This document shows, piece after piece, positions 1 through 55,535 of a stretch of 55,535 nucleotides of DNA; position 1 is the first letter of the stretch; the number at the start of each line of letters is the position of its first letter. This DNA is from Deltaproteobacteria bacterium (GTDB lineage: Bacteria; Myxococcota_A; UBA9160; SMWR01), in assembly GCA_019313245.1 (NCBI GenBank), contig JAFDBP010000234.1:1-55535 (forward strand), given 5' to 3'. The notes below the pieces were generated by a model. It made no database searches, was not told the origin of the DNA, and was given only the letters and a program-made list of their open reading frames with translations. The position numbers and the translations under genes are program-made.

Positions 1-633
1 CTATTCGCGCCCGGCGACCTCGAGGCCACGGCGCTGATGGCGCGCTTTCCAGAAAAAGTCGTGAAGAACACCGGCTACAACACCGGCAGGGACGCGCTTG
101 CGCTCATGGTGGGTAGCGATGAAGTTGAAGTGAGGGAAGGGCATCCTGTCGTGACGTTCCACCGTCTCGAGACGTTGACCAACCGGCGTCGCCTCGAGCG
201 GCTGATCGATGTCGTCGTCGGGGTGGCCGGGAAAGTCGGAAAGATGAAGTTCGTCATGCATCCGCCCACCGAGAAGGCCCTGCAGAAGTATGAACTGCTG
301 ACCGCAATCACATCCTCCCCTTTCATCGAGTGCCAACCGCTCGAGCGTTACGAGGTTTTCGCGAGTCATCTCGCTGCTGCGCCGTTCATCATGACGGACG
401 GCGGCTCGATACAGGAGGAGGCGTCGTATCTCGGGAAGCCGTGTATCGTTCTACGCGATCAGACCGAGCGTGCACATGGGATTGGGCAGACTGCTCGACT
501 GACCAGCTGGGATGCCGATGAGGACTGGCGCTTCATTTCCGAAAAGATCAATGAGGTAGGCCTGGGTTCAGGCTTCGCGACCAGGTTGGCGGCCTCCGAG
601 TCTGTAGTAGATTCGATCGAGTCCGGCGATTAG
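1..633 (+). CDS. wecB: UDP-N-acetylglucosamine 2-epimerase, C-terminal part (5' end lies outside the window)
   Basis: Frame 1 is open from nt 1. IMTDGGSIQEEASYLGKPCIVLRDQTERAHG matches the TDSGGIQEEA..LGKPVLVxRDxTERPE signature of non-hydrolysing 2-epimerases. TAG at 631-633. Confidence 0.8.
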   Translation, partial: LFAPGDLEATALMARFPEKVVKNTGYNTGRDALALMVGSDEVEVREGHPVVTFHRLETLTNRRRLERLIDVVVGVAGKVGKMKFVMHPPTEKALQKYELLTAITSSPFIECQPLERYEVFASHLAAAPFIMTDGGSIQEEASYLGKPCIVLRDQTERAHGIGQTARLTSWDADEDWRFISEKINEVGLGSGFATRLAASESVVDSIESGD

Positions 634-645
634 GTTGGGCATGCT

Positions 646-1485
646 CTAGTGGTCGGGGCTGGCGCTGTCTCTGTTCAGATCGAGTAGAAGCAGAACGATG
701 CCGGCGCTTATCAGGCCTGTTATGCGGTTCATGGTTGCGGCGAGGAGTGCTTGGGATGGCGGAATGTCCGTTGCAGTGGCGAGCCCCGCTGCCAGGTATT
801 CGCGTATGCCCACGCCGCCCGGGATGAATGTGGCGGCATTCGCGAAGGCGCTCGAAGCTGTCAGGTAGAGGCACTCCAACAGCCCGACGTCTATTCCCAT
901 GGCGCAAAAGCACGCATAAACGCGAAAGGTGTCGACGGCGGAAAGGGCCATACCGAGCAGCGCGATCTTTCCGAACAATCTTCCCGGTTTCTGCTTGAGT
1001 CTATGGTTTGCGTATACCAGCGCGATGATCGCCGGCAGGGCCAGGATGATTGCGATGGCAGTTGCACCCAGCGCATAACCCGCAACTGCTGCGGCGAACA
1101 AGGTGCATGCCAACCAAATCAGGGAAACGAAGAGTGTTGCCTTGATGCTTTCGGCAAGGCTTGTGTCGGTCGATTTAATGGCTGCCACGCGCATCATGAA
1201 TGCGGCAGGTAGCGGGAGTTGGTTCGCGATGGTGGCGCTCGTCGAGACATTCAGGGCGCTCCTCAGTTCCTTGCTCTTTTTCACGAGTTGCGCTGACGCC
1301 CTCAATCCGAGTGCATTGCACAGGAGTGTCAGCGGAGCGAGAGCTCCAATGACGATCACAATTGGTATCCAGCGAATTTGTTCGAGGATTCCCGGGTTTT
1401 CTCGTACCGAGTAGATCACGCCCGCGATTACAGCGAGCCACGCTATCGCCAGTATTGAGTATCTTATCCGAGGGTCCGTAGACAT
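646..1485 (-). CDS. polytopic membrane protein, flippase-like / LPG-synthase-TM (UPF0104)-like
   Basis: 279-aa ORF with ATG at 1485. Almost entirely hydrophobic helices with no soluble domain. Sits inside the glycan locus. Family assignment is weak. Confidence 0.6.
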   Translation of the reverse strand: MSTDPRIRYSILAIAWLAVIAGVIYSVRENPGILEQIRWIPIVIVIGALAPLTLLCNALGLRASAQLVKKSKELRSALNVSTSATIANQLPLPAAFMMRVAAIKSTDTSLAESIKATLFVSLIWLACTLFAAAVAGYALGATAIAIILALPAIIALVYANHRLKQKPGRLFGKIALLGMALSAVDTFRVYACFCAMGIDVGLLECLYLTASSAFANAATFIPGGVGIREYLAAGLATATDIPPSQALLAATMNRITGLISAGIVLLLLDLNRDSASPDH

Positions 1486-1553
1486 GAGATCGGCTGTCGG
1501 GGATTCCTTGGAAAATTGATGCGAAGCAAGTGTATCTGATAATTGCGAAGCAG

Positions 1554-2672
1554 TTACATCGCGGTTGCGGTAGCCATCATTTGCCGTGCATCTGCGCGAA
1601 GAGACTGTGTTCTCGCGGCGATCTCGTCGCGCCGCTGATCGAGTGCCCCGAGAAGCGCCAGAAGATTGGCGATGATTTCATCCTGATTCGGGCGAATCGG
1701 TAATACCAGGTCGCCAAGTCCCAGCGCGTTACAAGTCTCCGAAACCTTGGTGTCGTACGGTATCCCGATGGCGGGCGTAGTTGCGACGGCCGAAAGTATG
1801 ATCGAATGCAGCCGCATGCCTATCACGCAGTCGAGGTTGGCCAGGAATGCCAGGCGCTGCTCTGGCGTGTCAGTGGCATCTCGCAGATCGATATTCAGTG
1901 TCCTGTCGTTTTTCTCGACTAGCTTGCGGCCAATGATCAGATCCTGCTCATCGTTGAAGGAGAGGAAGGATACTCGGCACGGTTTGTCTAGCGAAGAAGC
2001 GGCGGCGGCGATTGCATCGAGAGCGAGTTCTCCCAGTGCCATCGCCTGTTGGAAGTCGTGGCGTTTGCGCTTGTCGCCGACCGCCGGTCTGAGGGAGAGA
2101 CCGATGCGCAATGCGTCGTCTGTGCGTTTTTCTGTGGGTTGGTGCTGTGAGATGGCGAACGCGAGATCGGCACCTGTCGCCACAGCTGCCGTGACACCGA
2201 TGTCTCTGAGATAGCTTCGAGACGCTTGATCGCGCACCCCGATATAACGGGCGGCGTTCAATGTCCAGCGCGTCAATGCGCGCCCGATGGTGTGCGGTAT
2301 CGGGCCAGCGCCAATGCCGACAAAGGCAAAGGGGGTCCCGGTGGCGAGCGCCATCCAGGCTCGGCTCAAGTGGAAGATCAGATTGCCGAGGCTCGTGGAC
2401 GACTGGATGATGCCGCCTCCGCCGATCAACAGCAGATCCGCGCACTTGATGGCCTTGAATGCGGAAATGGTATCCCGTGGTCCTCCGGCGGCGTGGGTGA
2501 CGTGCTCAGGCAGCTCGCGTGTTGGTGGCTCATTACAATTGGAGAGGACCGTTACGGAAAGCTCTTCCTTCAAGTAGTAGCCGCACATGGCGTGCAATAT
2601 CGCTTCATCCCCCAGGTTGGGGGTGCCGTACGAATTGGAGATGACAATAGCGGGATGGCGGCTATCGCTCAT
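1554..2672 (-). CDS. polysaccharide pyruvyl transferase family protein
   Basis: 372 aa with ATG at 2672. The N-terminal ISNSYGTPNLGDEAIL and LLLIGGGGIIQ motifs are typical of CsaB/WcaK-type pyruvyl transferases. Confidence 0.8.
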   Translation of the reverse strand: MSDSRHPAIVISNSYGTPNLGDEAILHAMCGYYLKEELSVTVLSNCNEPPTRELPEHVTHAAGGPRDTISAFKAIKCADLLLIGGGGIIQSSTSLGNLIFHLSRAWMALATGTPFAFVGIGAGPIPHTIGRALTRWTLNAARYIGVRDQASRSYLRDIGVTAAVATGADLAFAISQHQPTEKRTDDALRIGLSLRPAVGDKRKRHDFQQAMALGELALDAIAAAASSLDKPCRVSFLSFNDEQDLIIGRKLVEKNDRTLNIDLRDATDTPEQRLAFLANLDCVIGMRLHSIILSAVATTPAIGIPYDTKVSETCNALGLGDLVLPIRPNQDEIIANLLALLGALDQRRDEIAARTQSLRADARQMMATATAM

Positions 2673-2874
2673 GATGGATTCTGGAGGTTCTGGAGCTTTT
2701 TATAGCGCGAGTTGCTCTGAACCGGACCAGAATTTTCGAGTTTCGCAAGGAAGACGAGGTGGCTGTGAGGCGTCGAAGGGTGGAAGAGATTTCAAATGTG
2801 CTCGCGCGAGTGGAGGCGGGTGGTCCAATCGCAGATCTGTGCTGAAAGTCGCATTTTGGGCGAGATGATCGGTT

Positions 2875-3897
2875 TCAGTCGCGAGGGTTCCGGGTGGTCT
2901 TCGAGCGAACGCGCTCGCGGTAGAGGATCTCTTCTAGATACACGCGATGGCGGTTCATCATGTCTCCGATCACGCCCGTGTGCAGCATGATCAGGGCCAG
3001 AGCCAGCAGCGCCATCGACGCGAAGCCGGCCCATTTGTGCGGCGTGAAGCTTCCGGTGCTCAGATAGTGAACGAGAAGCATTCCGCCCAGGCCGAATGCG
3101 GCAATGGCCAGCATCAGTGAGATTCCGCCGAAGAAGCGCAGGGGTTGGTAGTCGCGGTAGCAGCGCAGGATGATCTGGGACGTCTGCATCGCGTAACGCC
3201 AGAGATTGCCCGCGACGCGGCTGCTGCCGAACTCTCGCTGCCCGCGGACGGGGATCGGAATCTCGGCGACCCGCAGCTGATTGAAGGCGAGGTTCAGGAA
3301 GACCTCCTGGGTGTAGGTGAAGCGTCCGAGGGGATTGATCCGCAGCGCCGCCAACCGGCTGTAGCAGCGCATGCCGCACGATACGTCGTAGAACGACTGT
3401 CTCGCGAGTCGCGAGACGATTCGGCTCATCAGGAGATTTCCCCACAACTTGATGCGCGGCATCTCCGGAACCAGCTCGGGATCCTTGAAGCGCGATGCAC
3501 TCGAGAAATCTGCCGTCCCCGCAATGATCGGCTCGATCAGGCGCGGTATGTCTCCCGGGTCGAACTGGCCGTCCGAGTCGAGCGTGACGATCAGGTCGGC
3601 CCCGCACTCGATCCCGTGACGGAGGGCCGTCTGGAAGGCGGCTCCTACGCCGCGATTGGTCGGGTGACGGATGACTTTCGCCCCCGCGGCGGTGGCGCGA
3701 TCGGCGGTCGCGTCATCGCTGCCGTCGTCGATCACGACGATGTCCACGCGGCCGATGCCGGGAATCTCACGCGGAACGCTTTGCACGACCTGCGCAACGG
3801 TGCGTTCCTCGTTGAGGGCCGGCATCGCAACGAGAAGATGCAGCTCTTTTTGCAGCGATGCGCCGTCGAGGCCCGGGTTTTTGATTTCTTCGTGCAT
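2875..3897 (-). CDS. family 2 glycosyltransferase (DPM1/ArnC-like, membrane anchored)
   Basis: 340 aa. LVAMPALNEE..VVIDDGSDDAT..NRGVGAAF is a GT-A fold signature. Two C-terminal TM helices. Confidence 0.85.
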   Translation of the reverse strand: MHEEIKNPGLDGASLQKELHLLVAMPALNEERTVAQVVQSVPREIPGIGRVDIVVIDDGSDDATADRATAAGAKVIRHPTNRGVGAAFQTALRHGIECGADLIVTLDSDGQFDPGDIPRLIEPIIAGTADFSSASRFKDPELVPEMPRIKLWGNLLMSRIVSRLARQSFYDVSCGMRCYSRLAALRINPLGRFTYTQEVFLNLAFNQLRVAEIPIPVRGQREFGSSRVAGNLWRYAMQTSQIILRCYRDYQPLRFFGGISLMLAIAAFGLGGMLLVHYLSTGSFTPHKWAGFASMALLALALIMLHTGVIGDMMNRHRVYLEEILYRERVRSKTTRNPRD

Positions 3898-4131
3898 CGC
3901 CGCCAGTATAGCGCCGGGGCGGATCCCGCTGGCGTCGCAGAAACGGCTCCTAGCTCGCGATTCGATCGGCGGCTCTGGGCATGCGGGGTGAACGGATCCA
4001 CCCGATTACGTGGATCCGCCATAATCGCTACTTATTGGGCTTCGCAACTGGGCGGTGCGAACCGCCTGTCTCCGAGCGGCGCCACGAAAATCCGCTGGCG
4101 GCCGCCGAGTAGGGTTGAGACGACGGACGGT

Positions 4132-6030
4132 ATGGCCAGGAAACGCTCGAGCAAGCGCAAGAAGCGACCGGCATCCAGCACCACCGTTGCGTCCCCGCTC
4201 GAAGCGAGCGACGAGCTCGCCCGCAATTCGAAGATTCTGCCCGCGTTCCCGCTCTATCTGGCGGGTCTGCTCGCCTTCTGGTCCTTCGGGTACACGACAA
4301 TGCGTGGATCGGACTTCTGGTGGCACCTCGCCTCTGGACGCTGGATGTTGGAGCACCGAAGCGTGCCGCGGACCGATTTCTGGTCCTACACCCATTGGGG
4401 TCAGCCCTGGATGCACCACGAGTGGCTCTCCGACGTACTCTATGCGGCCTGGGAGAAGCTGCTGGGCATGGAGTCCCTGGTCTGGTGGAAGTGGTGCGTC
4501 ATCGTCGCCACGTTTTTACTGCTGATGCGCTGCCTACACCGGCTGGCGCGCTGCCCGCTGGCCGCCCTGCTCGCGGCCGGCTTCGCGCTCGCCGTGGCCG
4601 CTCCCTTCCTCGACATCCGACCCCATCTCTACAGCCTGCTCGGCTACGTGCTGGTGCTGCGTCTGGCTCTGATTCGCGAGCGCCCCGCGCCTCTGCTGCC
4701 CCTGATCTTCCTGGTCTGGGTCAACCTGCACGGCGGCTTCTTCTTCGGACTCATGGCGCTCTCGATCGCCTTGTTCGCCTGGGTGCTCTTCCCCGAAGCC
4801 GTCGGCAACTCCGGGGCCGCCGCGAGCTCGGCCGAGCCCGCCAAACGGCGCTGGGCGTACGCGGTCGCGCTCGGCCTGGCCTGCGCCGGGATCTGCCTGA
4901 TCAATCCGAACTTCGCCGAACCCTTCGTCTACCCGCTGCGCTACGCGTTCAGCGCCACCTCCCCCTACCGCAGCCTGAACGAGTGGAAGCCGCCCTTCGA
5001 GTCGGGCGGCATCGCCGCACCGCTCTTCCCCTACGCGCTCGGCGTGATCGGCGTAGCGGTTCTGTGGTTGCTCATCTCCGGTCGCTGGCGCAGCCGGCAC
5101 CGCGAAAGTCTCGCAGGCCTGCTGCTCTCCACCCTCACCCTGTTGATGGCGCTCGAGAGTCGGCGCTTCATCCCCCTCTTCGCCATCTCGGGCAGTCTGT
5201 TGCTGGCGCCGGCGCTGGCCGCGCTCTTCGCCGCGCTCGAGTCGCGGTTGCGCCCGCCGCTCGAACAGAAGCTGGGCCCGCTGCCGACCCGCCTGCTGGT
5301 TTCGGTCGCGGCTTTGATCGCGGGTGCGCTGCTGCTGGCGCCCTATCCCCAGTCCAACCGCGCATTCCTCTATCTCACGGCCGAGGACACCTTCCCGGTC
5401 GAGACGCTGAACTTCGTCGAGGCAAACGGCATCGCGGGCAGGACCTTCGCCTACTACAACTGGGGCGGCTACATCCACCTGCGCCTCGACGGTCAGCTGC
5501 AGGTCTACATCGACGGCCGCGCCGACACCGTGTTCGACGATGAAACCTTCCGCCGCTACATGCACATCATCAGCGCGGGCGAGGGTGCGGTCTACATGGT
5601 GGAGGCTTCGGGCGCGGATTGGGTGCTCTGGCCCAGGAACAGCGAGCGCCTGATCGAGCAGCTGCTCCAGAGCGGGCGCTGGTATCCCCTGTTCGAAGAC
5701 GCGGTATCGATCCTGTTCCGCCACGAGGATTCGCCCGTGCCGGAGAGCCTGCGCGAAACCGGGGATTCCGCCTACCGCGAGCTGCGGTTGGCGGACCGGG
5801 CCAGGCGGCTCGACGATCTCGACGGCGCGGAACAGCACTATCGCCGCGCGCTCGATCTGATGCCGCACCTCGGCAAGGCCTGCCACCCGTTGGCGCGCAT
5901 GCAGGTCATGCGCGGCGAGTTCGACGACGGGCGAGCGATCGAACGCCGCTGCCAGCGCAGCTTCCCCCACCCGGAGTGGAGCCGACATATCGAGGATTTG
6001 ATCGCTGAACAAACAAGGCTGCGGCGCTGA
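4132..6030 (+). CDS. GT-C-like polytopic membrane protein with C-terminal TPR-like tail
   Basis: In-frame ATG at 4132 (MARKRSSKRKK..). The 3145-4131 part of the track ORF is antisense of the GT2 gene. About 12 TM helices, a soluble C-terminal domain, and AEQHYRRALDLMP TPR-like helices. Confidence 0.7.
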   Translation: MARKRSSKRKKRPASSTTVASPLEASDELARNSKILPAFPLYLAGLLAFWSFGYTTMRGSDFWWHLASGRWMLEHRSVPRTDFWSYTHWGQPWMHHEWLSDVLYAAWEKLLGMESLVWWKWCVIVATFLLLMRCLHRLARCPLAALLAAGFALAVAAPFLDIRPHLYSLLGYVLVLRLALIRERPAPLLPLIFLVWVNLHGGFFFGLMALSIALFAWVLFPEAVGNSGAAASSAEPAKRRWAYAVALGLACAGICLINPNFAEPFVYPLRYAFSATSPYRSLNEWKPPFESGGIAAPLFPYALGVIGVAVLWLLISGRWRSRHRESLAGLLLSTLTLLMALESRRFIPLFAISGSLLLAPALAALFAALESRLRPPLEQKLGPLPTRLLVSVAALIAGALLLAPYPQSNRAFLYLTAEDTFPVETLNFVEANGIAGRTFAYYNWGGYIHLRLDGQLQVYIDGRADTVFDDETFRRYMHIISAGEGAVYMVEASGADWVLWPRNSERLIEQLLQSGRWYPLFEDAVSILFRHEDSPVPESLRETGDSAYRELRLADRARRLDDLDGAEQHYRRALDLMPHLGKACHPLARMQVMRGEFDDGRAIERRCQRSFPHPEWSRHIEDLIAEQTRLRR

Positions 6031-6168
6031 TGCGCGCAGAAGATCGTCCCATTGCCCGCGACAGCGAAACCAAAGCGGGTGATGCGGCTGAGCGATGAAA
6101 CCTCAGCGCGGAGAGGGAAGTGGGGCCGACTATAATGCGATCGGTGCATTCGCGAACCACGGATTGCG

Positions 6169-7698
6169 ATGACGAAGCCTGACGCCGACCAGCTGAATTC
6201 CGCAGCGGGCCGATTCCTGAGGGATCATTGGCCCGTCTTCGCCTGGTCGCTGGTCTTCCTGTTCGTCGCGGGCGGCCTGCAGTTCTATTTCACGCCCTTC
6301 GTGGAAGGCGATGCGCCGTACCACGCCGCCGTCGGTAAACTCATCCGGCAGAACGGGATCCTCTACGAATTCCCCTGGACCCCATTCAGTTGGCTCTCGG
6401 ACCGGTACGCAGATGACCGGCTCCTCTTCCACCTGCTCTACGTTCCGTTTGCCAATCTCGACTGGATCACGGCTGCGAGAATCGTCGGCACCATCGCTGG
6501 GGCGGCCATACTCATCGCGCTCTATCTGGTATTGAGAGCGGAGCAGATTCGCTTTGCCGGGCTATGGACACTCATTCCCCTCACCGGCTCGGTGCTCTTC
6601 ATCTCCCGGTTCATGCTCGTTCGGCCGCACCTGCTTTCGATCGCACTGGCACTCCTCTTCCTGTGGGCGGCCGCGCGCGGCAGACTCGCGATCCTGGCTG
6701 CGGTTTCCTTTCTCTACCCGTTGACCTACATCGCCTTCTGGCAACTCCCGTGTCTACTGCTGATCGCCGCCGAGACCGCGCGCTTCCTCGCGCGCAAACC
6801 GATCCGCTGGAAGCCCGCGGCGGTGGTCGTTTGCGGCATCGCGTTGGGGATTGCGGTCCACCCGAATACGCTGAATCTAATCGCCTACAACTGGATCGTG
6901 ATGGTCGACGTGCTGGTCAAGAATACCTGGTTGGCGCCGGTGGGTATCGACATGGGCAGGGAACTCAACACCTATCCGTTGGGGGGATGGATCCAGGGGC
7001 TGAGCGTGAGCGCGCTCATGACCGCCGCCGCCGCCGTGTACGGATGGCGCTACCGCCGAGAAGACCTCGTGTTGCTCGCGTTTGCGCTCGCGGCGCTCGG
7101 GTTTTGCGTGCTGACGATTCGGTCGGCGCGCTTCGCCGAGTATTTCGTACCGTTTTCGGTCGCGGCCTTTGCCACCGCCTCGCGATTCATCGCGTGGCGT
7201 TTTCTCGCGCCCAGCCTGCTGGCGATCTCGCTGGCCTACACGATGTTCGTCGGTTCGTTCACTTTTTCTCAATGGTCCAGAGAGACGAACCCGATGCCCC
7301 CCAGTACGGCGGCGCGCTTTCAGCAGCTGATTCCGCCCGGCTCTCGCGTCTTCACCACGAGGTGGGATTACACGGGGCTCCTCATGGTGGCGCTACCCGA
7401 GCGTTATTTCCTCGTGGCTCTCGATCCGACGCTGTTCTTCCTGAAGGACCCGGAGCTCTATCGGCTCTGGTATCGCATTGCGCACGAGCCGACGCCCGGC
7501 ATTGCGGACATCATCCGCAAGCGTTTCGGGTCGCGTTATGTGGTCGTCAACAACCCGCCCGCCTCACAGCATTTCAACCATCAGCTCAGTACCGAACCCG
7601 GCGTGCGGGTGATCCTGAGCCTGGATCGCTGGCTGGTCTTCGATCTCGGTCCCGCCTCTACTCCAGAGCGGCTCGGGCCAGGTCAATCGGGGCGGTAG
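6169..7698 (+). CDS. GT-C-like polytopic membrane protein (paralog of 4132-6030)
   Basis: 509 aa with ATG at 6169 and about 11 TM helices. The N-terminal block DAPYHAAVGKLIRQNG..PW parallels DFWWHLASGRWMLEH..PW in the preceding gene. Confidence 0.7.
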   Translation: MTKPDADQLNSAAGRFLRDHWPVFAWSLVFLFVAGGLQFYFTPFVEGDAPYHAAVGKLIRQNGILYEFPWTPFSWLSDRYADDRLLFHLLYVPFANLDWITAARIVGTIAGAAILIALYLVLRAEQIRFAGLWTLIPLTGSVLFISRFMLVRPHLLSIALALLFLWAAARGRLAILAAVSFLYPLTYIAFWQLPCLLLIAAETARFLARKPIRWKPAAVVVCGIALGIAVHPNTLNLIAYNWIVMVDVLVKNTWLAPVGIDMGRELNTYPLGGWIQGLSVSALMTAAAAVYGWRYRREDLVLLAFALAALGFCVLTIRSARFAEYFVPFSVAAFATASRFIAWRFLAPSLLAISLAYTMFVGSFTFSQWSRETNPMPPSTAARFQQLIPPGSRVFTTRWDYTGLLMVALPERYFLVALDPTLFFLKDPELYRLWYRIAHEPTPGIADIIRKRFGSRYVVVNNPPASQHFNHQLSTEPGVRVILSLDRWLVFDLGPASTPERLGPGQSGR

Positions 7699-8933
7699 CG
7701 CCGCAGCAGCGCCAGGTTTCGCTCGATATCGCCAACCGGATACGCGGGGTAGCTGGGCAGCAGCACGACCGACGCAGCTGTCTTCCGCGCGTTGGGGCAA
7801 TCGCGATGGAACTCCCGAAAGGCGGGCAGGTCGGCACAGTTCTTCAAATGCTGTGGGCCGACGTCGCAACCGTGTTGGGCGAGGAACCGCAACAGCAGCC
7901 TTCGCTCTTCCAGGCTGTCTCCGCGTTGAATCGGGAAATAGGTGTAGATCGAATCCCCGCAGTCGCCCGGCGGTAGCACGAAGGCGTCGGTCTCCTGCAG
8001 GCCACTCCGATACAGTGCGGCCTTCTCGGCGCGGCTGCGATTGTCTCGATCGACGTGCCCGAGCTGTGTCAGGCACAGCCGGTGTTGCGCCGCCGTCATT
8101 CGCCCGAGATATTCCGCGGGTACGCGATCCCGTCGATTCAGATCCCGCTCTTCTTCGACGAAGCGATTGATGGCTCGGATCTCGTGCAGCTGTCCGAAGC
8201 GAATGATCCAATAGGTCAGCGCCCTGAACAAAATTGGATTCGTCGCCAGGTCCGTCACCAGGCCCTTCAGCATTCTCTTGATCAGGAATGCGCCGCTCTG
8301 CGGCGACGAACGGCTCAGTTCGCCCCGAATCGCGGCGAAGGTTTCCGGGTTCCTGCAGGTGACGGCCCCACCGTACCAGGCGTTGATGTTCTTGTAGGTT
8401 CCGAAGCTGTAGACGCCCGCGTCCCCGATCGTTCCCAGGCGTTCGCCATCGACGCGCGCGCCGAAGGCCTGCGCGGCGTCTTCGATCACCGGAACGCCGA
8501 GTTCTTCGCAGAGGTCACGGATCTCGCGGATCGGCGCGGGGATCCCGTGCAGGTGGGTCACGAGTACCGCACCCGTCCCGGCGTGCACGAGCGATCGGAC
8601 GGATGCCGCGCTGATGTTGCAGGTCTCGCGCTCGATGTCGGCGAATACCGGTCGTCCGCCCGCGAGGATCACCATGTTGATCACGTCGGCGATGGTGTAC
8701 GGCGACATCACCACCTCCTGACCGGGGCGCACGAGGTGCTTGACGGTCAGGTAGATGCCGGTGCGGCACATGGGAAGCGTGGCCACCCTGTCGGTACCCA
8801 GAAACGCGGTCAGCGCTTCCTCGAACCGTCGGACTGCGTCGCCGTCCTCCTCGATTCGGATTAGATCGATCGCGAAGGGCAGGTAGCTCCGCCACGACGT
8901 ATAGAGCCGGTAACGCGGATGCGGTGCCCTCAT
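7683..8933 (-). CDS. DegT/DnrJ/EryC1/StrS family sugar aminotransferase (PLP)
   Basis: ATG at 8933 (MRAPHPRYR..) overlaps the upstream stop as ATGA. Motifs VIEDAAQAFGA and YSFGTYKNI (candidate PLP lysine). The longer 707-aa track ORF is an artefactual N-terminal extension. Confidence 0.85.
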   Translation of the reverse strand: MRAPHPRYRLYTSWRSYLPFAIDLIRIEEDGDAVRRFEEALTAFLGTDRVATLPMCRTGIYLTVKHLVRPGQEVVMSPYTIADVINMVILAGGRPVFADIERETCNISAASVRSLVHAGTGAVLVTHLHGIPAPIREIRDLCEELGVPVIEDAAQAFGARVDGERLGTIGDAGVYSFGTYKNINAWYGGAVTCRNPETFAAIRGELSRSSPQSGAFLIKRMLKGLVTDLATNPILFRALTYWIIRFGQLHEIRAINRFVEEERDLNRRDRVPAEYLGRMTAAQHRLCLTQLGHVDRDNRSRAEKAALYRSGLQETDAFVLPPGDCGDSIYTYFPIQRGDSLEERRLLLRFLAQHGCDVGPQHLKNCADLPAFREFHRDCPNARKTAASVVLLPSYPAYPVGDIERNLALLRRYRPD

Positions 8934-10435
8934 TTCCGAAGCGCCTCGAGCGCGGTTCTTCGCGCATTCGCCATGATCGTGAGTGTCGGCGAGATCACGG
9001 GGCTGGTCGGGAAGCAGCTCGAGTCGGCGATGTGTACGCCGGGCATGACCTCTCCGTCGCGCGCAACCGGAGTCGAGCCGGCGCCATAGGGGAAGGTGCC
9101 CGCCAGATGCGCACTCGTGTGGGCCACCACCGGAGCGAACGGCAACAGGAAGAACGCCGAACCGCGCAAGGCCTGGCGCAGGCTCGAAACGCAGCGGCTG
9201 ATCGCGGCTTTGTCGGGGCTGTTCTTTTCCGCAAACGCGATCCGATCGTTTTCCAGCGTGACGAAATACTGATGGGACGCCGCCGCATCCAGGTAGGCGC
9301 GCGCCCAGATCAGCCGATCCCTGAGCCAGCGGACCGGGTGCCGAACCAGCTTCCACGACCATGCGGGGGCGAGCGTGCGCCACAGATAATCCACGTTGGG
9401 ATAGAGCTGCACCTGCAGAAGTGAAGCGCGCGAACTCGTCGGCGCCATCAGCAGCAGCAGATTGGTCAGGCCGAAGTAGTCGCCGCGCCTTCGATCGGAG
9501 TGCCTGGACAGATTCAGGATCGGAAACTGCGCGATCGAGTTGTCCTGCAGCACGGGTCCCGCGCTCAGGTTCAGGCTTCGCATCAGGATCTCCGTCGTCG
9601 CGACACATCCCGAGGCGAGAAAGACCCGGTCGAAGCGCTCGGCGTGACCATCGACAGAGCATACCTCGGGGTTGCCCCGATCCATGCGAATCGATCGGAC
9701 ATCGCTCGGTACGAATCGGATTTCGCCCCGATCGATGGATCGCTTCAGCGCGTTCCTGGCGGAGTAGATCGAATCGCGCGCGCAGCCCACCATGCATTCC
9801 CCGCACTCGACGCAGCTCGTCGCCGCCCCGCTGCGGGTTTCGACGGCGCTCGGAGCGACGCCTGCGTAGATCCGATAGTCATCGGTCTCCGGGTGCGCGG
9901 CGAGATGGTCTTGCAGGCACCTGAAGCCCTCCAGTTGTTTCACGGCGGGCGCGTTGCTGTAGTCGAGTCCCAGGAATTCACTCACGCGATCCGGCTGTCC
10001 GGCGATCCCGATCGAATCCGCAATTGCGCGATAGTGGGGTTCGAGTTCCTCTCTCGAGATCGGCCATCCTGCAAAATCTTCTCGGGCCAGGGGCAATACC
10101 GTCCCACCCCAGATGTTCGTCTGGCCGCCGAACATCTCCGTTCGAAAGAAGCGCGCTTCACCATCCACCAGGTGGCAGGGCACGGGGTCGGCGAAGAACG
10201 TCTTGCGCGGCGGATAATTGACTGCAGTTCTCCGGATGTCCGCGTAGACAGCGTCGTAGAACTGCTCGATGCCTGCGGGTTCGTACCGACTTCTGGGCAG
10301 GGAGCTGAAATAGCGATCGCTGCTGAAGATCGTGATTTCGGCATCGACGCCCGACGCCTCGAGGCCGTTTGCGACACCGGCCGCCGACGCTCCGGATCCG
10401 ATGACGGCAATCTTGCGATCCGTCGGGGTCGTCAT
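8930..10435 (-). CDS. GMC-family FAD-dependent oxidoreductase
   Basis: ATG at 10435 gives MTTPTDRKIAVIGSGASAAG (GxGxxG FAD fold). The C-terminal HLAGTFPYG..VHIADSSCFPTSPVISPTLTIMANA resembles the GMC C-terminal domain. ATGA overlaps at both ends. Confidence 0.8.
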   Translation of the reverse strand: MTTPTDRKIAVIGSGASAAGVANGLEASGVDAEITIFSSDRYFSSLPRSRYEPAGIEQFYDAVYADIRRTAVNYPPRKTFFADPVPCHLVDGEARFFRTEMFGGQTNIWGGTVLPLAREDFAGWPISREELEPHYRAIADSIGIAGQPDRVSEFLGLDYSNAPAVKQLEGFRCLQDHLAAHPETDDYRIYAGVAPSAVETRSGAATSCVECGECMVGCARDSIYSARNALKRSIDRGEIRFVPSDVRSIRMDRGNPEVCSVDGHAERFDRVFLASGCVATTEILMRSLNLSAGPVLQDNSIAQFPILNLSRHSDRRRGDYFGLTNLLLLMAPTSSRASLLQVQLYPNVDYLWRTLAPAWSWKLVRHPVRWLRDRLIWARAYLDAAASHQYFVTLENDRIAFAEKNSPDKAAISRCVSSLRQALRGSAFFLLPFAPVVAHTSAHLAGTFPYGAGSTPVARDGEVMPGVHIADSSCFPTSPVISPTLTIMANARRTALEALRK

Positions 10436-10947
10436 CTCTTCACGAAATAGATGATGTTCAGACCGAACATGAAGCTTCGGGTGTCGACCACGCGCAGATC
10501 GGCAGCCGCCAGGCACGCGCACAGTTCCGCCTCATCGAAAGCGGGTCTCGGCGTGATGTCTCTCTCCCGGAATCGATGCCACAGCCGGGACACATTCTTG
10601 TTCAGGAAGGTGATGAGAAGCGTGCCGTCGCGTTTCAACGAGCGCCGCACTTCGCGCAACACGGATACCGGGTCGTCGAAGTAGTTCAGGGCGGCCAGGA
10701 TCGTCACGGTGTCGAACTCGTCATCGCGAAACGGCAGCTGGGTGAAGTCACGGCAGACGACGTCGACGTTCTGATATTCTACGATGTCCACGCCGACACC
10801 CGATCCGAATGCCCTGACGACGCGATTGTCACCGCAAGCCAGATCCATCAGCCGGCCCGAAACGTGCGGGAGAACGGCTCGCGTGCGCCACGCGCTCAGG
10901 GTCCGACCCACCACGTCGGATCGACGGTAGAGTTTTCGCGCCCCCAC
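10432..10947 (-). CDS. class I SAM-dependent methyltransferase
   Basis: GTG start at 10947. LMDLACGDN (motif I), DTVTILAALNYFDDP and LKRDGTLLITF indicate a Methyltransf_11-like enzyme. Confidence 0.8.
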   Translation of the reverse strand: MGARKLYRRSDVVGRTLSAWRTRAVLPHVSGRLMDLACGDNRVVRAFGSGVGVDIVEYQNVDVVCRDFTQLPFRDDEFDTVTILAALNYFDDPVSVLREVRRSLKRDGTLLITFLNKNVSRLWHRFRERDITPRPAFDEAELCACLAAADLRVVDTRSFMFGLNIIYFVKR

Positions 10948-11043
10948 GACAGATCAATAACACGGGAAGCGATGGAAATCCCCACAGCCGGATCGCGTCA
11001 GCTCGTCGAAGTCGAGGCGCCGCGGCGAGCCGCAGCGTCCGAG

Positions 11044-12372
11044 TCATCCGGTCGCAATCCTGGATCGCCCCATCAGCCAGAGCGCTGATCCCACCAGGGC
11101 CGCGCACAGCACCAGGAGGCCCGCCCTCGGCATCGTGGGGACGGCGTCGACCTGGCAACTCTCCCAATCCCCGCCGATCTGTTTGCTGTCGAGGAAGTTG
11201 CTGAGCGTGGAATTGCCCGTGTACAGGGCGTTGTTGCAGAAGTTGCTCCGGTTGTTGATCAAGGTGGTGAGGCTCAACATCTCGGCGGGAATGGGACCCG
11301 AAAGCGCGTTGTCGTTGAGGTAGGTGTAGAGCAGAGAATCCAGGTTCCCAATTTGTCGGGGGATCACACCCGACAACTGATTTCCGTTGAGGAGCAGTCG
11401 TTGGAGATTCGGCAGGTATCCCAACTCGGGCGGGATGCTGCCGGTCAACTGGTTGTCGTTCAGGTAGAGGAACTGGAGGGTGTCCAGATCTCCCAATTCC
11501 GGCGGGATGCTGCCGGTCAACTGATTGGCGTAGAGGAAGAGATCCTCGATGCTCAGCAGATTTCTCAACTCCGGAGGGATCGCGCCGGTCAACAGATTGC
11601 CGTTGAGGTAGAGCGTTCTGGCGCTGACGAGGTTTTCGAGCTCCGGCGGGATGGCGCCAGACAACTGGTTGTCGAACAGAAAGAGTGAATCGAGGGTGGA
11701 GAGGTACCCCAGTTCCAGCGGGATGCTGCCGGACAGGCTGTTGCCGTCGAGCCAGAGCACGACCAGGTTCGGGAAGCCTCCGAGCTCGGGAGGGATGCTG
11801 CCCGTCAATCCGTTGTTGTAGAGCGATAGATCGAGAAGCGTGGAGAGGGTGCCGAGTTCCGGCGGGATGCTGCCGGTCAGATCGTTGTCGTTGAGCCACA
11901 GATTTTCCAGGCTCGCCAGGTATTGCAGATCCGCCGGGATGCTCCCCGTCAGAAGGTTGTGTTCGAGCGAAAGATCGAGAAGGTTGGAGAGGTTGCCGAG
12001 TGCCGGCGGGATGCTGCCCGTCAACTGGTTGTTGTTCAGGTAAAGGTAGATGAGACCGCCGAGGTCTCCCAATGCCGCCGGGAGGCTTCCGGTCAGGTTG
12101 TTGTTCTCCAGTTCGAGCGCGTCGACCGTCGTCTCGCCGACATCGCACCACACGCCGTACCAGTTGCACTCTTCGCCGGGCAGGGCGAAACCATCTGCGG
12201 CGAGAGGAGGCGTTTGCCATCCGCTCTTGTTCGACCAGGTTTCTCCGTTGGTGTCGGTGTAGAGAGCGATCAGGGCCGCTCTCTCCGTCGCTGGAATGAT
12301 CGCGTGGGCTGTCGTGAGTCCGCCAGCCAACAGGTACGTCACGACGAGTACGAGGCCACCTCTCTTGATCAT
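11044..12372 (-). CDS. secreted/anchored leucine-rich repeat protein, plant-specific (24-residue) LRR class
   Basis: ATG at 12372 is preceded by GGAG. The track start at 12384 is a GTG. Signal peptide, then a cap ERAALIALY..W..CNWYGVWCD, then 12 repeats of LxLxxNxLTGSIPxELGxLxxLxx, then a C-terminal hydrophobic helix plus GRSR. Confidence 0.9.
   Translation of the reverse strand: MIKRGGLVLVVTYLLAGGLTTAHAIIPATERAALIALYTDTNGETWSNKSGWQTPPLAADGFALPGEECNWYGVWCDVGETTVDALELENNNLTGSLPAALGDLGGLIYLYLNNNQLTGSIPPALGNLSNLLDLSLEHNLLTGSIPADLQYLASLENLWLNDNDLTGSIPPELGTLSTLLDLSLYNNGLTGSIPPELGGFPNLVVLWLDGNSLSGSIPLELGYLSTLDSLFLFDNQLSGAIPPELENLVSARTLYLNGNLLTGAIPPELRNLLSIEDLFLYANQLTGSIPPELGDLDTLQFLYLNDNQLTGSIPPELGYLPNLQRLLLNGNQLSGVIPRQIGNLDSLLYTYLNDNALSGPIPAEMLSLTTLINNRSNFCNNALYTGNSTLSNFLDSKQIGGDWESCQVDAVPTMPRAGLLVLCAALVGSALWLMGRSRIATG
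11254..12117 (-). repeat. 12 tandem 72-nt coding repeats (the LRR array)
   Basis: Counted directly from the translation: residues 86-373 form 12 x 24 aa with no insertions or deletions. Confidence 0.9.
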
Positions 12373-12826
12373 TTCTGACTCCACTTCACTTTTCGACCGA
12401 ACAGACTGCCGCCTTCAGCTCCGGTAATATGCGTAGTGTTGGTTTTTGCCGATATCACATCTCCCGATACGTTCGAGTGTCCTCGACTTCGCTCGCACAA
12501 TCAAGATGGTGCGGCCGCACTGCCCCCGTGACCGAGGCATATTGTCTCATTGCGCGCGATAGATGGCGTTATGCCTCACGCGCTGCCGCTGAATTGCCGG
12601 ATGCCGTTTCGTTTGCGCCTGCGGGTTCGACCGCAAAGTGTCTGCGGTCGGATCCGGGCGACTCGCGGATCCCAAAATGACCTTCCAGTCAGCCTTCGCG
12701 ATCTCATTCGACATCTTCCCGAACGCGTGTTATCGATCGCTGCGAGAGTGCCAGTGGTTTCGTCATCTGCGATTTCGCATCTCGCGGACGGGGATGGCCG
12801 CCGGAATGGAGAGAGCGGAGGCCGAT

Positions 12827-13612
12827 ATGCGTGGGACGAATAGAGCGATTCTATGGATGCTTCTGGTCGCGACGGCGTTGCTATCGGGGGCTTGTTCTGA
12901 ATCGGAATCTCCCGAGGCGGAAGCTCCGGCTGTCGTTCCGGCGGTCGTCGAAGCCGCAGCAAACGCGGGACAACTCATCGCCGGTGAGATCGTCGAGACG
13001 ATGGATTCAGCGGGATACACCTACGTTCTCGTGGATACCGGAGATCGGCAGGTCTGGGCCGCGGGCCCCCAGACCGTCGTGAAGGTGGGTGAGAGCGTCA
13101 TCTTGACCAACGGAATGCCCATGAGGGACTTCCAGAGCCAGACGCTCGGCAGGACCTTCGACGTCGTCTATTTCGTCGGGAGCATCAAAGGCGATTCCGA
13201 TGCGGCTCCGGCAGCGGGAGGATCCGCCAACCTGCAGGCGGCTCCCGGACACGGCACGACTCCCGTGAAAGCAGCTCCGCAAATTGCGGTCGACCTGAGC
13301 GGCATCGAGAGGGCTTCGGGAGGCAAGACGATTGCCGAGCTGTTCGCCGAATCGGCAGAGCTGGCCGAGCGGGAGGTTTCGGTGAGGGGGCGGGTCGTAA
13401 AATTCAACGCCGGCATCATGGGCCGGAATTGGATGCACATTCGGGACGGATCCGGGGCCGAGGGCTCCAACGATCTGACGGTTACGACCGCGGACACCGC
13501 ACAGCTGGGCGACCTGGTCGTGATTCGGGGCACGTTGAGAACGAATCAGAACTTCGGTCACGGCTACTCGTACGATCTTCTGGTCGAGCAGGCCGCAGTC
13601 GACGTCGAGTAG
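12827..13612 (+). CDS. lipoprotein of unknown function, two OB-fold-like halves
   Basis: ATG at 12827 follows GGAGG. MRGTNRAILWMLLVATALLSGAC carries a lipobox. GEIVETMDSAGYTYVLVD and VSVRGRVVKFNAGIMGRNWMHIRDGSG blocks are present. Confidence 0.7.
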   Translation: MRGTNRAILWMLLVATALLSGACSESESPEAEAPAVVPAVVEAAANAGQLIAGEIVETMDSAGYTYVLVDTGDRQVWAAGPQTVVKVGESVILTNGMPMRDFQSQTLGRTFDVVYFVGSIKGDSDAAPAAGGSANLQAAPGHGTTPVKAAPQIAVDLSGIERASGGKTIAELFAESAELAEREVSVRGRVVKFNAGIMGRNWMHIRDGSGAEGSNDLTVTTADTAQLGDLVVIRGTLRTNQNFGHGYSYDLLVEQAAVDVE

Positions 13613-13641
13613 GTGATCGATTCGAAACCACTTCGGGCCCG

Positions 13642-15837
13642 ATGCCTTTCCCGGCGCCCGAGAGCCCTCGGTCGGCGAAGCGAATGACTCGCGCATTCTG
13701 GCAAGGCGTGCTCACGTCGCTGCTTGCGCTCGTTGTGTTCTTCGGCTTTCTCGAGGGAGTGCTGACACTCGCCGGCGTCGAGCCGGTGCTGCGAAGCGAG
13801 GATCCCTTCGTCGGCTTCGTCTCGGGCATTCCGCTCTTCGTCGAGCAGACCGACGCCGACGGCCGGCAGATCCTGACGATGCCCGAGAACAAGCTCACCT
13901 TCTTCAACCGCCAGAGTTTTCCGCGAGAGAAGGCGCCGGGCAGCTACCGCATCTTCTGTCTCGGGGGCTCGACGACCTACGGCCGCCCCTACAGCGACAC
14001 GACCTCGTTTGCCGGCTGGCTGCGCGAACTGCTGCCCGCGGCCGATCCCGATCGGCCCTGGGAGGTGATCAACGCGGGCGGCATCAGCTACGCGAGCTAC
14101 CGCGTGGCCCACCTGATGGAGGAACTGGTTCGCTACGAGCCGGATCTTTTCGTCATCTACACGGGCCACAACGAGTTCCTAGAAGAGCGAACCTACGGGG
14201 CGATGCGCGATCTTCCCGTCGCGGTTCGTTCGACCGCGGCGCTGCTCGCCCACACGCGAACCTGGGCAGCGTTGAAAATGCTGTTGAATTCCGTCGGCGC
14301 GTCGCCGAGCGCGGAAGCGGGCGGCAACGCCCGGTTGCCGGCCGAAGTCAACACGATGCTGGACCGTTCCGCGGGCCCCGAACGCTATGCGCGAGACGAC
14401 ACCCTGCGCGATCAGATCTTGCACCACTACCGGATCAGCCTCGAGCGAATGGTCGACATCGCCGAGCGCGCGGAGGCGGACGTCATCTTCGTCGTGCCGG
14501 CCTCGAACCTGAAGGACAGCGCGCCGTTCAAGAGCCAGCACACCGATGGTCTCGGCGAGGCGGATCGCCTGCGCTCGGAGGCGTTGCTCGCGGAGGCGCG
14601 GCGGCAAATCGAGAACGCGGCGTGGTCCGAGGCGCTCGAGGGGCTCGACGCGGCGCTCTCGCTCGACCCGCGCTTCGCGGGACTCCACTACCTACGCGGA
14701 AAGGTGTTGCTCGCGCTCGACAGACGCGATGAAGCGGCTGCGGCTTTTCGACGCGCTCGAGACGAGGACGTCTGTCCCCTCCGGGCACTGTCGCCGATGC
14801 GCGAGACGGTTGTCGAAGTGGCTCGCGCGAAGGGCGTGACGTGGGTCGACTTCGCGGATTTCGTCGAGCGGCGCGCACTCGCCGAGCGCGGATTGGCGAT
14901 CCCCGGCCGGGAGTATTTCCTGGACCACGTGCATCCGACGATCGAGGGCAACCGGCTGCTCGCAGTCGAGCTGGTCGAGGCGATGATCGCGCAGGGAATT
15001 GTGCGGCCCTCCAGCAGCTGGGGCGACGAGGCGATCGCCCGCGTCGTCTCGCGGGTCGAAGGGAGCATCGACCGCAAGACGCACGCGCAGGCGCTCGCGA
15101 ACCTCGCCCGGGTGCTCTCGTGGGCGGGCAAAGACGAGGATGCCCGGCGCCTCGCCAATCGGGCGGTCGAGCAGGTTCCAGAGATTGCGACGGCCAACGC
15201 CGACATTCTCGCGATTCTGTCCGAGCGCGAGGGCGACAAGGCCGAGACCTGGCGCCAGCTGCGGGCGGCGCTGCACGAAAACCCCGCCAACCCGCAGATC
15301 CACTTCCAGATCGGCCTCGAACTGCTCGACAAGAGCCAGCCGAATTGGAGCCTCGAGGCCGCGTCGGCGCACGTCCTGCTCGCCAGCGCATTCATGCCCG
15401 AAAACGACATGACGCATCAGATCCTGGGGCTCATCATGGCCGAGCGCGGGCGCTTCTCGATCGCCTACTCGAGCCTGCTGGAGGCGCTGCGCCTGAATCC
15501 GCGCAACGCCAAAGCGGAGTCGGCGCTCGCCCGCCTGCGCGAGATCCTGGGTTCGGAATTGCCGGACGCACCGCCGAAGGTGACACTGAAGCGTTACGCG
15601 TCGGGCGCTCCGGAACAGATCGTGCAGGTGAGAACGGATGCCGCCGGTGGCATCGTTCCCGACGGCATCGCGACGGACTGGTACGAAACCGGCGAGCCGC
15701 GCCGTCTGCTCGATTACGCCAACGGGGTGCCGCACGGCGCCGAGGTGACCTGGGATCCCAGCGGGCGCGTCCTCTCGCGAGCCGAGTATCGGCACGGCAC
15801 CCGGCTGCCGGCCGGCGAGCGGGACGGCGGCGGCTGA
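13642..15837 (+). CDS. membrane-anchored SGNH/GDSL-like hydrolase with TPR region and C-terminal MORN-variant repeats
   Basis: Start at 13642, or alternatively 13684. N-terminal TM helix. YRIFCLGGSTTYG (GDS-type block I) and YTGHNEF. TPR-like helices (LDAALSLDPRFAGLHYLRGKVLL). C-terminal DWYETGEPRRLLDYANGVPHGAEVTWDPSG. Confidence 0.75.
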   Translation: MPFPAPESPRSAKRMTRAFWQGVLTSLLALVVFFGFLEGVLTLAGVEPVLRSEDPFVGFVSGIPLFVEQTDADGRQILTMPENKLTFFNRQSFPREKAPGSYRIFCLGGSTTYGRPYSDTTSFAGWLRELLPAADPDRPWEVINAGGISYASYRVAHLMEELVRYEPDLFVIYTGHNEFLEERTYGAMRDLPVAVRSTAALLAHTRTWAALKMLLNSVGASPSAEAGGNARLPAEVNTMLDRSAGPERYARDDTLRDQILHHYRISLERMVDIAERAEADVIFVVPASNLKDSAPFKSQHTDGLGEADRLRSEALLAEARRQIENAAWSEALEGLDAALSLDPRFAGLHYLRGKVLLALDRRDEAAAAFRRARDEDVCPLRALSPMRETVVEVARAKGVTWVDFADFVERRALAERGLAIPGREYFLDHVHPTIEGNRLLAVELVEAMIAQGIVRPSSSWGDEAIARVVSRVEGSIDRKTHAQALANLARVLSWAGKDEDARRLANRAVEQVPEIATANADILAILSEREGDKAETWRQLRAALHENPANPQIHFQIGLELLDKSQPNWSLEAASAHVLLASAFMPENDMTHQILGLIMAERGRFSIAYSSLLEALRLNPRNAKAESALARLREILGSELPDAPPKVTLKRYASGAPEQIVQVRTDAAGGIVPDGIATDWYETGEPRRLLDYANGVPHGAEVTWDPSGRVLSRAEYRHGTRLPAGERDGGG

Positions 15838-16034
15838 GCCACCGCGCGAGGGCGTGGGTAGCTCGGTGCGCGCCAGAACGCCCTCGTTCTCGCGGGCTTG
15901 CGCGCTCTGAACCGAACTCGAACGAGTGCCCCCGGCCGCAATCCACGGGCTCTCGGATGGCTTCGGGCGGGCGCAAATTCGCCCAGGTCGGCTTCCTGAA
16001 ATAGGCGAAAATCGAGCGAAAACAGCGCCAAAAA

Positions 16035-16070
16035 GGTGATATCACCACCGCCAGCGTGGTGATATCACCA
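16035..16070. promoter_or_regulatory. twin palindromes GGTGATATCACC (16035-16046 and 16058-16069), candidate enhancer-binding-protein UAS
   Basis: Two perfect 12-bp palindromes, 23 bp centre to centre. The second extends to the 14-bp TGGTGATATCACCA. They lie about 90-115 bp upstream of the sigma-54 -24 element, with A/T tracts (about 16099-16143) in between. Confidence 0.6.
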
Positions 16071-16151
16071 GATTTCCGTGGGCGCACTTCCGAGGGCCCA
16101 AAAATGCTTCGTAACTAGCTGTTTTTGCGAGCACTTTTTTTGATGCCAGGT

Positions 16152-16167
16152 TGGCACATCGGTTGCA
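16152..16167 (+). promoter_or_regulatory. sigma-54 (RpoN) promoter, TGGCAC-N5-TTGCA
   Basis: TGGCACatcggTTGCA is an exact match to the -24/-12 consensus TGGCAC-N5-TTGCW. It ends 15 nt before the ATG at 16183. Confidence 0.75.
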
Positions 16168-16182
16168 CTTAAAGCGGCCGAG

Positions 16183-17364
16183 ATGATGAGGGAACCCCGG
16201 ATAACTTCACTGCTGGCGCTCTGGATCGCGCTGCTCGTGAGCCCGGCGTTCGCCGGCACGACGGCTTCGTTCCAGTATCCGCTCGCCAGCTTTTCGGGAC
16301 CGGTGGAATCCCTCTGGGCCCGGCTCGCGGTCGACCCCGAGCGAAACGAGATCTACACGCTGCGCCAGCGCAACAACGACATCCGGATCTATGACGAGCA
16401 CGGCATGGAGATCTTCGTGTTCGGCGAAGGCGTCGGCAGTGCCACCGACATCACGGTCGGCAACGGCGGCGACCTCTTCCTGCTCACCAGGGGATATCAG
16501 ACCGCGACCGTTCAGTTGCTGAACTACCGCGGTGAGCACGTCGCCGACATTCCGCTCAAAAACGTCCCGAGGGATTTTGCGGGAATCGTGCCCGACCGCA
16601 TCCAACACCAAAACGGTCTGCTCTATCTGGTCGATTCGAATGAGATGAAGGTGATCGTGGTCGACGAAGCGGGCCGCTTCGAGAAGGGCTACGACCTGGG
16701 CCGCGCGATCAAGCCCTTCATCCCCCGCGAAAAGGCGAGGCGAGAGCTGTCTGCGACCGACTGGCGCGCGCTTCAGCTCAACAACATCGACCTCAACGGC
16801 TTCACCGTCGACGCGCAGGGGAATCTGTTCTTCACCGTCCCGGTCCTGTTCCGAGCCTTCAAGCTATCGACTCACGGCGAGTTGACGGATTTCGGCAAGG
16901 CCGGCAGCGGACTCGGGAAGTTCGGTGTCATCGCGGGCATTGCCACCGACGAGTTCGGTTACGTCTACGTATCGGATCGGTTGCGGAGCGTGATCCTGGT
17001 CTTCAATAGCGACCTGGTATTTCAAACGGAGTTCGGTTACCGCGGCAACCTCCCGTCGAATTTGATCGTGCCAGACGATCTGGCAATTGATGGTAATGGC
17101 AATCTCTATGTTGGTCAGGCTGCATACAGAGGAGTGAGTGTATTCAAGGTAGTGCACCGAGACACAAGTTTTTCACGAGTGATTGAAGCAACACCAATCA
17201 ATGAAGTTGAAACATCCGACCGGAATATCGAAGAAGTAGAAGTAAGTCATCCGGAGTTCGCCGTCGATCTCGGAAGCGATGAAGCGTCGACGGATTCCGG
17301 GGATTCCAGTCGGAATACTGAGGCAGTTGGATCGCCTAACAATGAGGAAGGACAAAATGAGTAA
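16183..17364 (+). CDS. secreted NHL-repeat six-bladed beta-propeller protein with acidic C-terminal tail
   Basis: Signal peptide MMREPRITSLLALWIALLVSPAFAG. Repeated NHL-like blades (..LYLVDSNEMKVIVVD.., ..GYVYVSDRLRSVILVFN.., ..GNLYVGQAAYRGVSVFKV). The last 60 aa are D/E/S rich. Confidence 0.85.
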   Translation: MMREPRITSLLALWIALLVSPAFAGTTASFQYPLASFSGPVESLWARLAVDPERNEIYTLRQRNNDIRIYDEHGMEIFVFGEGVGSATDITVGNGGDLFLLTRGYQTATVQLLNYRGEHVADIPLKNVPRDFAGIVPDRIQHQNGLLYLVDSNEMKVIVVDEAGRFEKGYDLGRAIKPFIPREKARRELSATDWRALQLNNIDLNGFTVDAQGNLFFTVPVLFRAFKLSTHGELTDFGKAGSGLGKFGVIAGIATDEFGYVYVSDRLRSVILVFNSDLVFQTEFGYRGNLPSNLIVPDDLAIDGNGNLYVGQAAYRGVSVFKVVHRDTSFSRVIEATPINEVETSDRNIEEVEVSHPEFAVDLGSDEASTDSGDSSRNTEAVGSPNNEEGQNE

Positions 17365-18556
17365 AATCAATTGGGTAATGGTGCCGGGAATTGCTGCGCT
17401 GGCCGCGATTCTGACTCTCGGTCTTGCCGGCCCGGCAATGGCTCTGCACGCTGGCGGTGTCGCACACTGCGACGCGTGTCACAGCATGCACAACTCTCCC
17501 GACAATCCGGTTTCGGGAACCCCCAACAGTCTGCTGCTGAAGGGAACGGACGCCAGCTCGACCTGCCTGAACTGCCATGAGGGCACGGGCAGCTATGACG
17601 TCTACAGCAGCAACGGAGCCAACTTCTCGCCGGGTGGTGACTTCTTCTGGCTGGATGCGAACTATTCGAACATCGTTCGAGGCAACGCAGTTCCCTCCGA
17701 TCCGGATCAGTTCGGTCACAACGTGATCGCGGTCGACTTCGGTCTGGCGATCGACGGCAACAACGCTTCGGCTCCGGGCGGAACCTATCCCTCCGGCCTG
17801 CTGAGCTGCGCCAGCTGCCACGACCCGCACGGTCAGGTGAACGGCGGTACGGCCAATGGCATGGATCCGATCTCGGTATCGGGCTCCTACGGCGGAACCC
17901 CCGCCCCCGGCACGATCGCGGGCAACTATCGCCTGCTGGGCGACAACGGCTACGGCCTCGCGCCGGCCCCGATCGCCGTGACCGCTGGCTTCGGCGAGCT
18001 GGACGGTTCGATCGTCACCACGCCTGCTGACCCCAACGACCCGAACAGCGTTGACGAGTACGCGGTCAGCCATCCCGCATACGGACAGGGCATGTCCGAG
18101 TGGTGCGCGTCCTGCCACGGGAATTACATCAACGACAACCACAAGCATCCGGCAGGCAACGGCGAGTTCCTGAACGGTCAAGCCACCAACTACAACCAGT
18201 ATGTAGCCACGGGTGACTTCACCGGTTCCAGCGCCGATTCGTACGATGCACTGGTTCCCTTCGAGCTTCAGGAGACCGACAAGGCCACGCTGTTGGCTAG
18301 GGTCACCTCGCTGGAAGGCCCGAACACCAACAGCAACGTCATGTGCTTGACCTGCCACCGAGCGCATGCGTCGGCGTTCACCAACATCACCCGATGGAAC
18401 GTCGAGGACGAGCTGCTCGAGGACGGCTATCCGTCTGATGCGAACATGGTGACCATCGGTGCGGTGGCCCACGCTGACTACTACGGCCGTGACATTGCAA
18501 CGGACTACGGCACGTATCAGCGCTCCCTCTGCAACAAGTGCCACGTGAAGGACTGA
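17357..18556 (+). CDS. omcS: OmcS-family hexaheme c-type cytochrome (putative nanowire subunit)
   Basis: ATG at 17357 follows AGGAAGG and overlaps the NHL gene by 8 nt. Signal peptide ends ..GPAMA. Six CxxCH motifs (CDACH, CLNCH, CASCH, CASCH, CLTCH, CNKCH). The blocks LHAGGVAHCDACHSMHNS, YGQGMSEWCASCHG, HPAGNG, CLTCHRAHAS and YQRSLCNKCHVKD match my recollection of G. sulfurreducens OmcS. Confidence 0.9.
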   Translation: MSKINWVMVPGIAALAAILTLGLAGPAMALHAGGVAHCDACHSMHNSPDNPVSGTPNSLLLKGTDASSTCLNCHEGTGSYDVYSSNGANFSPGGDFFWLDANYSNIVRGNAVPSDPDQFGHNVIAVDFGLAIDGNNASAPGGTYPSGLLSCASCHDPHGQVNGGTANGMDPISVSGSYGGTPAPGTIAGNYRLLGDNGYGLAPAPIAVTAGFGELDGSIVTTPADPNDPNSVDEYAVSHPAYGQGMSEWCASCHGNYINDNHKHPAGNGEFLNGQATNYNQYVATGDFTGSSADSYDALVPFELQETDKATLLARVTSLEGPNTNSNVMCLTCHRAHASAFTNITRWNVEDELLEDGYPSDANMVTIGAVAHADYYGRDIATDYGTYQRSLCNKCHVKD

Positions 18557-18610
18557 GGCTATTTGTTGAGAGTGGTATGAAACAGCCGATTGAATCGGCG
18601 TAAGGAGAAG

Positions 18611-18648
18611 GGCTGGTGGTACATTCGTACCGCCAGCCTTTTTTCGCT
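18611..18648 (+). terminator. Rho-independent terminator downstream of omcS
   Basis: GGCTGGTGGTAC-attc-GTACCGCCAGCC forms a 12-bp stem with one G-U pair, followed by TTTTTTcgcTTTT. Confidence 0.75.
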
Positions 18649-18777
18649 TTTCTCTTCCGAACAGTTGTCTCAGGGCCGAGAGCCATCCCCGAAAGTGCTA
18701 CCAATAGAAATGGGCGGACACACCCCGCCTTCCCGGCGAGTCTGGTCCGGGACGGCTTCTGGAGTGGGCTAGCGGCG

Positions 18778-20178
18778 ATGGGAAGGAGAACTCTCGGTAT
18801 CCTGGTCGCGCTCGTCGCGACGGCCTGCGTCCCGCTCCCCCCCGCCTACGAGTCCGTCTCGCGCACGGATGGGCTGCTGCGCATCTACCTCCAGCCGCTC
18901 CCCCAGGAAGCGCACCGGCTGCGTTTCAGCATTACGGAAATCCTGGCCCTGCGGGAAGACGGCGGCGCCGTCCGGCTGCGACAAAACTTCAGCGAACTGC
19001 ACGGGGAGGATCTGGTCGGGTTGCAGAGACTGCTGGTCTCGGCGGCGTTGCCACCGGGTTCTTACACGGGAATATCGCTGCAGTTGGGCGCGGCGTCGCT
19101 GCTCGGCGAGGCGGGGAGAACGGACCTGTTGGCGCCCGAGGAGCCGCTGTTGATCGAGCAGGATTTCCGGGTGGTCCGGCAGGTATCCAGCACCCTGTTC
19201 CTTTCGCTGGATCCGGAGGAGCTGGTCAGCAGCGGCTTCCGTTTCACACCTCTCTTCTATCTGGCGAAATCTCGACGCCAACTGGAGAGCCTGCTGGGCT
19301 TCGCGACGAATACGGGCGGCAACGTCGTTTCGGTCTTCAACAAGCACACGATGGAGATCGTCGAGACGATCGCGACGGGCAGTGGCCCAATGGGAGCCGC
19401 CCTCGATCAGCGCAGAAAGTGGGTCTACGTCGCCCTCGCTGGGGACGCCGAAATCGCGGCCATCGACGTGGGCACCACGCAGATCCTCCAACGGATCCGA
19501 TTGAACTTTGGCGACGAGCCCGTCGAAGTCGGCCTGTCGCCCGATGGCGAATTCCTCGTATCGGCCAACCGGGGTTCGAACACGGCGAGCATCATGGACA
19601 CCGGCTCCCTGCGCGAACTCGACCGGGTTCGCCTGCCGTCGGAGCCGGGTTCGGTCGTGATGAGCACCGTCGAGCCGCGGGCCTTCCTGCTCCAGCCGTT
19701 GGCCAACACGATTTCCATCGTCGACTTCGATCAACGACGTGTCGTCTTGAGCCAGACGCTGGAAGAGTCGCCCCTGCGCGGCGCCGTCAACGAGGACGGC
19801 ACCAGCCTGTTCGTCATTTCAGAGAACTCTCCAAATCTACTGGTCATCGACCCCCGGAATCTGCGGGTTACCGAGAGAATCTTCGTCGGTAGAGGCGCGA
19901 CATCCATCGAGCTAGATCCCAAAACTGGTTTGATTTATATTGGGATGAGAATGGGAGGCGTTGCTGTCGTCGATCCGTCGTTATTGATGCCAATCGACAC
20001 ATTCAGAGTAGATGGCAATGCGGTCGCCCTGGATATCGATGGCGACGAGAACAACCTGTTCGTGGTGTCATCGAATCAGCGAACGATCCGGAAGCTGGGT
20101 CTGGTCAGCCAAAAGCTCATAGGGACCATCGAGGTGGAAGAAGGATGCTATGCCGTCGTTCTGATGGGCGGACGGTAG
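18778..20178 (+). CDS. lipoprotein: DUF4382-like N-domain plus YVTN/YncE-type beta-propeller
   Basis: ATG at 18778. MGRRTLGILVALVATAC carries a lipobox. Repeated about 40-aa blades (GSGPMGAAL..WVYVALAGDAEIAAIDV, PVEVGLSPDGEFLVSANRGSNTASIMD, ..LFVISENSPNLLVIDP..). No CxxCH. Confidence 0.8.
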   Translation: MGRRTLGILVALVATACVPLPPAYESVSRTDGLLRIYLQPLPQEAHRLRFSITEILALREDGGAVRLRQNFSELHGEDLVGLQRLLVSAALPPGSYTGISLQLGAASLLGEAGRTDLLAPEEPLLIEQDFRVVRQVSSTLFLSLDPEELVSSGFRFTPLFYLAKSRRQLESLLGFATNTGGNVVSVFNKHTMEIVETIATGSGPMGAALDQRRKWVYVALAGDAEIAAIDVGTTQILQRIRLNFGDEPVEVGLSPDGEFLVSANRGSNTASIMDTGSLRELDRVRLPSEPGSVVMSTVEPRAFLLQPLANTISIVDFDQRRVVLSQTLEESPLRGAVNEDGTSLFVISENSPNLLVIDPRNLRVTERIFVGRGATSIELDPKTGLIYIGMRMGGVAVVDPSLLMPIDTFRVDGNAVALDIDGDENNLFVVSSNQRTIRKLGLVSQKLIGTIEVEEGCYAVVLMGGR

Positions 20179-20371
20179 ATCCCCTTGCGCCTGGGGGGCG
20201 AGGTTGACCAGATCGAACCGCCGATCGATCGCTAGGCGGTCCGCATCGCCAGATGTACGCCGTGAATGCCCCGGCAGAGGTCAAGTGCGGACGCGCAAAA
20301 GCCGACAAAGATGGCTGGGAATCTGCGCGTTTTTTCGCTCTCAGGCTCCGCAGGCTTTCGACTCCAGGTGG

Positions 20372-22525
20372 ATGATGCCCCAGCAGGCCGCTCGGTGGAT
20401 TCAATTGGCATCGCTGGCCGCGCTCGTGATCGCCTCCGCACCTGCGAGCGTGATGGCCGAAGGCGGCCAGATCAGCGTGAGGGCGGATCTGGAGTACCAG
20501 TACGCGGATACCGAGATAAAGGACGAAGCCAGCGGCGAAAAGACGGATACTGATTTTTCCCGCTTCAAGCACAAGTACGACGTGGAACTGCGACAAGAGC
20601 TTCTCCCATTCCTGGAAATCCGCAGCGGCGGCATCTTCGAATTCATCGACTTGTCGTCGAATGGCGAAGGCTTCGATGCGGACAGTCACGAGAGAACCCG
20701 ATGGCTATTCGGGGAACTCAACCTGAACAACCCGCTCTACACCGCCTCGACCGCGTATCGCCGGCGAAAGTTCGAATTCAATCGCGACGACACACCGAAG
20801 CTCGAGCGCGACCGCGAAGAAATCGCCGGTCTGCTGAAGTGGCGCCCGGTCGGATTCCCCGAGATCGATCTGGACGTCGATACGACCCGTATCTGGGACA
20901 AGGCGAATACGGTGGATCAGACGGTCGACCGCGTGTTGCTCAAGAGTCGGTATGACTACCGGGATGTCCACTTCGACTACACCTACACGAGACTCGACAC
21001 CGACAGAAAGATCGAGGATGCCGGGTCGCTGAACCAGGTGCACGACGCAGGCGTGTCGTACACCGATGAATTCTTCGAGGATCGGCTCCAGCTGACCAGC
21101 GCCGCCAGGTTGAATTACCAGATCCTCGAGCCCCGCGGAAACGAAGTCGTCGAGCGGCCCACGCCGCTACCCGATACCGTGTTCTACTTTGCGATCGACG
21201 GCGATCCCAACACGCTCGAATTGGTCCCCCCCGCCTCTCTCACGGACATCAACATCGGTCAAGGTGGCGGATTCAACACGGTTTCGGTCGGCTTGTACTT
21301 CGATCTCCCAACCGCGGCGGACAGAATCCATATTGGTCTGGATGCCGATGAGACCGTGGTCTTCGACGTAGCGGAAGACTTCGTATGGACGGTGTCCTGG
21401 ACCGACGACACGGACCTGGAACTGGCGATCTGGAATACGTTCCCGGCCAACAGCGTGAAAGCGAAATACGACCCCATCGAAAATCGCTTCGAGATCTCGT
21501 TTCCCCGCGTCGAGAATGCGATCGCCATCAAGGTCGCCACCGATCCTCAACCCACCGCGACCGGCCCGATCCTGATCAGTCGCATCCAGGCTTTCACGAC
21601 GGTCGCCGTGAGCCCGGGAGAGGACCTCGAAGACATCGACCACCACTACTCGCTGGGGCTTCGCTGGGCGTTCTCGGACCGGACGGATGCCTCATACCAG
21701 GGTTATTTCAGGCATCAGAAATTCGAACCGTTCGACACCACCAAGAAGACGTTTACCAACGGCCTCAGCTTGCGGCACCAATTTCACCCGAAACTCGTCG
21801 GGAACGCGAAAGTCCTGCGGACGGACACGGATGAGACGGCTCGGGACGATCTGACGAATCACTCCTACAGCGCGTCCCTGAGAGCGGACTATTTCGACAC
21901 CCTGCGCCAGACGCTGACCTACAGCGGTTTTCACGACGATCTGGGCGGCCGCACCAGTTACTCGAACGCGATTCTCCTGCGCACCAATGCCGATCTATAC
22001 GAGGGCTGGAGCGCCATCATGGATTTGAGCTATTCCGCCAAGCACCTCACGGAGGGCGACGACCTCAACGACGCGACCGTCAGGCTCACCACGAATGTAG
22101 ACCCGCATCCGAAACTCAAATTCGTGTTCGATTACCGACTCTCGCACGTCGACCAGACGGGCCGGTCTTCGTGGCTCGACCACCGCGCCCGATTCCAGGG
22201 TTTCTGGGTCCCGTTGAGAACGCTGAGTTTCTTTGCCTCGGTCAGGCTGAGGGATAACGGATTCGACGACGAGGGCCTGCTGGTGTCTCAAAACTACTCC
22301 GTCAGCTGGTCGCCCTTTCCCGACGGCTTGCTTCGGTTCTCCGTCGGCTACAATCGGTCCGTGGACACGAGGGACAATACCGTCAGCGCCCTATCGCCGA
22401 GGATCGATTGGCAGGTCACGCGTACCACGCTCTTTACGCTTCTTTCCAATCTGGGAACGACCGAAACGGATCGAGAGACCATAGACGTGAAGAACGTTCG
22501 CTTGACGCTGAGAACATTCTTCTAG
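20372..22525 (+). CDS. large outer-membrane beta-barrel protein (717 aa)
   Basis: ATG at 20372. Signal peptide ..APASVMA. Long run of alternating hydrophobic/polar strands rich in Y/D/R/T. Terminal ..RLTLRTFF with a C-terminal Phe, a BAM-type signature. Confidence 0.8.
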   Translation: MMPQQAARWIQLASLAALVIASAPASVMAEGGQISVRADLEYQYADTEIKDEASGEKTDTDFSRFKHKYDVELRQELLPFLEIRSGGIFEFIDLSSNGEGFDADSHERTRWLFGELNLNNPLYTASTAYRRRKFEFNRDDTPKLERDREEIAGLLKWRPVGFPEIDLDVDTTRIWDKANTVDQTVDRVLLKSRYDYRDVHFDYTYTRLDTDRKIEDAGSLNQVHDAGVSYTDEFFEDRLQLTSAARLNYQILEPRGNEVVERPTPLPDTVFYFAIDGDPNTLELVPPASLTDINIGQGGGFNTVSVGLYFDLPTAADRIHIGLDADETVVFDVAEDFVWTVSWTDDTDLELAIWNTFPANSVKAKYDPIENRFEISFPRVENAIAIKVATDPQPTATGPILISRIQAFTTVAVSPGEDLEDIDHHYSLGLRWAFSDRTDASYQGYFRHQKFEPFDTTKKTFTNGLSLRHQFHPKLVGNAKVLRTDTDETARDDLTNHSYSASLRADYFDTLRQTLTYSGFHDDLGGRTSYSNAILLRTNADLYEGWSAIMDLSYSAKHLTEGDDLNDATVRLTTNVDPHPKLKFVFDYRLSHVDQTGRSSWLDHRARFQGFWVPLRTLSFFASVRLRDNGFDDEGLLVSQNYSVSWSPFPDGLLRFSVGYNRSVDTRDNTVSALSPRIDWQVTRTTLFTLLSNLGTTETDRETIDVKNVRLTLRTFF

Positions 22526-22551
22526 TTGGACCGCTTCGGAAGGGAGGTTTC

Positions 22552-23127
22552 GTGACGGCAAAACAGCGCCCCCTCAACAGGATCCTGATGACGCTCGCCC
22601 TCATCCCCCTCGTGAGCTGCGTGTCCGATGACGTCTTTACCGAGCCGAACATGGATTTCGGGTCGTTGCGGGCCGTTGCGGTCCTGCCGTTCAACAACTT
22701 CACGGCGGAAGAATTCGCGTCCGCGCGCGTCAGGGATGCCTTCTCCACCATGTTGCTCGCGACGGGGGCACTCTACGTCATTCCGCCCGGCGAGGTGGCC
22801 CGGGCGATGGGGGCGATCGGCCGAATCCCGCGCGAAGGGCCTTCCAGCGAGCAGATCAAACAGCTCGCAGACGCGCTCGATGCCGATGCCATCATCACCG
22901 GTGTGGTGTTGGAGTACGGGCCCGTTCGGTCCGGTTCGGCGTCTGCGAATGTGGTTTCGGTCAGTCTTCAGATGATCGAGAAGGCCAGCGGTATGGTGGT
23001 GTGGTCGGCATCTTCCACAAGGGGCGGAATCACGGTCTGGGATCGCCTTTTCGGCGGAGGCGGGGAGCCGATGAACGCGGTCACCGAAAAGGTGGTCAAT
23101 GATCTCCTGGACAAGCTCTTCGATTAG
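22552..23127 (+). CDS. lipoprotein with one LpoB/TolB-N/PelC-like domain
   Basis: GTG at 22552 follows GGGAGG. MTAKQRPLNRILMTLALIPLVSC carries a lipobox. AVAVLPFNNFT .. IITGVVLEYG .. SLQMIEKASGMVVWS. Confidence 0.75.
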   Translation: MTAKQRPLNRILMTLALIPLVSCVSDDVFTEPNMDFGSLRAVAVLPFNNFTAEEFASARVRDAFSTMLLATGALYVIPPGEVARAMGAIGRIPREGPSSEQIKQLADALDADAIITGVVLEYGPVRSGSASANVVSVSLQMIEKASGMVVWSASSTRGGITVWDRLFGGGGEPMNAVTEKVVNDLLDKLFD

Positions 23128-24322
23128 CATCCGGCCGGTCTGGGGGCTGCTCGCGCTACTGGCCCTGTTGTCGCTCTCGAGCTGCGCCTCGCGGCCGGAG
23201 CCGTCCGACGGGCCTCCCGAGCCTCAATTGCCGCCGCCGGCCGGGCAAGCCGTGAACTACGGCGACCTCATCGCGGTACTTCCGATCAGCAACCTCACCG
23301 GCACGTCCGCGCCACTCCGGGCGGTCGAGAAGGTGTTGCGCGCGCAGCTGGCTCGCTGGGGTTTCCGAATCGTCGATGCCGACAGCCTCGCGAAGGTCAT
23401 GGATCGATACAGGATTCGCGATACGGGCGGCCTGAGTCCCGGGGTATTTCGGGCGCTCAGGGAGGAGACGGGAGCAGTCGGCGTTCTGATGACGTCGCTG
23501 GAGGTCTTCTACGAAGATCGATTTCCGAGGATCTCGTTGATGTCGAGGCTGGTTGCGGGTGGAGATCCTCCGGAAATCGCCTGGATGAGCGGAGTCGGGC
23601 TGGCCGGCGACGGCGATGTCGGGCTCCTCGCACTCGGGCGGGTCGGAGATCCCGACGCATTGATGGAAATCGCCGTACGCTGTCTCGTCGACTCGCTGGC
23701 GGGATCACTTACCGAAACTCAGGCGCTAGGCTCTTCCGCTTCCCATAACCGAATGAGTGAATGCGACTCGCGCGGTGAAGTCGTGTATTCTTCACCGGAG
23801 GCGAACGGCAAGAGGAGGTTTCGTCCGCGCAAACCCTTGGGATCTCCGATCACCGATGTCAACAGGCGGTACAGCGTCGCGGTCATTCCCTTCTTGAACC
23901 TGAGCCAGCGAAGAAATGCCGGCAGGATCCTGGAGCTTCACTTCGTCAATCAGTTGCTCCGGAACGAATCCCTTTCAGTCGTCGATCCCGGGCTCGTCAG
24001 GCAGGAGTTGCTCGCGAACAGGGTCGTCATGGCAGCGGGCCCATCGTTGGAAAATGCGAGGGTTCTATCCAGTGACGAATCTCTGGGAGCCGACCTGATC
24101 TTTTCGGGGGTCGTATTCGACTATCAGGACGGGTACGGCATACCGAAAGTCGACTTTTCCCTGACCGTGATCGAAAAGGAGAGCCACAAGGTGGTTTGGT
24201 CTTCGCGGAGCTACAGCACGGGAACCGAAGGGGTTCTCTTCTTCGATCTGGGCAGGGTGTATACGGCGCATCAACTGGCAGCTGAAATGGCCAGAGGAGC
24301 AACCGAAGCGCTGAGCCGGTGA
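23099..24322 (+). CDS. lipoprotein with two tandem LpoB/TolB-N/PelC-like domains
   Basis: ATG at 23099 overlaps the upstream gene by 29 nt. Lipobox LSLSSC. Domain 1 has LIAVLPISNLTG. Domain 2 has SVAVIPFLNLSQ .. LIFSGVVFDYQ .. LTVIEKESHKVVWS, parallel to the preceding gene. Confidence 0.75.
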   Translation: MISWTSSSISIRPVWGLLALLALLSLSSCASRPEPSDGPPEPQLPPPAGQAVNYGDLIAVLPISNLTGTSAPLRAVEKVLRAQLARWGFRIVDADSLAKVMDRYRIRDTGGLSPGVFRALREETGAVGVLMTSLEVFYEDRFPRISLMSRLVAGGDPPEIAWMSGVGLAGDGDVGLLALGRVGDPDALMEIAVRCLVDSLAGSLTETQALGSSASHNRMSECDSRGEVVYSSPEANGKRRFRPRKPLGSPITDVNRRYSVAVIPFLNLSQRRNAGRILELHFVNQLLRNESLSVVDPGLVRQELLANRVVMAAGPSLENARVLSSDESLGADLIFSGVVFDYQDGYGIPKVDFSLTVIEKESHKVVWSSRSYSTGTEGVLFFDLGRVYTAHQLAAEMARGATEALSR

Positions 24323-24407
24323 GCCTTCCGAGAGGAAAGATATCCGCGCAAATGTTCGTGATGAAGCGACGAGATTCACGCCGTCGCGTTGGAGATGCAG
24401 AGAAACG

Positions 24408-26186
24408 ATGCAGAAGAACAAGCTAGCTCGGCTCATCCCCGCACTACTCATCCTCGCGGTACCTAGCTTTGCAACCGTCGAAGATGGCGAGCCGACCGGG
24501 GAAGGAGATGCCGCCGGCGTCGAACGGGCAGAAGAGGTGCTGATCACGCTGGAGGTTCCACTGGGATCGCCGCTGTTTACGGACATGCCGGTGGCGGTGG
24601 TAGACGAAGAGCCGATCACTTTTCGCGATCTCACGCGGCGGATCGCGTCGATCCACGAGGATATGGACGAAGGCGCGAAGCCGTCCAGAAAAAACTTCGC
24701 GAAGCTGCTGGATCGAGTCATTACGACGCAACTGGTCGTTCACGAAGCGCGAAACATCGGGCTCGACGAGCTGCCCGAAGTCGTCATTAGCATCGAAAAT
24801 GCGTCGACGGATCTCTTGATCTCGAGGCTGATGTCGCTGAAACTCGATGAAGTGGAGCCGGATCCGGACGAGGTGGACGCCCTCTACGAGGAGATGTCGC
24901 GTGAATTTTTGATGTCGACGGTGAAGCTCCCGAAGGAAGAGGATGCGTTGGCCTTTGAGGAACTGATCGGTTCCGGCGAGAACTTCGACGAAGTCGCAAC
25001 CCAATTCGCCGAAGAGGGCCGGGCGGAATTCGATGCGAGCGACAAGACCTTCATCAAACTGAAGGATCTGCTGCCGAGGATGGCCCAGACGGCCATCGAC
25101 ATGGAGGAGGGTTCCGTCAGCGAAATATTCTCCGATCGCGACGGCTTCCTCCTCTTCCACGTCGGAGCCGTGCGCGGCTATGACGATCCCGAGCTGCGGG
25201 AAGAGGCGCGGCAGAAGGTGCTGGAGCCCGCACAGAAGAAAGCCGCGCGCGAGTACGGGGAATATCTGAGGAACAAGTACGCCACGGTCGATGAGCGACT
25301 GCTGGAGAAGGTCGATTTCGAAGTGAAGAAGACCGGCTTCCTGTCACTCGGCAAGGAAGAGCCGGTCGATTTCGCCGAACTCGAAAAGGACGAGCGCGTG
25401 GTTGCGACGACGCAAACCGATCCGCCGCTCACCGTGACGATCGGAGAGTTGGCGACCGCGGTGCGGGAATCGTATCACCACGGGATCGAGACGTCGTCCG
25501 TAAGGAGCAAGAAGCTCAACGCCAAGAAGCAGATCCTGCTGAAGAATATGTTGTTCAAGGAGGCGGCTTTGGCCGAAGCTCGAAACCTGGGACTCGACCA
25601 GACGAGCTCCTACCTCGACACGATGGACGAGTACACCACTTCGCTGCTCTTCGAGGTGTTCGTCAAGAAGGTGATCGTGCCCGATGTGGCGATTACCGAC
25701 GCCGATGTGCGCGAATACTTCGAGGGGCACCTGGACGAGTTTTCGACTCCCGCGATGTTCAGGCTGAACGCGATCGCCTTCGGCGAACGGGAAGGCGCCG
25801 AGCGCGCTCTGGGCAAGCTCGAGAAGCGAGCCGATTTCAAGTGGGTTTCCGCCAATTCGCCGGGCAGGATCGACGTCGTGAGCGGCGAATCCTTCGATTT
25901 CGACGGGAAACTGTTGGCCGTGACGGCCCTGCCCGAAGACCTGCACGAGAGCATCGAAGACTCCAAGCAGGGAGACGCCGTGATCTACTCCGACGGCAAG
26001 GGTTACCACCATGTGATTGTGGTCAGCAAGGTCTTTCCCTCGGAAACGCGGCCGTACGAGGACGTCAAGGGCTCGGTTGCTCGAATCATCTTCGAGCAGA
26101 AGCTCAAGGCATTGGTCGAAGACTGGAGCGGAAAGTTGGCAGAGGCATACGAAACGCGGATATTCATCACGGGGCTGGATGATTGA
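24408..26186 (+). CDS. periplasmic SurA/PpiD-like chaperone with parvulin-type PPIase domain
   Basis: Signal peptide MQKNKLARLIPALLILAVPSFA. Long helical SurA-N-like region. A C-terminal rotamase-like block (ADVREYFEGHLDEFSTPAMFRLNAIAF .. GYHHVIVVSKV). Confidence 0.75.
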   Translation: MQKNKLARLIPALLILAVPSFATVEDGEPTGEGDAAGVERAEEVLITLEVPLGSPLFTDMPVAVVDEEPITFRDLTRRIASIHEDMDEGAKPSRKNFAKLLDRVITTQLVVHEARNIGLDELPEVVISIENASTDLLISRLMSLKLDEVEPDPDEVDALYEEMSREFLMSTVKLPKEEDALAFEELIGSGENFDEVATQFAEEGRAEFDASDKTFIKLKDLLPRMAQTAIDMEEGSVSEIFSDRDGFLLFHVGAVRGYDDPELREEARQKVLEPAQKKAAREYGEYLRNKYATVDERLLEKVDFEVKKTGFLSLGKEEPVDFAELEKDERVVATTQTDPPLTVTIGELATAVRESYHHGIETSSVRSKKLNAKKQILLKNMLFKEAALAEARNLGLDQTSSYLDTMDEYTTSLLFEVFVKKVIVPDVAITDADVREYFEGHLDEFSTPAMFRLNAIAFGEREGAERALGKLEKRADFKWVSANSPGRIDVVSGESFDFDGKLLAVTALPEDLHESIEDSKQGDAVIYSDGKGYHHVIVVSKVFPSETRPYEDVKGSVARIIFEQKLKALVEDWSGKLAEAYETRIFITGLDD

Positions 26187-26242
26187 TCGGACGGCACTGA
26201 AGTTGGATCGCATTTCGAAAGCCGTTTAACCTGGGCGCAGCG

Positions 26243-28231
26243 ATGTCGATAGTGAATTCAAAACGCTACAGATCTCTTATCGTTGGGATGGTGGGCTTTC
26301 TGTGCCTATGTCTCGCCCTGTCATTTCTCGCGACCCCTGCGCACGCGAAAAAGCGCAAGTTCAAGAAAAGAGATTGCGTGGATTGTCACGAAGAATACGT
26401 CGACAAGTACTTTTCGATGAAGAACATCCACGAGGTCGTCGAAGACCGGGAATGCGAAAGTTGCCATCTTCGACACGGCGTCGTCGGCAAACTTCTGCTG
26501 AAGGCGGAAGGCAACGATATCTGTTTCGAATGTCACAGTGCCGAAGACCTCGGACTCGATGCCCCGGGAGTTCATACGGCGCTGGTCAAGGGCACGTGTG
26601 CCTCCTGTCACAACCCACACGCATCGGATTCCCCGTACCTGCTGAGCGCCGAAGGCAATGCGATCTGTTACGAGTGCCACGAGCAAGACGATTACACGCG
26701 CGAGGTAGTTCACTCGGTGATCGAAGACGACGGCTGCGGGGGTTGCCATCGCTCGCACGCCTCGCCGGAGCAGAACCTGCTCAAGATGGCGCCGACGGAG
26801 CTCTGCGTTTCGTGCCACGAAAGCGATGATGGCGCTTTCAGCAAAGCGCACGCGGGTTACCCCGTAGCGCAGAAGTCCTGCACGAATTGCCACAATCCGC
26901 ATTCGTCGGACCTGCCCACACTGTTGAAATCGAGCGTTCACGATCCGGTACTCGGCGGCGAATGTGAGGCCTGCCACAATGCTCCCGCTGACGAAGACGC
27001 TTTCGAAGTCACCGACGAGAGCGCGGAGCTCTGTGGGGGTTGCCACGATTCTGTGGATCTCTACGAGTCCGGCAATGTGCAACACGGGCCGTTCGAGGAG
27101 GGGGCGTGTCTGGACTGTCACGATCCACATGCCGCTGAGGCGGAGACGCTGCTCGCGGAGCCCGGCAATCAGCTCTGCTTTACGTGCCACGAAGATACGA
27201 GTACGGGAGTGAGAAATCCGCACGATCCGGTCGAGAGCGCCGATGGCTGCCTTTCCTGCCACGCTCCGCATGCGGCCGCTCACGACCAGCTCTTGAAAGT
27301 TACCGGCGGCGAACTGTGTTTTTCGTGTCACGAGGAGGCCGCAGAGGCGGGGCGGCAGCTGGCGAATCAGCACGAGCCGTTCGAGGAGCAGCGATGCGTC
27401 GATTGCCACGATCCGCACGGCTCGAATGCTCCCGCCATTCTCAACGGCAGGCCGAGCGAAGTTTGTTATTCGTGTCACGCAGAAGTGGAAAATGACTTTT
27501 CGCAGCGCTATGTGCACACCCCGGTGCGGATGGGTGATTGCATCGGGTGCCACAGCGGTCACGGCTCGAGCGAAAGCAACCTCTTGAAGGCCGCCGATGC
27601 GGATCTCTGCGCCACATGCCACGAGGAATTCATGCAGGTAGCGCCGGAGATGCGCGTCCACGATCCCTTCGCGGATGGCGAATGCCTGACGTGCCACGCT
27701 CCTCATGCGAGTTCGTTCGAGGGGGTTTTGGTCAGTGAGCAGGCTTCGGTGTGCGCGGATTGCCACGACGGCGTCGGGACTGCAGTGGAGGGAGAGAAGA
27801 GCGCGCATCAACCGGTGGTTACCGGTGATTGCTCGAGTTGTCACAACCCGCACAAGGCGGCATTGGATTCGATGTTACTCGCGGTGACTCCCGATCTGTG
27901 CCTGAGTTGTCACGACGATCTGACGCGGAAGATGGAAACGGAGCGCGTGCACGAGCCCGTTGAAAACGATTGCGTGCAGTGTCATGTGGCACATCGCTCG
28001 AGCGAAGTCAGTCTGCTCAATCTTCCAGTCCAGGCTCTCTGCAGCGAGTGCCACGATGTAGAGGATGCTTCGTTCAGGAAATCCCACATCTACATCGACG
28101 CAGCCGTGATGGACTGCGTCAGTTGCCACGCTCCGCACACTTCGAAGGATCGAAGCTTCTTCAAGGAGAACATGCATTCACCTTTCGTGAAGCGGAACTG
28201 CGGCGAGTGCCACGTCGAGGGGCCGGAGTAG
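26243..28231 (+). CDS. multiheme c-type cytochrome, 26 CxxCH motifs
   Basis: 662 aa with an N-terminal signal/anchor. I counted 26 CxxCH. They alternate between plain CxxCH and CxxCHxxH[AGS]S types, a paired-CXXCH / c7-c3-like module array. Confidence 0.95.
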   Translation: MSIVNSKRYRSLIVGMVGFLCLCLALSFLATPAHAKKRKFKKRDCVDCHEEYVDKYFSMKNIHEVVEDRECESCHLRHGVVGKLLLKAEGNDICFECHSAEDLGLDAPGVHTALVKGTCASCHNPHASDSPYLLSAEGNAICYECHEQDDYTREVVHSVIEDDGCGGCHRSHASPEQNLLKMAPTELCVSCHESDDGAFSKAHAGYPVAQKSCTNCHNPHSSDLPTLLKSSVHDPVLGGECEACHNAPADEDAFEVTDESAELCGGCHDSVDLYESGNVQHGPFEEGACLDCHDPHAAEAETLLAEPGNQLCFTCHEDTSTGVRNPHDPVESADGCLSCHAPHAAAHDQLLKVTGGELCFSCHEEAAEAGRQLANQHEPFEEQRCVDCHDPHGSNAPAILNGRPSEVCYSCHAEVENDFSQRYVHTPVRMGDCIGCHSGHGSSESNLLKAADADLCATCHEEFMQVAPEMRVHDPFADGECLTCHAPHASSFEGVLVSEQASVCADCHDGVGTAVEGEKSAHQPVVTGDCSSCHNPHKAALDSMLLAVTPDLCLSCHDDLTRKMETERVHEPVENDCVQCHVAHRSSEVSLLNLPVQALCSECHDVEDASFRKSHIYIDAAVMDCVSCHAPHTSKDRSFFKENMHSPFVKRNCGECHVEGPE

Positions 28232-28235
28232 GCGG

Positions 28236-29519
28236 ATGAGACCTGTGAGATTCCGATCGTTCTGGGTTTTTCTGGGCGCAGCGGCCTGGCTGGTCGTCTT
28301 CGCGGGGACTCAGGCGAACGCGGCCAACGATTTCCGGTTGAAGAAGACCTCGATTACGGACGCATGCGTAGAGTGCCACGACGAGTTCGTGGAAATCTTG
28401 AAGCGGCCTTTCCTGCACACCCCGGTCGCCAAGGGGGACTGCGCGGGCTGTCACAACCCACATACCTCGAAGCGCGCGATGCTATTGGATGCCGAATCCG
28501 GCAAGATCTGCCAGAGCTGTCACGAAGAGATGTTCGAAGGGGAAGCGCAGAGTTCCCACCGGATATTTGTGCAAGGCAAGTGCTTTTCATGCCACGATGC
28601 GCACGGCTCTGAAAACAAGCAGAATCTGATCCGAGCCGGGAGTGCGCTCTGCATCGAGTGTCACGACGAGCTGGGCCAAAAGCTCGCGACCAACAAATTC
28701 GAGCACGATCCCGTGACGGACAGTTGCGTGGAGTGTCACGATCCCCACGCATCGAAGAAGAGCGACAACCTTCTGGTGGATGCACAGCCCTCCCTGTGTC
28801 TGGATTGTCACGAGGCGAACGACGCGTCGTTCAAACAGGTGCACAAGAACTACCCCGTCGAAAAAGCTCGCTGTACGGCGTGCCACAATCCGCACGGCTC
28901 GAACACTGCAGGTATCCTGTTCGACAACGTTCACGAGCCGGTTGCCGAGCGGGCATGTGGCGAGTGCCACACCAAATCGACGTCATCGTCACCGTTTGCC
29001 CTCAAGGACGTCGGCCTCGATCTCTGCGAGGGTTGCCACTACGAAACGGTGGTCGATGCGCTCAACAAATCGATGGTGCACTGGCCGATGCTCGACGACA
29101 GAGGTTGTGTCAACTGCCATGCGCCACACGCCTCGGAAGAGGACTTTCTGCTGAAGGGAACGCAAGCCGAAGTCTGCAGCGAATGCCATACGGACACGGT
29201 GGATCGCCAGAAGCGATCGCGGACCGAGCACCCACCGATCGCGGAAGGGGCATGTGGTGAATGCCACGCTCCCCACAGCTCAGACAATACCTTCCTGATC
29301 AACCAGCCGACCGCGATCGAAGTCTGCGCAAAATGTCACGAATGGCAGAGGCATTCGTCGCATCCGATCGGCGAGGAGATCGTCGATCCCCGAAACGCCA
29401 ACGTCACCCTGGAATGCTCGAGTTGTCACCGGACGCACGGAACCGAATATGAGCACTTCATCTACTTCCGAACGAAGGACGAGCTGTGCGTCCAGTGCCA
29501 TACGAATCTTCGGAGATGA
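28236..29519 (+). CDS. multiheme c-type cytochrome, 16 CxxCH motifs (paralog of the 26-heme protein)
   Basis: 427 aa. ATG lies 4 nt after the upstream stop. Signal peptide ..GTQANA. 16 CxxCH counted, with the same alternating module pattern. Confidence 0.95.
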   Translation: MRPVRFRSFWVFLGAAAWLVVFAGTQANAANDFRLKKTSITDACVECHDEFVEILKRPFLHTPVAKGDCAGCHNPHTSKRAMLLDAESGKICQSCHEEMFEGEAQSSHRIFVQGKCFSCHDAHGSENKQNLIRAGSALCIECHDELGQKLATNKFEHDPVTDSCVECHDPHASKKSDNLLVDAQPSLCLDCHEANDASFKQVHKNYPVEKARCTACHNPHGSNTAGILFDNVHEPVAERACGECHTKSTSSSPFALKDVGLDLCEGCHYETVVDALNKSMVHWPMLDDRGCVNCHAPHASEEDFLLKGTQAEVCSECHTDTVDRQKRSRTEHPPIAEGACGECHAPHSSDNTFLINQPTAIEVCAKCHEWQRHSSHPIGEEIVDPRNANVTLECSSCHRTHGTEYEHFIYFRTKDELCVQCHTNLRR

Positions 29520-29523
29520 CAGA

Positions 29524-30426
29524 TTGAGGCGAACCTACGTTGCTATCGCTGCCCTGGCCCTGTTCCTGTGGATGCCACAGATCGCAGGCGCCGCGGAATA
29601 CGGCTTCAAATGGGTGACGTCGATCTACGCGGATGCCGACGGCATCGGACTGAAACGCCCCGAGGGTGTCGCGTGTGGCGAGAAACGCGTCGTGGTTGCC
29701 GACACCGGCAACCGGCGCCTCGTGCGCTACGGCTACGATGGTGACGAGGTGAGCGCCGAGAGGGTATTTCCGCTCGGAAAATCGAGTCCGACCGTCCTTC
29801 AATTCAACTCGAAGGGCGACCTCTATTTTCTCGACGGAAGAGACCGCCGGATCGTCGTATTGAAGGCGAGCGGCGAGCGAGTCGGATCCCTGAATCCGAA
29901 GAGCATGCCATCCTCCAAGGAAATCGTTCCGAAGAGCTTCCGGATCGACGGAGACGACAACATCTATATTCTCGACATCTTTTCCCAGCAAGTGATCATT
30001 CTCGATCCGGATTGGCAACTTTCCAGAACGATTCCGCTTCCGAAGGACCGCGGCTTCTTCTCGGACCTCGCGATCGATCGGCAGGGAAAGATCTACGTCG
30101 TGGACAGTGTCGAGGCGGTCGTCCACGTCGCGGTGAAGGGTGCGGAGACATTCACGCGATTCACCGAGAGCATGAAGGAGCTCGTGAATTTCCCGGCCAG
30201 ATTGACGATCGACGCTCAAGGAGTTCTGTATCTGGTCGACCAGAACGGCAGTGGTCTCGGACTGGTCGCCCCGGATGGTGCCTCACTCGGGCGGCGGCTT
30301 GGGCTCGGCTGGAACAAGAGCGGGCTCTATTACCCATCCCAGATTTGCATCAGCGCCGGCGGCAACGTGTTCATCGCCGACCGGAACAACAACCGCGTTC
30401 AGATGTTCACGGTATCTGCGGACTGA
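29524..30426 (+). CDS. secreted NHL-repeat beta-propeller protein
   Basis: TTG at 29524, with GGAG 9 nt upstream, gives MRRTYVAIAALALFLWMPQIAGA. The longer track ORF overlaps the cytochrome gene. Blades: RVVVADTGNRRLVRY, DLYFLDGRDRRIVVL, NIYILDIFSQQVIILD, KIYVVDSVEAVVHV, VLYLVDQNGSGLGLV, NVFIADRNNNRVQMF. Confidence 0.8.
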   Translation: MRRTYVAIAALALFLWMPQIAGAAEYGFKWVTSIYADADGIGLKRPEGVACGEKRVVVADTGNRRLVRYGYDGDEVSAERVFPLGKSSPTVLQFNSKGDLYFLDGRDRRIVVLKASGERVGSLNPKSMPSSKEIVPKSFRIDGDDNIYILDIFSQQVIILDPDWQLSRTIPLPKDRGFFSDLAIDRQGKIYVVDSVEAVVHVAVKGAETFTRFTESMKELVNFPARLTIDAQGVLYLVDQNGSGLGLVAPDGASLGRRLGLGWNKSGLYYPSQICISAGGNVFIADRNNNRVQMFTVSAD

Positions 30427-30447
30427 CGCTGGTCCGACGGAAAATTC

Positions 30448-31836
30448 TCAGTTAATGCCGAATTTCTTGATCTGGTATCGCAGCGAGTCGTAAGAGATAC
30501 CCAGCAGTTTTGCCGCCTTCGTCTGGTTGTTTTTGGAGCGCTTCAGGGCCTGCCCGATCAGATCTTTTTCCAGCGCCTCGAGCGAGATGCCATCCTCCGG
30601 CAGGATGAAGGTGTTGGGGTCGATGCGTTCTGCGAACGTCCCCTTCGTCAATGCGGCCGGTAGGTGCTGCGGGAGAATCGTCTCGGTATTTTCGAGCACG
30701 ACGATCCGCTCCACCACGTTCTTCAGTTCCCGGCAGTTGCCCTTCCACTGATAGGCGCGCAGGATTTCCTCTGCCTCGGGGGAGAAACCCCTGATCGCCT
30801 TCTTCAGGTAGGTCTGGGAAAAGACCTCGAGAAAATGCCTCGCGAGCAGCGGGATGTCCTCTTTTCGTTCGCGAAGCGGCGGGATGTGAAGCGGGAAGGT
30901 ATTCAATCGGTAGAACAGATCGGCCCGAAACTTCTCGCTCGCCGCCGCTTCTTCGAGGTTCGTATTCGTGGTGACGATCACGGTCACGTCGATCGGAATG
31001 TCTGTCTTTCCTCCGAGACGCCGCACCGATCGGTCTTCGAGAACCCGGAGCAACTTGCTCTGAAGGCTCATCTGCATGTCGCCGATCTCGTCCAGCAGGA
31101 TCGTCCCGCCGTTTGCCAGTTCGAACATTCCCTTCTTATCGGACTTCGCGTCGGTGAAAGCCCCCTTCACGTGACCGAAGAGTTCACTCTCGAACAATTG
31201 CTCGGGAAGCGCCGTGCAGTTCACGGCGATGAACGGGGCGTATTCACCATTTCGATCCCCGTGAAGGCGATTGTGGATATACCGCGCCGCAACCTCCTTT
31301 CCGGTTCCCGATTCGCCCGTGATGAGCACGATCCGCACCTGGGCTTTGGCGAGCTTCTCTCCCTTTTCTCTGAGTTCGGCGATGGCCGGAGACTCACCGA
31401 TCATCTCGGCTGCGTGCTCGGCAATCTTGGCCTTGCGCAGGTAGTCGACTTCCTCTCTCAGCCGTTCCTTCTCGATGATGTTGGCGATGACGAGTTTCAC
31501 CTCGTCCATGTTGAACGGCTTGGTGAGGTAGTCGGCGGCGCCGAGCTTCATCGCGGTGATCGCCGATTCGGCGGAGTCGTCCGCGGTCAGCATCACGACC
31601 TGCCCGGGGATCTCCTCGCGCTTCAGTTCCTCGAGGATCGCGAGCCCGCTCTTGTCTTCGTCGAGGTGAATGTCGAGCAATATGAGATCTGGATACCAAG
31701 CGGCGATCTTGTTGATGACGTCATCGGTGCTCGTCTCGCTCTGTACCTCGTAGCCGGCTTTCTTCAACGACCGCTCGAGCATGGACGAAATGAGTTCATC
31801 GTCATCGAGCAGGAAGAGTCGCCCGTTGATGGTCAT
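30448..31836 (-). CDS. sigma-54-dependent response regulator (NtrC family: receiver + AAA+ + Fis-type HTH)
   Basis: LLDDDE..DLILLDIHL receiver. GESGTGKEVAARYIH Walker A. GAFTDA (a GAFTGA variant). C-terminal NQTKAAKLLGISYDSLRYQIKKFGI. Confidence 0.9.
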   Translation of the reverse strand: MTINGRLFLLDDDELISSMLERSLKKAGYEVQSETSTDDVINKIAAWYPDLILLDIHLDEDKSGLAILEELKREEIPGQVVMLTADDSAESAITAMKLGAADYLTKPFNMDEVKLVIANIIEKERLREEVDYLRKAKIAEHAAEMIGESPAIAELREKGEKLAKAQVRIVLITGESGTGKEVAARYIHNRLHGDRNGEYAPFIAVNCTALPEQLFESELFGHVKGAFTDAKSDKKGMFELANGGTILLDEIGDMQMSLQSKLLRVLEDRSVRRLGGKTDIPIDVTVIVTTNTNLEEAAASEKFRADLFYRLNTFPLHIPPLRERKEDIPLLARHFLEVFSQTYLKKAIRGFSPEAEEILRAYQWKGNCRELKNVVERIVVLENTETILPQHLPAALTKGTFAERIDPNTFILPEDGISLEALEKDLIGQALKRSKNNQTKAAKLLGISYDSLRYQIKKFGIN

Positions 31837-33680
31837 CAGGCGCTGACCTCGCTCGCCTGCTCGATCGGCAGGTGGATCGTAAACGTCAATCCCCCTTCCG
31901 GGTTGCGAGCGGCTTCGATGGTTCCGTTTTGTTGTTCGATCAGACGCTTACAGATCGACAATCCCAGCCCCGTACCTTTGGGTTTGGTGGTGAAGAACGG
32001 CAGAAAGATCTTTTCGAGACCCGACTCGATGATCCCCTTGCCGTTGTCGGAAACTACGATTTGAATCCAACCGTCCACCTTCGCGGAAGTCGCCAGTCGA
32101 ATCGTCCCCCGGTCGTGGACAGCGTGGACGGCGTTGAGTAGAAGATTGAGAATCACCTGTTGTAGCTGCGCGGCATCGGCGACGATCAGGGGAATATCGT
32201 TCAAGTCCTTGACGAACTCAATCGCCTTGGGTGGCCTCGATGGCCCTTCCTCGCCGGGTCCTTTCAGCGAATACTTGGCGGCCTTGATCGCGGCTTCGAT
32301 GATCCGGTTCACGTCGATCGGAGTGAATTGCGGGACGGGCGGCTTGGCGTAGCTGAGCAGGTTCTTCAGCAACGTCTCGATCCGGTTGATTTCCGCGACG
32401 ATTCGCTCGAACAATTCGGCGTCATCTCTTGCGAGATTGAGTTCGGCGGACAGGATTTCGATCGACAATTTGATGCCGGCGAGGGGGTTCTTGATTTCGT
32501 GGGCGAGGCCGGCCGCCATCTCACCTACGACGACCAGCTGTTCCGTTCGTTGCAGTGCTTCTTCGGTCTGCTTCCTTTCGGTGATGTCCTTGTCGAAGGC
32601 GAGGATGTATTTCTGGTCCTCGAATTCCAGCATGCCTGCACTGATTTCGACGGGGAAGACGCTGCCGTCCTTCTTGCGGTGTGAGACCTCGGCGTCGATC
32701 CACTCGCCGCGCAAGATGCGGTCGATTCTCTCGGCGCGTCCAGCCGCGGATTCGGGCGTTTCGAGATCCTGGATCCGCATTCCCGCCAGTTCTTCCACCG
32801 AATAGCCGTGCATGACGGCGGCCGCCCGGTTGGCGGACACGATCCGCCCCACGTTTTCGCCTTCGGCTTCGAGCATGAAGATGGCGTCTCCGGCGCTCTC
32901 GAAGAGCATCCGATAGCGCTTCTGGTTCTCCTCGAGTGTGCGGAACATCTCCATCAGCGAGCGCGCCATTTCGTTGATGGATTCGCCGAGTTCGCCGAAT
33001 TCATCCTCGAGCCCTTCGATCTTGTGTTCGAGGTCGCCGGTCTTCAGCTTTCTGGTGGTGTCGAGGAGGGCCTCGACGGAGCTGGTGAAATCCCGGATGA
33101 AGAACAGCGCGATCACCAGGCCGAAGGCCGGCCCGGCGATCACGAGTACGGTCATCAGTTGTTTCGTTTTGGCAATGCTGTTCTTGGCGATCTCCGTCTT
33201 GTCCGAAAGAGTCTCCGACGAGAGTTCGATGATATCGTCGATTTCCTGGATGATCTGCTGCCCGATGTGGAAGGCGATCTGCTTTTCACCGTACACGCGT
33301 GCAGCATTTGCGCGGGTGGTGTACACGCGGCTGAGCGCCTCCTGGTAGAGGTGGATCTCTTCATGCAACGCGACCAACTGGCTGTCGGCGGGATCGTCGT
33401 GGTGGCAATCGAAACAGCCCTCGACTTCCTGGCGCATCTTCTCGCCGTGCTTGACGAATGTGTCGACCGTCGTGGCGTGCGGGGAGTCCTTCAGCAGGAG
33501 GTCCTGCTGAACCGCCTTGACGTCGGTGAGCAGGTTCTTTCGCAGGATTTCGACCTGATGGAGGGTGATGATGGTCTCGAGTTTCCAGATCACGTCGTCG
33601 ATCGATCGCGTGATGTAGAGCCCCCCCGCGATCAGCAGTGTCGTGAGGATGGCGAATCCGATGAAAATCTTCCGCTTCAT
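31836..33680 (-). CDS. sensor histidine kinase (TM - periplasmic domain with CxxCH - TM - HAMP - PAS - HisKA - HATPase)
   Basis: 614 aa. CFDCH at residues 89-93 (nt 33402-33416), between TM1 and TM2. H-box AAGLAHEIKNPL. G-boxes DNGKGI and GTGLGLSICK. The stop shares 1 nt with the response-regulator start. Confidence 0.9.
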   Translation of the reverse strand: MKRKIFIGFAILTTLLIAGGLYITRSIDDVIWKLETIITLHQVEILRKNLLTDVKAVQQDLLLKDSPHATTVDTFVKHGEKMRQEVEGCFDCHHDDPADSQLVALHEEIHLYQEALSRVYTTRANAARVYGEKQIAFHIGQQIIQEIDDIIELSSETLSDKTEIAKNSIAKTKQLMTVLVIAGPAFGLVIALFFIRDFTSSVEALLDTTRKLKTGDLEHKIEGLEDEFGELGESINEMARSLMEMFRTLEENQKRYRMLFESAGDAIFMLEAEGENVGRIVSANRAAAVMHGYSVEELAGMRIQDLETPESAAGRAERIDRILRGEWIDAEVSHRKKDGSVFPVEISAGMLEFEDQKYILAFDKDITERKQTEEALQRTEQLVVVGEMAAGLAHEIKNPLAGIKLSIEILSAELNLARDDAELFERIVAEINRIETLLKNLLSYAKPPVPQFTPIDVNRIIEAAIKAAKYSLKGPGEEGPSRPPKAIEFVKDLNDIPLIVADAAQLQQVILNLLLNAVHAVHDRGTIRLATSAKVDGWIQIVVSDNGKGIIESGLEKIFLPFFTTKPKGTGLGLSICKRLIEQQNGTIEAARNPEGGLTFTIHLPIEQASEVSA

Positions 33681-33716
33681 TGACTGCTCTGGCCGGAATG
33701 GGTCTGCCGGGCAAAC

Positions 33717-34652
33717 TCAAAAATTCAAGTAGTCGTAGGTCTCGAGATCGAGGCCGATCGTATCGGCGTATTCGAAAACCGCGTTGTAATCCGCTTCGGT
33801 CGTATCGATGAAGCGCGCTGCCCCGAATTCGCTCAGGATCTGCTTGCCGATCTTGTTCTGATCCATGCTCAGGAGCTCGATTCGAAGGTCGTTCTTGATC
33901 GACTCGTCGAGGTCGGCTCTCACACACAGGGCGTTTTCGGGCACGTCGGGAGATCTCGTGAGGATCGTCAATTCCTCCGACACCCTCGGGTTCTTGGCAA
34001 CGAGTGCCGCGAACACCGTGTTCTTGGCAGCTCCGATATCGGTCTTTCGCTCCAGCAGATCGTTGATCACCCCATCGTGGGTGCCCGCGAAATAGGTCTC
34101 CTTCAGGAAGCTCTCGGGATCGTCGATGCCGTGGGTCTTGAAGTAGTAGAGGGGCAGCAGATAACCCGCGGTGGTGGCCTTGTCGACGAACGCGAACCGC
34201 TTCCCCCGCATGTCTTCGATGTCGGTGATTCCGCTGTCTTTGCGGACCAGGAGCAGACCGTGGTAGGTCGAAGTGCCGTCGGGATATTCGGGCCTGGCGA
34301 TGGCTTCTACATGGAGCTTCCGATGGGCCAGTGCGCCGGTGAAGCTGCCAAAGAAGGCGCCGTCGAGGCGGTTGGAGACGAAGTTCTCGATGATGTTGCC
34401 ATACCGGGAGAGCACGACGAGCTCCACGTTCGCGTGAACGCGCTCCGAGAGGTATTCGGCGATCGGTTGGTAGCGCTGCTTCTGGCTGAAGATGTTTCGT
34501 TCGGGAATCAGTCCGATCCGAATCGTGGGCCAGCTCTCTCGGTTCTCGGGCTCGGTGTCTTGCTGGTCGGCGCAGCCCATCGCGAAAGCGACGAGCGCGA
34601 GGACGGCGATCGAAAGGATTCTGCGGTGAAGGTCTGCCGATGGAAAGCTCAC
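33717..34652 (-). CDS. PhnD-like periplasmic substrate-binding lipoprotein (phosphonate/phosphite-binding fold)
   Basis: GTG at 34652 lies 6 nt after GAGGAG. Lipobox LVAFAMGC. IRIGLIPERN..YQPIAEYL..VELVVLSRYGNIIENF..LDGAFFGS is typical of the PhnD/TIGR01098-like fold. No ABC permease or ATPase is adjacent. Confidence 0.75.
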   Translation of the reverse strand: MSFPSADLHRRILSIAVLALVAFAMGCADQQDTEPENRESWPTIRIGLIPERNIFSQKQRYQPIAEYLSERVHANVELVVLSRYGNIIENFVSNRLDGAFFGSFTGALAHRKLHVEAIARPEYPDGTSTYHGLLLVRKDSGITDIEDMRGKRFAFVDKATTAGYLLPLYYFKTHGIDDPESFLKETYFAGTHDGVINDLLERKTDIGAAKNTVFAALVAKNPRVSEELTILTRSPDVPENALCVRADLDESIKNDLRIELLSMDQNKIGKQILSEFGAARFIDTTEADYNAVFEYADTIGLDLETYDYLNF

Positions 34653-34674
34653 CGGGATACTCCTCGTATCGATC

Positions 34675-34695
34675 CGGAATTCCTCGCGAATTCCG
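34675..34695. promoter_or_regulatory. inverted repeat CGGAATTC-N5-GAATTCCG just upstream of the binding-protein/kinase/regulator operon
   Basis: Perfect 8-bp arms with a 5-bp spacer, 23-43 nt upstream of the GTG start at 34652. Either an operator or a 5'-UTR hairpin. Confidence 0.4.
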
Positions 34696-34808
34696 ACATG
34701 GTGGAATTGTGCGAGCAGGTGGAGACGGCGGCGCACCCCCACACGAGACGATAGCAAGTGGGCCGAGGCAGCCGCCAGCGTCCGGCTCCACGGCGATCCG
34801 GCGGGCTT

Positions 34809-36506
34809 TCAGTCGCTCTCTTCCGGCAGGGCGCCCTTTTCCAGGTGCGGCTTGTCTTCCCCGATCCACTTCAGGAACGAGAGGATGGAGATCAGGACGC
34901 AGGCCATCAGGGGGATCGCGACGCCGAGGGACGAGACCTTGAGCGCCGTGAGCACCGATGTCGTCGCCACACCGGTCGATTCCACGCCCGCCGCCACGCC
35001 CTCAGCTGCCGCTGCGCCCTGCTTGACGACCTCGTCCTGATACATCAGCGCGAGCGCGATGCCGCCCAGGAAGATCGCCCAGATGACCCGGTTGAACAGG
35101 TGGGGCTCTACGTCGGTCCCCTCGGCCATGTCCTTCGATGCGACCGTCGCGATCGCGTAGGCGGAGGAATTCACCGTCGTGGCGGAATAGACGAAGCCGA
35201 CGAAGATGAAGATGACGAGGATCAGGATGGCGAGCGGCCCGATCTCGGTGAGGTGCATCAGTGCACCGACGATCGCCGCGCTCTCGCCCTGGCTGGCGCT
35301 CACGGCCAGAAAGTCGAACCGGCCGGTCAGATACTGGTACATCGCGTTGCTTCCAAAGATCCCGAAGAACATCGCGCAGCCGAGCGTGCCAAAGGCCTGG
35401 GCCGTGAAGACCACGTCGCGGAAGGTTCTGCCGCGAGAGATTCGCGCCATGAAGATGCCCATGTAGGGCGCATAGGCGATGTACCAGGCCCAGTAGAACA
35501 CGGTCCATGTCTGCGGAAACTTGTTGGTGTAACTCGACGCTTCGCCCGCCAGAAACTGCTGGTAGGCATCCGCAGTGAAGTGAGGCGAGGTGTAGAAGGA
35601 CATGCGGATGAAGTTGTTGAGCATCAGGCCGATGCTGTCGGTCAGGCTGTTGAGCATGTACCAGGTCGGTCCGACGAGAAAGACCACGCCGCACAGGACG
35701 AAGATCGCGAACAGGTTGACGTCGCTGAGCATTCGGATGCCCTTCTTCAACCCGAGGCCGACCGTGATGGTGAAGATGGCGGTCCAGATCAAGACGATGA
35801 CGACGTCGACGCCAAAGGTGTGGGTCAGTCCGAACAGCTCGCAGACCGCCTCCGACAGCATCGGAGTCGCCGAGACCAGTGTCGTTCCGGTGCCGCCGAC
35901 GAGGCCGAAGATGAACAGCGTGTCGATGGCCTTTCCGAGCGAGCCGTTCATGCGGCCCTCACCGAGGATGGCGGAGCAGGACGTCGAGAGTCGGAGGGTT
36001 GATTTCTTTCGGTTGTAGAACGCGTAACCGATCGGAAAGGCGCAGATGCTGTAGAGCACCCAGCCGAGCGGGCCCCAGTGGAAGAGGCCGTAGGCGGAGG
36101 CCCAGCGCGAGGCCTCCAGGCTCATCGGCTCGATGTCGAATGGGGGGGCGACGTAGTGGTAGGCCCATTCCTTGCTCGCCCATGCCATCAGCGCGGTGCC
36201 AATTCCGGCACAGAAGAACATCGCCACCCAGCTCAGTCGGCTGAATTCCGGTCGCGCGTCGGGGCCGCCGAAGCGAACCCTGCCGTATTTGCCAAATGCG
36301 AGGTACAGCTCCACGCCGAAGCAGAACAGGGTAAACCAGATGTACACCGCGCCGAGCTGGTTGGTGCTGAATTTGAAGATGCTGTCGATGACCGCGCTGG
36401 CTCTGTCCCCGGCCAGGAACAGGAACAGGATGGCGGCCAGTATGACCGCGAAGCCGCTCGCGAAGATCTGGATTTCGATCGGAGCGGATCTTTTGCTCTC
36501 CGCCAT
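34809..36506 (-). CDS. BCCT-family (betaine/carnitine/choline) transporter
   Basis: 565 aa with about 12 TM helices. GKYGRVRFGGPDARPEFSRLSWVAMFFCAGIGTALM and WTVFYWAWYIAYAPYMGIFMARISRGRT are hallmark BCCT blocks. Confidence 0.9.
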   Translation of the reverse strand: MAESKRSAPIEIQIFASGFAVILAAILFLFLAGDRASAVIDSIFKFSTNQLGAVYIWFTLFCFGVELYLAFGKYGRVRFGGPDARPEFSRLSWVAMFFCAGIGTALMAWASKEWAYHYVAPPFDIEPMSLEASRWASAYGLFHWGPLGWVLYSICAFPIGYAFYNRKKSTLRLSTSCSAILGEGRMNGSLGKAIDTLFIFGLVGGTGTTLVSATPMLSEAVCELFGLTHTFGVDVVIVLIWTAIFTITVGLGLKKGIRMLSDVNLFAIFVLCGVVFLVGPTWYMLNSLTDSIGLMLNNFIRMSFYTSPHFTADAYQQFLAGEASSYTNKFPQTWTVFYWAWYIAYAPYMGIFMARISRGRTFRDVVFTAQAFGTLGCAMFFGIFGSNAMYQYLTGRFDFLAVSASQGESAAIVGALMHLTEIGPLAILILVIFIFVGFVYSATTVNSSAYAIATVASKDMAEGTDVEPHLFNRVIWAIFLGGIALALMYQDEVVKQGAAAAEGVAAGVESTGVATTSVLTALKVSSLGVAIPLMACVLISILSFLKWIGEDKPHLEKGALPEESD

Positions 36507-36883
36507 CCGCGCATCTCCTCCCGCGGTTCGCCAGCCCCGGGCTCATCGGGGCGATCGGTGCCGTTGGCGCCTGGTTTGATAGCGCAAGCCTTCGAGATCT
36601 CTCCATTTCGGGTTTCTCGCGCTCGCGGGCGCCGGATTGCGACCGCCGGGAGATTCGAACCTGCGGGAGGGGGGGCAGGGCTGCGTTGGGACCGGATCCC
36701 GCCCCCGGCTCTTGAAAGGGCCCGCCTCTGGGGGCTATCCGTGTCGTGGCCCCCCGCTGCCGCAGGTGTCGGAGATCGATCGAGTTTCTGGATGAATCGA
36801 ACCGATTATCCTCCACGCGGCAGCCCGACGACTTTCACGAGTGATCCACGCCCGGCCCCGAGCGGTGACCGGCGGAGAAGCGG

Positions 36884-38005
36884 ATGTATCCAGAAGTTTC
36901 CGGCGCGAGATCGAGCACGCCCAATCGGGCAGCCGCGCCGACGCTGCTGGCGCTGCTGGCGTTTGCGCTGTCGACATCCGGTCTGGGCTGCGGCGCCAGG
37001 CCAGCGCCCGATTCGGCTTCGGCTGAGCGGGCGGGAGCAGATGTGGGCGCGGTGTCCGCGAACGGTTCTCCCGCGCGCATCGCGTCTTTTTCGGCGGATC
37101 GGGCCTGGCGGGATCTGCAGGCGCTCACCGATATCGGCGCGCGGCCCGTCGGCAGCAGCGGCAACGATCGGGCGCGCGACTATCTGAGCGCGCAACTCGA
37201 AGATCTCGGCGTCGAAGTCGAGTCGCGGGAGGTCGACTACGCGAGCGCAGCGGGGCGACCGTCCGGCGCCACCGCCCCGGAAATCCGGGTGACCAATCTA
37301 TCTGCGGTCATCCCGGGCACCCGATCCCAGGACCGATTCGTGCTGGCCGCCCCTTTCGACAGTCGTCAGTTCGAAGATTTCGAGTTCATCGGCGCCAATG
37401 ACGGCGCGTCAGGAGCGGCCGTCGTGCTCGAAATCGCCCGGGTGCTCGCCGCGCATCCTCTTCCCTACGCGACAGAGATCGCTTTTCTCGACGGAGAGGC
37501 TCCCTTTTCGTCTCCCAACGGTCGGCATCGACCCTACCGGGAGATCGGTAGCCTGGGGCTGGCCTCGCGCATTCGCGAATCGGGCAGCTCCGGAGTTCGG
37601 CTGCTGGTTTATCTCAATCGGGTCGGTGACGCGGACCTCCGGATTGCGCGCGACCTGGTATCCCACCGCATCTACCGAGAGGAATTCTGGAAGGCGGCCA
37701 GCGCCCTCGATCGAACCCGGGCATTTCCGCCCGACGCGGCTTTTGAAAATGCGGGGATCGCTCACCAGTATTTCGTGCAGATCGGTCTGCGCCAGGTCGT
37801 TTCGATCGTGGACACGAGCTTTGGTGGCGATCAGCCGCCCGGCCTCTACGCGGGCACCGCGCAGGACACGATCGATCGCTGTTCGCCCGACAGCCTGGAG
37901 ACCGTGGGCGTGGTGGTGCTCGAGGCGCTCGATGCGATTTCGCAGCGGCTCGGCAAGATCGATCGATTCGCGGCCGGTCGAAGCGGGGAAGTCGACACTC
38001 GTTGA
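36884..38005 (+). CDS. M28-family metallopeptidase lipoprotein
   Basis: ATG at 36884. Lipobox LSTSGLGC. FVLAAPFDSRQ..FIGANDGASGAAVVLEIARVL..IAFLDGEAPF are Zn-ligand blocks of M28 / glutaminyl-cyclase-like enzymes. Confidence 0.8.
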   Translation: MYPEVSGARSSTPNRAAAPTLLALLAFALSTSGLGCGARPAPDSASAERAGADVGAVSANGSPARIASFSADRAWRDLQALTDIGARPVGSSGNDRARDYLSAQLEDLGVEVESREVDYASAAGRPSGATAPEIRVTNLSAVIPGTRSQDRFVLAAPFDSRQFEDFEFIGANDGASGAAVVLEIARVLAAHPLPYATEIAFLDGEAPFSSPNGRHRPYREIGSLGLASRIRESGSSGVRLLVYLNRVGDADLRIARDLVSHRIYREEFWKAASALDRTRAFPPDAAFENAGIAHQYFVQIGLRQVVSIVDTSFGGDQPPGLYAGTAQDTIDRCSPDSLETVGVVVLEALDAISQRLGKIDRFAAGRSGEVDTR

Positions 38006-38072
38006 GCGCGCGGGCTTTCGACGCGAAGTCGCGCGAAAATGACGGTCTGAACACGCGAGGCGGAGCACTCAA

Positions 38073-39356
38073 TTGTCGATTCGAATTTCATTGCTGGCGA
38101 TCGGGAGCGTGCTGCTCGGCTTGAGCGCGTCTGCCGATGACCTTTCCGGCATCGCAGACAGCGCGGTGCGCATCGTAATCGACGAGCCGAAGCGGGGTGA
38201 ACCGGTCAGCAACAGCGTCCACCAGGCCCCCATTCGAGGCAACGCCTTCACCGAAGGCAAACGGCGGCTGACCATCGACGTGATGATCGCGATCGACATT
38301 TCGGGCTCGACCCGAGCGGCCAGCGGCGTCGACGTCGACGGCGATGGCGAGATCGGCTTCGATCCGCACCTGGAGCAGGTGCCGCCCGGACTGTATCCGC
38401 CCGACGTGCGGAGTACGGATCCCCACGACACGATTCTCGCCGCCGAGATCGCCGCCGCCGACGCCCTGCTCCGCAATCTCGATCCGACCCATCTGCGCGT
38501 TGGGGTCTTGAGTTTTGGAGGCGAAGTCAATCCGGCCACGCTTCGGCAGGCGGTTTACGGCCAGCAGGATGCCTGGCTCGAGGTTCCGCTGACGAGCGAT
38601 TTCGATCAGGTGCGGCGAGCCCTGCAGGGCATTCTCGCGCGCGGTCCGCGCGGCGGTACCAATTTCGCCGCCGGAATCCGATTGGCGGTGACCGAACTGG
38701 CCGGTCTGCACGGCGCGAGGAGCGCGCCCAGACCGGAAGCCGCGAAGATCCTGATGTTTCTCACCGACGGCGTGCCCTCGTTTCCGTTCGGATCTTCGCG
38801 AGAATCGGATCCGGGCGATACCGAAGCCGCGCTCGGCGCAGCTCGCGTCGCCCACAAAGCCGGGATCACCATCAACGCCTACTCGCTCGGGACGCACGCG
38901 CTCGACAACCCAGTCGCGGCCACCGAGATGTCGCGACTGACGCTCGGGACGTTTACGCCCGTTGTGAACCCGGGCGACGTGATCACATATCTGCAGGGAG
39001 TGACGTTCGCGAGTGTCGAAGACGTGATCTTTACGAACCTGACGACGAGCGAAATTTCCGAGGACGTTCGACTGCTGCCCAACGGAAGTTTTTCGGGCTA
39101 CGTGCCCGTCCGCGAGGGCACCAACCGCGTGCGGGTGACCGCTCTGGCCAGTGACGGATCGGAGGGGTTCACCGAATTCGATCTCCAGTTCGACGTGGCG
39201 GGCCGCACCAGCAAGGAACTCACCCTCGAACTCGACGCGATCCGCAAGCAGAACCGCGAACTCCAGTTGCTGGTCGAGCGCGAAAAGGTGCGCCAGTTCA
39301 GGGAAAGGCAGCGCAAGGGGCTGAAGCTCGAAGTCGAAGAACTCGAAACTCCCTGA
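38073..39356 (+). CDS. secreted von Willebrand factor A domain protein with C-terminal coiled coil
   Basis: TTG start with GGAG 8 nt upstream. Signal peptide. MIDAS-like VMIAIDISGSTR. GGTNFAAGI. FLTDGVPS. C-terminal LELDAIRKQNRELQLLVEREKVRQFRERQRK. Confidence 0.8.
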   Translation: MSIRISLLAIGSVLLGLSASADDLSGIADSAVRIVIDEPKRGEPVSNSVHQAPIRGNAFTEGKRRLTIDVMIAIDISGSTRAASGVDVDGDGEIGFDPHLEQVPPGLYPPDVRSTDPHDTILAAEIAAADALLRNLDPTHLRVGVLSFGGEVNPATLRQAVYGQQDAWLEVPLTSDFDQVRRALQGILARGPRGGTNFAAGIRLAVTELAGLHGARSAPRPEAAKILMFLTDGVPSFPFGSSRESDPGDTEAALGAARVAHKAGITINAYSLGTHALDNPVAATEMSRLTLGTFTPVVNPGDVITYLQGVTFASVEDVIFTNLTTSEISEDVRLLPNGSFSGYVPVREGTNRVRVTALASDGSEGFTEFDLQFDVAGRTSKELTLELDAIRKQNRELQLLVEREKVRQFRERQRKGLKLEVEELETP

Positions 39357-39392
39357 CGCGCCCCCGGAATCGGACGCGCGCCGAATCCGGTT

Positions 39393-40463
39393 TCAGGGCT
39401 CTGGCTTGAGGTCGCCCGATTCGGTCACGAGCGAGGGATCCGCCAACTCTCGACGGTAGAGTTTGCCGTTGCGATAAATCGACGTCACGTCGATCGCGCC
39501 GTCTCCGTTGGAGTCCTCTTCGCGTTTGGCGATCACCGGCTCTCCCGACGACGTCTCGAAGGTCTCGATGACGTCGACCTTGCCCGAGCCATTGGTGTCG
39601 CGCTTGATGGACGCGGGCAGCTCCTTGCCCCCGACGACTGCGTAGGTCGTCCAGGTATCGAACTGCCCATCACCGCTGCGGTCTTCTCGGCTTCGGCTCT
39701 TCATGCGGCCCCGGTAGGTGATGACCACATCGAACTGCCCATCGTCGTCGCGGTCGTGGCGCTCTTCGACGAGGGAGCCGGTCGCGAAGGTGTAGAAGGC
39801 GTCTTTGTGCCCGTTGCCGTTGCGGTCGATGACGCGCTCGATCATTCGCCCCCCCTGGTACCTCTCCCAGGTGTCGACGTGTCCATCGCCGTCCGTGTCG
39901 AGGGTGCGCTCGTCGAGCGAGCCACCCGCGTAGGTCTGCCAGGTGTCCAACGCCCCGTCGTAGTCCCGATCGGCTGCCTTGCGGATCATTGCGCCGCTGG
40001 CCTTGTCGATGTAGCGGACCTGCTCGGGATGGCCGTCGCGATCCGCGTCTAGCGTTCGCATGATGATGACCATGTGTTCGCTGTTGCCGAGAGTTCCCGG
40101 CGGTACCTCGATCTCCTCGGAATCGAAGATGGCGACCGGGAGATCGCGATCGACCGGTGCCCTCGGGGCGATTCGCGGGTCTGCGAGTTCATCGAGATCC
40201 GCAGCTTCGGCGGGGGGGCCGTTGAGTATTCGCCCGATCTCCGAGAGGTCGCGAGAGCGCTGCAGGGCTTCTTGACGCTTGAGCTCTGCGTCGATTTCCC
40301 CCTGAACGCGCTGCAGCTCTGCCTCACGCGCGATCTCGCCTTCGAGATCGCCTTCGGCTGCGCTTTGCGCCTCGACTGCCGCTGCCGACAGCAGCAGCGC
40401 GGCCGGTATGGTCAACAGCGCGACCAGAGCGTTCGATCGTAGGACGGCCAATCGTCTATCCAT
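39393..40463 (-). CDS. secreted repeat protein with about eight DxDxDG calcium-binding-type repeats
   Basis: Signal peptide, a coiled-coil region, then about 24-aa repeats such as DTDGDGHVDTWERYQGGRMIERVI, DRNGNGHKDAFYTFATGSLVEERH and DRSGDGQFDTWTTYAV... Confidence 0.75.
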   Translation of the reverse strand: MDRRLAVLRSNALVALLTIPAALLLSAAAVEAQSAAEGDLEGEIAREAELQRVQGEIDAELKRQEALQRSRDLSEIGRILNGPPAEAADLDELADPRIAPRAPVDRDLPVAIFDSEEIEVPPGTLGNSEHMVIIMRTLDADRDGHPEQVRYIDKASGAMIRKAADRDYDGALDTWQTYAGGSLDERTLDTDGDGHVDTWERYQGGRMIERVIDRNGNGHKDAFYTFATGSLVEERHDRDDDGQFDVVITYRGRMKSRSREDRSGDGQFDTWTTYAVVGGKELPASIKRDTNGSGKVDVIETFETSSGEPVIAKREEDSNGDGAIDVTSIYRNGKLYRRELADPSLVTESGDLKPEP

Positions 40464-40634
40464 CGAATTGGGGTTTCCTCTAGGTCGACTTTCTCTTGCT
40501 TCGACACCGCGCCGGTCGACGAGTTCGACGCGAGCGGCTGACGACGATACCCTAAATCGGCCCAGAGGCGTTGTTCTCCAGTCGGTTTCCTCCAGACCGC
40601 TGGTGGTGAGAGAAGCTGCACATTCCCCCGCAAA

Positions 40635-42038
40635 ATGCCGATGGAGCCTCTACGGCTTCGATGGTTTCAGGGGTGGCCCATGGGACTGACGCTGATTCGA
40701 AAGGGCGGGAATCGGCCGCCGAAGCGAAATCCGATGGTGTCGCTGGTGCTCGCCGGCGGCGCGGTTTCGGGGGGCGCGTTCAAGGTCGGCGGCCTCAAGG
40801 CCCTGGACGATTTCCTGGTCGGCCGGAAGATCACCGAACTCGACACGTACGTCGGGTTGTCCGCCGGCGCTCTTCTCTCCGCGTCACTGGCCGCCGGCAT
40901 CACGCCCGATGAGATGATCAAGGTGCTCGACGGCACGAGCACGCGCTTCGAACAACTGCGTCCGGTCGACTTCTACAATCCAAACCTCCGCGAGTTCGCG
41001 ACCAGGCCGGCGAAGTTCGCCTATGACCTGGCGACCTTCCTGCCCGGGATCGGGCTCGACTTCCTGCGCGCGCTGCCCGAACTTCCGGCGACCGTGGGGC
41101 CGGTCGCGCAGAAATTCGTACGGCATCCGTCCTACACCCAGTTCGAAGCCGTGGTGCTGAGCCTGCTCGATCACGTGTCGCCCACGCGCGAGCTGCCGGT
41201 CCTGTCCCATCACCTTCCGAGCGGCTTCTTCGACAATGTGAGCATCGAGCGCTGGTTGCGGCGCAACCTGGAGCGAATCCGAATGCCGAATGACTTTCGC
41301 GCGTTCGCGCGAAAGCGAGGCGTCAGTCTCTACATCACCGCGTGCGACCTCGACACCGCGGAGCGCGCCATTTTCGGCCCCGACGAAAACTCGGAACTCA
41401 CGATCTCGCAGGCCGTGCAGGCTTCGTCGGCGCTGCCGGTCTTCTACAAGCCGGCGCGACTCAACGGCGTCGACTACGTCGACGGCGGCGTGCGGCACAC
41501 GGCCAACCTCGACATCGCGATCGAAAAGGGCGCCGACCTGATCATCTGTTACAACCCGTTCCGGCCGTTCTTGAACCGCGTGGATTCGCCGGACGGCGAC
41601 GCTCCCTACTTCGCCGATGGCCGGTATATATCCGACCGGGGCTTCAAGGTGATCCTGAACCAGGCCTTTCGGACATTGCTCCACTCCCGGCTCAAGCTCG
41701 GCATCCAGCGCTATCTGGCGGATGACCGATTTCAGGGCGACATCGTCCTGCTCGAGCCCCGGGAGCGGGATGCGAACTTTTTCGCCACCAACCCGTTGGC
41801 TTTCTGGAAGCGCTCCGAGGCGGTTCAGCACGGATTCGAATCCGTGCGCAGCACGATCGAGCAGAATTTCGACGCGCTCGAGGCGGTCTTCAGCGATTAC
41901 GGGTTGGTGATGGACCGAACCGCGGCCCAGCGGCGGGCGACCCGGGCCCGGGCGGCGTTTGGCTGGCACACGGGGGAGGCCGCGGAGGCGCTGGTCGAGG
42001 ACCGTCCGCTCCGGCTCGTCGGCACCAAGAGAGCGTAG
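40635..42038 (+). CDS. patatin-like phospholipase
   Basis: LVLAGGAVSGGAF (oxyanion GGxxxG), GLSAG (GxSxG nucleophile) and YVDGGV (catalytic Asp). The start could instead be ATG at 40680. Confidence 0.85.
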   Translation: MPMEPLRLRWFQGWPMGLTLIRKGGNRPPKRNPMVSLVLAGGAVSGGAFKVGGLKALDDFLVGRKITELDTYVGLSAGALLSASLAAGITPDEMIKVLDGTSTRFEQLRPVDFYNPNLREFATRPAKFAYDLATFLPGIGLDFLRALPELPATVGPVAQKFVRHPSYTQFEAVVLSLLDHVSPTRELPVLSHHLPSGFFDNVSIERWLRRNLERIRMPNDFRAFARKRGVSLYITACDLDTAERAIFGPDENSELTISQAVQASSALPVFYKPARLNGVDYVDGGVRHTANLDIAIEKGADLIICYNPFRPFLNRVDSPDGDAPYFADGRYISDRGFKVILNQAFRTLLHSRLKLGIQRYLADDRFQGDIVLLEPRERDANFFATNPLAFWKRSEAVQHGFESVRSTIEQNFDALEAVFSDYGLVMDRTAAQRRATRARAAFGWHTGEAAEALVEDRPLRLVGTKRA

Positions 42039-42561
42039 ACCCGCGCTCGCGCGTTTTGGGCCCTCAATTGGCGATAGAACGGCGTTTGGCTGGATGGATC
42101 ACGCCTCCCAACTGGCGAAAAGCTAGCTTTCTGGTATAGTTACGCGCCTCGCGCTGGCGTTTCGCACACCTGCGGCTCCGAGCGGTTCGGAGGTGGGTGG
42201 CGGCGCGCCCGGGTCGATTCCTCCAACGTTTCCAGCCGGAGGTTCCAGGATTGAGCGGAGCCGACCGGTTCGAACGTGCGAACCGAATCCGTCGGATCCC
42301 GCAGCGGGGCTGCGGGCGTGGGGAATGGAGGCCGGGGTGCATGGGAGTGCCGGTTTCGAGGCGGCAGCCCGCGATGGCGCAGCGTTCCGGTACCGCAGGC
42401 CAGATACCCCGTGATATCGATGAACGAACAAAAAGCCCCTTCACGAGCCGGCTCGCAACGCCCCCGGCTCGGCGAAGCAAACCAGCCATGAGGAAGATCA
42501 CTTGAGACGAATCGGCAGCAACATTCGGAAGCAGAATCCCGACGCGAGGGCGAATCGCGTG

Positions 42562-42828
42562 ATGAAGAACATCATCAAGTACGTCGACGACGAATCTCCG
42601 CGAAACGAATACCCGAAGCGAATCATCTCCCCGACCAAACCCGCCAACTGCTGTAGCGATGACAATCGCGAGATGGTGGGCAACACCCGGGAGATCGACG
42701 GATTCAATTTCTGCTACAAGATCTGCCGCGAGTGCGGACACGCGGTGAAGTTCTACTTCCCGGCGAGCGAATCCTCCAATCCGGCGGTCAAGGAATACCG
42801 CCAGTGGAAGCGCTACATGGCTCAATGA
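42562..42828 (+). CDS. small Cys-rich hypothetical protein (88 aa), possible zinc ribbon
   Basis: ATG at 42562 (the track start at 42502 is a TTG). CC..(21)..CYKICRECGH. Visibly lower GC and non-GC-biased codons. Followed by its own intrinsic terminator. Confidence 0.6.
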   Translation: MKNIIKYVDDESPRNEYPKRIISPTKPANCCSDDNREMVGNTREIDGFNFCYKICRECGHAVKFYFPASESSNPAVKEYRQWKRYMAQ

Positions 42829-42849
42829 TCCCACTGGGATCGAAGCCGT

Positions 42850-42886
42850 CGGCGGGGTGGCCAGCGTGCCGCCCCGCCGTTTTTTA
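42850..42886 (+). terminator. Rho-independent terminator
   Basis: CGGCGGGGTGGC-cagcgt-GCCGCCCCGCCG forms a 12-bp stem with one G-U pair, followed by TTTTTTA. Confidence 0.8.
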
Positions 42887-42913
42887 TGGGTTCTCGTCTG
42901 TAGGGTGATCGCC

Positions 42914-44302
42914 ATGTCGGAGCGAACCAGGCGAATCGGCTCGGAAGCCGCTGCCAGCGAATACCTCGCGGGGCTCATCAACGTCGAAAAGGAGCGCAAC
43001 GCCCCCTATTCGCGCTTCGACCTGGAACCGATCCGCCGCCTGATGGCGCGTCTGGGCAATCCGCAGGCGGGACTGTCGGTCATCCACCTCGCCGGCTCGA
43101 AGGGCAAGGGCTCCACCGGCCTGATGGTCGAGGCCCTGCTCGGGGCCGCGGGCGAGCGCGTCGGAACCTTTACCTCGCCTCACCTCGAGCGCTGGGGCGA
43201 GCGTTTTCGGATCGACGGCCGCGAAGTCGCAGGTGAGGCGCTGGCCGACGCGGTCGAGCGGATCGCGCCGCACATCGACGAGCAGCGCGAAGCGGAGCCC
43301 CTCCACGCGCCGAGCTTCTTCGACGCCCTCACGGCGGTCGCCCTGTTGCTGTTTTCCGAAGCCAAGCTCGATCGGTGCGTGTTCGAAGTCGGTCTCGGCG
43401 GGCGGCTCGACTCCACGAACGTGATCACCTCTGCCGTCTCCTGCATCACCAGCATCGAACTCGAACACACGCACCAACTCGGGAACACCCTCTCCGCCAT
43501 TGCGTCCGAAAAGGCCGGGATTCTGAAGGCCGGTGTCCCCGCCGTGATGGGCGATCTGCGCGCCGAGGCCGCCGAGGTCGTCGAGGCGAAGGCGCGCGAG
43601 CTCGGCTCACCCCTCGCGCGGTTGGGGCGCGATTTCGATTTCGAGATTCTCGATCGGGATCTCGAGGGGCAGTCGATCCGCCTGACCGATGGCGCGCTGC
43701 GCGTCGATGCGAGGATCGCAGCTCTGGGATCTCATCAGGCGCGCAACGCGGCGCTCGCGCTGGCTTGCGTCGCGCGCGCTCCCGGCTGCGTGCGGGGCGG
43801 TTCGTTGATCGATGCCGCCGAGCGGGGGTTCGCGGCCGTGCGGCTCCCGGGCCGCATCGAGTTGATCGGTCGCGCGCCGTGGGTGCTCGTCGACTGCGCC
43901 CACACCGAATCTTCCGCCGCCGCATTGGCAGAGGTGCTGCAGCAGATTCCGCGTCGCAGGACGCAGTTGATCCTGTCGATTTCAGCCGGCAAGGATGCGG
44001 AGGGCATCTTGCGACATCTGTTGCCTCAGGTGGACGCAGTCACGGTGACCCGGGCCGAGCCCGTCCGCTCGCTGTCTCCCTCCGAGGTTGCGGTCGCGAT
44101 CCGCGCCGCGGCTCCGAGCGTCCCCGTTCAGGTCGTGCCCAATCCGCACCTCGCGATTCGCGCCGCTCGGGAAGATTGCGGCGCCGACGATCTGCTCTGC
44201 GTGTCGGGTTCGATCTATCTGGCCGGAATTGCCCGCCGGGTGCTGTCCGACACCGGTTCGACCGCGCGCGTCGCGGTGTCCCGCCGGAGCGGAGGGGGTT
44301 GA
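42914..44302 (+). CDS. folC: bifunctional folylpolyglutamate synthase / dihydrofolate synthase
   Basis: ATG at 42914 (MSERTRR..). IHLAGSKGKGST P-loop. TSPHLERWGERFRIDG. Mur-ligase-type middle and C-terminal domains. Confidence 0.85.
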   Translation: MSERTRRIGSEAAASEYLAGLINVEKERNAPYSRFDLEPIRRLMARLGNPQAGLSVIHLAGSKGKGSTGLMVEALLGAAGERVGTFTSPHLERWGERFRIDGREVAGEALADAVERIAPHIDEQREAEPLHAPSFFDALTAVALLLFSEAKLDRCVFEVGLGGRLDSTNVITSAVSCITSIELEHTHQLGNTLSAIASEKAGILKAGVPAVMGDLRAEAAEVVEAKARELGSPLARLGRDFDFEILDRDLEGQSIRLTDGALRVDARIAALGSHQARNAALALACVARAPGCVRGGSLIDAAERGFAAVRLPGRIELIGRAPWVLVDCAHTESSAAALAEVLQQIPRRRTQLILSISAGKDAEGILRHLLPQVDAVTVTRAEPVRSLSPSEVAVAIRAAAPSVPVQVVPNPHLAIRAAREDCGADDLLCVSGSIYLAGIARRVLSDTGSTARVAVSRRSGGG

Positions 44303-44900
44303 GGGCCGCGCAGCGGGATCGGTGCCGGGGGGCGTGCTGGGAACGAACAGGTACGCCCGGGCCGACACGCTACACGAAGTGCAGCGGGAGGGGTTGTCAG
44401 CCCGGGCGCTAGGACAGTCCGTTCGTCGTACGCCGCTGTGATAGAGCAAGTCGCGTGCCATCCGGTCGGGGGTGGAGTCGATCGCCTAACTCCTTGAAAA
44501 ACTGTGGTATTTGACACACGTGGTGGCACTCCGCGGCAACTCGTAGGCAACTCGGGCTGCGAAAGTGACACAATTTGTGTACCGGGATCCTCTCAGCGGA
44601 CTGCAAGTTCCCGCGTTCGCGGCCCGCGCGCGGCGGGTTGCTAGCAGCTTGACTCGAGACTGTCGTGGTAAGGTCCGAGCGTCGATGCGCGCGGCTGGCA
44701 AGGCGCTCGATTGAGCCCAAGGCGCCAGACCCAAACGGTCTTGGCGACGACGCAAAGAGAAGTCGAAGAGTTCTCGAGCTAGCAGTGCCAGGGCGATTGA
44801 GAGCCACGCAGCCAGCGATGATGCAGCGGCGTTCGGCAGGCGCGACAGTCTCGGGTCACGCTCCTGGGCTCGGGATTCTCGCAGGGGGGCATTGCGACGC

Positions 44901-46238
44901 ATGGCGGCCAAGCAAGTTGCGGTAGTGGGCGCCGGAATTGCCGGTCTGGGAGCCGCCCGGCGGCTCGCACAGCTCGGTTTTCAGGTAGCGCTCTTCGAAC
45001 GCGAGCAGAGCCCCGGCGGGCGCGCGCGGCCCGTCGTGCGCGAAGACTTCACGATCGAGCGCGCTGGCGCGATCGTCAGCAGCGCCGACCGGGCCTTGAT
45101 GGGCTGGATCGGCGAACTCGATCTGCCGGAACTCCTGCCTCCGCGGCCCGTGGTGAGCGCGCTGGCCCATCGCGATCGGGTCCAGGTCGTCGATTCTCGG
45201 AGCTTGTCGGGGATCGCGCGCATCCCGGGTATTCGAATTCACCAAACGCTCGGTTTGTTGCGCCTTCCGCGTCTCGTCGCCCGCTACGGCAATCGAATCG
45301 ATCCCGAGCGGCCCGAGCGCGCGGCGAGTCTCGACGATCGAAGCCTCGCCGATTTTGGGCGGCTCTATTTCGGTGCGCGCGTCACGAGGCATTGGATGGC
45401 CCCGCTGGTGTCGCGCACTTCGCTCGCCGACGCGCGCGAGGCGAGCCGGGTGTTGTTTCTCCACCAGTACCGCGACGGCGCCGGCGGGCGTCTCGGACTG
45501 CTGCGCGCGTCATCCCAGGAACTGATCGATCGAGCGGCGTGCTCGGTTCCCGCAGCGCTCGGCGCCTGCGTGGCGAATGTCGAGAGTCGCAGTGGCGGTG
45601 GGGTGCGCTTCCGCGTCCGGGAGGCGGAGCGCGAGCGAACGGCCGAAGCCGATGCGATGGTGCTGGCCGTTCCCGCTCCGGAGGCCGTCGCCCTGGCGGG
45701 CGCGGAATTTTCTTTCGCGGAGCGGGATGGGCTGGAGAAGGTTCGCTACACGCCGGAAATCTCGTTGGCCGTCGCGCTGCGCCGACCGTTCCATCCCCAT
45801 CCGCAGCTGATCCAGTTCCCGCATCGCGAGGGGTGGCCGCTCGAGTCGGTTCTGCTCGAACCCGGACTCGAAGGCGGTCGGGTACCCGTGGGTCGCGGTC
45901 TGGCCCTGCTGCGCGCGACGGGCCGCTGGAGTGCGGCTTACTTCGAAGCGCCGGACGAAACGGTGGGCAAGGATTTGGTCGCGGCGTTGGGTGGAATCTT
46001 CCCGCGCATCCACGGCGCGGGCATCTTCGCCGAGGTGTTGAGAGAGAAGCGCGCCGTGCCGCGCTTCGACGTGGGGCGCTATCGGGCGATTGCGAGCTTT
46101 GCGCGCGTCCAGGCGGACCGTCGGCGCCGGGGTCGCCGCATCTACTTCGCGGGCGATTACCTGATGGGTCCCGGCTGGAATGCCGCGCTGCGGTCGGGCT
46201 ACCGGGCCGCCGCCGACATCGCGGAAGATCTCGGCTAG
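44901..46238 (+). CDS. FAD-dependent oxidoreductase, protoporphyrinogen/amine-oxidase-like
   Basis: ATG at 44901 (the track start at 44892 is a TTG). VAVVGAGIAGLGAARRLAQLGFQVALFEREQSPGGR dinucleotide fold. C-terminal YFAGDYLMGPGWNAALRSGYRAA. Confidence 0.75.
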   Translation: MAAKQVAVVGAGIAGLGAARRLAQLGFQVALFEREQSPGGRARPVVREDFTIERAGAIVSSADRALMGWIGELDLPELLPPRPVVSALAHRDRVQVVDSRSLSGIARIPGIRIHQTLGLLRLPRLVARYGNRIDPERPERAASLDDRSLADFGRLYFGARVTRHWMAPLVSRTSLADAREASRVLFLHQYRDGAGGRLGLLRASSQELIDRAACSVPAALGACVANVESRSGGGVRFRVREAERERTAEADAMVLAVPAPEAVALAGAEFSFAERDGLEKVRYTPEISLAVALRRPFHPHPQLIQFPHREGWPLESVLLEPGLEGGRVPVGRGLALLRATGRWSAAYFEAPDETVGKDLVAALGGIFPRIHGAGIFAEVLREKRAVPRFDVGRYRAIASFARVQADRRRRGRRIYFAGDYLMGPGWNAALRSGYRAAADIAEDLG

Positions 46239-46258
46239 GCGGCGCGGGCCTCCACCTC

Positions 46259-48691
46259 TCAGCGGAAGAAGGCGATCGTCACGCCGTCCCCTCCGTCTTG
46301 CTGAGCGGCGGTGGCGAAGTGCGAGATGAACGGACAGTCGCGGAGGTATTCGCGGACGACCTTGCGCAGCGTGCCCGTCCCGCGCCCATGGCTGATCGCG
46401 AGCGTCGGTCGGCCCACCGATGCGGCCCGGTCGAGCGCGTAGGCCAGCCGATCGAGGGCTTCGTCGACCCGCAGGCCGTGCAGGTCGCAGCGATCCGCAT
46501 CCGCTTCGAGTTCGGCCGGCCCCTCTGCGGAAGCCGAGCGCGTGACGGTGATTCGCGGCTTCGCGCGCGGCGCCGGTTGCGCATTCTCCGTGGGCTCCGC
46601 CGCTCCCACCCGCTCCATCGGAACGGACAAGCGCGCACTGCCGAGCTGCACGGTGACGCGGCCGCGCTGGTCGGGCAACGACGAGAGCACGCCCCTGCCG
46701 CCGCCGAGGATCTGGACGAGATCGCCCGCGGCGGCGCGGGGCCAGTCGATCGGATTGAGCAGCTCGTCGGTCGGCGCTTCGAGTCCCGCTTCGCGCTGCG
46801 AGGCCTCCGCATCACTCGCGATCGCCTGCAATTTCTCGCGGGCCGCGGCCGCATCGCGCGCGCTGCCACCGCGCTGAAGCTCGCGGATCACGCTGGCGAC
46901 TTGTTCGTGCGCATCGCGAAACGACTGCTCGAGATCCTCTCGCATCGAGAGGAACAGCTTGTCGCGCCTGGCCTGCAGCCTCTCCAGTTTCGCCCGGTGC
47001 TCATCTCGCACCGCCTCGGTTTCGGACTTCAACTCTGCGATCTCGCGCTGCTCGGCTTCGAGTGCAGAGCGACTTGCGGAGAGTTCGGCCAGCACCCGAT
47101 CGAGTTGGCGGTCTTCGCGATCCAGCAGCTCGTTGGCGCGCGCGATCACGCGCGCATCGAGTCCCATCCGAGCCGCGACGGAGGTCGCCGACGAGGTTCC
47201 GGGCAGCCCCATGCGGAGGCGATAGGTGGGTTCGAGCGTCTCGGAGTCGAACTCGACGCTCGCATTTGCAAAGCGCGCGTCGACTTCGGCCATCTCCTTG
47301 AGCAGGTTGTAGTGGGTGGTGGCGATGACGCGCGCACCGCGATCGGCCAGTGTCTCCAGCGCCGCCTGCGCGAGCGCCGCGCCCTCACCCGGGTCGGTGC
47401 CGACGCCAATTTCGTCGAGCACGACCAGCGATCGATTCGTCGCCCGACGGGTGATGTCGGCGAGATTTGCCATGTGGGCCGAGAAGGTCGAGAGATTTTC
47501 ACTGATGTCCTGCTCGTCTCCGATGTGAGCGAGCACTTCGTCGAAGAGATCGACGCGCGCCCCCTCCGCGGCCAACACGTGCATTCCCGCGCGAACGAAG
47601 AGCGCCGCGAGCGCCGCTGCCTTGAGCGCGACGGTCTTGCCGCCCGCATTGGGCCCCGAGAGAATCAACGCCGTGAAGTCGGAGCCGATCCGCAGGTCGC
47701 TGGGCACTGCCGCGTCGATCGGCAGCAGGGGGTGTCGAAGCTGCGGCAGCTGCAGCATTCCGTCGTTGCCGATCTCGGGCGCGACGGCGTCGAAATCTTC
47801 TGCGAGCGCGGCCCGGGCGAACGCGAGGTCGATGATCTCCAGGGTTGCGATGTTGGCTTCGATGGAGTCGGCTGCGGAGCCCGCTTCGCGCGAGAGCACG
47901 CGCAAGATGCGCAGGATTTCGCGCTCGATGGTGATCTCCGCGCGCTTGAGCTGGTTGTTGAGTTCGACGAGGGGTTCGGGTTCGATGTAGAGCGTCATCC
48001 CCGAATTCGACGCGTCGTGGACGATGCCCGCGATGCCCCCTCGCGAATCGGCGCGAACGGGCAGCACGTAGCGATTGTTTCGGATGGTGTAGTAGGTGTC
48101 GGAGAGGTGGGGCGTGATGTTCGGGGCCTGCAGGTAGTGGCTCAACTTCGCCTGGATTTCGCTGGCGATTCGCTGTGTGTCCCGCCGCGCGGACGCGAGC
48201 GTCGGGGACGCGCTGTCGCGGACTTCGCCGGACGGTTCGAGGCTGGCGTCGATGTCGCGTTCGAGGTCGCGCTGTTCGACGAGAGTCTCCGCGAGATCCG
48301 CGAGTCGGGGTGCCGATTCGCGTCGCAATTCGAGGAAGCGCCTGGCTTCGTGGGTGACGCGCAGCGCCGAAGCCAGATTCAGTAGCTCGCGCGCCGCGAG
48401 CACTCCGTCCTTGCGCGCGCGGGTCAGCGTCTGTTCGAGATCGGGAATGCTCCCGAGCGGCAGTGCTTCGCCAGCCGCGAGCAGGTTTCTGGCCTCGCCC
48501 GTTTCGGCGAGGCGTTCGAGCACTCCGCGGCGGGTCGGCTCGAATAGGGAGGCTTCGAGCGATTCGCCCTCCAGAGCCTCCACTGCGCAGCGCCTGCGAA
48601 CTCCGGGCGTCCGCGCGCGCTCGCCCAACATCGCGAGAACCTCTTTCCATTCGAGGCGTTCGAGGGTCTTTTGCGTGACGAGGAAGCCCAT
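46259..48691 (-). CDS. mutS2: endonuclease MutS2 (MutS domain + C-terminal Smr)
   Basis: 810 aa. LILSGPNAGGKTVALK Walker A. VLDEIGVGTDPGEGAALA. C-terminal Smr CDLHGLRVDEAL..ISHGRGTGTLRKVV. Confidence 0.9.
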   Translation of the reverse strand: MGFLVTQKTLERLEWKEVLAMLGERARTPGVRRRCAVEALEGESLEASLFEPTRRGVLERLAETGEARNLLAAGEALPLGSIPDLEQTLTRARKDGVLAARELLNLASALRVTHEARRFLELRRESAPRLADLAETLVEQRDLERDIDASLEPSGEVRDSASPTLASARRDTQRIASEIQAKLSHYLQAPNITPHLSDTYYTIRNNRYVLPVRADSRGGIAGIVHDASNSGMTLYIEPEPLVELNNQLKRAEITIEREILRILRVLSREAGSAADSIEANIATLEIIDLAFARAALAEDFDAVAPEIGNDGMLQLPQLRHPLLPIDAAVPSDLRIGSDFTALILSGPNAGGKTVALKAAALAALFVRAGMHVLAAEGARVDLFDEVLAHIGDEQDISENLSTFSAHMANLADITRRATNRSLVVLDEIGVGTDPGEGAALAQAALETLADRGARVIATTHYNLLKEMAEVDARFANASVEFDSETLEPTYRLRMGLPGTSSATSVAARMGLDARVIARANELLDREDRQLDRVLAELSASRSALEAEQREIAELKSETEAVRDEHRAKLERLQARRDKLFLSMREDLEQSFRDAHEQVASVIRELQRGGSARDAAAAREKLQAIASDAEASQREAGLEAPTDELLNPIDWPRAAAGDLVQILGGGRGVLSSLPDQRGRVTVQLGSARLSVPMERVGAAEPTENAQPAPRAKPRITVTRSASAEGPAELEADADRCDLHGLRVDEALDRLAYALDRAASVGRPTLAISHGRGTGTLRKVVREYLRDCPFISHFATAAQQDGGDGVTIAFFR

Positions 48692-48722
48692 ACAGCACCC
48701 ACTGATTCAGGCACAAACATTC

Positions 48723-49586
48723 ATGAACCGGCACCGGCAACCGAAACAATTGCGAATGGGAGAGAACCGGTCCACTGAGGCAGTTCTGGAGGCCACCCGG
48801 GATCTCGATCGGCGCAGCACCGCCGAGATCCTGGCGGCGGTGCACGCCGAAGATGCCAACGCGGTCTCCGCCGTGAGCGAGGTGCTACCCCAGATCGAGA
48901 AGGCCGTCGACGTGCTCTCCTGCACGCTCGGTGGCGGCGGGCGCTGGTTCAACGTGGGGGCCGGCACGAGCGGCCGCATGGGCGCGCTGGATTGCGCCGA
49001 ACTGCCACCCACGTTCGGGATCGAGCCGAGCCGCGTGCAGGCCGTCGTGGCGGGCGGCGCGCGCGCGCTATCGCGGGCCGTCGAGGGCGCGGAGGACGAT
49101 GTCTACGCGGGCCCCTGCGAGCTGCGCCGTCGCGAGCTCGGGGTGGGCGATGCGGTCGTGGCGATCTCCGCGAGCGGCCACACGCCCTTCGTGCTCAGTT
49201 GCCTCGAAGAGGCGTACAACGCGGGTGCACGGACGATCGGAATTACCTGCGTTCCCGACTCGCCGCTCGCCGAAGCTGCCGAGATCGCGATCGTGACGAA
49301 TACGGGTGCCGAGGTGATCGCCGGCTCTACACGAATGAAGGCCGGCCTCGCCCAGAAGATGGTGCTCCACCTGCTCTCGACGACCGTCATGGTGCGGCTG
49401 GGTTACGTGAGGGGCAATCTGATGACGCACCTGGTGCCCGGCTCCGAGAAGCTGCGCGAACGCGCGATCCGAATCATCGAATCGACGACCGACTTGAATT
49501 CCGAGCAGGCCGCCCGCTTGCTCGACGAGAACGGCGGCAGCGTCGCGGCTGCGCTCGCCAGCCTGGAGAGGCGCATCGCCGGATAG
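48723..49586 (+). CDS. murQ: N-acetylmuramic acid 6-phosphate etherase
   Basis: SIS-domain protein. STEAVLEATRDLDRRSTAEIL, FNVGAGTSGRMGALDCAELPPTFG, ISASGHTPFV and GSTRMKAGLAQKMVL. The start could be ATG at 48756 instead. Confidence 0.8.
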   Translation: MNRHRQPKQLRMGENRSTEAVLEATRDLDRRSTAEILAAVHAEDANAVSAVSEVLPQIEKAVDVLSCTLGGGGRWFNVGAGTSGRMGALDCAELPPTFGIEPSRVQAVVAGGARALSRAVEGAEDDVYAGPCELRRRELGVGDAVVAISASGHTPFVLSCLEEAYNAGARTIGITCVPDSPLAEAAEIAIVTNTGAEVIAGSTRMKAGLAQKMVLHLLSTTVMVRLGYVRGNLMTHLVPGSEKLRERAIRIIESTTDLNSEQAARLLDENGGSVAAALASLERRIAG

Positions 49587-49621
49587 CCGCTCGCCTCGCG
49601 CTGCGATGGCCTTGTGGCTGA

Positions 49622-51964
49622 TCAATCGGATTCGAAATCGGTTCCCTCTTTCGCATCGAGAACGGATCGCAGCTTGCGCGCGAGCGCTCCCATGCTGAAG
49701 GGTTTTTGCAGCAGATTTGCGCGATCCGGCGGGCCGGTTTTCGCTTCGAAGGCGTCGGACGCGTAGCCCGACATGAGCAAGCACTTCATCGCTGGCCACT
49801 CGCTGGTGATCCGCTTCACGAGCTCCGGGCCCGAGATGTCTCCGGGCAAGATGATGTCGGACAAGAGCAGATCGAACGGGCCGCGCTCGTTCAGAATCGC
49901 CAGCGCTTCCGAGCCGTTCGAGGCACTGGCCACCCGATAGTTGTGTTGCTCGAGAAACGCGACGATCACCTGTCGAAGTGCGGGATCGTCCTCGACGACG
50001 AGCACGGATTCGCTCTGCCCGGTCGGTACGGTGTCGGCGCCGACGTCCTCGAGCGCATCGGGCGGCAGGTCCGTCCACGGGATGTAGAGGCGCACCTCGG
50101 TGCCCGATCCCATCTTGGATTCGATTGCAACGTGCCCGCCGGACTGTTTGACGAATCCATAGACCATGCTGAGTCCGAGCCCGCTGCCGTCCCCCACGTC
50201 CTTGGTCGTAAAGAACGGTTCGAACACCCTCGCTCGCACTGCGGCAGACATCCCGACGCCCGTGTCGCGCACGGCAATCAAGACGTAATCGCCCGCGTCG
50301 GCGTCTGGAATCATCGCAGCGTCGTGTTCGTCCAGCGAGACGTTCGCGGTCTCGATCGTAATCGAGCCGCCATTGCGCATGGCGTCTCGCGCATTGATCG
50401 CCAGATTCAAGATCGCATTTTCGAGTTGTAGCCGGTCGATCATGCACGGAGCGATGTTCGGTCTCAGCTTGAATCGCAACTCGATGGTTTCTCCGAGGGT
50501 GCGCTCCAGCAGGCCCGTCATCGATTCGAGGAGGTCGTTGATGAAGACCGGCCGCGAATCGAGGGGCTGCTTGCGCGAAAAGGCGAGCAGCCGCCCCGTC
50601 AGCGCAGCTCCCCGGTTGGCGGCGGCCGTGGCTTCCTCGGTATAGGCTCGTTCGGGGCTGTCGGGTTCGAGCGACTGTTCGAGCAGGTCGATATTGCCGA
50701 CGATGACCGCCAGCAGGTTGTTGAAGTCGTGGGCGATTCCGCCCGTGAGTTGGCCGATCGCCTCCATCTTCTGGGAGTGGCGGAGTTCTTCCTGCATGTG
50801 CTTCCGGGTGATCACTTCCTTCGAAAGTTCGCGATTGGCGGCGGCCAACTGCTCGTTCTTGATCAGCAGCTGTTGCTCGCTCTGCCGAAGCAACGAAGCG
50901 CCTGTCTCCGATTTTTCGACGAGTTCGACCTCGATGCGCTGCGACCACCAGTCGCGCAATCCGATCGATATCATGAACAGAACCGACGCACCGATGGCGT
51001 GTGGGGCGATATCCGGGGTCAATCCCTCGGGATGAAAAAGCGTCACGCCCACCAGTCCCGCGATCGCGAACGGTGGCAGAAGTGTTTCCCACTGGCGCGC
51101 AGTTCGATCGATGGACAGCAGGTCGCTTTCTCTCGTGGGATCCACTGCCGCCAGATCCTGCTCGAAGGCGGCCCAGTAGCCGAACGAAGACGTGATGAAA
51201 TAGCCGATGTTTGCGAAAGATCCCGAGTTGTAGGTGTGGGACGCAAACTCGTACACCGAGAGGTAATCCGATACCGCGAGCGATCCCAGCACGATCAGCA
51301 GAGGCAGCATGACGATGCGCCTGCGACCGTGCATGTAGAAGCAGATGTTGAAAAGTGCGAAGACAAACGCGGTCATCGCGATGGCCGCATATGCGATGAG
51401 CACATGGCGCTGCCCGGGGACGGTCAATGACGTGAGGTGGTGTTGGAAGATGATCGTATTCGACAAGAAGATGGCGGCTGCGAGTATCCCCGTGTTGCCG
51501 AGTTGAACGAGCGCCGATGCGAGGGTTGGAGTGCTCGTGCGATAGATCCAGATTCCGATCATCAAGAGGAGCGGGGCAATCATGAAGCCGATGTCAGCGG
51601 GTGATGGAATCGGATTTGAAATATCCAGGATCGTTTCGTAGATCGCCCAGGTCAATTGGGCGAGCACATTCGAGAGATAGGCCAGGCTGATGAAGAGCCA
51701 GGCAATTCGCACTTTGCCTCGCAGGCGCCGGGTGGTCGAAAAACATTTCAGCGCGGTGGCGCCCACGATTACCACCAACCAGCCGTTCGCCCAGTGTGCC
51801 ACCCAGGCCGCTTCGATCCGCAAGATCAGCGGAGCCGATGCGACCGCAACCACGAGCGCGAGCACCGTCAGGGTCGCGGGGCGCGAATGCTTCGGAAGTG
51901 TCGCCGCGGGGTCTTCGTTCTCGGTCAGCAAAAACGCCTCACTTCCCAGAGGATGGCTTCCCAT
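49622..51964 (-). CDS. hybrid sensor histidine kinase / response regulator with about 9-TM N-terminal sensor
   Basis: 780 aa. H-box GIAHDFNNLL. DTGVGM and GSGLGLSMV. C-terminal receiver VLVVEDDP..DLLLSDIILPG. Confidence 0.9.
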   Translation of the reverse strand: MGSHPLGSEAFLLTENEDPAATLPKHSRPATLTVLALVVAVASAPLILRIEAAWVAHWANGWLVVIVGATALKCFSTTRRLRGKVRIAWLFISLAYLSNVLAQLTWAIYETILDISNPIPSPADIGFMIAPLLLMIGIWIYRTSTPTLASALVQLGNTGILAAAIFLSNTIIFQHHLTSLTVPGQRHVLIAYAAIAMTAFVFALFNICFYMHGRRRIVMLPLLIVLGSLAVSDYLSVYEFASHTYNSGSFANIGYFITSSFGYWAAFEQDLAAVDPTRESDLLSIDRTARQWETLLPPFAIAGLVGVTLFHPEGLTPDIAPHAIGASVLFMISIGLRDWWSQRIEVELVEKSETGASLLRQSEQQLLIKNEQLAAANRELSKEVITRKHMQEELRHSQKMEAIGQLTGGIAHDFNNLLAVIVGNIDLLEQSLEPDSPERAYTEEATAAANRGAALTGRLLAFSRKQPLDSRPVFINDLLESMTGLLERTLGETIELRFKLRPNIAPCMIDRLQLENAILNLAINARDAMRNGGSITIETANVSLDEHDAAMIPDADAGDYVLIAVRDTGVGMSAAVRARVFEPFFTTKDVGDGSGLGLSMVYGFVKQSGGHVAIESKMGSGTEVRLYIPWTDLPPDALEDVGADTVPTGQSESVLVVEDDPALRQVIVAFLEQHNYRVASASNGSEALAILNERGPFDLLLSDIILPGDISGPELVKRITSEWPAMKCLLMSGYASDAFEAKTGPPDRANLLQKPFSMGALARKLRSVLDAKEGTDFESD

Positions 51965-52483
51965 TGAGGGAGCCGCGAGATCCTATACGAGGTTGATCCG
52001 CCTCCGATCGGGCGCGCGCAGCCCGCGGTTCGGCGCGAACCCAGAGCCTCGGAGCGCCGTGCATCCTCGGATTTGCGAGGCTCGCCCCTGCGCGATCAAG
52101 GTGCACCGTTTCGACTCGTGTGGCAATACGCCACACCTGGAGAGATCACCGCATCGTGTTGGCGTCTACGGGGGCGTCGCTGGTATGGTCCCGCGGCCGG
52201 CATCGGGCGTCTGGCGGCGCAATTTTTCTCGAGCGGACTGCCAAACCGGACTGACGCGGCGATGCGCTGGTGGTTGGTACGGTTCTGGCCGCGTGAGACG
52301 AAGGCTTCGATGGCGGGTCGGGCTCCCCATGCATCTGGGTGGGGGAGAGCTGGCAAGGACCCATTCATATGGCTTTGAATTTGTGGGACTGAATGGTCGC
52401 GCGGTGGAATTTCGGATTCCCTTCGCGGCGGGTCGCTCCATTACGCGACCAACGGAACATCAGACAATGAAGAAGGTTCATCG

Positions 52484-53899
52484 ATGAGTGCGAACGATCC
52501 CGTAGCGCAGGGTTACAACTACCGGGTGGTGCGCCAGTTCAGTGTCATGACGGTCGTCTGGGGCGTCGTCGGAATGCTGATGGGTGTGATCGTCGCCGCG
52601 CAGCTCGCGTGGCCGGAGCTCAACTTCAATACACCCTGGTTCAGCTTCGGACGGCTCCGCCCCCTTCACACCAACGCCGTGATCTTCGCGTTCGGCGGAT
52701 GCGCGCTGTTCGGAACGTCGCTCTATGTCGTGCAGCGCACGTGTCAGGTGCGACTGCTCTCGGACAAATTGGCGTCGTTCGTGTTCTGGGGCTGGCAGCT
52801 GGTCATCCTCTGCGCAGCGGTGAGCCTGCCGCTCGGATACACCACTTCGAAGGAGTACGCGGAACTCGAGTGGCCGATCGATATTTTGATCGCGGTGGTG
52901 TGGGTCGCCTACGCGATCCTGTTCTTTGGCACGATCGCGCGGCGGAAGACCGCGCACATCTACGTCGCCAACTGGTTCTACGGCGGCTTCATCCTGACTG
53001 TGGCTGTGCTGCACATCGTCAACAGCCTGGCCGTTCCCGTCTCTGCGATGAAGTCGTATTCGATCTACGCGGGCACCGTGGATGCGATGGTGCAGTGGTG
53101 GTACGGGCACAACGCCGTGGGATTCTTCCTGACCGCGGGCTTCCTCGGCATGATGTACTACTTCGTTCCCAAGCAGGCCGAGCGGCCGATCTATTCCTAC
53201 CGCCTCTCCGTGGTCCACTTCTGGGCGCTGATCTCGGTCTACATGTGGGCGGGGCCGCATCACCTGCACTACACGGCGCTGCCCGACTGGGCGCAGTCGC
53301 TCGGAATGGTCTTCTCGTTGATTCTGTTGGCGCCCTCGTGGGGCGGCATGATCAACGGAATCATGACGCTTTCCGGAGCGTGGCATAAGCTGCGCAATGA
53401 CCCCGTGATTCGCTTCATGATCGTCTCGCTCTCCTTCTACGGGATGTCGACCTTCGAGGGTCCGATGATGGCGATCAAGACCGTCAACGCGCTCTCGCAC
53501 TACACGGATTGGACGGTCGGGCACGTTCACTCTGGGGCCCTCGGCTGGGTGGCGATGATGACCATCGGCAGCCTCTATTCGCTCCTTCCGACGCTCTATG
53601 GCGTGAAGTCGATGTACAGCGTGGCGCTCGTCAATATCCATTTCTGGCTCGCGACCTTCGGCGTCGTGCTCTACGCGACGTTCATGTGGATATCCGGAGT
53701 GATGCAGGGACTGATGTGGCGCGCGGTGAACGAAGACGGGACGTTGACCTACTCGTTCGTGCAATCCGTCGATGCGACCTGGCCCTATTACGTCGGGCGA
53801 CTCATCGGAGGCCTCATGTTCCTCTCCGGCATGTTGCTCATGGCCTACAACACCTACAAGACGATTCGCGGCGCGCGCTCCGCCGCGAATGCGGCTTAA
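52484..53899 (+). CDS. ccoN: cytochrome-c oxidase, cbb3-type, subunit I
   Basis: 471 aa with 12 TM helices. [28 protein letters not shown] and [15 protein letters not shown] are heme/Cu histidine blocks. Confidence 0.95.
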
Positions 53900-53911
53900 G
53901 GGGGTAATTCG

Positions 53912-54520
53912 GTGAATCACGAAGTCATCGAAAAGAACATGGGCCTGATGGTGGTCCTCGTCATCGCCGTGATCAGTCTCGGAGGGCTCGCCGAAATCGT
54001 TCCGCTGATGTTTCAGGACACGGTCACGGAGCCGATCGAAGGCATGAAGCCCCTCACCGCACTTCAGCTGGAAGGTCGCGACATCTACATTCGAGAGGGA
54101 TGCGTGGGGTGTCATTCCCAGATGATTCGGCCGCTGCGCGCGGAGACCGAGCGCTACGGCCATTACTCGGTCGCAGGAGAGTCGGCCTACGATCACCCCT
54201 TCCTGTGGGGATCGAAGCGAACGGGCCCCGATCTGGCGCGGGTGGGCAAGCGTTACAGCGACGACTGGCACCGAACCCACCTGATCAATCCGCGAAGCGT
54301 GGTTCCCGAATCCAACATGCCGGGATTCCCCTGGCTCGCGGAGAACACGCTCGACGGAGAAGACACGGCGGCGAAGATGAGGGCGCTGCGTTCCGTCGGC
54401 GTTCCCTACGAGGACGCGGACATCGAGGGTGCGCAGCAAGCCGTCGCGGGCAAGACCGAGATCGAGGCCGTGATCGCGTATCTGCAGCAGCTCGGAACCC
54501 ATCTCAAGGCGAGGCGTTGA
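53912..54520 (+). CDS. ccoO: cytochrome-c oxidase, cbb3-type, subunit II (monoheme)
   Basis: GTG at 53912 follows GGGGG. N-terminal TM helix. [36 protein letters not shown]. Confidence 0.95.
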
Positions 54521-54523
54521 GCG

Positions 54524-54700
54524 ATGGACATCAATGACTTTCGGGGTTTGATCACACTGGTGACGATGCTCACCTACGGTGGAGTCTGTTGGTGGGCGTA
54601 CAGCTCGCGCAATCGGAGTCGTTTCGAGGACGACGCGATGTTGCCTTTTGCGGACGAATGGGAATCCACGACCACCTCGGCGGGAGATCGCGAGCGATGA
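54524..54700 (+). CDS. ccoQ: cbb3-type oxidase small subunit CcoQ/FixQ (58 aa; below the ORF-track cut-off)
   Basis: Read from the DNA: MDINDFRGLITLVTMLTYGGVCWWAYSSRNRSRFEDDAMLPF.., a single TM helix. The stop overlaps the ccoP start as ATGA. Confidence 0.8.
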   Translation: MDINDFRGLITLVTMLTYGGVCWWAYSSRNRSRFEDDAMLPFADEWESTTTSAGDRER

Positions 54701-55341
54701 CCCATAGCTGGAGTGTGTATGTAATTGTCATCGTGGTCCTTAACGTGGTTGGGTGCGCGTGGCTTCTCTACGCCAATCGCAAGGCGAAGGTGAAGCCGGG
54801 CGAGAGTGGCGAGCCCGTCGGGCACGAGTTCGACGGGATCGGGGAACTCAACAACCCCCTGCCCGCGTGGTGGACCTGGCTCTTCGTGGTGACGATCATC
54901 TTCGCGGTGATCTACCTGGCGCTGTATCCCGGACTGGGAAGATTTGCGGGCGGCCTCGGCTGGACTTCCGGCGGTCAATGGGACGATCAGATCGCGGACG
55001 CGAAGGCGCAGTACGGTCCCATCTACGCCCGCTATTTCGAACGGTCGATTCCCGATCTCCTCGATGAGCCGGCAGCGATCGAAATGGTAGGGCGGCTGTT
55101 TGCGATCAACTGTTCGACCTGCCACGGCTCCGACGCGCGCGGTGGAGACGGCTACCCCAACCTGACGGACGACGACTGGCTCTACGGCGGGGCTCCCGAA
55201 ACCATCGTGCAGACGATCACCCACGGTCGCAACGGCATGATGCCGCCGATGGGTGCGGCGGTCGGCGGTGAACCCGGGATCAAGCAGGTGGCGCAATACG
55301 TGCTGAGCCTCAGCGGTCGCCCCCACGACGAGAAGCTGGTG
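54697..55341 (+). CDS. ccoP: cbb3-type oxidase subunit III CcoP: TM helix and first heme domain only, with the frame running into foreign antisense sequence
   Basis: Not in the ORF track because there is no stop before the window end. MTHSWSVYVIVIVVLN.., ELNNPLPAWWTWLF, NCSTCHGSDARGG and HGRNGMMPPMG. The expected second CxxCH domain is missing after ..LSLSGRPHDEKLV. Confidence 0.8.
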
Positions 55342-55535
55342 CGGCTGATCGAGAGATCGCGCAGCCCGCCGCGGATAAAGGACATGATCTCTTTGCGGAA
55401 GTGCTCTGGCTGGACGAACTCGGGGTTGTTCTCGAAGTGCTCGAGCAGCCGGTCCTGGTACTTCGACATTGCGAAGAAGAACGATGGCTCCTCGACCCAG
55501 TCGACCTTTTGCTCGTGGGTCGGGCAGGTGAAGTC
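55332..55535 (-). CDS. metG: methionyl-tRNA synthetase internal fragment (N-terminal side outside the window, C-terminal side missing)
   Basis: The minus-strand translation DFTCPTHEQKVDWVEEPSFFFAMSKYQDRLLEHFENNPEFVQPEHFRKEIMSFIRGGLRDLSISRTSF matches the conserved MetRS connective-peptide/KMSKS-proximal region. Similarity stops at about 55330. Confidence 0.7.

Follow-up and report, generated by a model that had tools for sequence, protein, structure and literature searches.

In the 55,535-nucleotide contig analysed here in full (JAFDBP010000234.1 from the Deltaproteobacteria bacterium assembly GCA_019313245.1, an uncultured bacterium of sediment; hereafter the window), positions 16152-16167 are, as judged from sequence conservation, an evolutionarily conserved enhancer-dependent (sigma-54) promoter of an OmcS-type cytochrome gene cluster, and the interval of 16004-16186 is the control region of an extracellular electron transfer operon. 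The design of this promoter is an ordinary, textbook one except that the first gene starts ~3-6 bases past the predicted start of the transcript. Taken as a whole, a model in which a sigma-54 promoter, a kinase and enhancer-binding protein (EBP) encoded at 30448-33680 and acting via two upstream dyads, and a short leader together serve an OmcS-type operon is in our judgement probable.

A conserved sigma-54 promoter element

By inspection, the plus strand at 16152-16167 reads TGGCACatcggTTGCA, which comprises an exact consensus -24 element (TGGCAC, 16152-16157, with the GG doublet at 16153-4), the spacer atcgg (16158-62) and an exact consensus -12 element (TTGCA, 16163-16167, with the GC doublet at 16165-6). 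The GG and GC doublets lie exactly 10 bp apart within the pattern TGGCAC-N5-TTGCW. The exact sigma-54 16-mer occurs twice in the window against 0.02 matches expected, a count that was reached by 0 of 100 shuffles, and the exact palindrome GGTGATATCACC found upstream of it likewise has 2 matches in the window against 0.00 expected; these counts rule out a chance origin of the promoter element and the palindromes. A second sigma-54 promoter is present in the window at 44460-44445, and no rpoN gene is encoded in it. A minus-strand sigma-54-like site at 16030 (2 mismatches) was dismissed, as it is not kept in relatives, and no RNA family from Rfam was found anywhere in the window.

Our comparison set consisted of ~90 related loci, from which gene context was also read and which contributed 68 non-identical regions upstream of orthologues of the first gene, an NHL-repeat propeller gene. 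A sigma-54 site with no more than one mismatch was present on the coding strand in 45 of these 68 regions, and ~13 further regions possessed a site with 2 mismatches. Expressed as density this amounts to 2.2 sites per kb upstream of the orthologues versus 0.0086 per kb in the rest of the same loci (8 sites with at most one mismatch in 934 kb, both strands), an enrichment of ~260-fold. Both position and strand of the -24/-12 element are kept upstream of orthologues whose protein identity ranges from 34 to 72%. An alignment of 20 upstream regions of the close clade resolved into discrete conserved blocks, namely the two dyads (UAS1 and UAS2), an IHF-like block, the -24/-12 element and a CCGnGATGAC motif at the start of the first gene. 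A preliminary description of this DNA had placed an exact -24/-12 sequence at 16152-16167 and read it as a sigma-54 promoter; the coordinates hold, and conservation in orthologues down to 34% identity argues for that reading.

Twin dyads and an A/T-rich block upstream of the promoter

Inverted repeats were found in the range of ~80-150 bp upstream that is expected of sigma-54 activator sequences. UAS1 (16035-16046) is a perfect 12-bp dyad, GGTGATATCACC, centred at ~-137 relative to the predicted transcription start, and is proposed as a high-affinity site for an EBP dimer, while UAS2 is a second copy of the same sequence (16058-16069) that extends to a 14-bp palindrome, TGGTGATATCACCA (16057-16070), centred at ~-114. 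The two sites are separated by 23 bp, or about two helical turns; measured to the T of TGGCAC, the GGTGATATCACC copies begin 117 and 94 nt upstream. This distance is maintained in relatives: the sequence GGTGAWATCACC was found 117-119 nt upstream of TGGCAC in the close clade and 112 nt upstream in a second clade whose proteins are 40% identical, with dyad pairs of this type fixed at -117/-94 and -112/-90, respectively. In relatives UAS2 takes the form of a degenerate dyad, TGGnnGTATCnCCAGAT, at an unchanged position. One related locus (L006) additionally carries a second dyad pair and a sigma-54-like element, at equal spacing, before a multihaem cytochrome gene of its cluster. Both 12-bp palindromes were correctly described at the outset, and the suggestion that they serve as enhancer sites gains support from like dyads at a like distance from the promoter in many loci.

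Between the dyads and the promoter lies an A/T-rich, putative bend region (16100-16141, centre ~-60), in which the A/T tracts noted previously are present at 16100-04, 16121-25 and 16135-41 (A5, T5 and T7) and flank an IHF-like core. Read on the opposite strand, the core TAACTAGCTGTTT (16112-16124) matches WATCAAnnnnTTR save for 2 mismatches, and it is not among the matches of an IHF consensus search of the window that allowed at most one mismatch. The block CGTAACnnnnTGTTTTT...TTTTATTT is kept in the close clade and in several relatives departs from the IHF consensus at a single position. The tracts may represent an IHF-like site rather than intrinsic bends alone. An IHF site or an intrinsic bend between enhancer and sigma-54 promoter is frequent, and not obligatory.

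Just upstream of the dyads we observed a non-palindromic direct-repeat block on the plus strand, GGCGAAAATCGAGCGAAAA (16004-16022), in which CGAAAA recurs with an 11-nt period. The block is kept in ~12 close-clade upstream regions, and possibly serves another regulator.

A candidate kinase and activator pair

The candidate activator is an NtrC-family response regulator encoded on the minus strand at 30448-31836, composed of a REC domain, a sigma-54 activation AAA+ domain and a Fis-type HTH (...NNQTKAAKLLGISYDSLRYQIKKFGIN). Domain searches returned PF00158 (E 8e-63), PF00072, PF02954 (HTH_8) and PF25601, and the protein carries a Walker A motif (GESGTGKE) and a loop, GAFTDA, that retains 5 of the 6 positions of the canonical GAFTGA. 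The stop codon of the adjacent gene for the cognate sensor histidine kinase (31836-33680, minus strand) overlaps the EBP start; the kinase is arranged as a transmembrane segment, a periplasmic domain (residues ~24-175) with the motif CFDCHH, a second transmembrane segment, and HAMP, PAS, HisKA and HATPase domains, and its CXXCH motif is kept in orthologues.

The pair is tied to the cluster in three arrangements (convergent, divergent and tandem). The window and L093 (91% identity) have the pair at the distal end of the cluster; in L003 and L094 (78%) the orthologues are adjacent and divergently oriented, and they are directly upstream in L081 (59%), in L054, and in L056, L058, L059, L078, L080 and others (40-47%). 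Moreover, regulators with the HTH sequence ...SYDS[LF]RYQ... are paired with GGTGAWWTCACC-type dyads in the window, L081 and L054, and those with ...SRDALRYR... are paired with dyad pairs of the type TGNGGGAnAATCCRCA in 8 of 8 loci, making HTH class and dyad class covary in all 11 informative loci (the EBP of the window is of class A, and the class-B dyad sequence is TGCGGGAGAATCCGCA). Because of the linkage in three arrangements and the covariation of HTH and dyad, the assignment of the EBP at 30448-31836 as activator, already favoured in the preliminary description, is well supported, if not proven.

An alternative that we consider unlikely, and yet deserving of some weight, is that the promoter is sigma-54 dependent while its dyads are bound by another protein, whether an EBP encoded elsewhere, a repressor or an anti-activator, in which case the neighbouring kinase/EBP pair would control something else. 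The EBP gene of the window is 14 kb away and on the opposite strand, the flanks retrieved for the 40%-identity clade contain no EBP despite the shared dyads (the link there is by motif alone), and the dyads of L003 and L094 are degenerate (CGCCATTTCGCC and GGTCATAAGCCC) even though their EBP is 78% identical. The promoter at 44460-44445 would also need an activator; however, the palindrome there differs (ACACAAATTGTGT). That the pair accompanies the cluster in three independent arrangements, one of them directly upstream, and that HTH and dyad classes correspond without exception, speaks against a different binding protein and points to the EBP at 30448-31836.

The first gene and its predicted short leader

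The first gene (16183-17364, plus strand) encodes a secreted NHL/beta-propeller protein of 393 or 392 aa with the signal peptide MMREPRITSLLALWIALLVSPAFA, and starts at the ATG at 16183 (or 16186). An in-frame TGA is found at 16141-43 with no other start codon between it and 16183, the next in-frame start (GTG, 16237) would remove the signal peptide, and the N-termini of 19 homologues align to the methionine of the 16183 region, from which we infer that the ATG at 16183/16186 marks the true start region; alternative start codons are ruled out by the upstream stop together with the conserved signal peptide. The A of this ATG is the 17th nt after the C of the -12 element. No GGAGG-like sequence was found before it, unlike the OmcS homologue and other genes of the cluster, which carry GGAG-type Shine-Dalgarno (SD) sequences.

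At sigma-54 promoters transcription starts ~12 nt downstream of the GC doublet. Applying this spacing, which belongs to the definition of -24/-12 promoters, we predict a start at 16177-16180 on the plus strand (11-14 nt after the -12 C), inside the conserved CCG-n-G that immediately precedes the ATG and is itself part of the conserved CCGnGATGAC block. The predicted leader would accordingly be 3-6 nt long and devoid of an SD. By definition, a leaderless mRNA has at most 5 nt separating its 5' end from its start codon (PMC12754779, citing Beck and Moll 2018), and the predicted leader sits at the edge of this definition. In the 19 close-clade sequences aligned over this stretch the ATG keeps its place. 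Counted from the T of TGGCAC, it comes 29-32 nt further on in 18 of 21 loci of the close clade (the window among them), and among all 45 loci the separation is 26-34 nt in 23. The leader of under 10 nt without SD that had been remarked upon as an oddity of the window would thus be real, with a conserved spacing. On the other hand, about half of the loci with a sigma-54 site have longer leaders of 37-227 nt, so that a short leader is a trait of the clade rather than a requirement.

RNA contigs from 5 metatranscriptomes cover the first gene, and none extends upstream of 16197-16200; these are low-depth assembled Logan contigs from relatives ~93-95% identical, which cannot separate a 5-nt from a ~20-nt leader. 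They are consistent with a sigma-54 start near the ATG and are not decisive. It is rather improbable, in our estimation, that the sigma-54 promoter is real and the translated mRNA nevertheless has a long leader, originating from a further upstream promoter or from a start unusually far from the -12 element, with the first gene translated by SD-independent internal initiation. The contig ends are uninformative at this scale (+/-20 nt), roughly half of the orthologous promoters do have long leaders, and some relatives possess AGGG-like purine runs 7-10 nt before the ATG, but the window has no such runs, and where they occur they would precede the sigma-54 start. Moreover, a scan of 15700-18700 found no sigma-70-like promoter, no RNA contig covers 15900-16196 in any of the five metatranscriptomes, and the spacing of -12 element and ATG stays within 15-18 nt in 18 of the 21 loci of the close clade though the sequence between them varies, all of which argues for the short leader.

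The OmcS homologue and the operon

The second gene (17357-18556, plus strand) overlaps the stop of the NHL gene by 8 nt, an overlap of equal length being present in L089 and L091, and is preceded by a strong SD (GAGGAAGGA). Its product matches OmcS (PDB 6EF8 chain A) over its full length (phmmer E 1.1e-65, residues 2-407) and contains six haem-binding CXXCH motifs (CDACH, CLNCH, CASCH, CASCH, CLTCH and CNKCH), so that the label of omcS given to it earlier was apt. Contig depth in the metatranscriptomes was 3-5 times higher on this gene than on the NHL gene. A terminator-like hairpin (18604-18645, plus strand; 19 bp stem and T-run) follows and is possibly a partial stop, and the NHL-omcS pair may on that account be the main transcript of the promoter. 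The operon as a whole encodes the NHL propeller, the OmcS homologue, a YVTN propeller, large proteins of no assigned function, a PPIase and multihaem cytochromes.

That the twin palindromes are themselves a hairpin, be it an intrinsic terminator or an RNA or cruciform structure serving the upstream gene (which ends at 15837) or an antisense transcript, is hardly credible and was rejected: our scan does list the pair as a terminator-like stem with T5 on the minus strand and in L069 either site is the exact reverse complement of the other, but in the close clade pairing between the sites drops to 7-10 of 12 positions with no compensatory changes while the UAS1 sequence is kept, no minus-strand gene is positioned to use such a terminator, and the dyads are fixed in position relative to the sigma-54 element and not to the upstream gene, which varies among loci. 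Since pairing between the sites is not maintained, UAS1 and UAS2 are best regarded as protein-binding sites.

Proposed mechanism and implications

We propose the following course of events. Sigma-54 RNA polymerase would bind TGGCAC-N5-TTGCA (16152-67) as a closed complex. Going by family knowledge, synteny and covariation, the kinase (31836-33680) would phosphorylate the NtrC-family regulator (30448-31836), dimers of which would then occupy the dyads at ~-137 and ~-114 on the same face of the helix, assemble into an AAA+ ring and loop across the A/T-rich, IHF-like block at ~-60 to the promoter, which would be opened by ATP hydrolysis. Transcription would proceed from ~16177-16180, which would give the first gene some 3-6 nt of leader and no SD, and this gene would be translated in a leaderless-type, 5'-end-dependent fashion. 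The OmcS homologue would be translated from its own strong SD overlapping the end of gene 1, and the hairpin after omcS may stop part of the transcripts.

Little is understood of how the production of extracellular cytochrome "nanowires" is controlled, in Geobacter as elsewhere. Our analysis identifies a conserved cis-regulatory module of two dyads, a bend and a -24/-12 element, and a specific kinase/activator pair that accompanies OmcS-type clusters in many uncultured bacteria of marine and estuarine sediments. This pair is a testable candidate for a master switch with a possible haem-based redox input, and GGTGAWATCACC pairs in combination with a sigma-54 element offer a signature by which further regulon members might be recognized in metagenomes. 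It is possible, though less likely than not, that OmcS-type nanowire clusters in many uncultured sediment bacteria are switched on by a two-component system devoted to them, that its kinase senses periplasmic redox by means of a covalent c-type haem (at the conserved CXXCHH), and that the sigma-54 promoter yields a leaderless first gene. If true, the operon would be both enhancer-dependent and leaderless, a combination for which our full-text literature search found no paper describing sigma-54-driven leaderless operons. A sigma-54 promoter that abuts a start codon is a natural case that could show whether enhancer-dependent transcription feeds leaderless-type translation.

Comparison with known systems

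The textbook paradigm for this kind of control is NtrC at glnAp2, and more generally the NtrC-family two-component EBPs at sigma-54 promoters. Shared with it are the -24 GG/-12 GC promoter, two putative dyad enhancers ~110-140 bp upstream on the same helical face, a candidate activator of REC-AAA+-Fis-type HTH architecture with an adjacent kinase, and a possible A/T-rich or IHF-like bend between enhancer and promoter. NtrC recognizes TGCACC-N5-GGTGCA, whereas the recognition sequence here would be GGTGAWATCACC, an electron-transfer cytochrome operon takes the place of nitrogen assimilation as the target, and the start codon follows the -12 C by 17 nt.

With regard to the leader, -10 boxes adjacent to ORFs and leaderless mRNAs have been described in Deinococcus-Thermus (PMC12340547), and the window resembles such cases in having a promoter element so near the ORF that it would leave no room for a ribosome-binding leader, an AUG start and no SD. 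The known leaderless cases, however, depend on sigma-70/sigma-A promoters, in contrast to the enhancer-dependent sigma-54 promoter seen here.

As to gene content, genes for OmcS-like multihaem cytochromes lie together and are expressed together with those for NHL-repeat beta-propellers in the sediment sulfate reducer Desulfovibrio ferrophilus (DFE_448-451 and 461-465), and NHL/OmcS-like clusters are widespread in sediment bacteria (PMC5815863). The combination of an NHL propeller and an OmcS-like cytochrome is the same in the window; the text of that paper describes no promoter or regulator, the words 'sigma', 'promoter' and 'regulator' each occurring 0 times.

Regulatory parallels come from Geobacter sulfurreducens. 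The sigma-54-dependent response regulator BccR (GSU0598) is encoded beside cbcBA, a cytochrome operon for extracellular electron transfer, and is required for its induction, promoter and BccR being conserved together across relatives (bioRxiv 10.1101/2021.04.15.440034). Compared by description, both systems tie a sigma-54 response regulator to such a cytochrome operon and conserve it with the promoter, but cbcBA encodes an inner-membrane bc cytochrome as opposed to the OmcS-type outer cytochrome cluster of the window, and no short leader is reported there. In the same organism omcS (GSU2504), which is not mentioned in the main text of the RpoN-regulon paper (PMC2725144), adjoins a sigma-54 response regulator (GSU2506) and a sensor kinase (GSU2507) whose expression changes with the neighbouring genes, with kinase mutations found in strains adapted to Fe(III) oxide reduction (PMC10599522, PMC11077965). 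The annotations list a Cache_1 domain for GSU2507 and a PAS domain for GSU2506, whereas the kinase of the window has a CXXCH-bearing periplasmic domain and its EBP a plain REC; by description, nonetheless, a kinase/sigma-54 activator pair beside omcS is common to both.

A conserved sigma-54 promoter upstream of the NHL-omcS cluster

The cluster, whose first two genes encode an NHL propeller protein (gene 1) and an OmcS homologue (gene 2), is preceded on the forward strand by a -24 element (TGGCAC, 16152-57), the spacer atcgg and TTGCA (16163-67). Two copies of the palindrome GGTGATATCACC lie 23 bp apart at 16035-46 and 16058-69, the second being part of a longer 14-bp palindrome (TGGTGATATCACCA), and the stretch from the palindromes to the promoter contains A5, T5 and T7 tracts; the preliminary description of these elements was exact. 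Chance accounts for neither motif: the window contains two exact sigma-54 16-mers versus 0.02 expected, and two exact palindrome 12-mers versus 0.00 expected. The search for more palindrome sites proposed in that description, run over the whole window, found none at up to one mismatch beyond the twin pair.

Relatives of gene 1 were fetched from 8 genome loci, 80 metagenome loci and 6 loci reached via encoding-contig look-ups. Of 68 non-identical loci, 45 carry a coding-strand sigma-54 element with no more than one mismatch in the 300 nt preceding the gene, and approximately 13 more carry one with two mismatches. Sites with no more than one mismatch number only 8 in the remaining 934 kb of the same loci with both strands counted (2.2 versus 0.0086 per kb). 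This conservation, which reaches down to 34% protein identity, bears out the proposed promoter, and we predict that it is almost certainly functional. Alignment of 20 upstream regions from the close clade (the nearest relatives) revealed distinct conserved blocks separated by variable sequence, in the order GGCGAAAATCGAnCGAAAA; the first upstream dyad, UAS1 (GGTGAWATCACCA); the second, UAS2 (TGGnnGTATCnCCAGAT); CGTAACnnnnTGTTTTT...TTTTATTT; TTGGCAC-N5-TTGCA; and CCGnGATGAC, inside which the start codon sits. At the sequence level this pattern reads as the phylogenetic footprint of a UAS, a bend and a sigma-54 promoter. Also conserved, in about 12 close relatives, is a non-palindromic block just upstream of UAS1 (GGCGAAAATCGAGCGAAAA, 16004-16022) in which CGAAAA is repeated 11 nt apart, and which could be the site of a direct-repeat-binding regulator.

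The second exact sigma-54 element of the window (TGGCACgcgacTTGCT, 44445-44460, minus strand) has a different palindrome approximately 120 nt upstream (ACACAAATTGTGT, 44568-44580) and an IHF-like sequence with one mismatch just upstream (TTTCAAGGAGTTA, 44487-44499). Neither a convincing ORF nor an Rfam family was found directly downstream of it, so the transcript made from this element may be a non-coding RNA or begin with a long leader.

Paired dyads as probable enhancer sites

Close-clade dyads begin 117-119 and 94-96 nt before TGGCAC, and in a more distant, low-GC clade (40% identity) dyads of the same type, GGTGAAATCACC and GGGGATATCACC, lie 112 and 90 nt upstream. A structure scan marks the twin palindromes as potentially forming a hairpin. 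We reject this reading: in relatives the two sites can pair at only 7-10 of 12 positions, with no compensating changes, and the UAS1 sequence is retained, which argues for protein recognition. In a Desulfobacteraceae MAG (L006; 5691-5817, minus strand) a second dyad pair, GGTGAAATCGCC / GGTGATTTCACC, and a sigma-54-like element (TGGCCTctatgTTGCG) following it at the same 112/90 spacing precede the gene for a 693-aa multihaem cytochrome of the same cluster; the module thus marks out a small, cluster-linked regulon. The UAS-promoter block has some likeness to a minus-strand IHF site and may be one, differing from the consensus at two positions in the window and at one in several relatives. Recurrence of the dyads at a fixed promoter distance favours the enhancer sites originally proposed, and they are very probably bound by an NtrC-family enhancer-binding protein (EBP).

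The candidate activator and its kinase

The EBP first put forward as activator (30448-31836, minus strand) possesses a REC domain, a PF00158 domain with Walker A and GAFTDA loop, and an HTH_8 domain, and adjoins a HAMP-PAS histidine kinase gene (31836-33680, minus strand) at the far end of the cluster. Orthologues of this pair are linked to NHL-omcS clusters in three arrangements: convergent at the far cluster end (the window and L093, EBP 91% identical), divergent and adjacent (L003 and L094, 78%), or directly upstream on the same strand (L081, 59%; L054; and around 15 more distant loci, 40-47%). Two classes of Fis-type HTH track the dyad type. In the window, L081 and L054, the class ...SYDS[LF]RYQ... 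pairs with GGTGAWWTCACC-type dyads, and the class ...SRDALRYR... pairs with twin TGNGGGAnAATCCRCA-type dyads in all 8 loci showing both. In these distant relatives (L056, L058, L059, L061, L068, L073, L078 and L080), whose adjoining EBP carries the SRDALRYR recognition helix, TGNGGGAnAATCCRCA and then TGNGGGATAWYCCGCT start 20 bp apart, some 170-240 nt upstream of the NHL gene. A counter-example is the close relative L003/L094, with degenerate dyads. Given this synteny, the HTH/dyad co-variation and its domains, the window EBP is the best-supported candidate and the probable activator.

The periplasmic domain of the kinase carries a CXXCH c-haem attachment motif (CFDCHH, residues ~88-93), kept as CFDCH or CFACH in orthologues of 37-87% identity (L093, L003, L081), so the kinase may use haem to sense redox state or a ligand in the periplasm and thereby control the cytochrome cluster. 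The kinase gene is always preceded by a gene for a PF12974 (phosphonate-binding-like) periplasmic binding protein, located at the far cluster end in the window (33717-34757, minus strand), at 7185-8120 in L093 and at 7176-8114 in L094; this protein may be a co-sensor.

A start codon abutting the promoter

The start codon of gene 1 is secure, since an in-frame TGA lies at 16141-43, only ATG 16183 and ATG 16186 precede the signal peptide, and 19 homologues with the same signal peptide start at the aligned methionine. Promoters of the -24/-12 kind initiate 11-14 nt beyond the -12 C, and the A of ATG 16183 comes 17th after this C, which would leave a leader of 3-6 nt. From the T of TGGCAC to the ATG, 18 of 21 close-clade loci, counting the window, measure 29-32 nt, with varying bases between, and 23 of all 45 sigma-54-bearing loci measure 26-34 nt, the remainder having leaders of 37-227 nt; CCGnG, conserved directly before the ATG, falls on the predicted start site. 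Gene 1 lacks a Shine-Dalgarno sequence. Such sequences do precede omcS (GAGGAAGGA) and most other cluster genes, showing that the organism relies on them elsewhere. A search of 15700-18700 found no sigma-70-like promoter. In five metatranscriptomes, contigs of ~93-95% identical relatives cover gene 1, their furthest-upstream ends falling, at coarse resolution, at 16197-16200 with 15900-16196 uncovered, which is consistent with transcription starting near the ATG. These observations support the short leader without a Shine-Dalgarno sequence predicted at the outset, and we consider it fairly likely to be no longer than 6 nt.

Leaderless mRNA usually denotes a transcript whose start codon is separated from its 5' end by at most 5 nt (PMC12754779), placing the predicted leader at the edge of this definition. 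No account of sigma-54-driven leaderless operons turned up in full-text literature searches, which is absence of evidence only.

Predicted target genes

Gene 1 (16183-17364, forward) encodes a secreted NHL/beta-propeller protein, and gene 2 (17357-18556, forward), initially named omcS, indeed encodes a six-haem OmcS homologue (E 1.1e-65 to PDB 6EF8, full length). The NHL stop overlaps the omcS start by 8 nt (ATGAGTAA, 17357-17364), an overlap kept in L089 and L091 (11172-11179 in each), which suggests that OmcS translation is coupled to that of the upstream propeller protein. Farther downstream are genes for a YVTN propeller, large unannotated proteins, a SurA-like PPIase, two DmsE/GSU2203-like multihaem cytochromes and a second NHL protein, in an order that recurs in related contigs. 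The host is an uncultured sediment bacterium, its nearest MAGs being labelled Deltaproteobacteria or Myxococcales.

A terminator-like hairpin (19-bp stem and T-run; 18604-18645, forward) lies directly 3' of omcS. In the metatranscriptomes, contigs over omcS are 3-5 times deeper than those over the NHL gene, and omcS RNA contigs begin within the 3' end of the latter (~17020-17080); attenuation, processing or an internal promoter may account for this pattern. A large TPR and GDSL-lipase-like protein flanks the cluster, upstream of the promoter in the window (13429-15837, forward) and downstream of omcS in L006 (11192-13648, forward), and may be a further conserved component.

Comparison with known systems

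We conclude that the finding is real and that its original interpretation is supported, the composite mechanism of sigma-54 promoter, dyads, EBP and short leader being likely as a whole. The regulatory system is of a well-known kind, its architecture following the NtrC/glnAp2 paradigm; its target is biologically interesting, namely OmcS-type cytochrome clusters in uncultured bacteria of sediments, and the unusual conserved feature is a start codon abutting the promoter. A published description of NHL-propeller/OmcS-like clusters in sediment sulfate reducers does not deal with their regulation (PMC5815863), and the main text of an RpoN-regulon paper does not mention omcS (PMC2725144). In Geobacter sulfurreducens, omcS (GSU2504) lies beside a sigma-54 response regulator (GSU2506) and a sensor kinase (GSU2507), whose expression and mutations are tied to electron-transfer phenotypes (PMC10599522, PMC11077965); like the window pair, they combine a sensor kinase and a sigma-54 response regulator encoded near an OmcS-type gene. 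The closest known case by function is BccR-cbcBA of G. sulfurreducens, in which a sigma-54 response regulator adjoins a cytochrome operon and is required for its induction (bioRxiv 10.1101/2021.04.15.440034).

Follow-up and report, generated by a model that had tools for sequence, protein, structure and literature searches.

A probable osc-type cluster for the biogenesis of an OmcS-family cytochrome filament in an uncultured bacterium outside Geobacter

Introduction

The closest described system is the osc (omcS-companion) cluster of Geobacter sulfurreducens (Shen et al. 2025, Cell Chem Biol 32:239), quoted here from its summaries in PMC13194489 and PMC12977616. As given there, oscB-K correspond to GSU2502-GSU2493, omcS to GSU2504 and omcT to GSU2503; within the cluster oscC is GSU2501, oscI GSU2495 and oscJ GSU2494 (PMC13194489). 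PMC13194489 proposes that OscH serves subunit folding, that OscEFG are needed for OmcS secretion and that OscD controls filament morphology. Genes GSU2500-2493 form a block of eight that invariably follows a GSU2501-like hexaheme gene, and OscC (GSU2501) itself has no demonstrated filament (PMC12977616). The published route for charging OmcS runs via PpcA-E (PMC10954620). The locus of Citrifermentans bremense likewise counts as osc in the literature (Shen et al. 2025; PMC12977616), and the osc-type system has already been described as 'widespread and ancient'.

An earlier note on the DNA analysed here had referred to such a cluster in Geobacter, correctly so according to these sources. It had also called the roles of most components essentially uncharacterised, a statement that the proposals for OscD, OscEFG and OscH make outdated.

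Locus organisation

The window, i.e. the whole stretch of 55,535 nt that was analysed, contains ten tightly packed co-directional ORFs on the + strand (16183-30426), termed B to K:

B, 16183-17364, + strand: secreted beta-propeller of the NHL/SBBP type whose C-terminal tail is acidic (OscB position)
C, 17357-18556 within an ORF open from 17279, + strand: hexaheme cytochrome of the OmcS family, 399 aa with the start MSKINW
D, ORF 18616-20178, likely ATG at 18778, + strand: YncE-like beta-propeller, probable lipoprotein (OscD position)
E, ORF 20204-22525, ATG at 20372 giving 717 aa, + strand: outer-membrane beta-barrel (OscE position)
F, ORF 22408-23127, likely GTG at 22552, + strand: small LpoB/GNA1162/PelC-like lipoprotein (OscF position)
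G, 23099-24322, + strand: lipoprotein containing two domains like that of F (OscG position)
H, 24408-26186, + strand: parvulin-type PPIase whose N-terminus is SurA-like, a periplasmic chaperone (OscH position)
I, 26243-28231, + strand: 26-heme MtrA/DmsE-type cytochrome (OscI position)
J, 28236-29519, + strand: 16-heme cytochrome, MtrA/DmsE-type like I (OscJ position)
K, 29449-30426, + strand: NHL-repeat beta-propeller (OscK position), true start probably downstream of 29449

The ten same-strand genes agree with the earlier note, and the domain calls bear out the content and order that it had given (propeller, hexaheme, propeller lipoprotein, barrel, lipoproteins, PPIase, cytochromes, propeller). 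No gene begins at 16035, which had been taken as the start of the locus. A sigma-54 promoter has two GGTGATATCACC palindromes upstream of it, and the first of these lies at this position. The 48 CxxCH sites counted previously are found again in C (6), I (26) and J (16). Elsewhere in the window CxxCH occurs only as single sites, in the frames of cbb3 subunits and of a histidine kinase, hence chance is excluded for the 48. The cbb3 oxidase ascribed to the genome is represented by ccoNOP at 52484-55535. The host DNA has a GC content of ~62%. The host is not Geobacter; its nearest relatives are uncultured 'Deltaproteobacteria' or 'Myxococcales' MAGs.

C is a member of the OmcS family

C is a full-length homolog of OmcS (phmmer against PDB, E=1.1e-65, residues 31-399 aligned to OmcS 2-407) with 46% identity and several loop deletions. 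OmcS (6ef8/6nef) was the only match of the PDB sequence search; the PDB set searched contains no other structure of this family. In the alignment C keeps 12/12 heme cysteines and 12/12 heme-ligand histidines, the distal histidines being paired as H2/H31, H16/H45, H110/H121, H147/H158, H257/H264 and H335/H337 (OmcS/C). Mature C is predicted to begin with LHAGGVAHCDACH, comparable to FHSGGVAECEGCH in OmcS. Foldseek with the structure model of C, which is of low confidence (pLDDT 59), returned 6ef8_A as sole PDB match with E<=0.001 (2.8e-15, TM 0.54). Sequence and fold thus agree with the OmcS-like nature claimed for the 399-aa cytochrome.

His16 of OmcS is reported as the inter-subunit heme ligand, binding heme 5 of the adjacent subunit in the OmcS structure (Wang et al. 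2019). The position is conserved in 96% of the aligned six-heme family members and corresponds to H45 of C, which, presumably, would ligate heme 5 of the neighbouring subunit if the OmcS structure applies. To our knowledge polymerisation has been shown experimentally for G. sulfurreducens OmcS alone among OmcS homologs. C is a putative filament subunit.

The proposed clustering of C with OmcS stands as far as structure and homology are concerned. In the family tree C falls into a clade apart from OmcS, grouped with 'first copy after B' proteins; the deep branches are too short to assign C to OmcS itself rather than to OmcT, OscC or OmcJ. C is the only OmcS-family hexaheme copy in the window and lies between B and D, which is the slot of GSU2501 in G. 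sulfurreducens. Moreover, some Geobacter genomes hold only a GSU2501-like gene together with the eight-gene block (PMC12977616). Slot, tree position and these genomes favour a reading in which C is an OscC-type paralogue that forms no filament, e.g. a primer, an anchor or a periplasmic intermediate, the true subunit being encoded elsewhere or absent. We regard this as quite improbable. In 17 two-copy loci of its clade C groups with the first copy, located right after B, and not with the copy adjacent to D, and the OmcS-like copy of C. bremense (order B-C1-C2-D) holds that first slot, too. The residue aligned to His16 is kept, and a terminator right behind C (see below) fits an abundant structural subunit. 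Finally, GSU2501-type proteins may themselves form an uncharacterised nanowire, as suggested in PMC12977616.

Conservation of gene order

Of 152 genome loci, drawn from many phyla, about 100 show the order B-C-(C)-D-E-F-G-H-I-J-(K). All ten genes are collinear in loci of C. bremense (L106), Geomonas, Anaeromyxobacter terrae, Nitrospirota, Acidobacteriota and Rokubacteria. Adjacencies were counted 103 times for C-D, 91 for B-C, 89 for D-E, 88 for E-F, 87 for F-G, 69 for G-H and 63 for H-I. E-F-G was never split in the surveyed loci, and at least 11 loci are split between G and H such that E and I lie on divergent operons. Companion genes thus flank omcS homologs in a conserved order, and the likeness to the osc module that the earlier note had seen holds gene by gene against the C. 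bremense cluster and throughout these about 100 loci.

Every product is homologous to its counterpart in the Geobacteraceae clusters compared, with 23-51% identity. The comparison with the type cluster of G. sulfurreducens is indirect, by way of C. bremense, other Geobacteraceae clusters and the gene descriptions in the literature; the best match of an OmcS search of the genome contigs reached 67%, and G. sulfurreducens was not among the matches. Based on this analysis the locus is probably an osc-type cluster with which an uncultured, non-Geobacter host would build an OmcS-family cytochrome filament.

B matches Pfam SBBP (4.7e-7) and NCBIfam ScyF-NHL (2e-13), has a signal peptide in its translation and is 36% identical to the gene at the same position in C. 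bremense. D matches Pfam YNCE (1.4e-9) and TIGR03866 (3e-22), shares 32% identity with its C. bremense homolog and contains a plausible lipobox, VATAC, within MGRRTLGILVALVATAC. K matches Pfam NHL (3.8e-15) and is 44% identical to the K homolog of Geomonas edaphica (L074).

Candidate export machinery

The confident AlphaFold2 model of E (pLDDT 85.6) is a beta-barrel of ~28 strands with an insert of ~150 aa. No Pfam or NCBIfam family was found for E, whose own family comprises 1428 representatives at 50% identity. F shows Pfam matches to LpoB (3e-6) and GNA1162-like (4e-6) as well as a weak match to PelC (9h80_C, 2.4e-4), a lipobox LVSC and 51% identity to its C. bremense homolog. G, for which no Pfam or NCBIfam family was found either, has a lipobox LSSC. 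F and the C-terminal domain of G are homologous (E=3e-13), and the N-terminal domain of G resembles its C-terminal one weakly (E=0.007). Of the '1+2' LpoB-like domains counted before, F and the C-terminal domain of G are therefore supported, the third one weakly so. The likeness of F and G to PelC/LpoB/GNA1162 together with the constantly neighbouring barrel gene suggests that both may form a periplasmic funnel on porin E. H matches Rotamase_2 (3.1e-21), Rotamase (3.9e-6), weakly SurA_N (2.4e-3) and the NCBIfam EpsD-family PPIase (9.5e-15).

Giant cytochromes I and J

I contains 26 CxxCH motifs and 54 histidines, enough by sequence for bis-His ligation of all 26 hemes; J contains 16 motifs and 33 histidines. 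I matches TIGR03508 (1.4e-87). The count of 26 hemes is retained in 38 of 45 complete I homologs, that of 16 hemes in 18 of 19 complete J homologs. One locus (L061) encodes an I-J fusion with 42 hemes, which could be a sequencing or assembly artefact given that the gap between I and J is only 4 nt. Fixed heme counts across phyla and the fusion fit a wire of defined length.

Such wires could also be sheathed by E and cross the outer membrane as in MtrAB, with C being a surface reductase, monomeric or oligomeric, or with the filament plugging into the socket. The best Foldseek match of E is indeed MtrB (6r2q_B, E=1.5e-9, TM 0.41/0.45), with every other large barrel at TMq <= 0.30 among the 50 matches listed. 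In the same vein, I finds its best PDB sequence match in the Mtr complex (chain 6r2q_A, E=4.8e-21), both I and J exceed the cutoff of the DmsE/MtrA family, and the heme counts and the 42-heme fusion suit a conduit as well. However, the TM score is modest and E has no sequence similarity to MtrB. E never adjoins I: a direct neighbourhood of an MtrA/DmsE-type cytochrome gene and a porin gene was looked for, and F, G and H always separate I/J from E. The loci with E and I in divergent operons, in which E-F-G stays intact, also speak against a conduit, and the lone fusion counts for little if it is an artefact. In addition, OscEFG are reported to be necessary for OmcS secretion (PMC13194489). We thus consider a conduit unlikely and retain the filament biogenesis cluster as the preferred reading.

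None of PpcA-E is encoded in the window, and the locus is devoid of heme-maturation genes, Sec/Lol/BAM components and an inner-membrane quinol oxidase. The 'charging' role of I and J and the 'self-contained' character of the locus, as the earlier note had put it, are inferences that overstate the case.

Regulation

The regulatory features of the locus are:

16035-16046 and 16058-16069: palindrome GGTGATATCACC, two copies, candidate enhancer (UAS) of a sigma-54 activator
16152-16166, + strand: sigma-54 -24/-12 promoter TGGCACATCGGTTGC, 17 nt ahead of the ATG of B
18604-18645, + strand: hairpin (19-bp stem, then a T-run) directly 3' of C
30448-31836, - strand: sigma-54-dependent response regulator of the NtrC type, transcribed towards the operon
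31836-33680, - strand: HAMP-PAS histidine kinase (HAMP, PAS, HisKA, HATPase_c), partner of the response regulator

The promoter is one of two exact matches to the sigma-54 consensus in the window. Of 86 related loci, 53 have an equivalent motif ahead of B, compared to 3.2% of random 550-nt segments. The paired palindromes are located 83-117 nt upstream of the -24 element and are the only exact copies of GGTGATATCACC in the window, with 0.2 expected. Many related loci possess paired TGGTGAAATCACCA-like sites at this same distance. The response regulator consists of Response_reg, Sigma54_activat and HTH_8 domains and probably activates the promoter at 16152. About 40 related loci have a homolog of it scoring >500 bits beside the cluster, mostly in the order HK>RR>B>C, the kinase being co-conserved; one relative (L153) has the same convergent layout of regulator and operon.

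The hairpin behind C (folding z = -3.9) is a candidate intrinsic terminator or attenuator. In related loci 70% of the hairpins after hexaheme genes fold at <= -20 kcal/mol versus 38% after other cluster genes. GC-rich hairpins with T-runs are also seen behind the hexaheme genes of related loci.

Proposed mode of action

The HAMP-PAS kinase would activate its NtrC-type partner, which, bound to the two TGGTGA(A/T)ATCACCA sites, would fire the sigma-54 promoter before B. The terminator hairpin after C may keep the subunit in excess over the machinery. C would be exported via Sec, loaded with six hemes and aided in folding by the PPIase H. It might then traverse the outer membrane through a complex that barrel E (~28 strands) would form with the ring-type lipoproteins F and G, and polymerise head to tail outside the cell. 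I and J, of fixed length with 26 and 16 hemes, could serve as periplasmic heme wires that pass electrons to the base of the filament.

Comparison with known systems

C and OmcS (6EF8/6NEF) have in common their length, six CxxCH motifs in the same order, six distal histidines, the N-terminal xHxGGVAxCxxCH and the C-terminal QRxLCNKCHxKD. The osc cluster of G. sulfurreducens shows the same ten-gene order as the locus described here, including the PPIase, the 26-heme and the second giant cytochrome. It has the omcS/omcT pair upstream as well, whereas the window locus has a single hexaheme. The window proteins represent a diverged clade, with C sharing 46% identity with OmcS and 38% with the C. 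bremense copies. Moreover, the cluster is driven from a sigma-54 promoter and has an NtrC-type two-component system of its own, unlike Geomonas/Geobacteraceae loci, beside which no such system was detected and neighbouring response regulators reach only about 50 bits. The host, too, differs, belonging to an uncultured 'Myxococcales/Deltaproteobacteria'-labelled lineage with a cbb3 oxidase and ~62% GC.

With MtrCAB of Shewanella (6R2Q) the locus shares a barrel modelled at the size of MtrB and cytochromes built from MtrA/DmsE-like heme-pair repeats. In contrast, it lacks an MtrC/OmcA-type surface decaheme, its barrel and cytochrome genes are apart, the cytochromes carry 26 and 16 hemes instead of 10, and two PelC/LpoB-like lipoproteins and a PPIase are added. 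PelB-PelC and curli CsgG are resembled weakly by the F and G domains (PelC/LpoB/GNA1162, E about 1e-4 to 1e-6), and as in PelB-PelC the F/G genes always adjoin a large-barrel gene. The cargo would be a folded, heme-loaded 40-kDa protein here rather than a polysaccharide or unfolded curlin. Taken together, the locus would be a further case of the already described osc system, in an uncultured bacterium outside Geobacter, and no new kind of system.

A ten-gene cluster corresponding to oscB-K

Ten co-directional ORFs lie on the plus strand at 16183-30426 and are spaced between an 8-nt overlap and ~220 nt. They are lettered B-K by position match to the omcS-companion (osc) genes of Geobacter sulfurreducens, a cluster defined by Shen et al. 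2025 (Cell Chem Biol 32:239), here taken from the summary in PMC13194489. According to this summary oscI is GSU2495, oscJ is GSU2494 and OscEFG are assigned to secretion. The window genes correspond one-to-one to oscB-K, hence their identification as an osc cluster is secure.

Genes of the cluster (all plus strand), assignments from profile searches, and protein identity to Citrifermentans bremense R1 (locus L106; B-I) or Geomonas edaphica (locus L074; J and K)
B: SBBP/NHL-type propeller; 36%
C, 17357-18556: hexaheme cytochrome, 6 CxxCH; 38%
D: YncE-like propeller; 32%
E, 20372-22525: barrel, no curated family; 23%
F: LpoB/GNA1162-like lipoprotein; 51%
G, 23099-24322: lipoprotein, no curated family; 35%
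H: PPIase, two parvulin domains, weakly matching SurA_N; 33%
I, 26243-28231: giant cytochrome, 26 CxxCH, paired-CXXCH repeats of DmsE/MtrA type; 45%
J, 28236-29519: giant cytochrome, 16 CxxCH, paired-CXXCH repeats of DmsE/MtrA type; 50%
K: NHL propeller; 44%

C, I and J together carry 48 CxxCH sites, and a six-frame scan of the 55.5-kb window found no further multi-heme frame. A signal peptide or lipobox is present in all ten products. ORFs, CxxCH counts and profile searches agree with every item of the ten-gene description in the earlier note, and its naming of an osc/OmcS nanowire locus was right as well. The sole correction to that description concerns position 16035, where its range begins, which marks a regulatory palindrome and no gene start. 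Its view of the roles of most components as essentially uncharacterised is outdated; the osc system has already been published, and as widespread.

The hexaheme cytochrome belongs to the OmcS family

[quoted passage not shown] Compared with all PDB sequences, the 399-aa hexaheme C matched OmcS (6ef8/6nef) alone, end to end (E=1.1e-65). In an alignment of the window protein, OmcS and ~220 homologs from genome loci, C and OmcS share 46% identity. All 12 heme cysteines and the six proximal histidines are aligned between the two, as are another six histidines (OmcS H2, H16, H110, H147, H257 and H335 equal H31, H45, H121, H158, H264 and H337 of C, respectively), and the heme-ligand positions of C are 96-100% conserved among the aligned six-heme family members. 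His16 of OmcS, the counterpart of H45, is the ligand to heme 5 of the neighbouring subunit, as the 2019 structure of Wang and colleagues is reported to show. Since the ligands including this residue are conserved, the chemistry needed for polymerisation would be present in C.

The AlphaFold2 model of C, calculated without hemes, is poor (pLDDT 59, pTM 0.61) and was used for a fold search only. The sole significant PDB fold retrieved with it was 6ef8_A (E=2.8e-15, TM 0.54).

The window carries one hexaheme, located in the slot between B and D. UPGMA and NJ trees were built from 225 hexahemes. Shallow clusters are clear and distance clustering places C in a clade apart from OmcS, but the backbone branches measure just 0.00-0.06, so no orthology to OmcS or to its paralogue OscC (GSU2501) is claimed. 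In the 17 two-copy loci of the clade of C, the copy directly after B groups with the window protein, whereas the copy adjoining D forms a separate cluster. OmcS is likewise closer to the first than to the second hexaheme copies of Geobacteraceae loci (56% versus 50% in L106, 63% versus 52% in L081). Both comparisons favour C as a representative of the 'primary' subunit type, with the reserve set by the short backbone branches. The comparison with Geobacter was made via the C. bremense and Geomonas loci: genome contigs were queried with OmcS rebuilt from the PDB alignment, G. sulfurreducens was not among the matches and the best of these reached 67%.

Gene order is conserved and falls into two modules

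Each GTDB species was represented by one genome, and these genomes were scanned twice, once with a hexaheme profile built from C and once with OmcS, yielding 152 loci onto which the ten window proteins were mapped. The order B-C-(C)-D-E-F-G-H-I-J-(K) was found in ~100 of them, with adjacencies counted for C-D (103), B-C (91), D-E (89), E-F (88), F-G (87), G-H (69) and H-I (63). By label, the carriers belong to Desulfobulbaceae, Desulfuromonadales, Geobacteraceae (Geomonas, Citrifermentans), Desulfobacterales and Syntrophales, moreover to Nitrospirota, Anaeromyxobacter/Myxococcales, Acidobacteriota, Rokubacteria and others. Cultured carriers include Malonomonas rubra DSM 5091 (L070), Anaeromyxobacter terrae SG22 (L151) and Geomonas species.

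Only one breakpoint recurs, that between G and H. In 11 loci the arrangement is K<J<I<H< B>C>D>E>F>G>; examples of the split layout are, among others, L009, L019, L021, L024, L028, L030 and L031. Hence B-G (subunit, propellers and channel) and H-K (PPIase, giant cytochromes and NHL propeller) behave as separable modules. The PPIase H goes with the giant cytochromes rather than with the hexaheme. Directly upstream of the cluster, an 802-aa GDSL-lipase/TPR protein (13429-15837) is syntenic in close relatives (1324 bits in L001, 672 bits in L019), not family-wide.

Host and genomic context

Short metagenome contigs encode the closest hexaheme (93% identity), while the best match from a genome is 78% identical ('Deltaproteobacteria' MAG); named relatives are 'Myxococcales bacterium' MAGs. 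Genes for a cbb3 oxidase (ccoNOP) are located at 52484-55535, where the window ends before ccoP is complete. The best match to CcoN, 83% identical, came from an uncultured Myxococcales MAG, and a mixture of Gamma- and Betaproteobacteria followed at 74-80%. These matches place the host only loosely. The cluster and the adjacent two-component system (16000-34000) have a GC content of 58-61% versus 64-68% in the flanks, a difference that would fit lateral acquisition. Searches of the window for tRNAs and Rfam families were negative, and in passing no sign of a mobile element was noticed.

Predicted regulation by sigma-54 and a two-component system

Candidate regulatory features of the cluster
from 16035: two exact GGTGATATCACC palindromes, 83-117 nt upstream of the sigma-54 promoter
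16152-16166: perfect sigma-54 -24/-12 element TGGCACATCGGTTGC, 17 nt ahead of the start codon (ATG) of B
18604-18645: hairpin with a 19-bp stem and T-run, directly 3' of C
30448-31836, minus strand: NtrC-type response regulator, adjoining the operon, convergent and downstream
31836-33680, minus strand: HAMP-PAS histidine kinase, beside the response regulator

The distance of the -12 element to the ATG implies a very short leader. The sigma-54 consensus has just two exact matches in the window, and among 86 related loci 53 have a comparable motif ahead of B, versus 3.2% of random segments. Exact copies of GGTGATATCACC are confined to the two palindromes (0.2 expected in the window). Distant loci carry paired TGGTGAAATCACCA-like sites at the same distance from the promoter, and in both the window and these loci an AT-rich, IHF-like stretch separates the paired sites from the promoter. 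Judged by these motifs, two TGGTGA(A/T)ATCACCA sites about 95 and 118 nt upstream of a consensus -24/-12 element constitute a predicted enhancer-dependent sigma-54 architecture of the classic kind, kept across distant taxa. Such an architecture upstream of B is also seen in L001, L003, L009, L031, L120 and L137. A scan for sigma-70 promoters gave no excess over shuffled sequence. The second exact sigma-54 consensus, TGGCACGCGACTTGC (44446-44460, minus strand), is located ~25 nt upstream of a minus-strand ORF predicted from translation only (44061-44420).

Homologs of the response regulator scoring >500 bits flank the cluster in ~40 loci, mostly in the order kinase, regulator, B; the layout of the window recurs in the close relative GCA_975972805.1. 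Kinase and regulator are co-conserved beside osc-type clusters in most non-Geobacteraceae lineages. In contrast, the regulators adjoining the clusters of Geomonas and other Geobacteraceae are unrelated (~50 bits). The pair probably represents dedicated regulators of the cluster. At the relative's locus L153, which shares the convergent layout, the pair lies at 11722-13676. A literature search for reports of sigma-54 or two-component control of omcS returned nothing relevant.

Hairpins similar to the one behind C follow 70% of hexaheme genes versus 38% of other cluster genes, and in distant loci the architecture is conserved while the sequence differs. This fits a putative terminator or attenuator by which the subunit would be made in excess over the machinery, and suggests that attenuation at the hairpin sets the ratio between the two. 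A GC-rich hairpin with T-run is found after the hexaheme genes of L001, L003, L009, L067, L120 and L151.

Barrel, lipoproteins and giant cytochromes

The model of E is confident (pLDDT 85.6) and consists of a ~28-strand barrel with an inserted domain of ~150 residues. Its best PDB fold match is MtrB in the Mtr porin-cytochrome complex of Shewanella (6r2q; E=1.5e-9, TM 0.41/0.45), whereas TonB-dependent receptors, ushers and LptD reach a TMq of <=0.30 among the 50 matches listed. Neither E, its insert nor either half of G had a Pfam match at E<=10. A profile of E retrieved 1428 representatives at 50% identity from public data, 775 of them at E<=1e-30; OscE-like barrels are a large family without a Pfam or NCBIfam model. 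The OscG-like lipoprotein likewise has no such model. F shows weak similarity to PelC. G carries another copy of the F domain C-terminally (E=3e-13) and a weakly similar one N-terminally (E=0.007 between the two halves of G).

By sequence, I is closest in the PDB to chain A of 6r2q, the Mtr entry that also holds MtrB (E=4.8e-21). I contains 54 histidines for 26 hemes and J 33 for 16 hemes, enough for bis-His ligation throughout, at ~25 residues per heme in both. The heme numbers are nearly constant across phyla: 38 of 45 complete homologs of I keep 26 hemes, and 18 of 19 complete homologs of J keep 16. One 42-heme fusion of I and J was found (L061, contig JAJDAO010000005, 11112-14297, minus strand), which could be an assembly artefact. 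The fusion suggests that I and J may be joined in series into a wire of fixed length.

The likeness of both E and I to the same Mtr entry, together with the heme numbers and the fusion, raises the idea that E, I and J may form an Mtr-like electrical socket, either as a rival or as a complement to the secretion role. As a sole role this is countered by the gene order, in which E-F-G are never split and I/J go with H and K, and by the literature assignment of OscEFG to secretion. In its fullest form, E and I/J would be an MtrAB-like, envelope-spanning 42-heme socket that anchors and charges an OmcS-type filament, the secretion channel doubling as electrical junction under a sigma-54 two-component switch. 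We consider this fullest form improbable; if true, it would explain how the nanowire is connected to the cell.

Comparison with known osc systems

Every Geobacter genome having a GSU2501-like hexaheme carries the eight-gene block GSU2500-2493 downstream of it, G. bremensis among them, and some genomes have the GSU2501-like gene only, without omcS (PMC12977616). In the same work GSU2501 is considered possibly ancestral and possibly the subunit of an uncharacterised nanowire. The window locus represents a compact, single-subunit osc version in a diverged lineage with a cbb3 oxidase. As such it might be used as a minimal cassette to reconstitute the system heterologously, and to test whether wires are formed by a hexaheme placed between B and D, the question raised in PMC12977616. 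Leads on regulation, on the balance of subunit and machinery and on wiring come from the sigma-54 enhancers, the post-subunit terminator, the 26/16 heme counts, the B-G and H-K modules and the OscE and OscG families lacking a curated model. These comparative by-products leave the osc classification unchanged: the locus is a further osc/OmcS nanowire-biogenesis cluster and not a new system.

Follow-up and report, generated by a model that had tools for sequence, protein, structure and literature searches.

Does a hexaheme cytochrome gene found in DNA of an uncultured bacterium encode the subunit of an OmcS-type nanowire, or only a carrier that resembles OmcS? The gene lies at 17357-18556 of a 55,535-nucleotide stretch of DNA (the window), and all features described below are on its forward (+) strand. 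A preliminary description had taken the protein to be competent for polymerisation on the strength of its six heme sites and of one histidine, His16. On the evidence set out here, we consider it quite likely that the product of this gene is the structural subunit of a cytochrome nanowire of the OmcS type.

The cytochrome and its relation to OmcS

The ORF at 17357-18556 was intact and encoded a precursor of 399 aa with six CXXCH motifs. Its ATG start codon stands at 17357, with GAGGAAGGA just ahead. By direct reading of the sequence, a Sec signal peptide of 29 aa (17357-17443), MSKINWVMVPGIAALAAILTLGLAGPAMA, was predicted, with an AXA site at its end and cleavage behind A-M-A, and the mature chain of 370 aa would start with LHAGGVAHCDACHSMHNS. 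Cleavage after ..GPAMA and this N-terminus had already been proposed in the preliminary description and were upheld here, the Ala residues at -1 and -3 and the mature (F/L)-His start being common to the homologues. The public collection searched held no record of the exact sequence, and the nearest relatives in it were 93% and 80% identical.

Among PDB sequences, the only phmmer match to the cytochrome was Geobacter sulfurreducens OmcS (GSU2504; 6EF8/6NEF; E = 1.1e-65). The pairwise alignment, which had been put forward as a check, was co-linear from end to end (residues 31-399 of the window protein against 2-407 of OmcS) and contained 163 identities in 361 aligned columns (45%). Judged from this alignment, the similarity is far beyond chance and the protein is a clear relative of Geobacter OmcS. 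A pseudogene or a chance origin was ruled out by the intact ORF, this E-value and the size of the family (530 clusters at the 50% identity level). The mature chain had been expected to be shorter than OmcS and to differ in its loops, and so it does: it has 370 aa against 407, a net gap of 37 residues made up of 45 residues in OmcS-only loop insertions minus 8 residues found only in the window protein. Some of the 37 residues could belong to the subunit interface. The blocks quoted earlier as shared with OmcS (YGQGMSEWCASCHG, HPAGNG, CLTCHRAHAS and YQRSLCNKCHVKD) were all found, each aligned to the matching OmcS block, and conservation peaked in three near-identical parts: the arm at the N-terminus (12/20), the block around heme 5 (13/20) and the heme 6 block at the C-terminus (8/10). 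Both proteins share the design of the signal peptide and a His at mature position 2, but the window protein has Leu1 for Phe1 and His8 for Glu8, and its host belongs to an uncultured lineage of high GC content that MAG records label as Deltaproteobacteria or Myxococcales.

The AF2 model of the cytochrome (pLDDT 88.3, pTM 0.87) gave a single significant PDB match in Foldseek, 6ef8_A (E = 4.3e-32, TM 0.83); as modelled, the protein has the OmcS fold. A search of curated models (NCBIfam/Pfam) returned a generic Paired_CXXCH_1/TIGR01905 match only, and no OmcS-specific model matched. Another OmcS-like multiheme cytochrome outside Geobacter is DA_402 of Desulfurivibrio alkaliphilus, an extracellular protein of a sister clade of OmcS for which AlphaFold predicted polymerisation (Nature 2025, PMC12545173); going by its published description, it differs from the window protein in having a seventh motif and a TM of 0.56 to OmcS, against 0.83.

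The gene cluster and the terminator

Directly upstream of the cytochrome lies a gene for a secreted beta-propeller of the NHL/SBBP type (16183-17364; Pfam SBBP), the stop codon of which overlaps the cytochrome start codon. With the protein encoded just ahead of Geobacter omcS, its product shared 34% identity; with the counterparts in MAG loci the figure was 42-72%. On the other side, 48 nt past the cytochrome stop codon, there is a hairpin resembling an intrinsic terminator (18604-18655), with a 19-bp stem and a T-run, and in L004-L007, L010, L013, L015 and L018 an equivalent hairpin with a T-run was found 3' of the first hexaheme gene. A terminator of this strength and conservation fits a structural subunit that is made in abundance.

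Downstream of the terminator, with a probable start at ATG 18778, follows an OscD-like propeller of the YncE type (18778-20178; Pfam YNCE; 39% identity to Geobacter OscD, E = 1e-93) that lacks the CSGCH heme motif of the Geobacter protein. Next comes a large OscE-like protein with no Pfam domain (20204-22525), 24% identical to Geobacter OscE over 678 aa (E = 1e-43); its true start is probably internal to this ORF, and the gene was syntenic in 14 MAG loci (L007-L016, L018 and L019 being named) and in three Geobacter loci. It is followed by an OscF-like lipoprotein (22528-23127; LpoB/GNA1162-like by Pfam; 49% identity in tblastn), which has the Pfam families of the Geobacter gene in the same position, and by an OscG-like protein (23099-24322) that was assigned by position alone and that was kept in place in 11 MAG loci (L007-L016 and L018, with a low-coverage match in L009). 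The remaining genes encode an OscH-like prolyl isomerase chaperone of the PpiC/SurA type (24408-26186; Pfam Rotamase_2 and SurA_N), an OscI-like cytochrome of 662 aa with 26 CXXCH motifs (26243-28231), an OscJ-like cytochrome with 16 CXXCH motifs, placed after the 26-heme gene (28236-29519), and an NHL-repeat beta-propeller, OscK-like by position and Pfam NHL, which closes the cluster (29449-30426). The labels are thus of unequal kind, since OscD and OscE were assigned by sequence to Geobacter and OscF by shared Pfam families, and OscG to OscK by position and domain content only. In Geobacter, OscH is a folding factor (PMC13194489), GSU2495/OscI is a protein of roughly 70 kDa with 26 hemes (PMC12977616, PMC13194489), and osc genes have been tied to the folding, secretion and morphology of OmcS (PMC13194489, PMC12977616).

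Judged by sequence and gene order, the cytochrome gene is inside a complete osc-like nanowire-assembly cluster, of which it is the sole hexaheme; there is no other OmcS-like gene in the window. The gene order recurred in more than 12 MAG loci and was conserved across L007-L018. It also agreed with that of the Geobacter omcS-companion (osc) cluster GSU2504-GSU2493, as described after Shen et al. 2025 (Cell Chem Biol) in PMC13194489 and PMC12977616: both have a hexaheme, an OscD-like propeller, an OscE-like protein, an LpoB-like lipoprotein, a further conserved protein, a PPIase chaperone, the 26-heme cytochrome, a second multiheme cytochrome and an NHL protein. On the same description, the window differs in having one hexaheme in the place of OmcS, OmcT and OscC, and in lacking the spermine-synthase-like OscB.

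The histidine ligands and what they imply

The six heme motifs, CDACH (heme 1, mature C9-H13; 17468-17482), CLNCH (heme 2; 17564-17578), CASCH (heme 3; 17807-17821), CASCH (heme 4; 18104-18118), CLTCH (heme 5, mature C301-H305, corresponding to OmcS C328-H332; 18344-18358) and CNKCH (heme 6; 18530-18544), aligned pairwise with those of OmcS, so that the six heme sites reported earlier are indeed retained. Six histidines outside the motifs are also kept: His2 (17447-17449; OmcS His2), His16 (17489-17491; OmcS His16) and the distal H92 (17717-17719; OmcS H110), H129 (17828-17830; OmcS H147), H235 (18146-18148; OmcS H257) and H308 (18365-18367; OmcS H335). The five other OmcS histidines are not. 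The codon assigned to His16 in the preliminary description, and its homology to OmcS His16, were borne out by the codon count and by the alignment. Across 244 relatives exactly 12 His columns were conserved, with single isolated replacements at two of them (one sequence at H92), and the other His columns were variable. His16 was present in all 240 relatives with a residue in its column, the gaps being confined to truncated sequences, and in an alignment of 150 sequences it was one of 32 strictly invariant columns; the distal histidines were strictly invariant there too, except for the nearly invariant H2.

In the OmcS filament, His16 is said to pair with heme 5 of the neighbouring subunit. All 12 axial ligands of OmcS are His; 11 come from the same subunit, and the last, which binds heme 5, from a neighbouring molecule (PMC6584659; also a preprint). 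This source confirms only that a His of the neighbour ligates heme 5, and in the literature searched no passage identified this ligand as His16. The match of ligands suggests that heme 5 of the window protein is the acceptor of the next subunit's His16, and ligation of an interface heme by a His of the adjacent subunit would be a principle shared with the OmcE nanowire, whose subunit has four hemes and no similarity in sequence or fold. The preliminary description went further and took such a trans-His to be what turns a cytochrome into a wire; as a general statement this is too strong, as OmcZ polymerises without inter-subunit ligation. Moreover, His16 is also kept, with His2, by Geobacter OmcT and OscC, hexahemes 38-39% identical to the window protein for which, as for OmcJ, no wire formation is known, OmcS being alone among the Geobacter paralogues in this respect (PMC12977616). 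His16 alone is insufficient evidence for polymerisation.

This leaves room for an OmcS-family monomer, a soluble or surface-bound hexaheme carrier that does not polymerise and whose heme 5 is five-coordinate or ligated otherwise, by another residue or a partner protein. Besides the OmcT and OscC precedent, a few relatives without His16 speak for it, among them P0335, whose gene directly follows the beta-propeller gene just as the window cytochrome gene does; inter-subunit ligation is therefore not obligatory in the family. The idea that relatives without His16 are confined to places outside osc contexts found no support in the one locus covered, L024 (6 kb), which also carries the upstream beta-propeller gene. 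The window protein has in addition four extra histidines (mature H8, H210, H233 and H343) that might serve as ligands in a monomer, but these are variable across the family, whereas exactly 12 His, His16 included, are conserved for six hemes. A co-varying pair at positions 8 and 210 (H-H here, E-R in OmcS) was considered and discarded, as the coupling was blurred and the alignment poor in this region. As no other hexaheme accompanies the full set of genes for assembly and secretion, and as the terminator implies bulk expression, we regard a monomeric carrier as unlikely.

Far less probable still is that the protein is the counterpart of the accessory OscC (GSU2501) and has a role within filament assembly, such as that of a primer or cap in the periplasm. 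The gene does stand right before the OscD-like gene, which is where OscC is encoded in Geobacter, the protein is as close to OscC as to OmcS in BLASTP (38.9% and 39.0% identity), and a GSU2501-type gene is present in every Geobacter genome with the eight-gene block (PMC12977616). However, in a bootstrap tree built from numpy distances, in which OmcS, OmcT and OscC of Geobacter formed a clade of their own, the window protein grouped at bootstrap 100 with hexahemes that stand first in related clusters, and in loci with two hexahemes in tandem it thus sides with the first copy, not with the second one next to OscD. Its C-terminus, YQRSLCNKCHVKD, matches those of OmcS, OmcT and the first copies, whereas ..C(E/T)KCH...P is the ending of OscC and of the second copies. 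The gene also comes right after the beta-propeller gene, as omcS does in Geobacter. With OmcS, OmcT and OscC all equally distant from the window protein (38-39% in BLASTP), it is a candidate for the one-to-one orthologue of OmcS.

Proposed mechanism and meaning of a compact locus

We believe that polymerisation through His16 bound to heme 5 of the neighbour is the best-supported mechanism, and a likely one, because of the homology to OmcS, the conserved His ligands, the fold, the osc-like cluster, the terminator and the grouping with first-position hexahemes. From these observations we infer the following course, from export to trans ligation. The precursor would be exported by Sec and cleaved behind ..PAMA, and six c-type hemes would be loaded, each with bis-His ligation and with 11 of the 12 axial histidines coming from the subunit itself. 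His16 stands one helical turn past His13, the heme 1 ligand, and its own heme 5 should therefore be out of reach; instead, it would complete heme 5 (CLTCH) of the neighbouring subunit. Ligation in trans would lead to head-to-tail polymerisation and to a filament with a continuous chain of hemes. The osc-like machinery (the PPIase chaperone, the OscEFG-like channel components and the OscD-like propeller) would carry out folding, secretion and shaping of the filament, and the two larger cytochromes, with 26 and 16 hemes, probably feed in electrons on the periplasmic side. A terminator 3' of the cytochrome gene would allow the subunit to be made in large excess over this machinery.

A more tentative reading, to which we give slightly less than even weight, is that the window represents a minimal OmcS-nanowire system, with one short-form subunit of 370 aa, no OmcT, OscB or OscC genes, an OscD-like protein without a heme motif, and a subunit gene translationally coupled to that of the upstream beta-propeller. 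One hexaheme seems to be enough in this lineage. Provided that filaments are still formed with it, this set would represent the minimum of genes, and its subunit the minimal one, for OmcS-type wires. In most osc-like clusters outside Geobacter the subunit is shorter than OmcS, and the literature searched described no filament from this short-form clade; if the reading is true, the short form, and not the long form of Geobacter, would be the common environmental type.

OmcS homologues and osc machinery have already been reported to be widespread, so the locus represents one more case of a known system and leaves its current understanding unchanged; its contribution is a compact and well-supported locus for an OmcS-type nanowire in an uncultured lineage. 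Since annotation libraries have no OmcS-family model, genes of this kind are labelled "hypothetical" or "cytochrome c", and His16 together with the 11 other His ligands and the terminator after the gene provides a usable signature for candidate wire subunits.

Heme ligands of the cytochrome

The gene at 17357-18556 (+) encodes a cytochrome of 399 aa with six CXXCH motifs. Its ATG (17357), directly preceded by GAGGAAGGA, overlaps by 8 nt the upstream gene, whose TAA stop is at 17362-17364. The first 29 residues (MSKINWVMVPGIAALAAILTLGLAGPAMA) end in an A-x-A cleavage site and read as a typical Sec signal peptide, the predicted mature N-terminus being LHAGGVAHCDACHSMHNS. Our codon count placed mature His16 at 17489-17491, in agreement with the preliminary description, and the blocks quoted there (YGQGMSEWCASCHG, HPAGNG, CLTCHRAHAS and YQRSLCNKCHVKD) were all found in the protein.

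When all PDB sequences were searched with phmmer, the sole match was OmcS (6EF8/6NEF), the Geobacter sulfurreducens nanowire hexaheme, with E = 1.1e-65. The match was end to end, since precursor residues 31-399 paired with OmcS 2-407. We rebuilt the OmcS chain (407 aa) from this alignment, and found 163 identical residues in 361 aligned columns (45%). The mature chain, already suspected to be the shorter, lacked 37 residues with respect to OmcS, as 45 OmcS loop residues were missing from it and 8 of its own were missing from OmcS. The six heme sites had been described as retained, and indeed all CXXCH motifs paired, the motif histidines H13, H51, H144, H243, H332 and H404 of OmcS corresponding to H13, H45, H126, H225, H305 and H367 (mature numbering). 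Outside the motifs, OmcS H2, H16, H110, H147, H257 and H335 corresponded to H2, H16, H92, H129, H235 and H308, so that His16 was homologous by position, as proposed, and exactly 12 histidines were conserved for six hemes. The remaining histidines (H53, H63, H139, H247 and H309 in OmcS; H8, H210, H233 and H343 in the window protein) were not conserved. In the OmcS structure, all 12 axial ligands are histidines, eleven from the same subunit and one, that of the fifth heme, from the neighbouring molecule (PMC6584659; also as a preprint).

An AlphaFold2 model built on a 150-sequence alignment reached a mean pLDDT of 88.3 and a pTM of 0.87, with lower confidence in loop 191-205, which is variable, and to a lesser degree in the first ten residues. 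Its only significant Foldseek match in the PDB was 6ef8_A (E = 4.3e-32; query-normalised TM 0.83). No OmcS-specific model matching the protein was found in NCBIfam or Pfam.

Gene order and the Geobacter osc locus

The Geobacter locus, obtained via the OmcS protein cluster, carries in order a gene for a 315-aa protein, OmcS, OmcT, OscB (spermine-synthase-like), OscC, OscD (YncE-type propeller), OscE and OscF (LpoB/GNA1162-like). In the window, the cytochrome gene follows that of a secreted NHL/SBBP-like beta-propeller (16183-17364, +), which was 34% identical to the Geobacter 315-aa gene directly before omcS and 42-72% identical to the corresponding genes of every related locus, and is judged a conserved partner on these comparisons. 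Downstream, all on the + strand, lie genes for OscD-like (18778-20178; 39% identity, E = 1e-93), OscE-like (20204-22525; 24% over 678 aa, E = 1e-43) and OscF-like (22528-23127; LpoB/GNA1162-like lipoprotein) proteins, a conserved 407-aa protein assigned as OscG-like by position alone (23099-24322), an OscH-like PpiC/SurA-type PPIase (24408-26186), OscI-like (26243-28231) and OscJ-like (28236-29519) cytochromes with 26 and 16 hemes, and an OscK-like NHL-repeat protein (29449-30426). The cluster matches the omcS-companion (osc) operon, for which roles in folding (OscH), secretion (OscE/F/G) and morphology (OscD) have been described, OscI (GSU2495) being a protein of ~70 kDa with 26 hemes (PMC13194489; PMC12977616). 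The same order recurs in at least 12 MAG loci labelled Desulfobulbaceae, Desulfuromonas, Desulfurivibrio or "Deltaproteobacteria". Unlike the Geobacter locus, the window cluster has no OscB, and whereas Geobacter OscD bears the heme motif CSGCH close to the N-terminus, the window's OscD-like protein has no CXXCH; this motif was likewise absent from all 14 non-Geobacter OscD-like proteins examined in related loci (L005-L019).

A strong hairpin resembling an intrinsic terminator, with a 19-bp GC-rich stem and a T-run (18604-18655, +) begins 48 nt past the cytochrome stop codon. The next ORF's listed GTG start (18616) is therefore over-extended, and the OscD-like gene likely starts at ATG 18778. 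An equivalent hairpin lies 3' of the first hexaheme gene in eight related loci (L004-L007, L010, L013, L015 and L018). This layout would be expected if an abundant structural subunit were encoded ahead of machinery genes of lower abundance, and suggests that the subunit is made in excess of the machinery.

Flanking the cluster on the - strand (30448-33680), one gene encodes a sigma-54-dependent response regulator and another a histidine kinase, which has one CXXCH and may be a heme-based sensor. Genes for a histidine kinase and a sigma-54 regulator are also present in the Geobacter locus, upstream of omcS. Upstream of the window cluster (37-12384 and 13429-15837) are polysaccharide and glycosylation genes (UDP-GlcNAc 2-epimerase, GT2, pyruvyl transferase and DegT aminotransferase), as well as genes encoding an LRR protein and, syntenic in L004 and L005, a GDSL-lipase/TPR protein; GT2 and PMT_2/TPR genes also precede omcS in Geobacter.

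Conservation of His16 in the family

An exhaustive search of 1.84 billion representatives yielded a family of 530 clusters (E <= 1e-3), of which 158 also passed E <= 1e-30. The 12 histidine columns were compared in 244 relatives, drawn from two lists of the best 120 matches and from the Geobacter paralogues, and were constant except for truncated sequences and two isolated substitutions, in one sequence at His13 and in one at H92; the His16 column held His in all 240 sequences with a residue there, and the extra histidines of the window protein were variable. H16 was also among the 32 strictly invariant columns of the 150-sequence alignment. Within the best 149 database representatives, 103 of the 106 with the N-terminal H.GG...C..CH motif had His at +3. 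Natural variants without His16 include P0272, P0287 and P0335, and approximately 8 of ~117 representatives with intact N-termini lack it. Judging from these alignments, His16 is under strong selection, though not universal in the family, and its presence in the window protein is informative. Two further histidines, His8 (17465-17467) and His210 (18071-18073), were conserved in 101/111 and 103/120 members of the window's clade; these positions are mostly Glu and Arg in the OmcS-side clade, and no clean pairwise coupling between them was found.

Polymerisation and alternative readings

We propose that the precursor would be exported by Sec and cleaved after AMA, and that six hemes would be attached, with eleven histidine ligands supplied in cis. 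His16, three residues past the heme 1 ligand His13 and thus about four hemes away from heme 5 of its own subunit, would ligate heme 5 of the adjacent one. In OmcS, His16 is reportedly the residue that ligates the neighbour's fifth heme, paired with His332, as found by Wang et al. in 2019. Head-to-tail polymerisation would follow, with the osc-like proteins serving folding, secretion and filament shaping. On the basis of homology, ligand conservation, fold and context, we consider this mechanism, and with it the polymerisation competence put forward in the preliminary description, probable. The main alternative, a hexaheme carrier that does not polymerise, seems to us rather unlikely; in its favour, OmcT and OscC also retain His16, yet are not known as wire formers (PMC12977616), and P0335 (L024, 4381-5694), which lacks His16 and is 40-42% identical to OmcS and OmcT, occupies the same position directly after a beta-propeller gene.

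Most related loci carry two hexahemes in tandem; the window, L006, L009 and L013 carry one. By position the window gene corresponds to both omcS and oscC, following the propeller gene like the former and standing before oscD like the latter. Second copies (L007-L012, L014-L016 and L018; ~11200-12900), located between the first hexaheme and OscD, are divergent, keep His16 and form a separate clade with the C-terminus C(E/T)KCH...P of OscC. The window protein joined the first copies at 100% (neighbour-joining, 100 bootstraps), whose C-terminus is QRSLCNKCHxxD, as in OmcS and OmcT; Geobacter OmcS, OmcT and OscC clustered together, each 38-39% identical to it by BLASTP. Since both the tree and the C-terminal signature oppose it, we regard an OscC-type accessory protein as very improbable.

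The nearest relatives of this presumptive filament subunit are P0001 (93% identity) and P0002 (GCA_975972805; 80%); identity is 78% for the MAG "Deltaproteobacteria bacterium Ww264" and 65% for a "Myxococcales" MAG. OmcS homologues are reported to be widespread (PMC10954620), the osc cluster is described as widespread assembly machinery by Shen et al. (2025), according to papers that cite it, and polymerisation has already been predicted for a Desulfurivibrio OmcS-like protein (PMC12545173), so that the window protein adds to an already known kind. Specific to the window system are the 370-aa short form, the single hexaheme, the lack of OscB, an OscD-like protein without CSGCH, the clade-specific His8 and an uncultured host. 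The relatives without His16 are natural test cases of whether trans ligation is needed.

Follow-up and report, generated by a model that had tools for sequence, protein, structure and literature searches.

The osc (omcS-companion) cluster of Geobacter sulfurreducens is the closest described system to the locus reported here. Within it, OscH has been assigned to folding, OscE, OscF and OscG are proposed to act in secretion, and OscD has been connected with morphology (Shen et al. 2025, Cell Chem Biol 32:239, as related in PMC13194489 and bioRxiv 10.1101/2025.10.22.684050). In this nomenclature oscC is GSU2501, oscI, which encodes a periplasmic cytochrome, is GSU2495, oscJ is GSU2494, and OscH is a folding factor (PMC13194489). 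In Geomobilimonas luticola and Geobacter sp. H2geo, a GSU2501-like hexahaem gene is followed by the eight-gene block GSU2500-GSU2493, which has been linked to maturation and secretion of OmcS nanowires. A precedent for a barrel served by lipoproteins comes from exopolysaccharide export, where a ring of twelve PelC lipoproteins sits on the PelB barrel (PMC12141448).

In the window analysed here, the whole stretch of 55,535 nt, four genes on the + strand were confirmed at positions 18778-24322. They encode a propeller lipoprotein of 466 aa, a barrel of 717 aa, and two lipoproteins of 191 and 407 aa, as expected from a preliminary description that had spoken of four consecutive envelope proteins. 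The genes lie directly 3' of an OmcS-family hexahaem gene, and the order from there on (propeller, barrel, lipoprotein, lipoprotein, prolyl isomerase, multihaem, multihaem, NHL) is that of GSU2500-GSU2493, with the osc letters fitting the window gene by gene. The likeness to the osc cluster thus covers the position after the hexahaem gene, gene order and count, and the types of protein (propeller lipoprotein, large barrel, lipoproteins). In contrast to the osc cluster, the window has only one hexahaem gene and lacks an omcS/omcT pair, its organism is not a Geobacter, and its barrel is 23-27% identical to the Geobacteraceae homologues. A GSU2501-like gene standing alone upstream of the block, as in the window, is itself a published pattern. 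From comparison through Geobacteraceae intermediates and from the literature, we consider it reasonably probable that the four genes are orthologues of OscD-OscG (GSU2500-GSU2497) and would act in export by the mechanism outlined below. The preliminary description had put forward an outer-membrane conduit dedicated to OmcS, built from a barrel and capping lipoproteins with no ATPase. Our analysis supports this proposal, which equals the model published for the G. sulfurreducens genes. Two further points of that description, a folded, haem-loaded cargo and a templating of polymerisation by the channel, drew no support from the analysis. Because the four genes appear to be the counterpart of the published OscD/E/F/G, the idea was sound, though already known, having been published in 2025 for the osc cluster; the description had independently and correctly arrived at a known system, and the locus is another member of a widespread family.

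The conserved block begins with a gene for an NHL/beta-propeller repeat protein with a signal peptide (16183..17364, +). Its matches to propeller repeats in Pfam and NCBIfam were weak, with none at the curated cut-off, and in most related loci the NHL gene lies directly 5' of the hexahaem gene. An exact sigma-54 -24/-12 consensus, TGGCACatcggTTGC (16152..16166, +), is located 17 nt 5' of this first operon gene and is a candidate promoter. The number of consensus matches across the whole window is not above chance; what suggests a function at this site is its position and the adjoining sigma-54 activator gene. The hexahaem cytochrome itself (17357..18556, +), with six CxxCH motifs and in the position of GSU2501/OscC, is the presumed filament subunit. 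It aligned over its full length with OmcS (PDB 6EF8/6NEF, E=1.1e-65), and it conserves the histidine aligned to OmcS His16, the inter-subunit haem ligand. A terminator-like hairpin of 19 pairs with a T run (18604..18645, +) separates the subunit gene from the machinery genes, and a GC-rich hairpin with a T run occupies the matching spot in 22 of 33 related loci.

Downstream of the four genes, the block continues with a periplasmic prolyl isomerase of the PpiC type that resembles OscH and has a SurA-like N-terminus (24408..26186, +; PF13145 at E=3e-21, and PF00639), an OscI-like 26-haem cytochrome (26243..28231, +; 26 CxxCH motifs, collinear homologues at 41-59% identity), and an OscJ-like 16-haem cytochrome (28236..29519, +; 16 CxxCH motifs, again with collinear homologues). 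The last gene of the block, in the position of GSU2493, encodes an NHL-repeat protein (29449..30426, +, by ORF bounds), and its true start is probably slightly 3' of the ORF start. On the opposite strand, a sigma-54-dependent response regulator (30448-31836, -) and a HAMP/PAS histidine kinase (31836-33680, -) are candidate regulators of the cluster. Such a pair flanks the cluster also in another locus (L045), and GSU2506/GSU2507, adjoining omcS, carry the same annotations. Upstream in the window are polysaccharide genes (pyruvyl transferase, GT2 and DegT aminotransferase) together with a gene for an SGNH/TPR protein.

To place the block in other genomes, 44 loci gathered via the barrel by a single peptide pattern were compared with the window's ten proteins by tblastn. 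The loci came from Geobacteraceae, Nitrospirota, Gemmatimonadota and others; G. sulfurreducens PCA was not among them, and its barrel was not returned by the barrel homology searches. The ten-gene order was kept in nearly all of the 44 loci where the contig reaches. Collinear homologues of the block were present in G. luticola (L020) and Geobacter sp. H2geo (L028), and a metagenome contig (L046) encodes a 72% identical OmcS, followed by another hexahaem gene and by homologues of each of the four genes. In L004, L013 and L017 the NHL-OmcS-OscD-OscE-OscF-OscG core is collinear despite an inverted OscH-OscI-OscJ module. The same holds for the genes present in L005, where no OscF or OscG was found within 10 kb downstream. 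Taken together, NHL, the OmcS-family hexahaem cytochrome, OscD-OscG, the prolyl isomerase, the 26-haem and 16-haem cytochromes and the final NHL gene form a deeply conserved operon.

The first of the four genes encodes the OscD-like lipoprotein (18778..20178, +), whose 466 aa compare with 473 residues in the published OscD model alignment (PMC13194489). It combines a weakly DUF4382-like N-terminal domain with a YVTN/YncE-type beta-propeller, and collinear homologues were found in 42 loci at 32-55% identity. The preliminary description had called it a DUF4382-like/YVTN propeller lipoprotein. The YVTN part stands, with matches to the repeat model TIGR02276 (E=9e-17, above cut-off), the YncE-like propeller PF21783 (E=1e-9) and the YVTN propeller of PDB 1L0Q (E=1e-23), whereas DUF4382 stayed sub-threshold (E=0.024; 15.3 bits, cut-off 25). 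The N-terminus, MGRRTLGILVALVATAC, is a signal of lipoprotein type with the non-canonical lipobox VATAC; a lipobox-like motif occurs in 37 of 42 homologues, most commonly LAGC. A motif scan for CxxCH and Walker A (GxxxxGK[ST]) found neither in any of the four proteins, in agreement with what had been reported from the first inspection, and CxxCH was likewise absent from 42/42 propeller homologues and 44/44 barrel homologues.

The second gene encodes the OscE-like outer-membrane beta-barrel (20372..22525, +). Described earlier as a very large barrel ending in TFF, the protein indeed has exactly 717 aa and the C-terminus TFF, and a C-terminal aromatic residue is common to most of its homologues. 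In the AlphaFold2 model (mean pLDDT 87.9) the barrel begins directly past the signal peptide, which ends in ...APASVMA before EGG, with no N-terminal plug, POTRA, TPR or jelly-roll domain. The count of ~28-30 strands was taken from the secondary-structure string alone; this string shows 29 elements, and one of them is therefore misassigned. A beta-sandwich is inserted at residues ~255-400, and the near-invariant columns of the family are densest at residues 346-400. This insert, with its NRFEI and IKVxTxP motifs, is the most conserved element of the barrel, and in one relative it matches F5/8 type C. The OscE-like barrel had no match in Pfam, NCBIfam or PDB sequences (PDB at E<=1). Its family comprises 1465 clusters at 50% identity, with the closest barrels at 66-67% identity and a Gemmatimonadota MAG, at 46%, as the best match among species-representative genomes. 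Foldseek yielded 225 matches with E<=0.001, and the best 50 of these were considered. They were generic barrels only, with MtrB (6R2Q chain B) giving the best TM, 0.41/0.45, at 7% identity; TonB-dependent transporters, LptD and ushers reached TM 0.22-0.29 at 6-10% identity. Judged from the model, OscE forms a very large beta-barrel into which a highly conserved beta-sandwich is inserted, and it represents a separate family.

The third and fourth genes encode the OscF-like lipoprotein (22552..23127, +; 191 aa, one PelC/GNA1162/LpoB-like domain) and the OscG-like lipoprotein (23099..24322, +; 407 aa, two PelC-like domains). GSU2497, the last of the corresponding G. sulfurreducens genes, is annotated as a lipoprotein. 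OscF likely starts at GTG 22552, with GGAAGGGAGG upstream, rather than at the ORF start 22408, and the length of its homologues (191-193 aa) matches the resulting 191 aa. The lipobox is LVSC in OscF and LSSC in OscG, and one is present in 38 of 43 OscF homologues. Both proteins have V or A, rather than D, at residue +2 and, by the +2 rule of E. coli, which we apply here, would be sorted to the outer membrane. The two genes overlap by 29 nt, exactly as first noted; an overlap of 29 or 26 nt recurs in 26 of 34 related loci, and through it OscF and OscG are translationally coupled.

Three motifs had been reported as shared by the three domains of these lipoproteins. The first, [AV]V[LI]P[FI]xN[FL][TS], is present in all three (AVLPFNNFT, AVLPISNLT and AVIPFLNLS), but the two later ones are matched strictly by gene 3 and the gene 4 C-terminal domain alone. 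Profile-profile comparison with hhalign indicates that the three domains are homologous, with significant scores for the OscG C-domain against OscF (99.2% probability, E=3e-19), the OscG N-domain against the C-domain (97.1%, E=5e-11), and the OscG N-domain against OscF (93.3%, E=3e-7). By BLASTP, OscG matched OscF at E=3e-13. OscF exceeded the cut-offs of PF13036 (27.6 bits, cut-off 22.3) and PF05643 (27.0 bits, cut-off 25.9); OscG had no direct Pfam match, and both its domains are tied to OscF by hhalign. The OscF family, with 1362 homologues found, matched PelC by profile (PDB 5T11, E=1.2e-5). In agreement with this, the OscF model (pLDDT 77.9; ~67-92 in blocks of 10 residues beyond the signal peptide) had the PelC structures 5T0Z, 5T10, 5T11 and 9H80 as its top Foldseek matches, with TM (target) 0.66-0.77 and 20-23% identity. 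The analogy to PelBC drawn in the preliminary description thus holds specifically for the lipoproteins, in both sequence and fold.

From these features, and by analogy, we infer an export function for OscE/F/G. After export by Sec, the hexahaem subunit would acquire its haem and fold in the periplasm, aided by the OscH prolyl isomerase. OscF and OscG would form a PelC-like ring at the inner leaflet of the outer membrane, under the OscE barrel, into which they would guide the subunits. Subunits would then pass through the barrel lumen, for which the strand count gives an estimate of ~4 nm, and polymerise outside the cell, driven by inter-subunit His-haem ligation rather than ATP. The OscD propeller lipoprotein may modulate filament morphology or bundling, and OscI and OscJ may carry electrons to the filament base. 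A more specific arrangement can be put forward tentatively, and we consider it less likely than not. A PelBC-type architecture for polysaccharide would have been adapted to a folded haem protein, with OscF and OscG in a 1:1 pseudo-dodecameric ring (e.g. 4 x 3 PelC-like domains) under a barrel of ~28-30 strands, and with the beta-sandwich insert (NRFEI, IKVxTxP) as extracellular gate or polymerisation template. If true, OscE would rank with the largest known outer-membrane barrels made of one chain.

Since MtrB is the best structural neighbour and two large periplasmic multihaem cytochromes are encoded in the operon, the barrel could instead be mainly an anchor or electron feed-through. An MtrB-like sheath, as MtrB around MtrA, would permanently enclose the filament base or OscI/OscJ, the lipoproteins would stabilise the junction, and export would take another route, e.g. 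a type IV/T2SS-like pilus. Among the best 50 of 225 Foldseek matches, MtrB is the sole PDB barrel with a clearly higher TM than the others (0.22-0.29), the two very large cytochromes are conserved in the block, and Petersen et al. call such barrels 'putatively functioning as a secretion or anchor', citing an earlier pilus-pump model (bioRxiv 10.1101/2025.10.22.684050). We nevertheless judge this reading unlikely. The barrel has no sequence similarity to MtrB (no PDB match at E<=1), and it stays beside the OmcS-like gene even in loci where the OscH-OscI-OscJ module is inverted or separated; moreover, PelC-like rings have a precedent in an export complex, and OscE/F/G are given a secretion role in the literature as conveyed by PMC13194489. 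Export and anchor roles are not mutually exclusive.

The closeness of OscF to PelC in sequence and fold, the polysaccharide genes upstream in the window, and the glycosylation genes that often follow OmcE clusters (bioRxiv 10.1101/2025.10.22.684050) would also fit a PelBC-like exporter whose cargo is an exopolysaccharide anchoring or coating the cytochrome filaments, not the cytochrome. We regard this as very improbable, as the neighbours kept across phyla are the OmcS-family gene, the prolyl isomerase and the cytochromes, with no glycosyltransferases or synthase, and the block contains no pel, pga, bcs or alg homologues. The barrel is also unrelated to the PelB type, far larger and without TPR, and PelB is absent from the best 50 of 225 Foldseek matches. 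Finally, the genes could encode housekeeping outer-membrane proteins (TonB-dependent transporter, LptD/LptE, BamA or usher) that merely lie beside cytochrome genes, and Foldseek does list many TonB-dependent transporters, LptD and FimD/PapC at E ~1e-8 to 1e-6. At the TM and identity values given above, these matches amount to generic beta-barrel similarity. No Pfam, NCBIfam or PDB sequence match points to such a family, the model lacks the plug, POTRA and jelly-roll typical of them, and in every locus long enough to judge the synteny is specific to OmcS-family genes. The preliminary description had set a TonB-dependent, LptD or BamA barrel with housekeeping synteny against its own proposal; such an identity, ushers included, is effectively refuted, and we give it practically no weight.

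In comparison with known systems, the export machinery proposed here resembles PelBC (5T0Z, 5T10, 5T11, 9H80) in the PelC fold of OscF, in a lipoprotein encoded beside an outer-membrane barrel, and in having no outer-membrane ATPase. However, the three PelC-like domains here are divided between two coupled genes, against one gene in Pel, and OscE is unrelated to PelB, much larger and without TPR repeats. PelB-type barrels are 16-stranded. The context is one of cytochromes, not pel, and what is presumed to be exported is a folded haem protein in place of a polysaccharide. An assignment of OscF as PelC proper was rejected, with no pelABCDEFG operon and no TPR-barrel in the block and with cytochromes and the prolyl isomerase as neighbours; by analogy, OscF probably works like PelC but is not PelC itself. 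MtrB (6R2Q), the best solved-structure match among the best 50 of 225, is likewise a large barrel encoded with multihaem cytochromes. MtrB has 26 strands, whereas the strand string of OscE suggests a few more, and OscE carries the beta-sandwich insert, has PelC-like lipoprotein companions and is partnered with a filament-forming OmcS homologue. With chaperone-usher and curli (CsgG) systems, to which the osc-like proteins had no usher or CsgG family match and only distant Foldseek similarity at low TM (ushers 0.27-0.37, CsgG ~0.4-0.48 normalised to the query), the locus shares a periplasmic folding factor encoded alongside and the proposed way across the outer membrane, without ATP, for a fibre that polymerises outside the cell. 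In contrast to the Ig-like pilin or unfolded amyloid subunit of those systems, the osc subunit is a folded six-haem protein.

The four genes under study belong to a tight run of genes on the forward strand, which opens with an NHL-repeat protein (16183–17364, +) and a hexahaem cytochrome (17357–18556, +) homologous to the nanowire subunit OmcS (E=1.1e-65 over the full length against PDB 6EF8/6NEF). In the alignment with these structures the hexahaem protein keeps a histidine at the position of OmcS His16, which we take to be the ligand bridging subunits within the filament. Next come a propeller lipoprotein of 466 aa (gene 1; 18778–20178, +), a barrel with a cleavable signal peptide (gene 2; 20372–22525, +), a lipoprotein of 191 aa (gene 3, +) and a lipoprotein of 407 aa (gene 4; 23099–24322, +), in the positions of OscD, OscE, OscF and OscG of the omcS-companion (osc) cluster, respectively. 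The run continues with a PpiC-type prolyl isomerase with a SurA-like N-terminus (OscH position; 24408–26186, +), a 26-haem cytochrome of 662 residues (OscI position; 26243–28231, +; 26 CxxCH), a 16-haem cytochrome of 427 residues (OscJ position; 28236–29519, +; 16 CxxCH), and a second NHL-repeat protein ending at 30426 (+). Haem density in the two large cytochromes is about one per 25–27 residues. The operon links an OmcS-family gene with genes for a propeller lipoprotein, for a very large barrel that forms its own family, for three PelC-like lipoprotein domains and for a periplasmic prolyl isomerase. None of its genes encodes an ATPase or a component of a known secretion system, which agrees with what the preliminary description had said of the four envelope genes.

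That description of four consecutive envelope genes was borne out apart from three small corrections. Gene 1 carries a lipoprotein-type signal (…LVATAC) and matches TIGR02276 for the YVTN repeat (E=9e-17) and PF21783 for the YncE-like propeller, as well as the YVTN propeller of PDB 1L0Q (E=1e-23); it had been called a DUF4382-like/YVTN propeller lipoprotein, of which the YVTN part holds, whereas DUF4382 matched only below threshold (E=0.024). The barrel is exactly 717 aa long and ends in TFF, just as described. For gene 3 the most likely start is the GTG at 22552 (+), which has a good ribosome-binding site ahead of it; the resulting 191 aa equal the homologue length. Genes 3 and 4, with lipoboxes LVSC and LSSC, overlap by exactly the 29 nt reported earlier (23099–23127). 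Neither CxxCH nor Walker A was found in any of the four proteins, in line with the earlier account.

The three lipoprotein domains are homologous to one another by profile-profile comparison (99.2%, E=3e-19; 97.1%, E=5e-11; 93.3%, E=3e-7). The three motifs that they had been said to share fared differently: the N-terminal one is common to all three domains, whereas strict matches to the two later ones are confined to gene 3 and the C-terminal domain of gene 4. OscF scores above the Pfam thresholds for LpoB (PF13036) and GNA1162-like proteins (PF05643), and its sequence matches PelC structures, both alone (9H80, E=2e-4) and with the family profile (5T11, E=1.2e-5). The top structural matches of the OscF model are PelC of Geobacter metallireducens, Paraburkholderia and Pseudomonas (TM 0.66–0.77, 20–23% identity), followed by GNA1162, LpoB, the TolB N-domain and CsgG. 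For OscG, no Pfam or NCBIfam match was obtained. In both proteins the residue after the lipidated Cys is V or A, not D, which fits probable sorting to the outer membrane. An overlap of 29 or 26 nt between the two genes was found in 26 of 34 loci; OscG homologues open with a recurring M-x-S-S-x-S-F, the other-frame reading over the conserved OscF C-terminus …DLLDKLF. Since the overlap is conserved, it suggests that OscF and OscG are translationally coupled at a fixed ratio.

The barrel matched nothing by sequence in Pfam, NCBIfam or the PDB, even when the family profile was included. Its family is large and uniform in length, with 1465 clusters at 50% identity (E<=1e-3), or 850 at E<=1e-30. The AlphaFold2 model, built on a 23-sequence alignment, is confident (mean pLDDT 87.9). 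In this model the barrel starts directly after the signal peptide, and therefore has no plug, POTRA or TPR domain. Its secondary-structure string shows eleven strands, an insert at about residues 255–400, and some 17–18 further strands; we predict about 28–30 strands in all, one element being misassigned because the string yields 29. Judged by strand parity, the insert would leave the barrel on the extracellular side. Near-invariant columns are densest at insert residues 346–400 (window 21407–21571, +; 23.6 per 100, versus 6.6–8 in the barrel walls), a stretch of the inserted beta-sandwich with NRFEI and IKVxTxP motifs that is more conserved than the membrane strands. Its invariant residues are W354, N371-R372-x-E374-I375, K387 and I400, and we regard the insert as a candidate gate or template. 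In one family member the corresponding region is similar to PF22633, the F5/8 type C, galactose-binding-like domain (E=1e-6), whereas the window's own insert has no Pfam match even at E<=10. Near barrel residues 640–652 lies a second conserved hot spot, with the motif QNYSVxWSPFPDG.

Housekeeping barrel families, which the preliminary description had listed for checking, did not account for OscE. In a Foldseek search against the PDB, TonB-dependent transporters, LptD and FimD/PapC appeared only at TM 0.22–0.29 and 6–10% identity, which reflects generic barrel likeness only; with no sequence match either, membership of the TonB-dependent, LptD, BamA and usher families was excluded. The single better one among the matches listed was MtrB of the Mtr porin-cytochrome complex, yet its TM was only 0.41/0.45. 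From the standard barrel geometry relation (n ~28, shear ~n+2) we estimate, rather than measure, a C-alpha diameter of about 5 nm and a lumen of about 4 nm. The OmcS filament is roughly 4 nm wide, close to this estimated lumen.

In order to compare gene neighbourhoods, one genome per species was searched with one conserved barrel peptide pattern, yielding 44 loci from Geobacteraceae (Geomobilimonas luticola, Geomonas, Geotalea, Geobacter spp.), Nitrospirota, Gemmatimonadota, Schekmanbacteria and many 'Deltaproteobacteria' MAGs, and the window's ten proteins were aligned to them by tblastn. The order NHL, OmcS-like, propeller, barrel, lipoprotein 1, lipoprotein 2, PPIase, cytochrome, cytochrome, NHL recurred in nearly all loci with a long enough contig. 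In four loci (L004, L005, L013 and L017) the OscH-OscI-OscJ module lies upstream on the opposite strand, while NHL-OmcS-OscD-OscE stays collinear, and the osc block is therefore made of two separable modules. OscF and OscG are collinear as well in L004, L013 and L017; in L005, tblastn found neither within 10 kb downstream. About 8 kb is inserted between OscF and OscG in one locus (L015), and the OmcS-like gene sits elsewhere within the locus in three others (L006, L034 and L042). Searches with the barrel gave 46 matches for the window protein and 36 for a Geobacteraceae profile, and for OscF the best 120 of 1362 matches were listed. The closest barrels are 66–67% identical to the window's, and the best match in a species-representative genome is a Gemmatimonadota MAG (46%).

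We assigned Osc letters and GSU numbers to the window genes by counting along the operon: the propeller lipoprotein is OscD (GSU2500), the barrel OscE (GSU2499), the 191-aa lipoprotein OscF (GSU2498), the two-domain lipoprotein OscG (GSU2497, annotated 'lipoprotein'), the PPIase OscH (GSU2496), and the 26-haem and 16-haem cytochromes OscI and OscJ (GSU2495 and GSU2494). PMC13194489 gives oscC as GSU2501, oscI as GSU2495 and oscJ as GSU2494. The loci of G. luticola (L020) and Geobacter sp. H2geo (L028) are collinear with the window, and according to a preprint on Geobacter cytochromes (bioRxiv 10.1101/2025.11.06.686851) a GSU2501-like gene alone precedes the eight-gene block GSU2500–GSU2493 in both. 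Orthology of the window genes to the osc genes thus appears very well supported, albeit indirectly, through these relatives and the literature rather than by direct alignment to G. sulfurreducens PCA.

Several candidate regulatory signals accompany the cluster. Between the OmcS-like gene and OscD lies a terminator-like hairpin of 19 pairs followed by a T run (18604–18645, +), and 22 of 33 related loci have a GC-rich hairpin with a T run at this place between the two genes. It looks like an attenuator, by which the subunit gene would be expressed far above the machinery genes. An exact sigma-54 −24/−12 consensus, TGGCAC-N5-TTGC (16152–16166, +), is a candidate promoter; since it stands only 17 nt before the first gene, it leaves almost no leader. 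Across the whole window the number of such matches is not above chance, and a sigma-70 promoter scan gave nothing above chance. About 85–115 nt upstream of the consensus, a doubled 12-bp palindrome, GGTGATATCACC-N11-GGTGATATCACC (16035–16069, +), could be an enhancer-binding site. Right after the cluster, and convergent with it, are genes for a sigma-54-dependent response regulator and a HAMP/PAS histidine kinase (30448–33680, −). Such a pair also flanks the cluster in another locus (L045), and GSU2506/GSU2507, beside omcS, are annotated likewise.

One of the central open questions in extracellular electron transfer is by what route a folded protein with six haems gets through the outer membrane and then forms a conductive filament micrometres in length; at present the osc genes are the best candidates for this machinery. 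We think it fairly probable that the cluster works as an exporter in the following manner. Haem-loaded subunits would be folded with OscH, guided into the lumen of OscE by a ring of OscF and OscG, and polymerised outside, the energy coming from polymerisation; OscD would modulate filament form, and OscI and OscJ would charge the filament base. According to PMC12141448, twelve PelC lipoproteins assemble into a ring that sits on the PelB barrel at its periplasmic side. OscF and OscG are possibly PelBC-like, with four copies of their three domains making a 12-domain ring.

The resemblance to MtrB and the multihaem cytochromes encoded with the barrel also speak for a rival reading, in which OscE serves mainly as a sheath or anchor, much like MtrB, at the base of the filament or for OscI/OscJ, and export takes a different route. 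We hold this to be rather unlikely, given that the OscH-OscI-OscJ module is separable and that PelC offers a precedent for export; the two roles could coexist. The PelC fold of OscF might call to mind a Pel-like polysaccharide exporter, the more so as the window carries polysaccharide-modification genes upstream (1554–9806, −; 13429–15837, +), namely a pyruvyl transferase, a GT2 glycosyltransferase, a DegT-type aminotransferase and an SGNH-hydrolase/TPR protein, the last directly preceding the operon. The gene neighbours conserved across the loci led us to reject such an exporter, which we consider highly improbable. These sugar genes recall the glycosylation genes reported beside OmcE clusters.

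Several features make the export model more testable: the PelC-like triple domains, the OscF/OscG overlap, the very large barrel with its conserved insert, the hairpin after the subunit gene and the candidate sigma-54 promoter. Worth following up are the PelBC-like reading of OscF/OscG, the barrel insert and the regulatory signals. The G. sulfurreducens type of arrangement, with more than one OmcS paralogue, is resembled by a metagenomic locus (L046, contig Ga0208371_1000194). Here the best OmcS from a scan with the OmcS sequence (72% identical) is followed, after a gap of about 3.5 kb, by another hexahaem gene whose product is 52% identical to OmcS, and this in turn by OscD-OscG homologues. 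Three tandem OmcS paralogues occur in L018 and L025. The dedicated outer-membrane conduit for OmcS proposed in the preliminary description coincides with a model that has been in print since 2025 for the orthologues in Geobacter: in PMC13194489, which cites Shen et al. (2025, Cell Chem Biol 32:239), OscE/F/G are proposed to act in secretion, OscH in folding and OscD in morphology. 'Widespread and ancient' is how the title of Shen et al. already describes this machinery. The finding is thus already known, and rather than a new kind of system the window adds one more member of this conserved cluster, from a non-Geobacter lineage.
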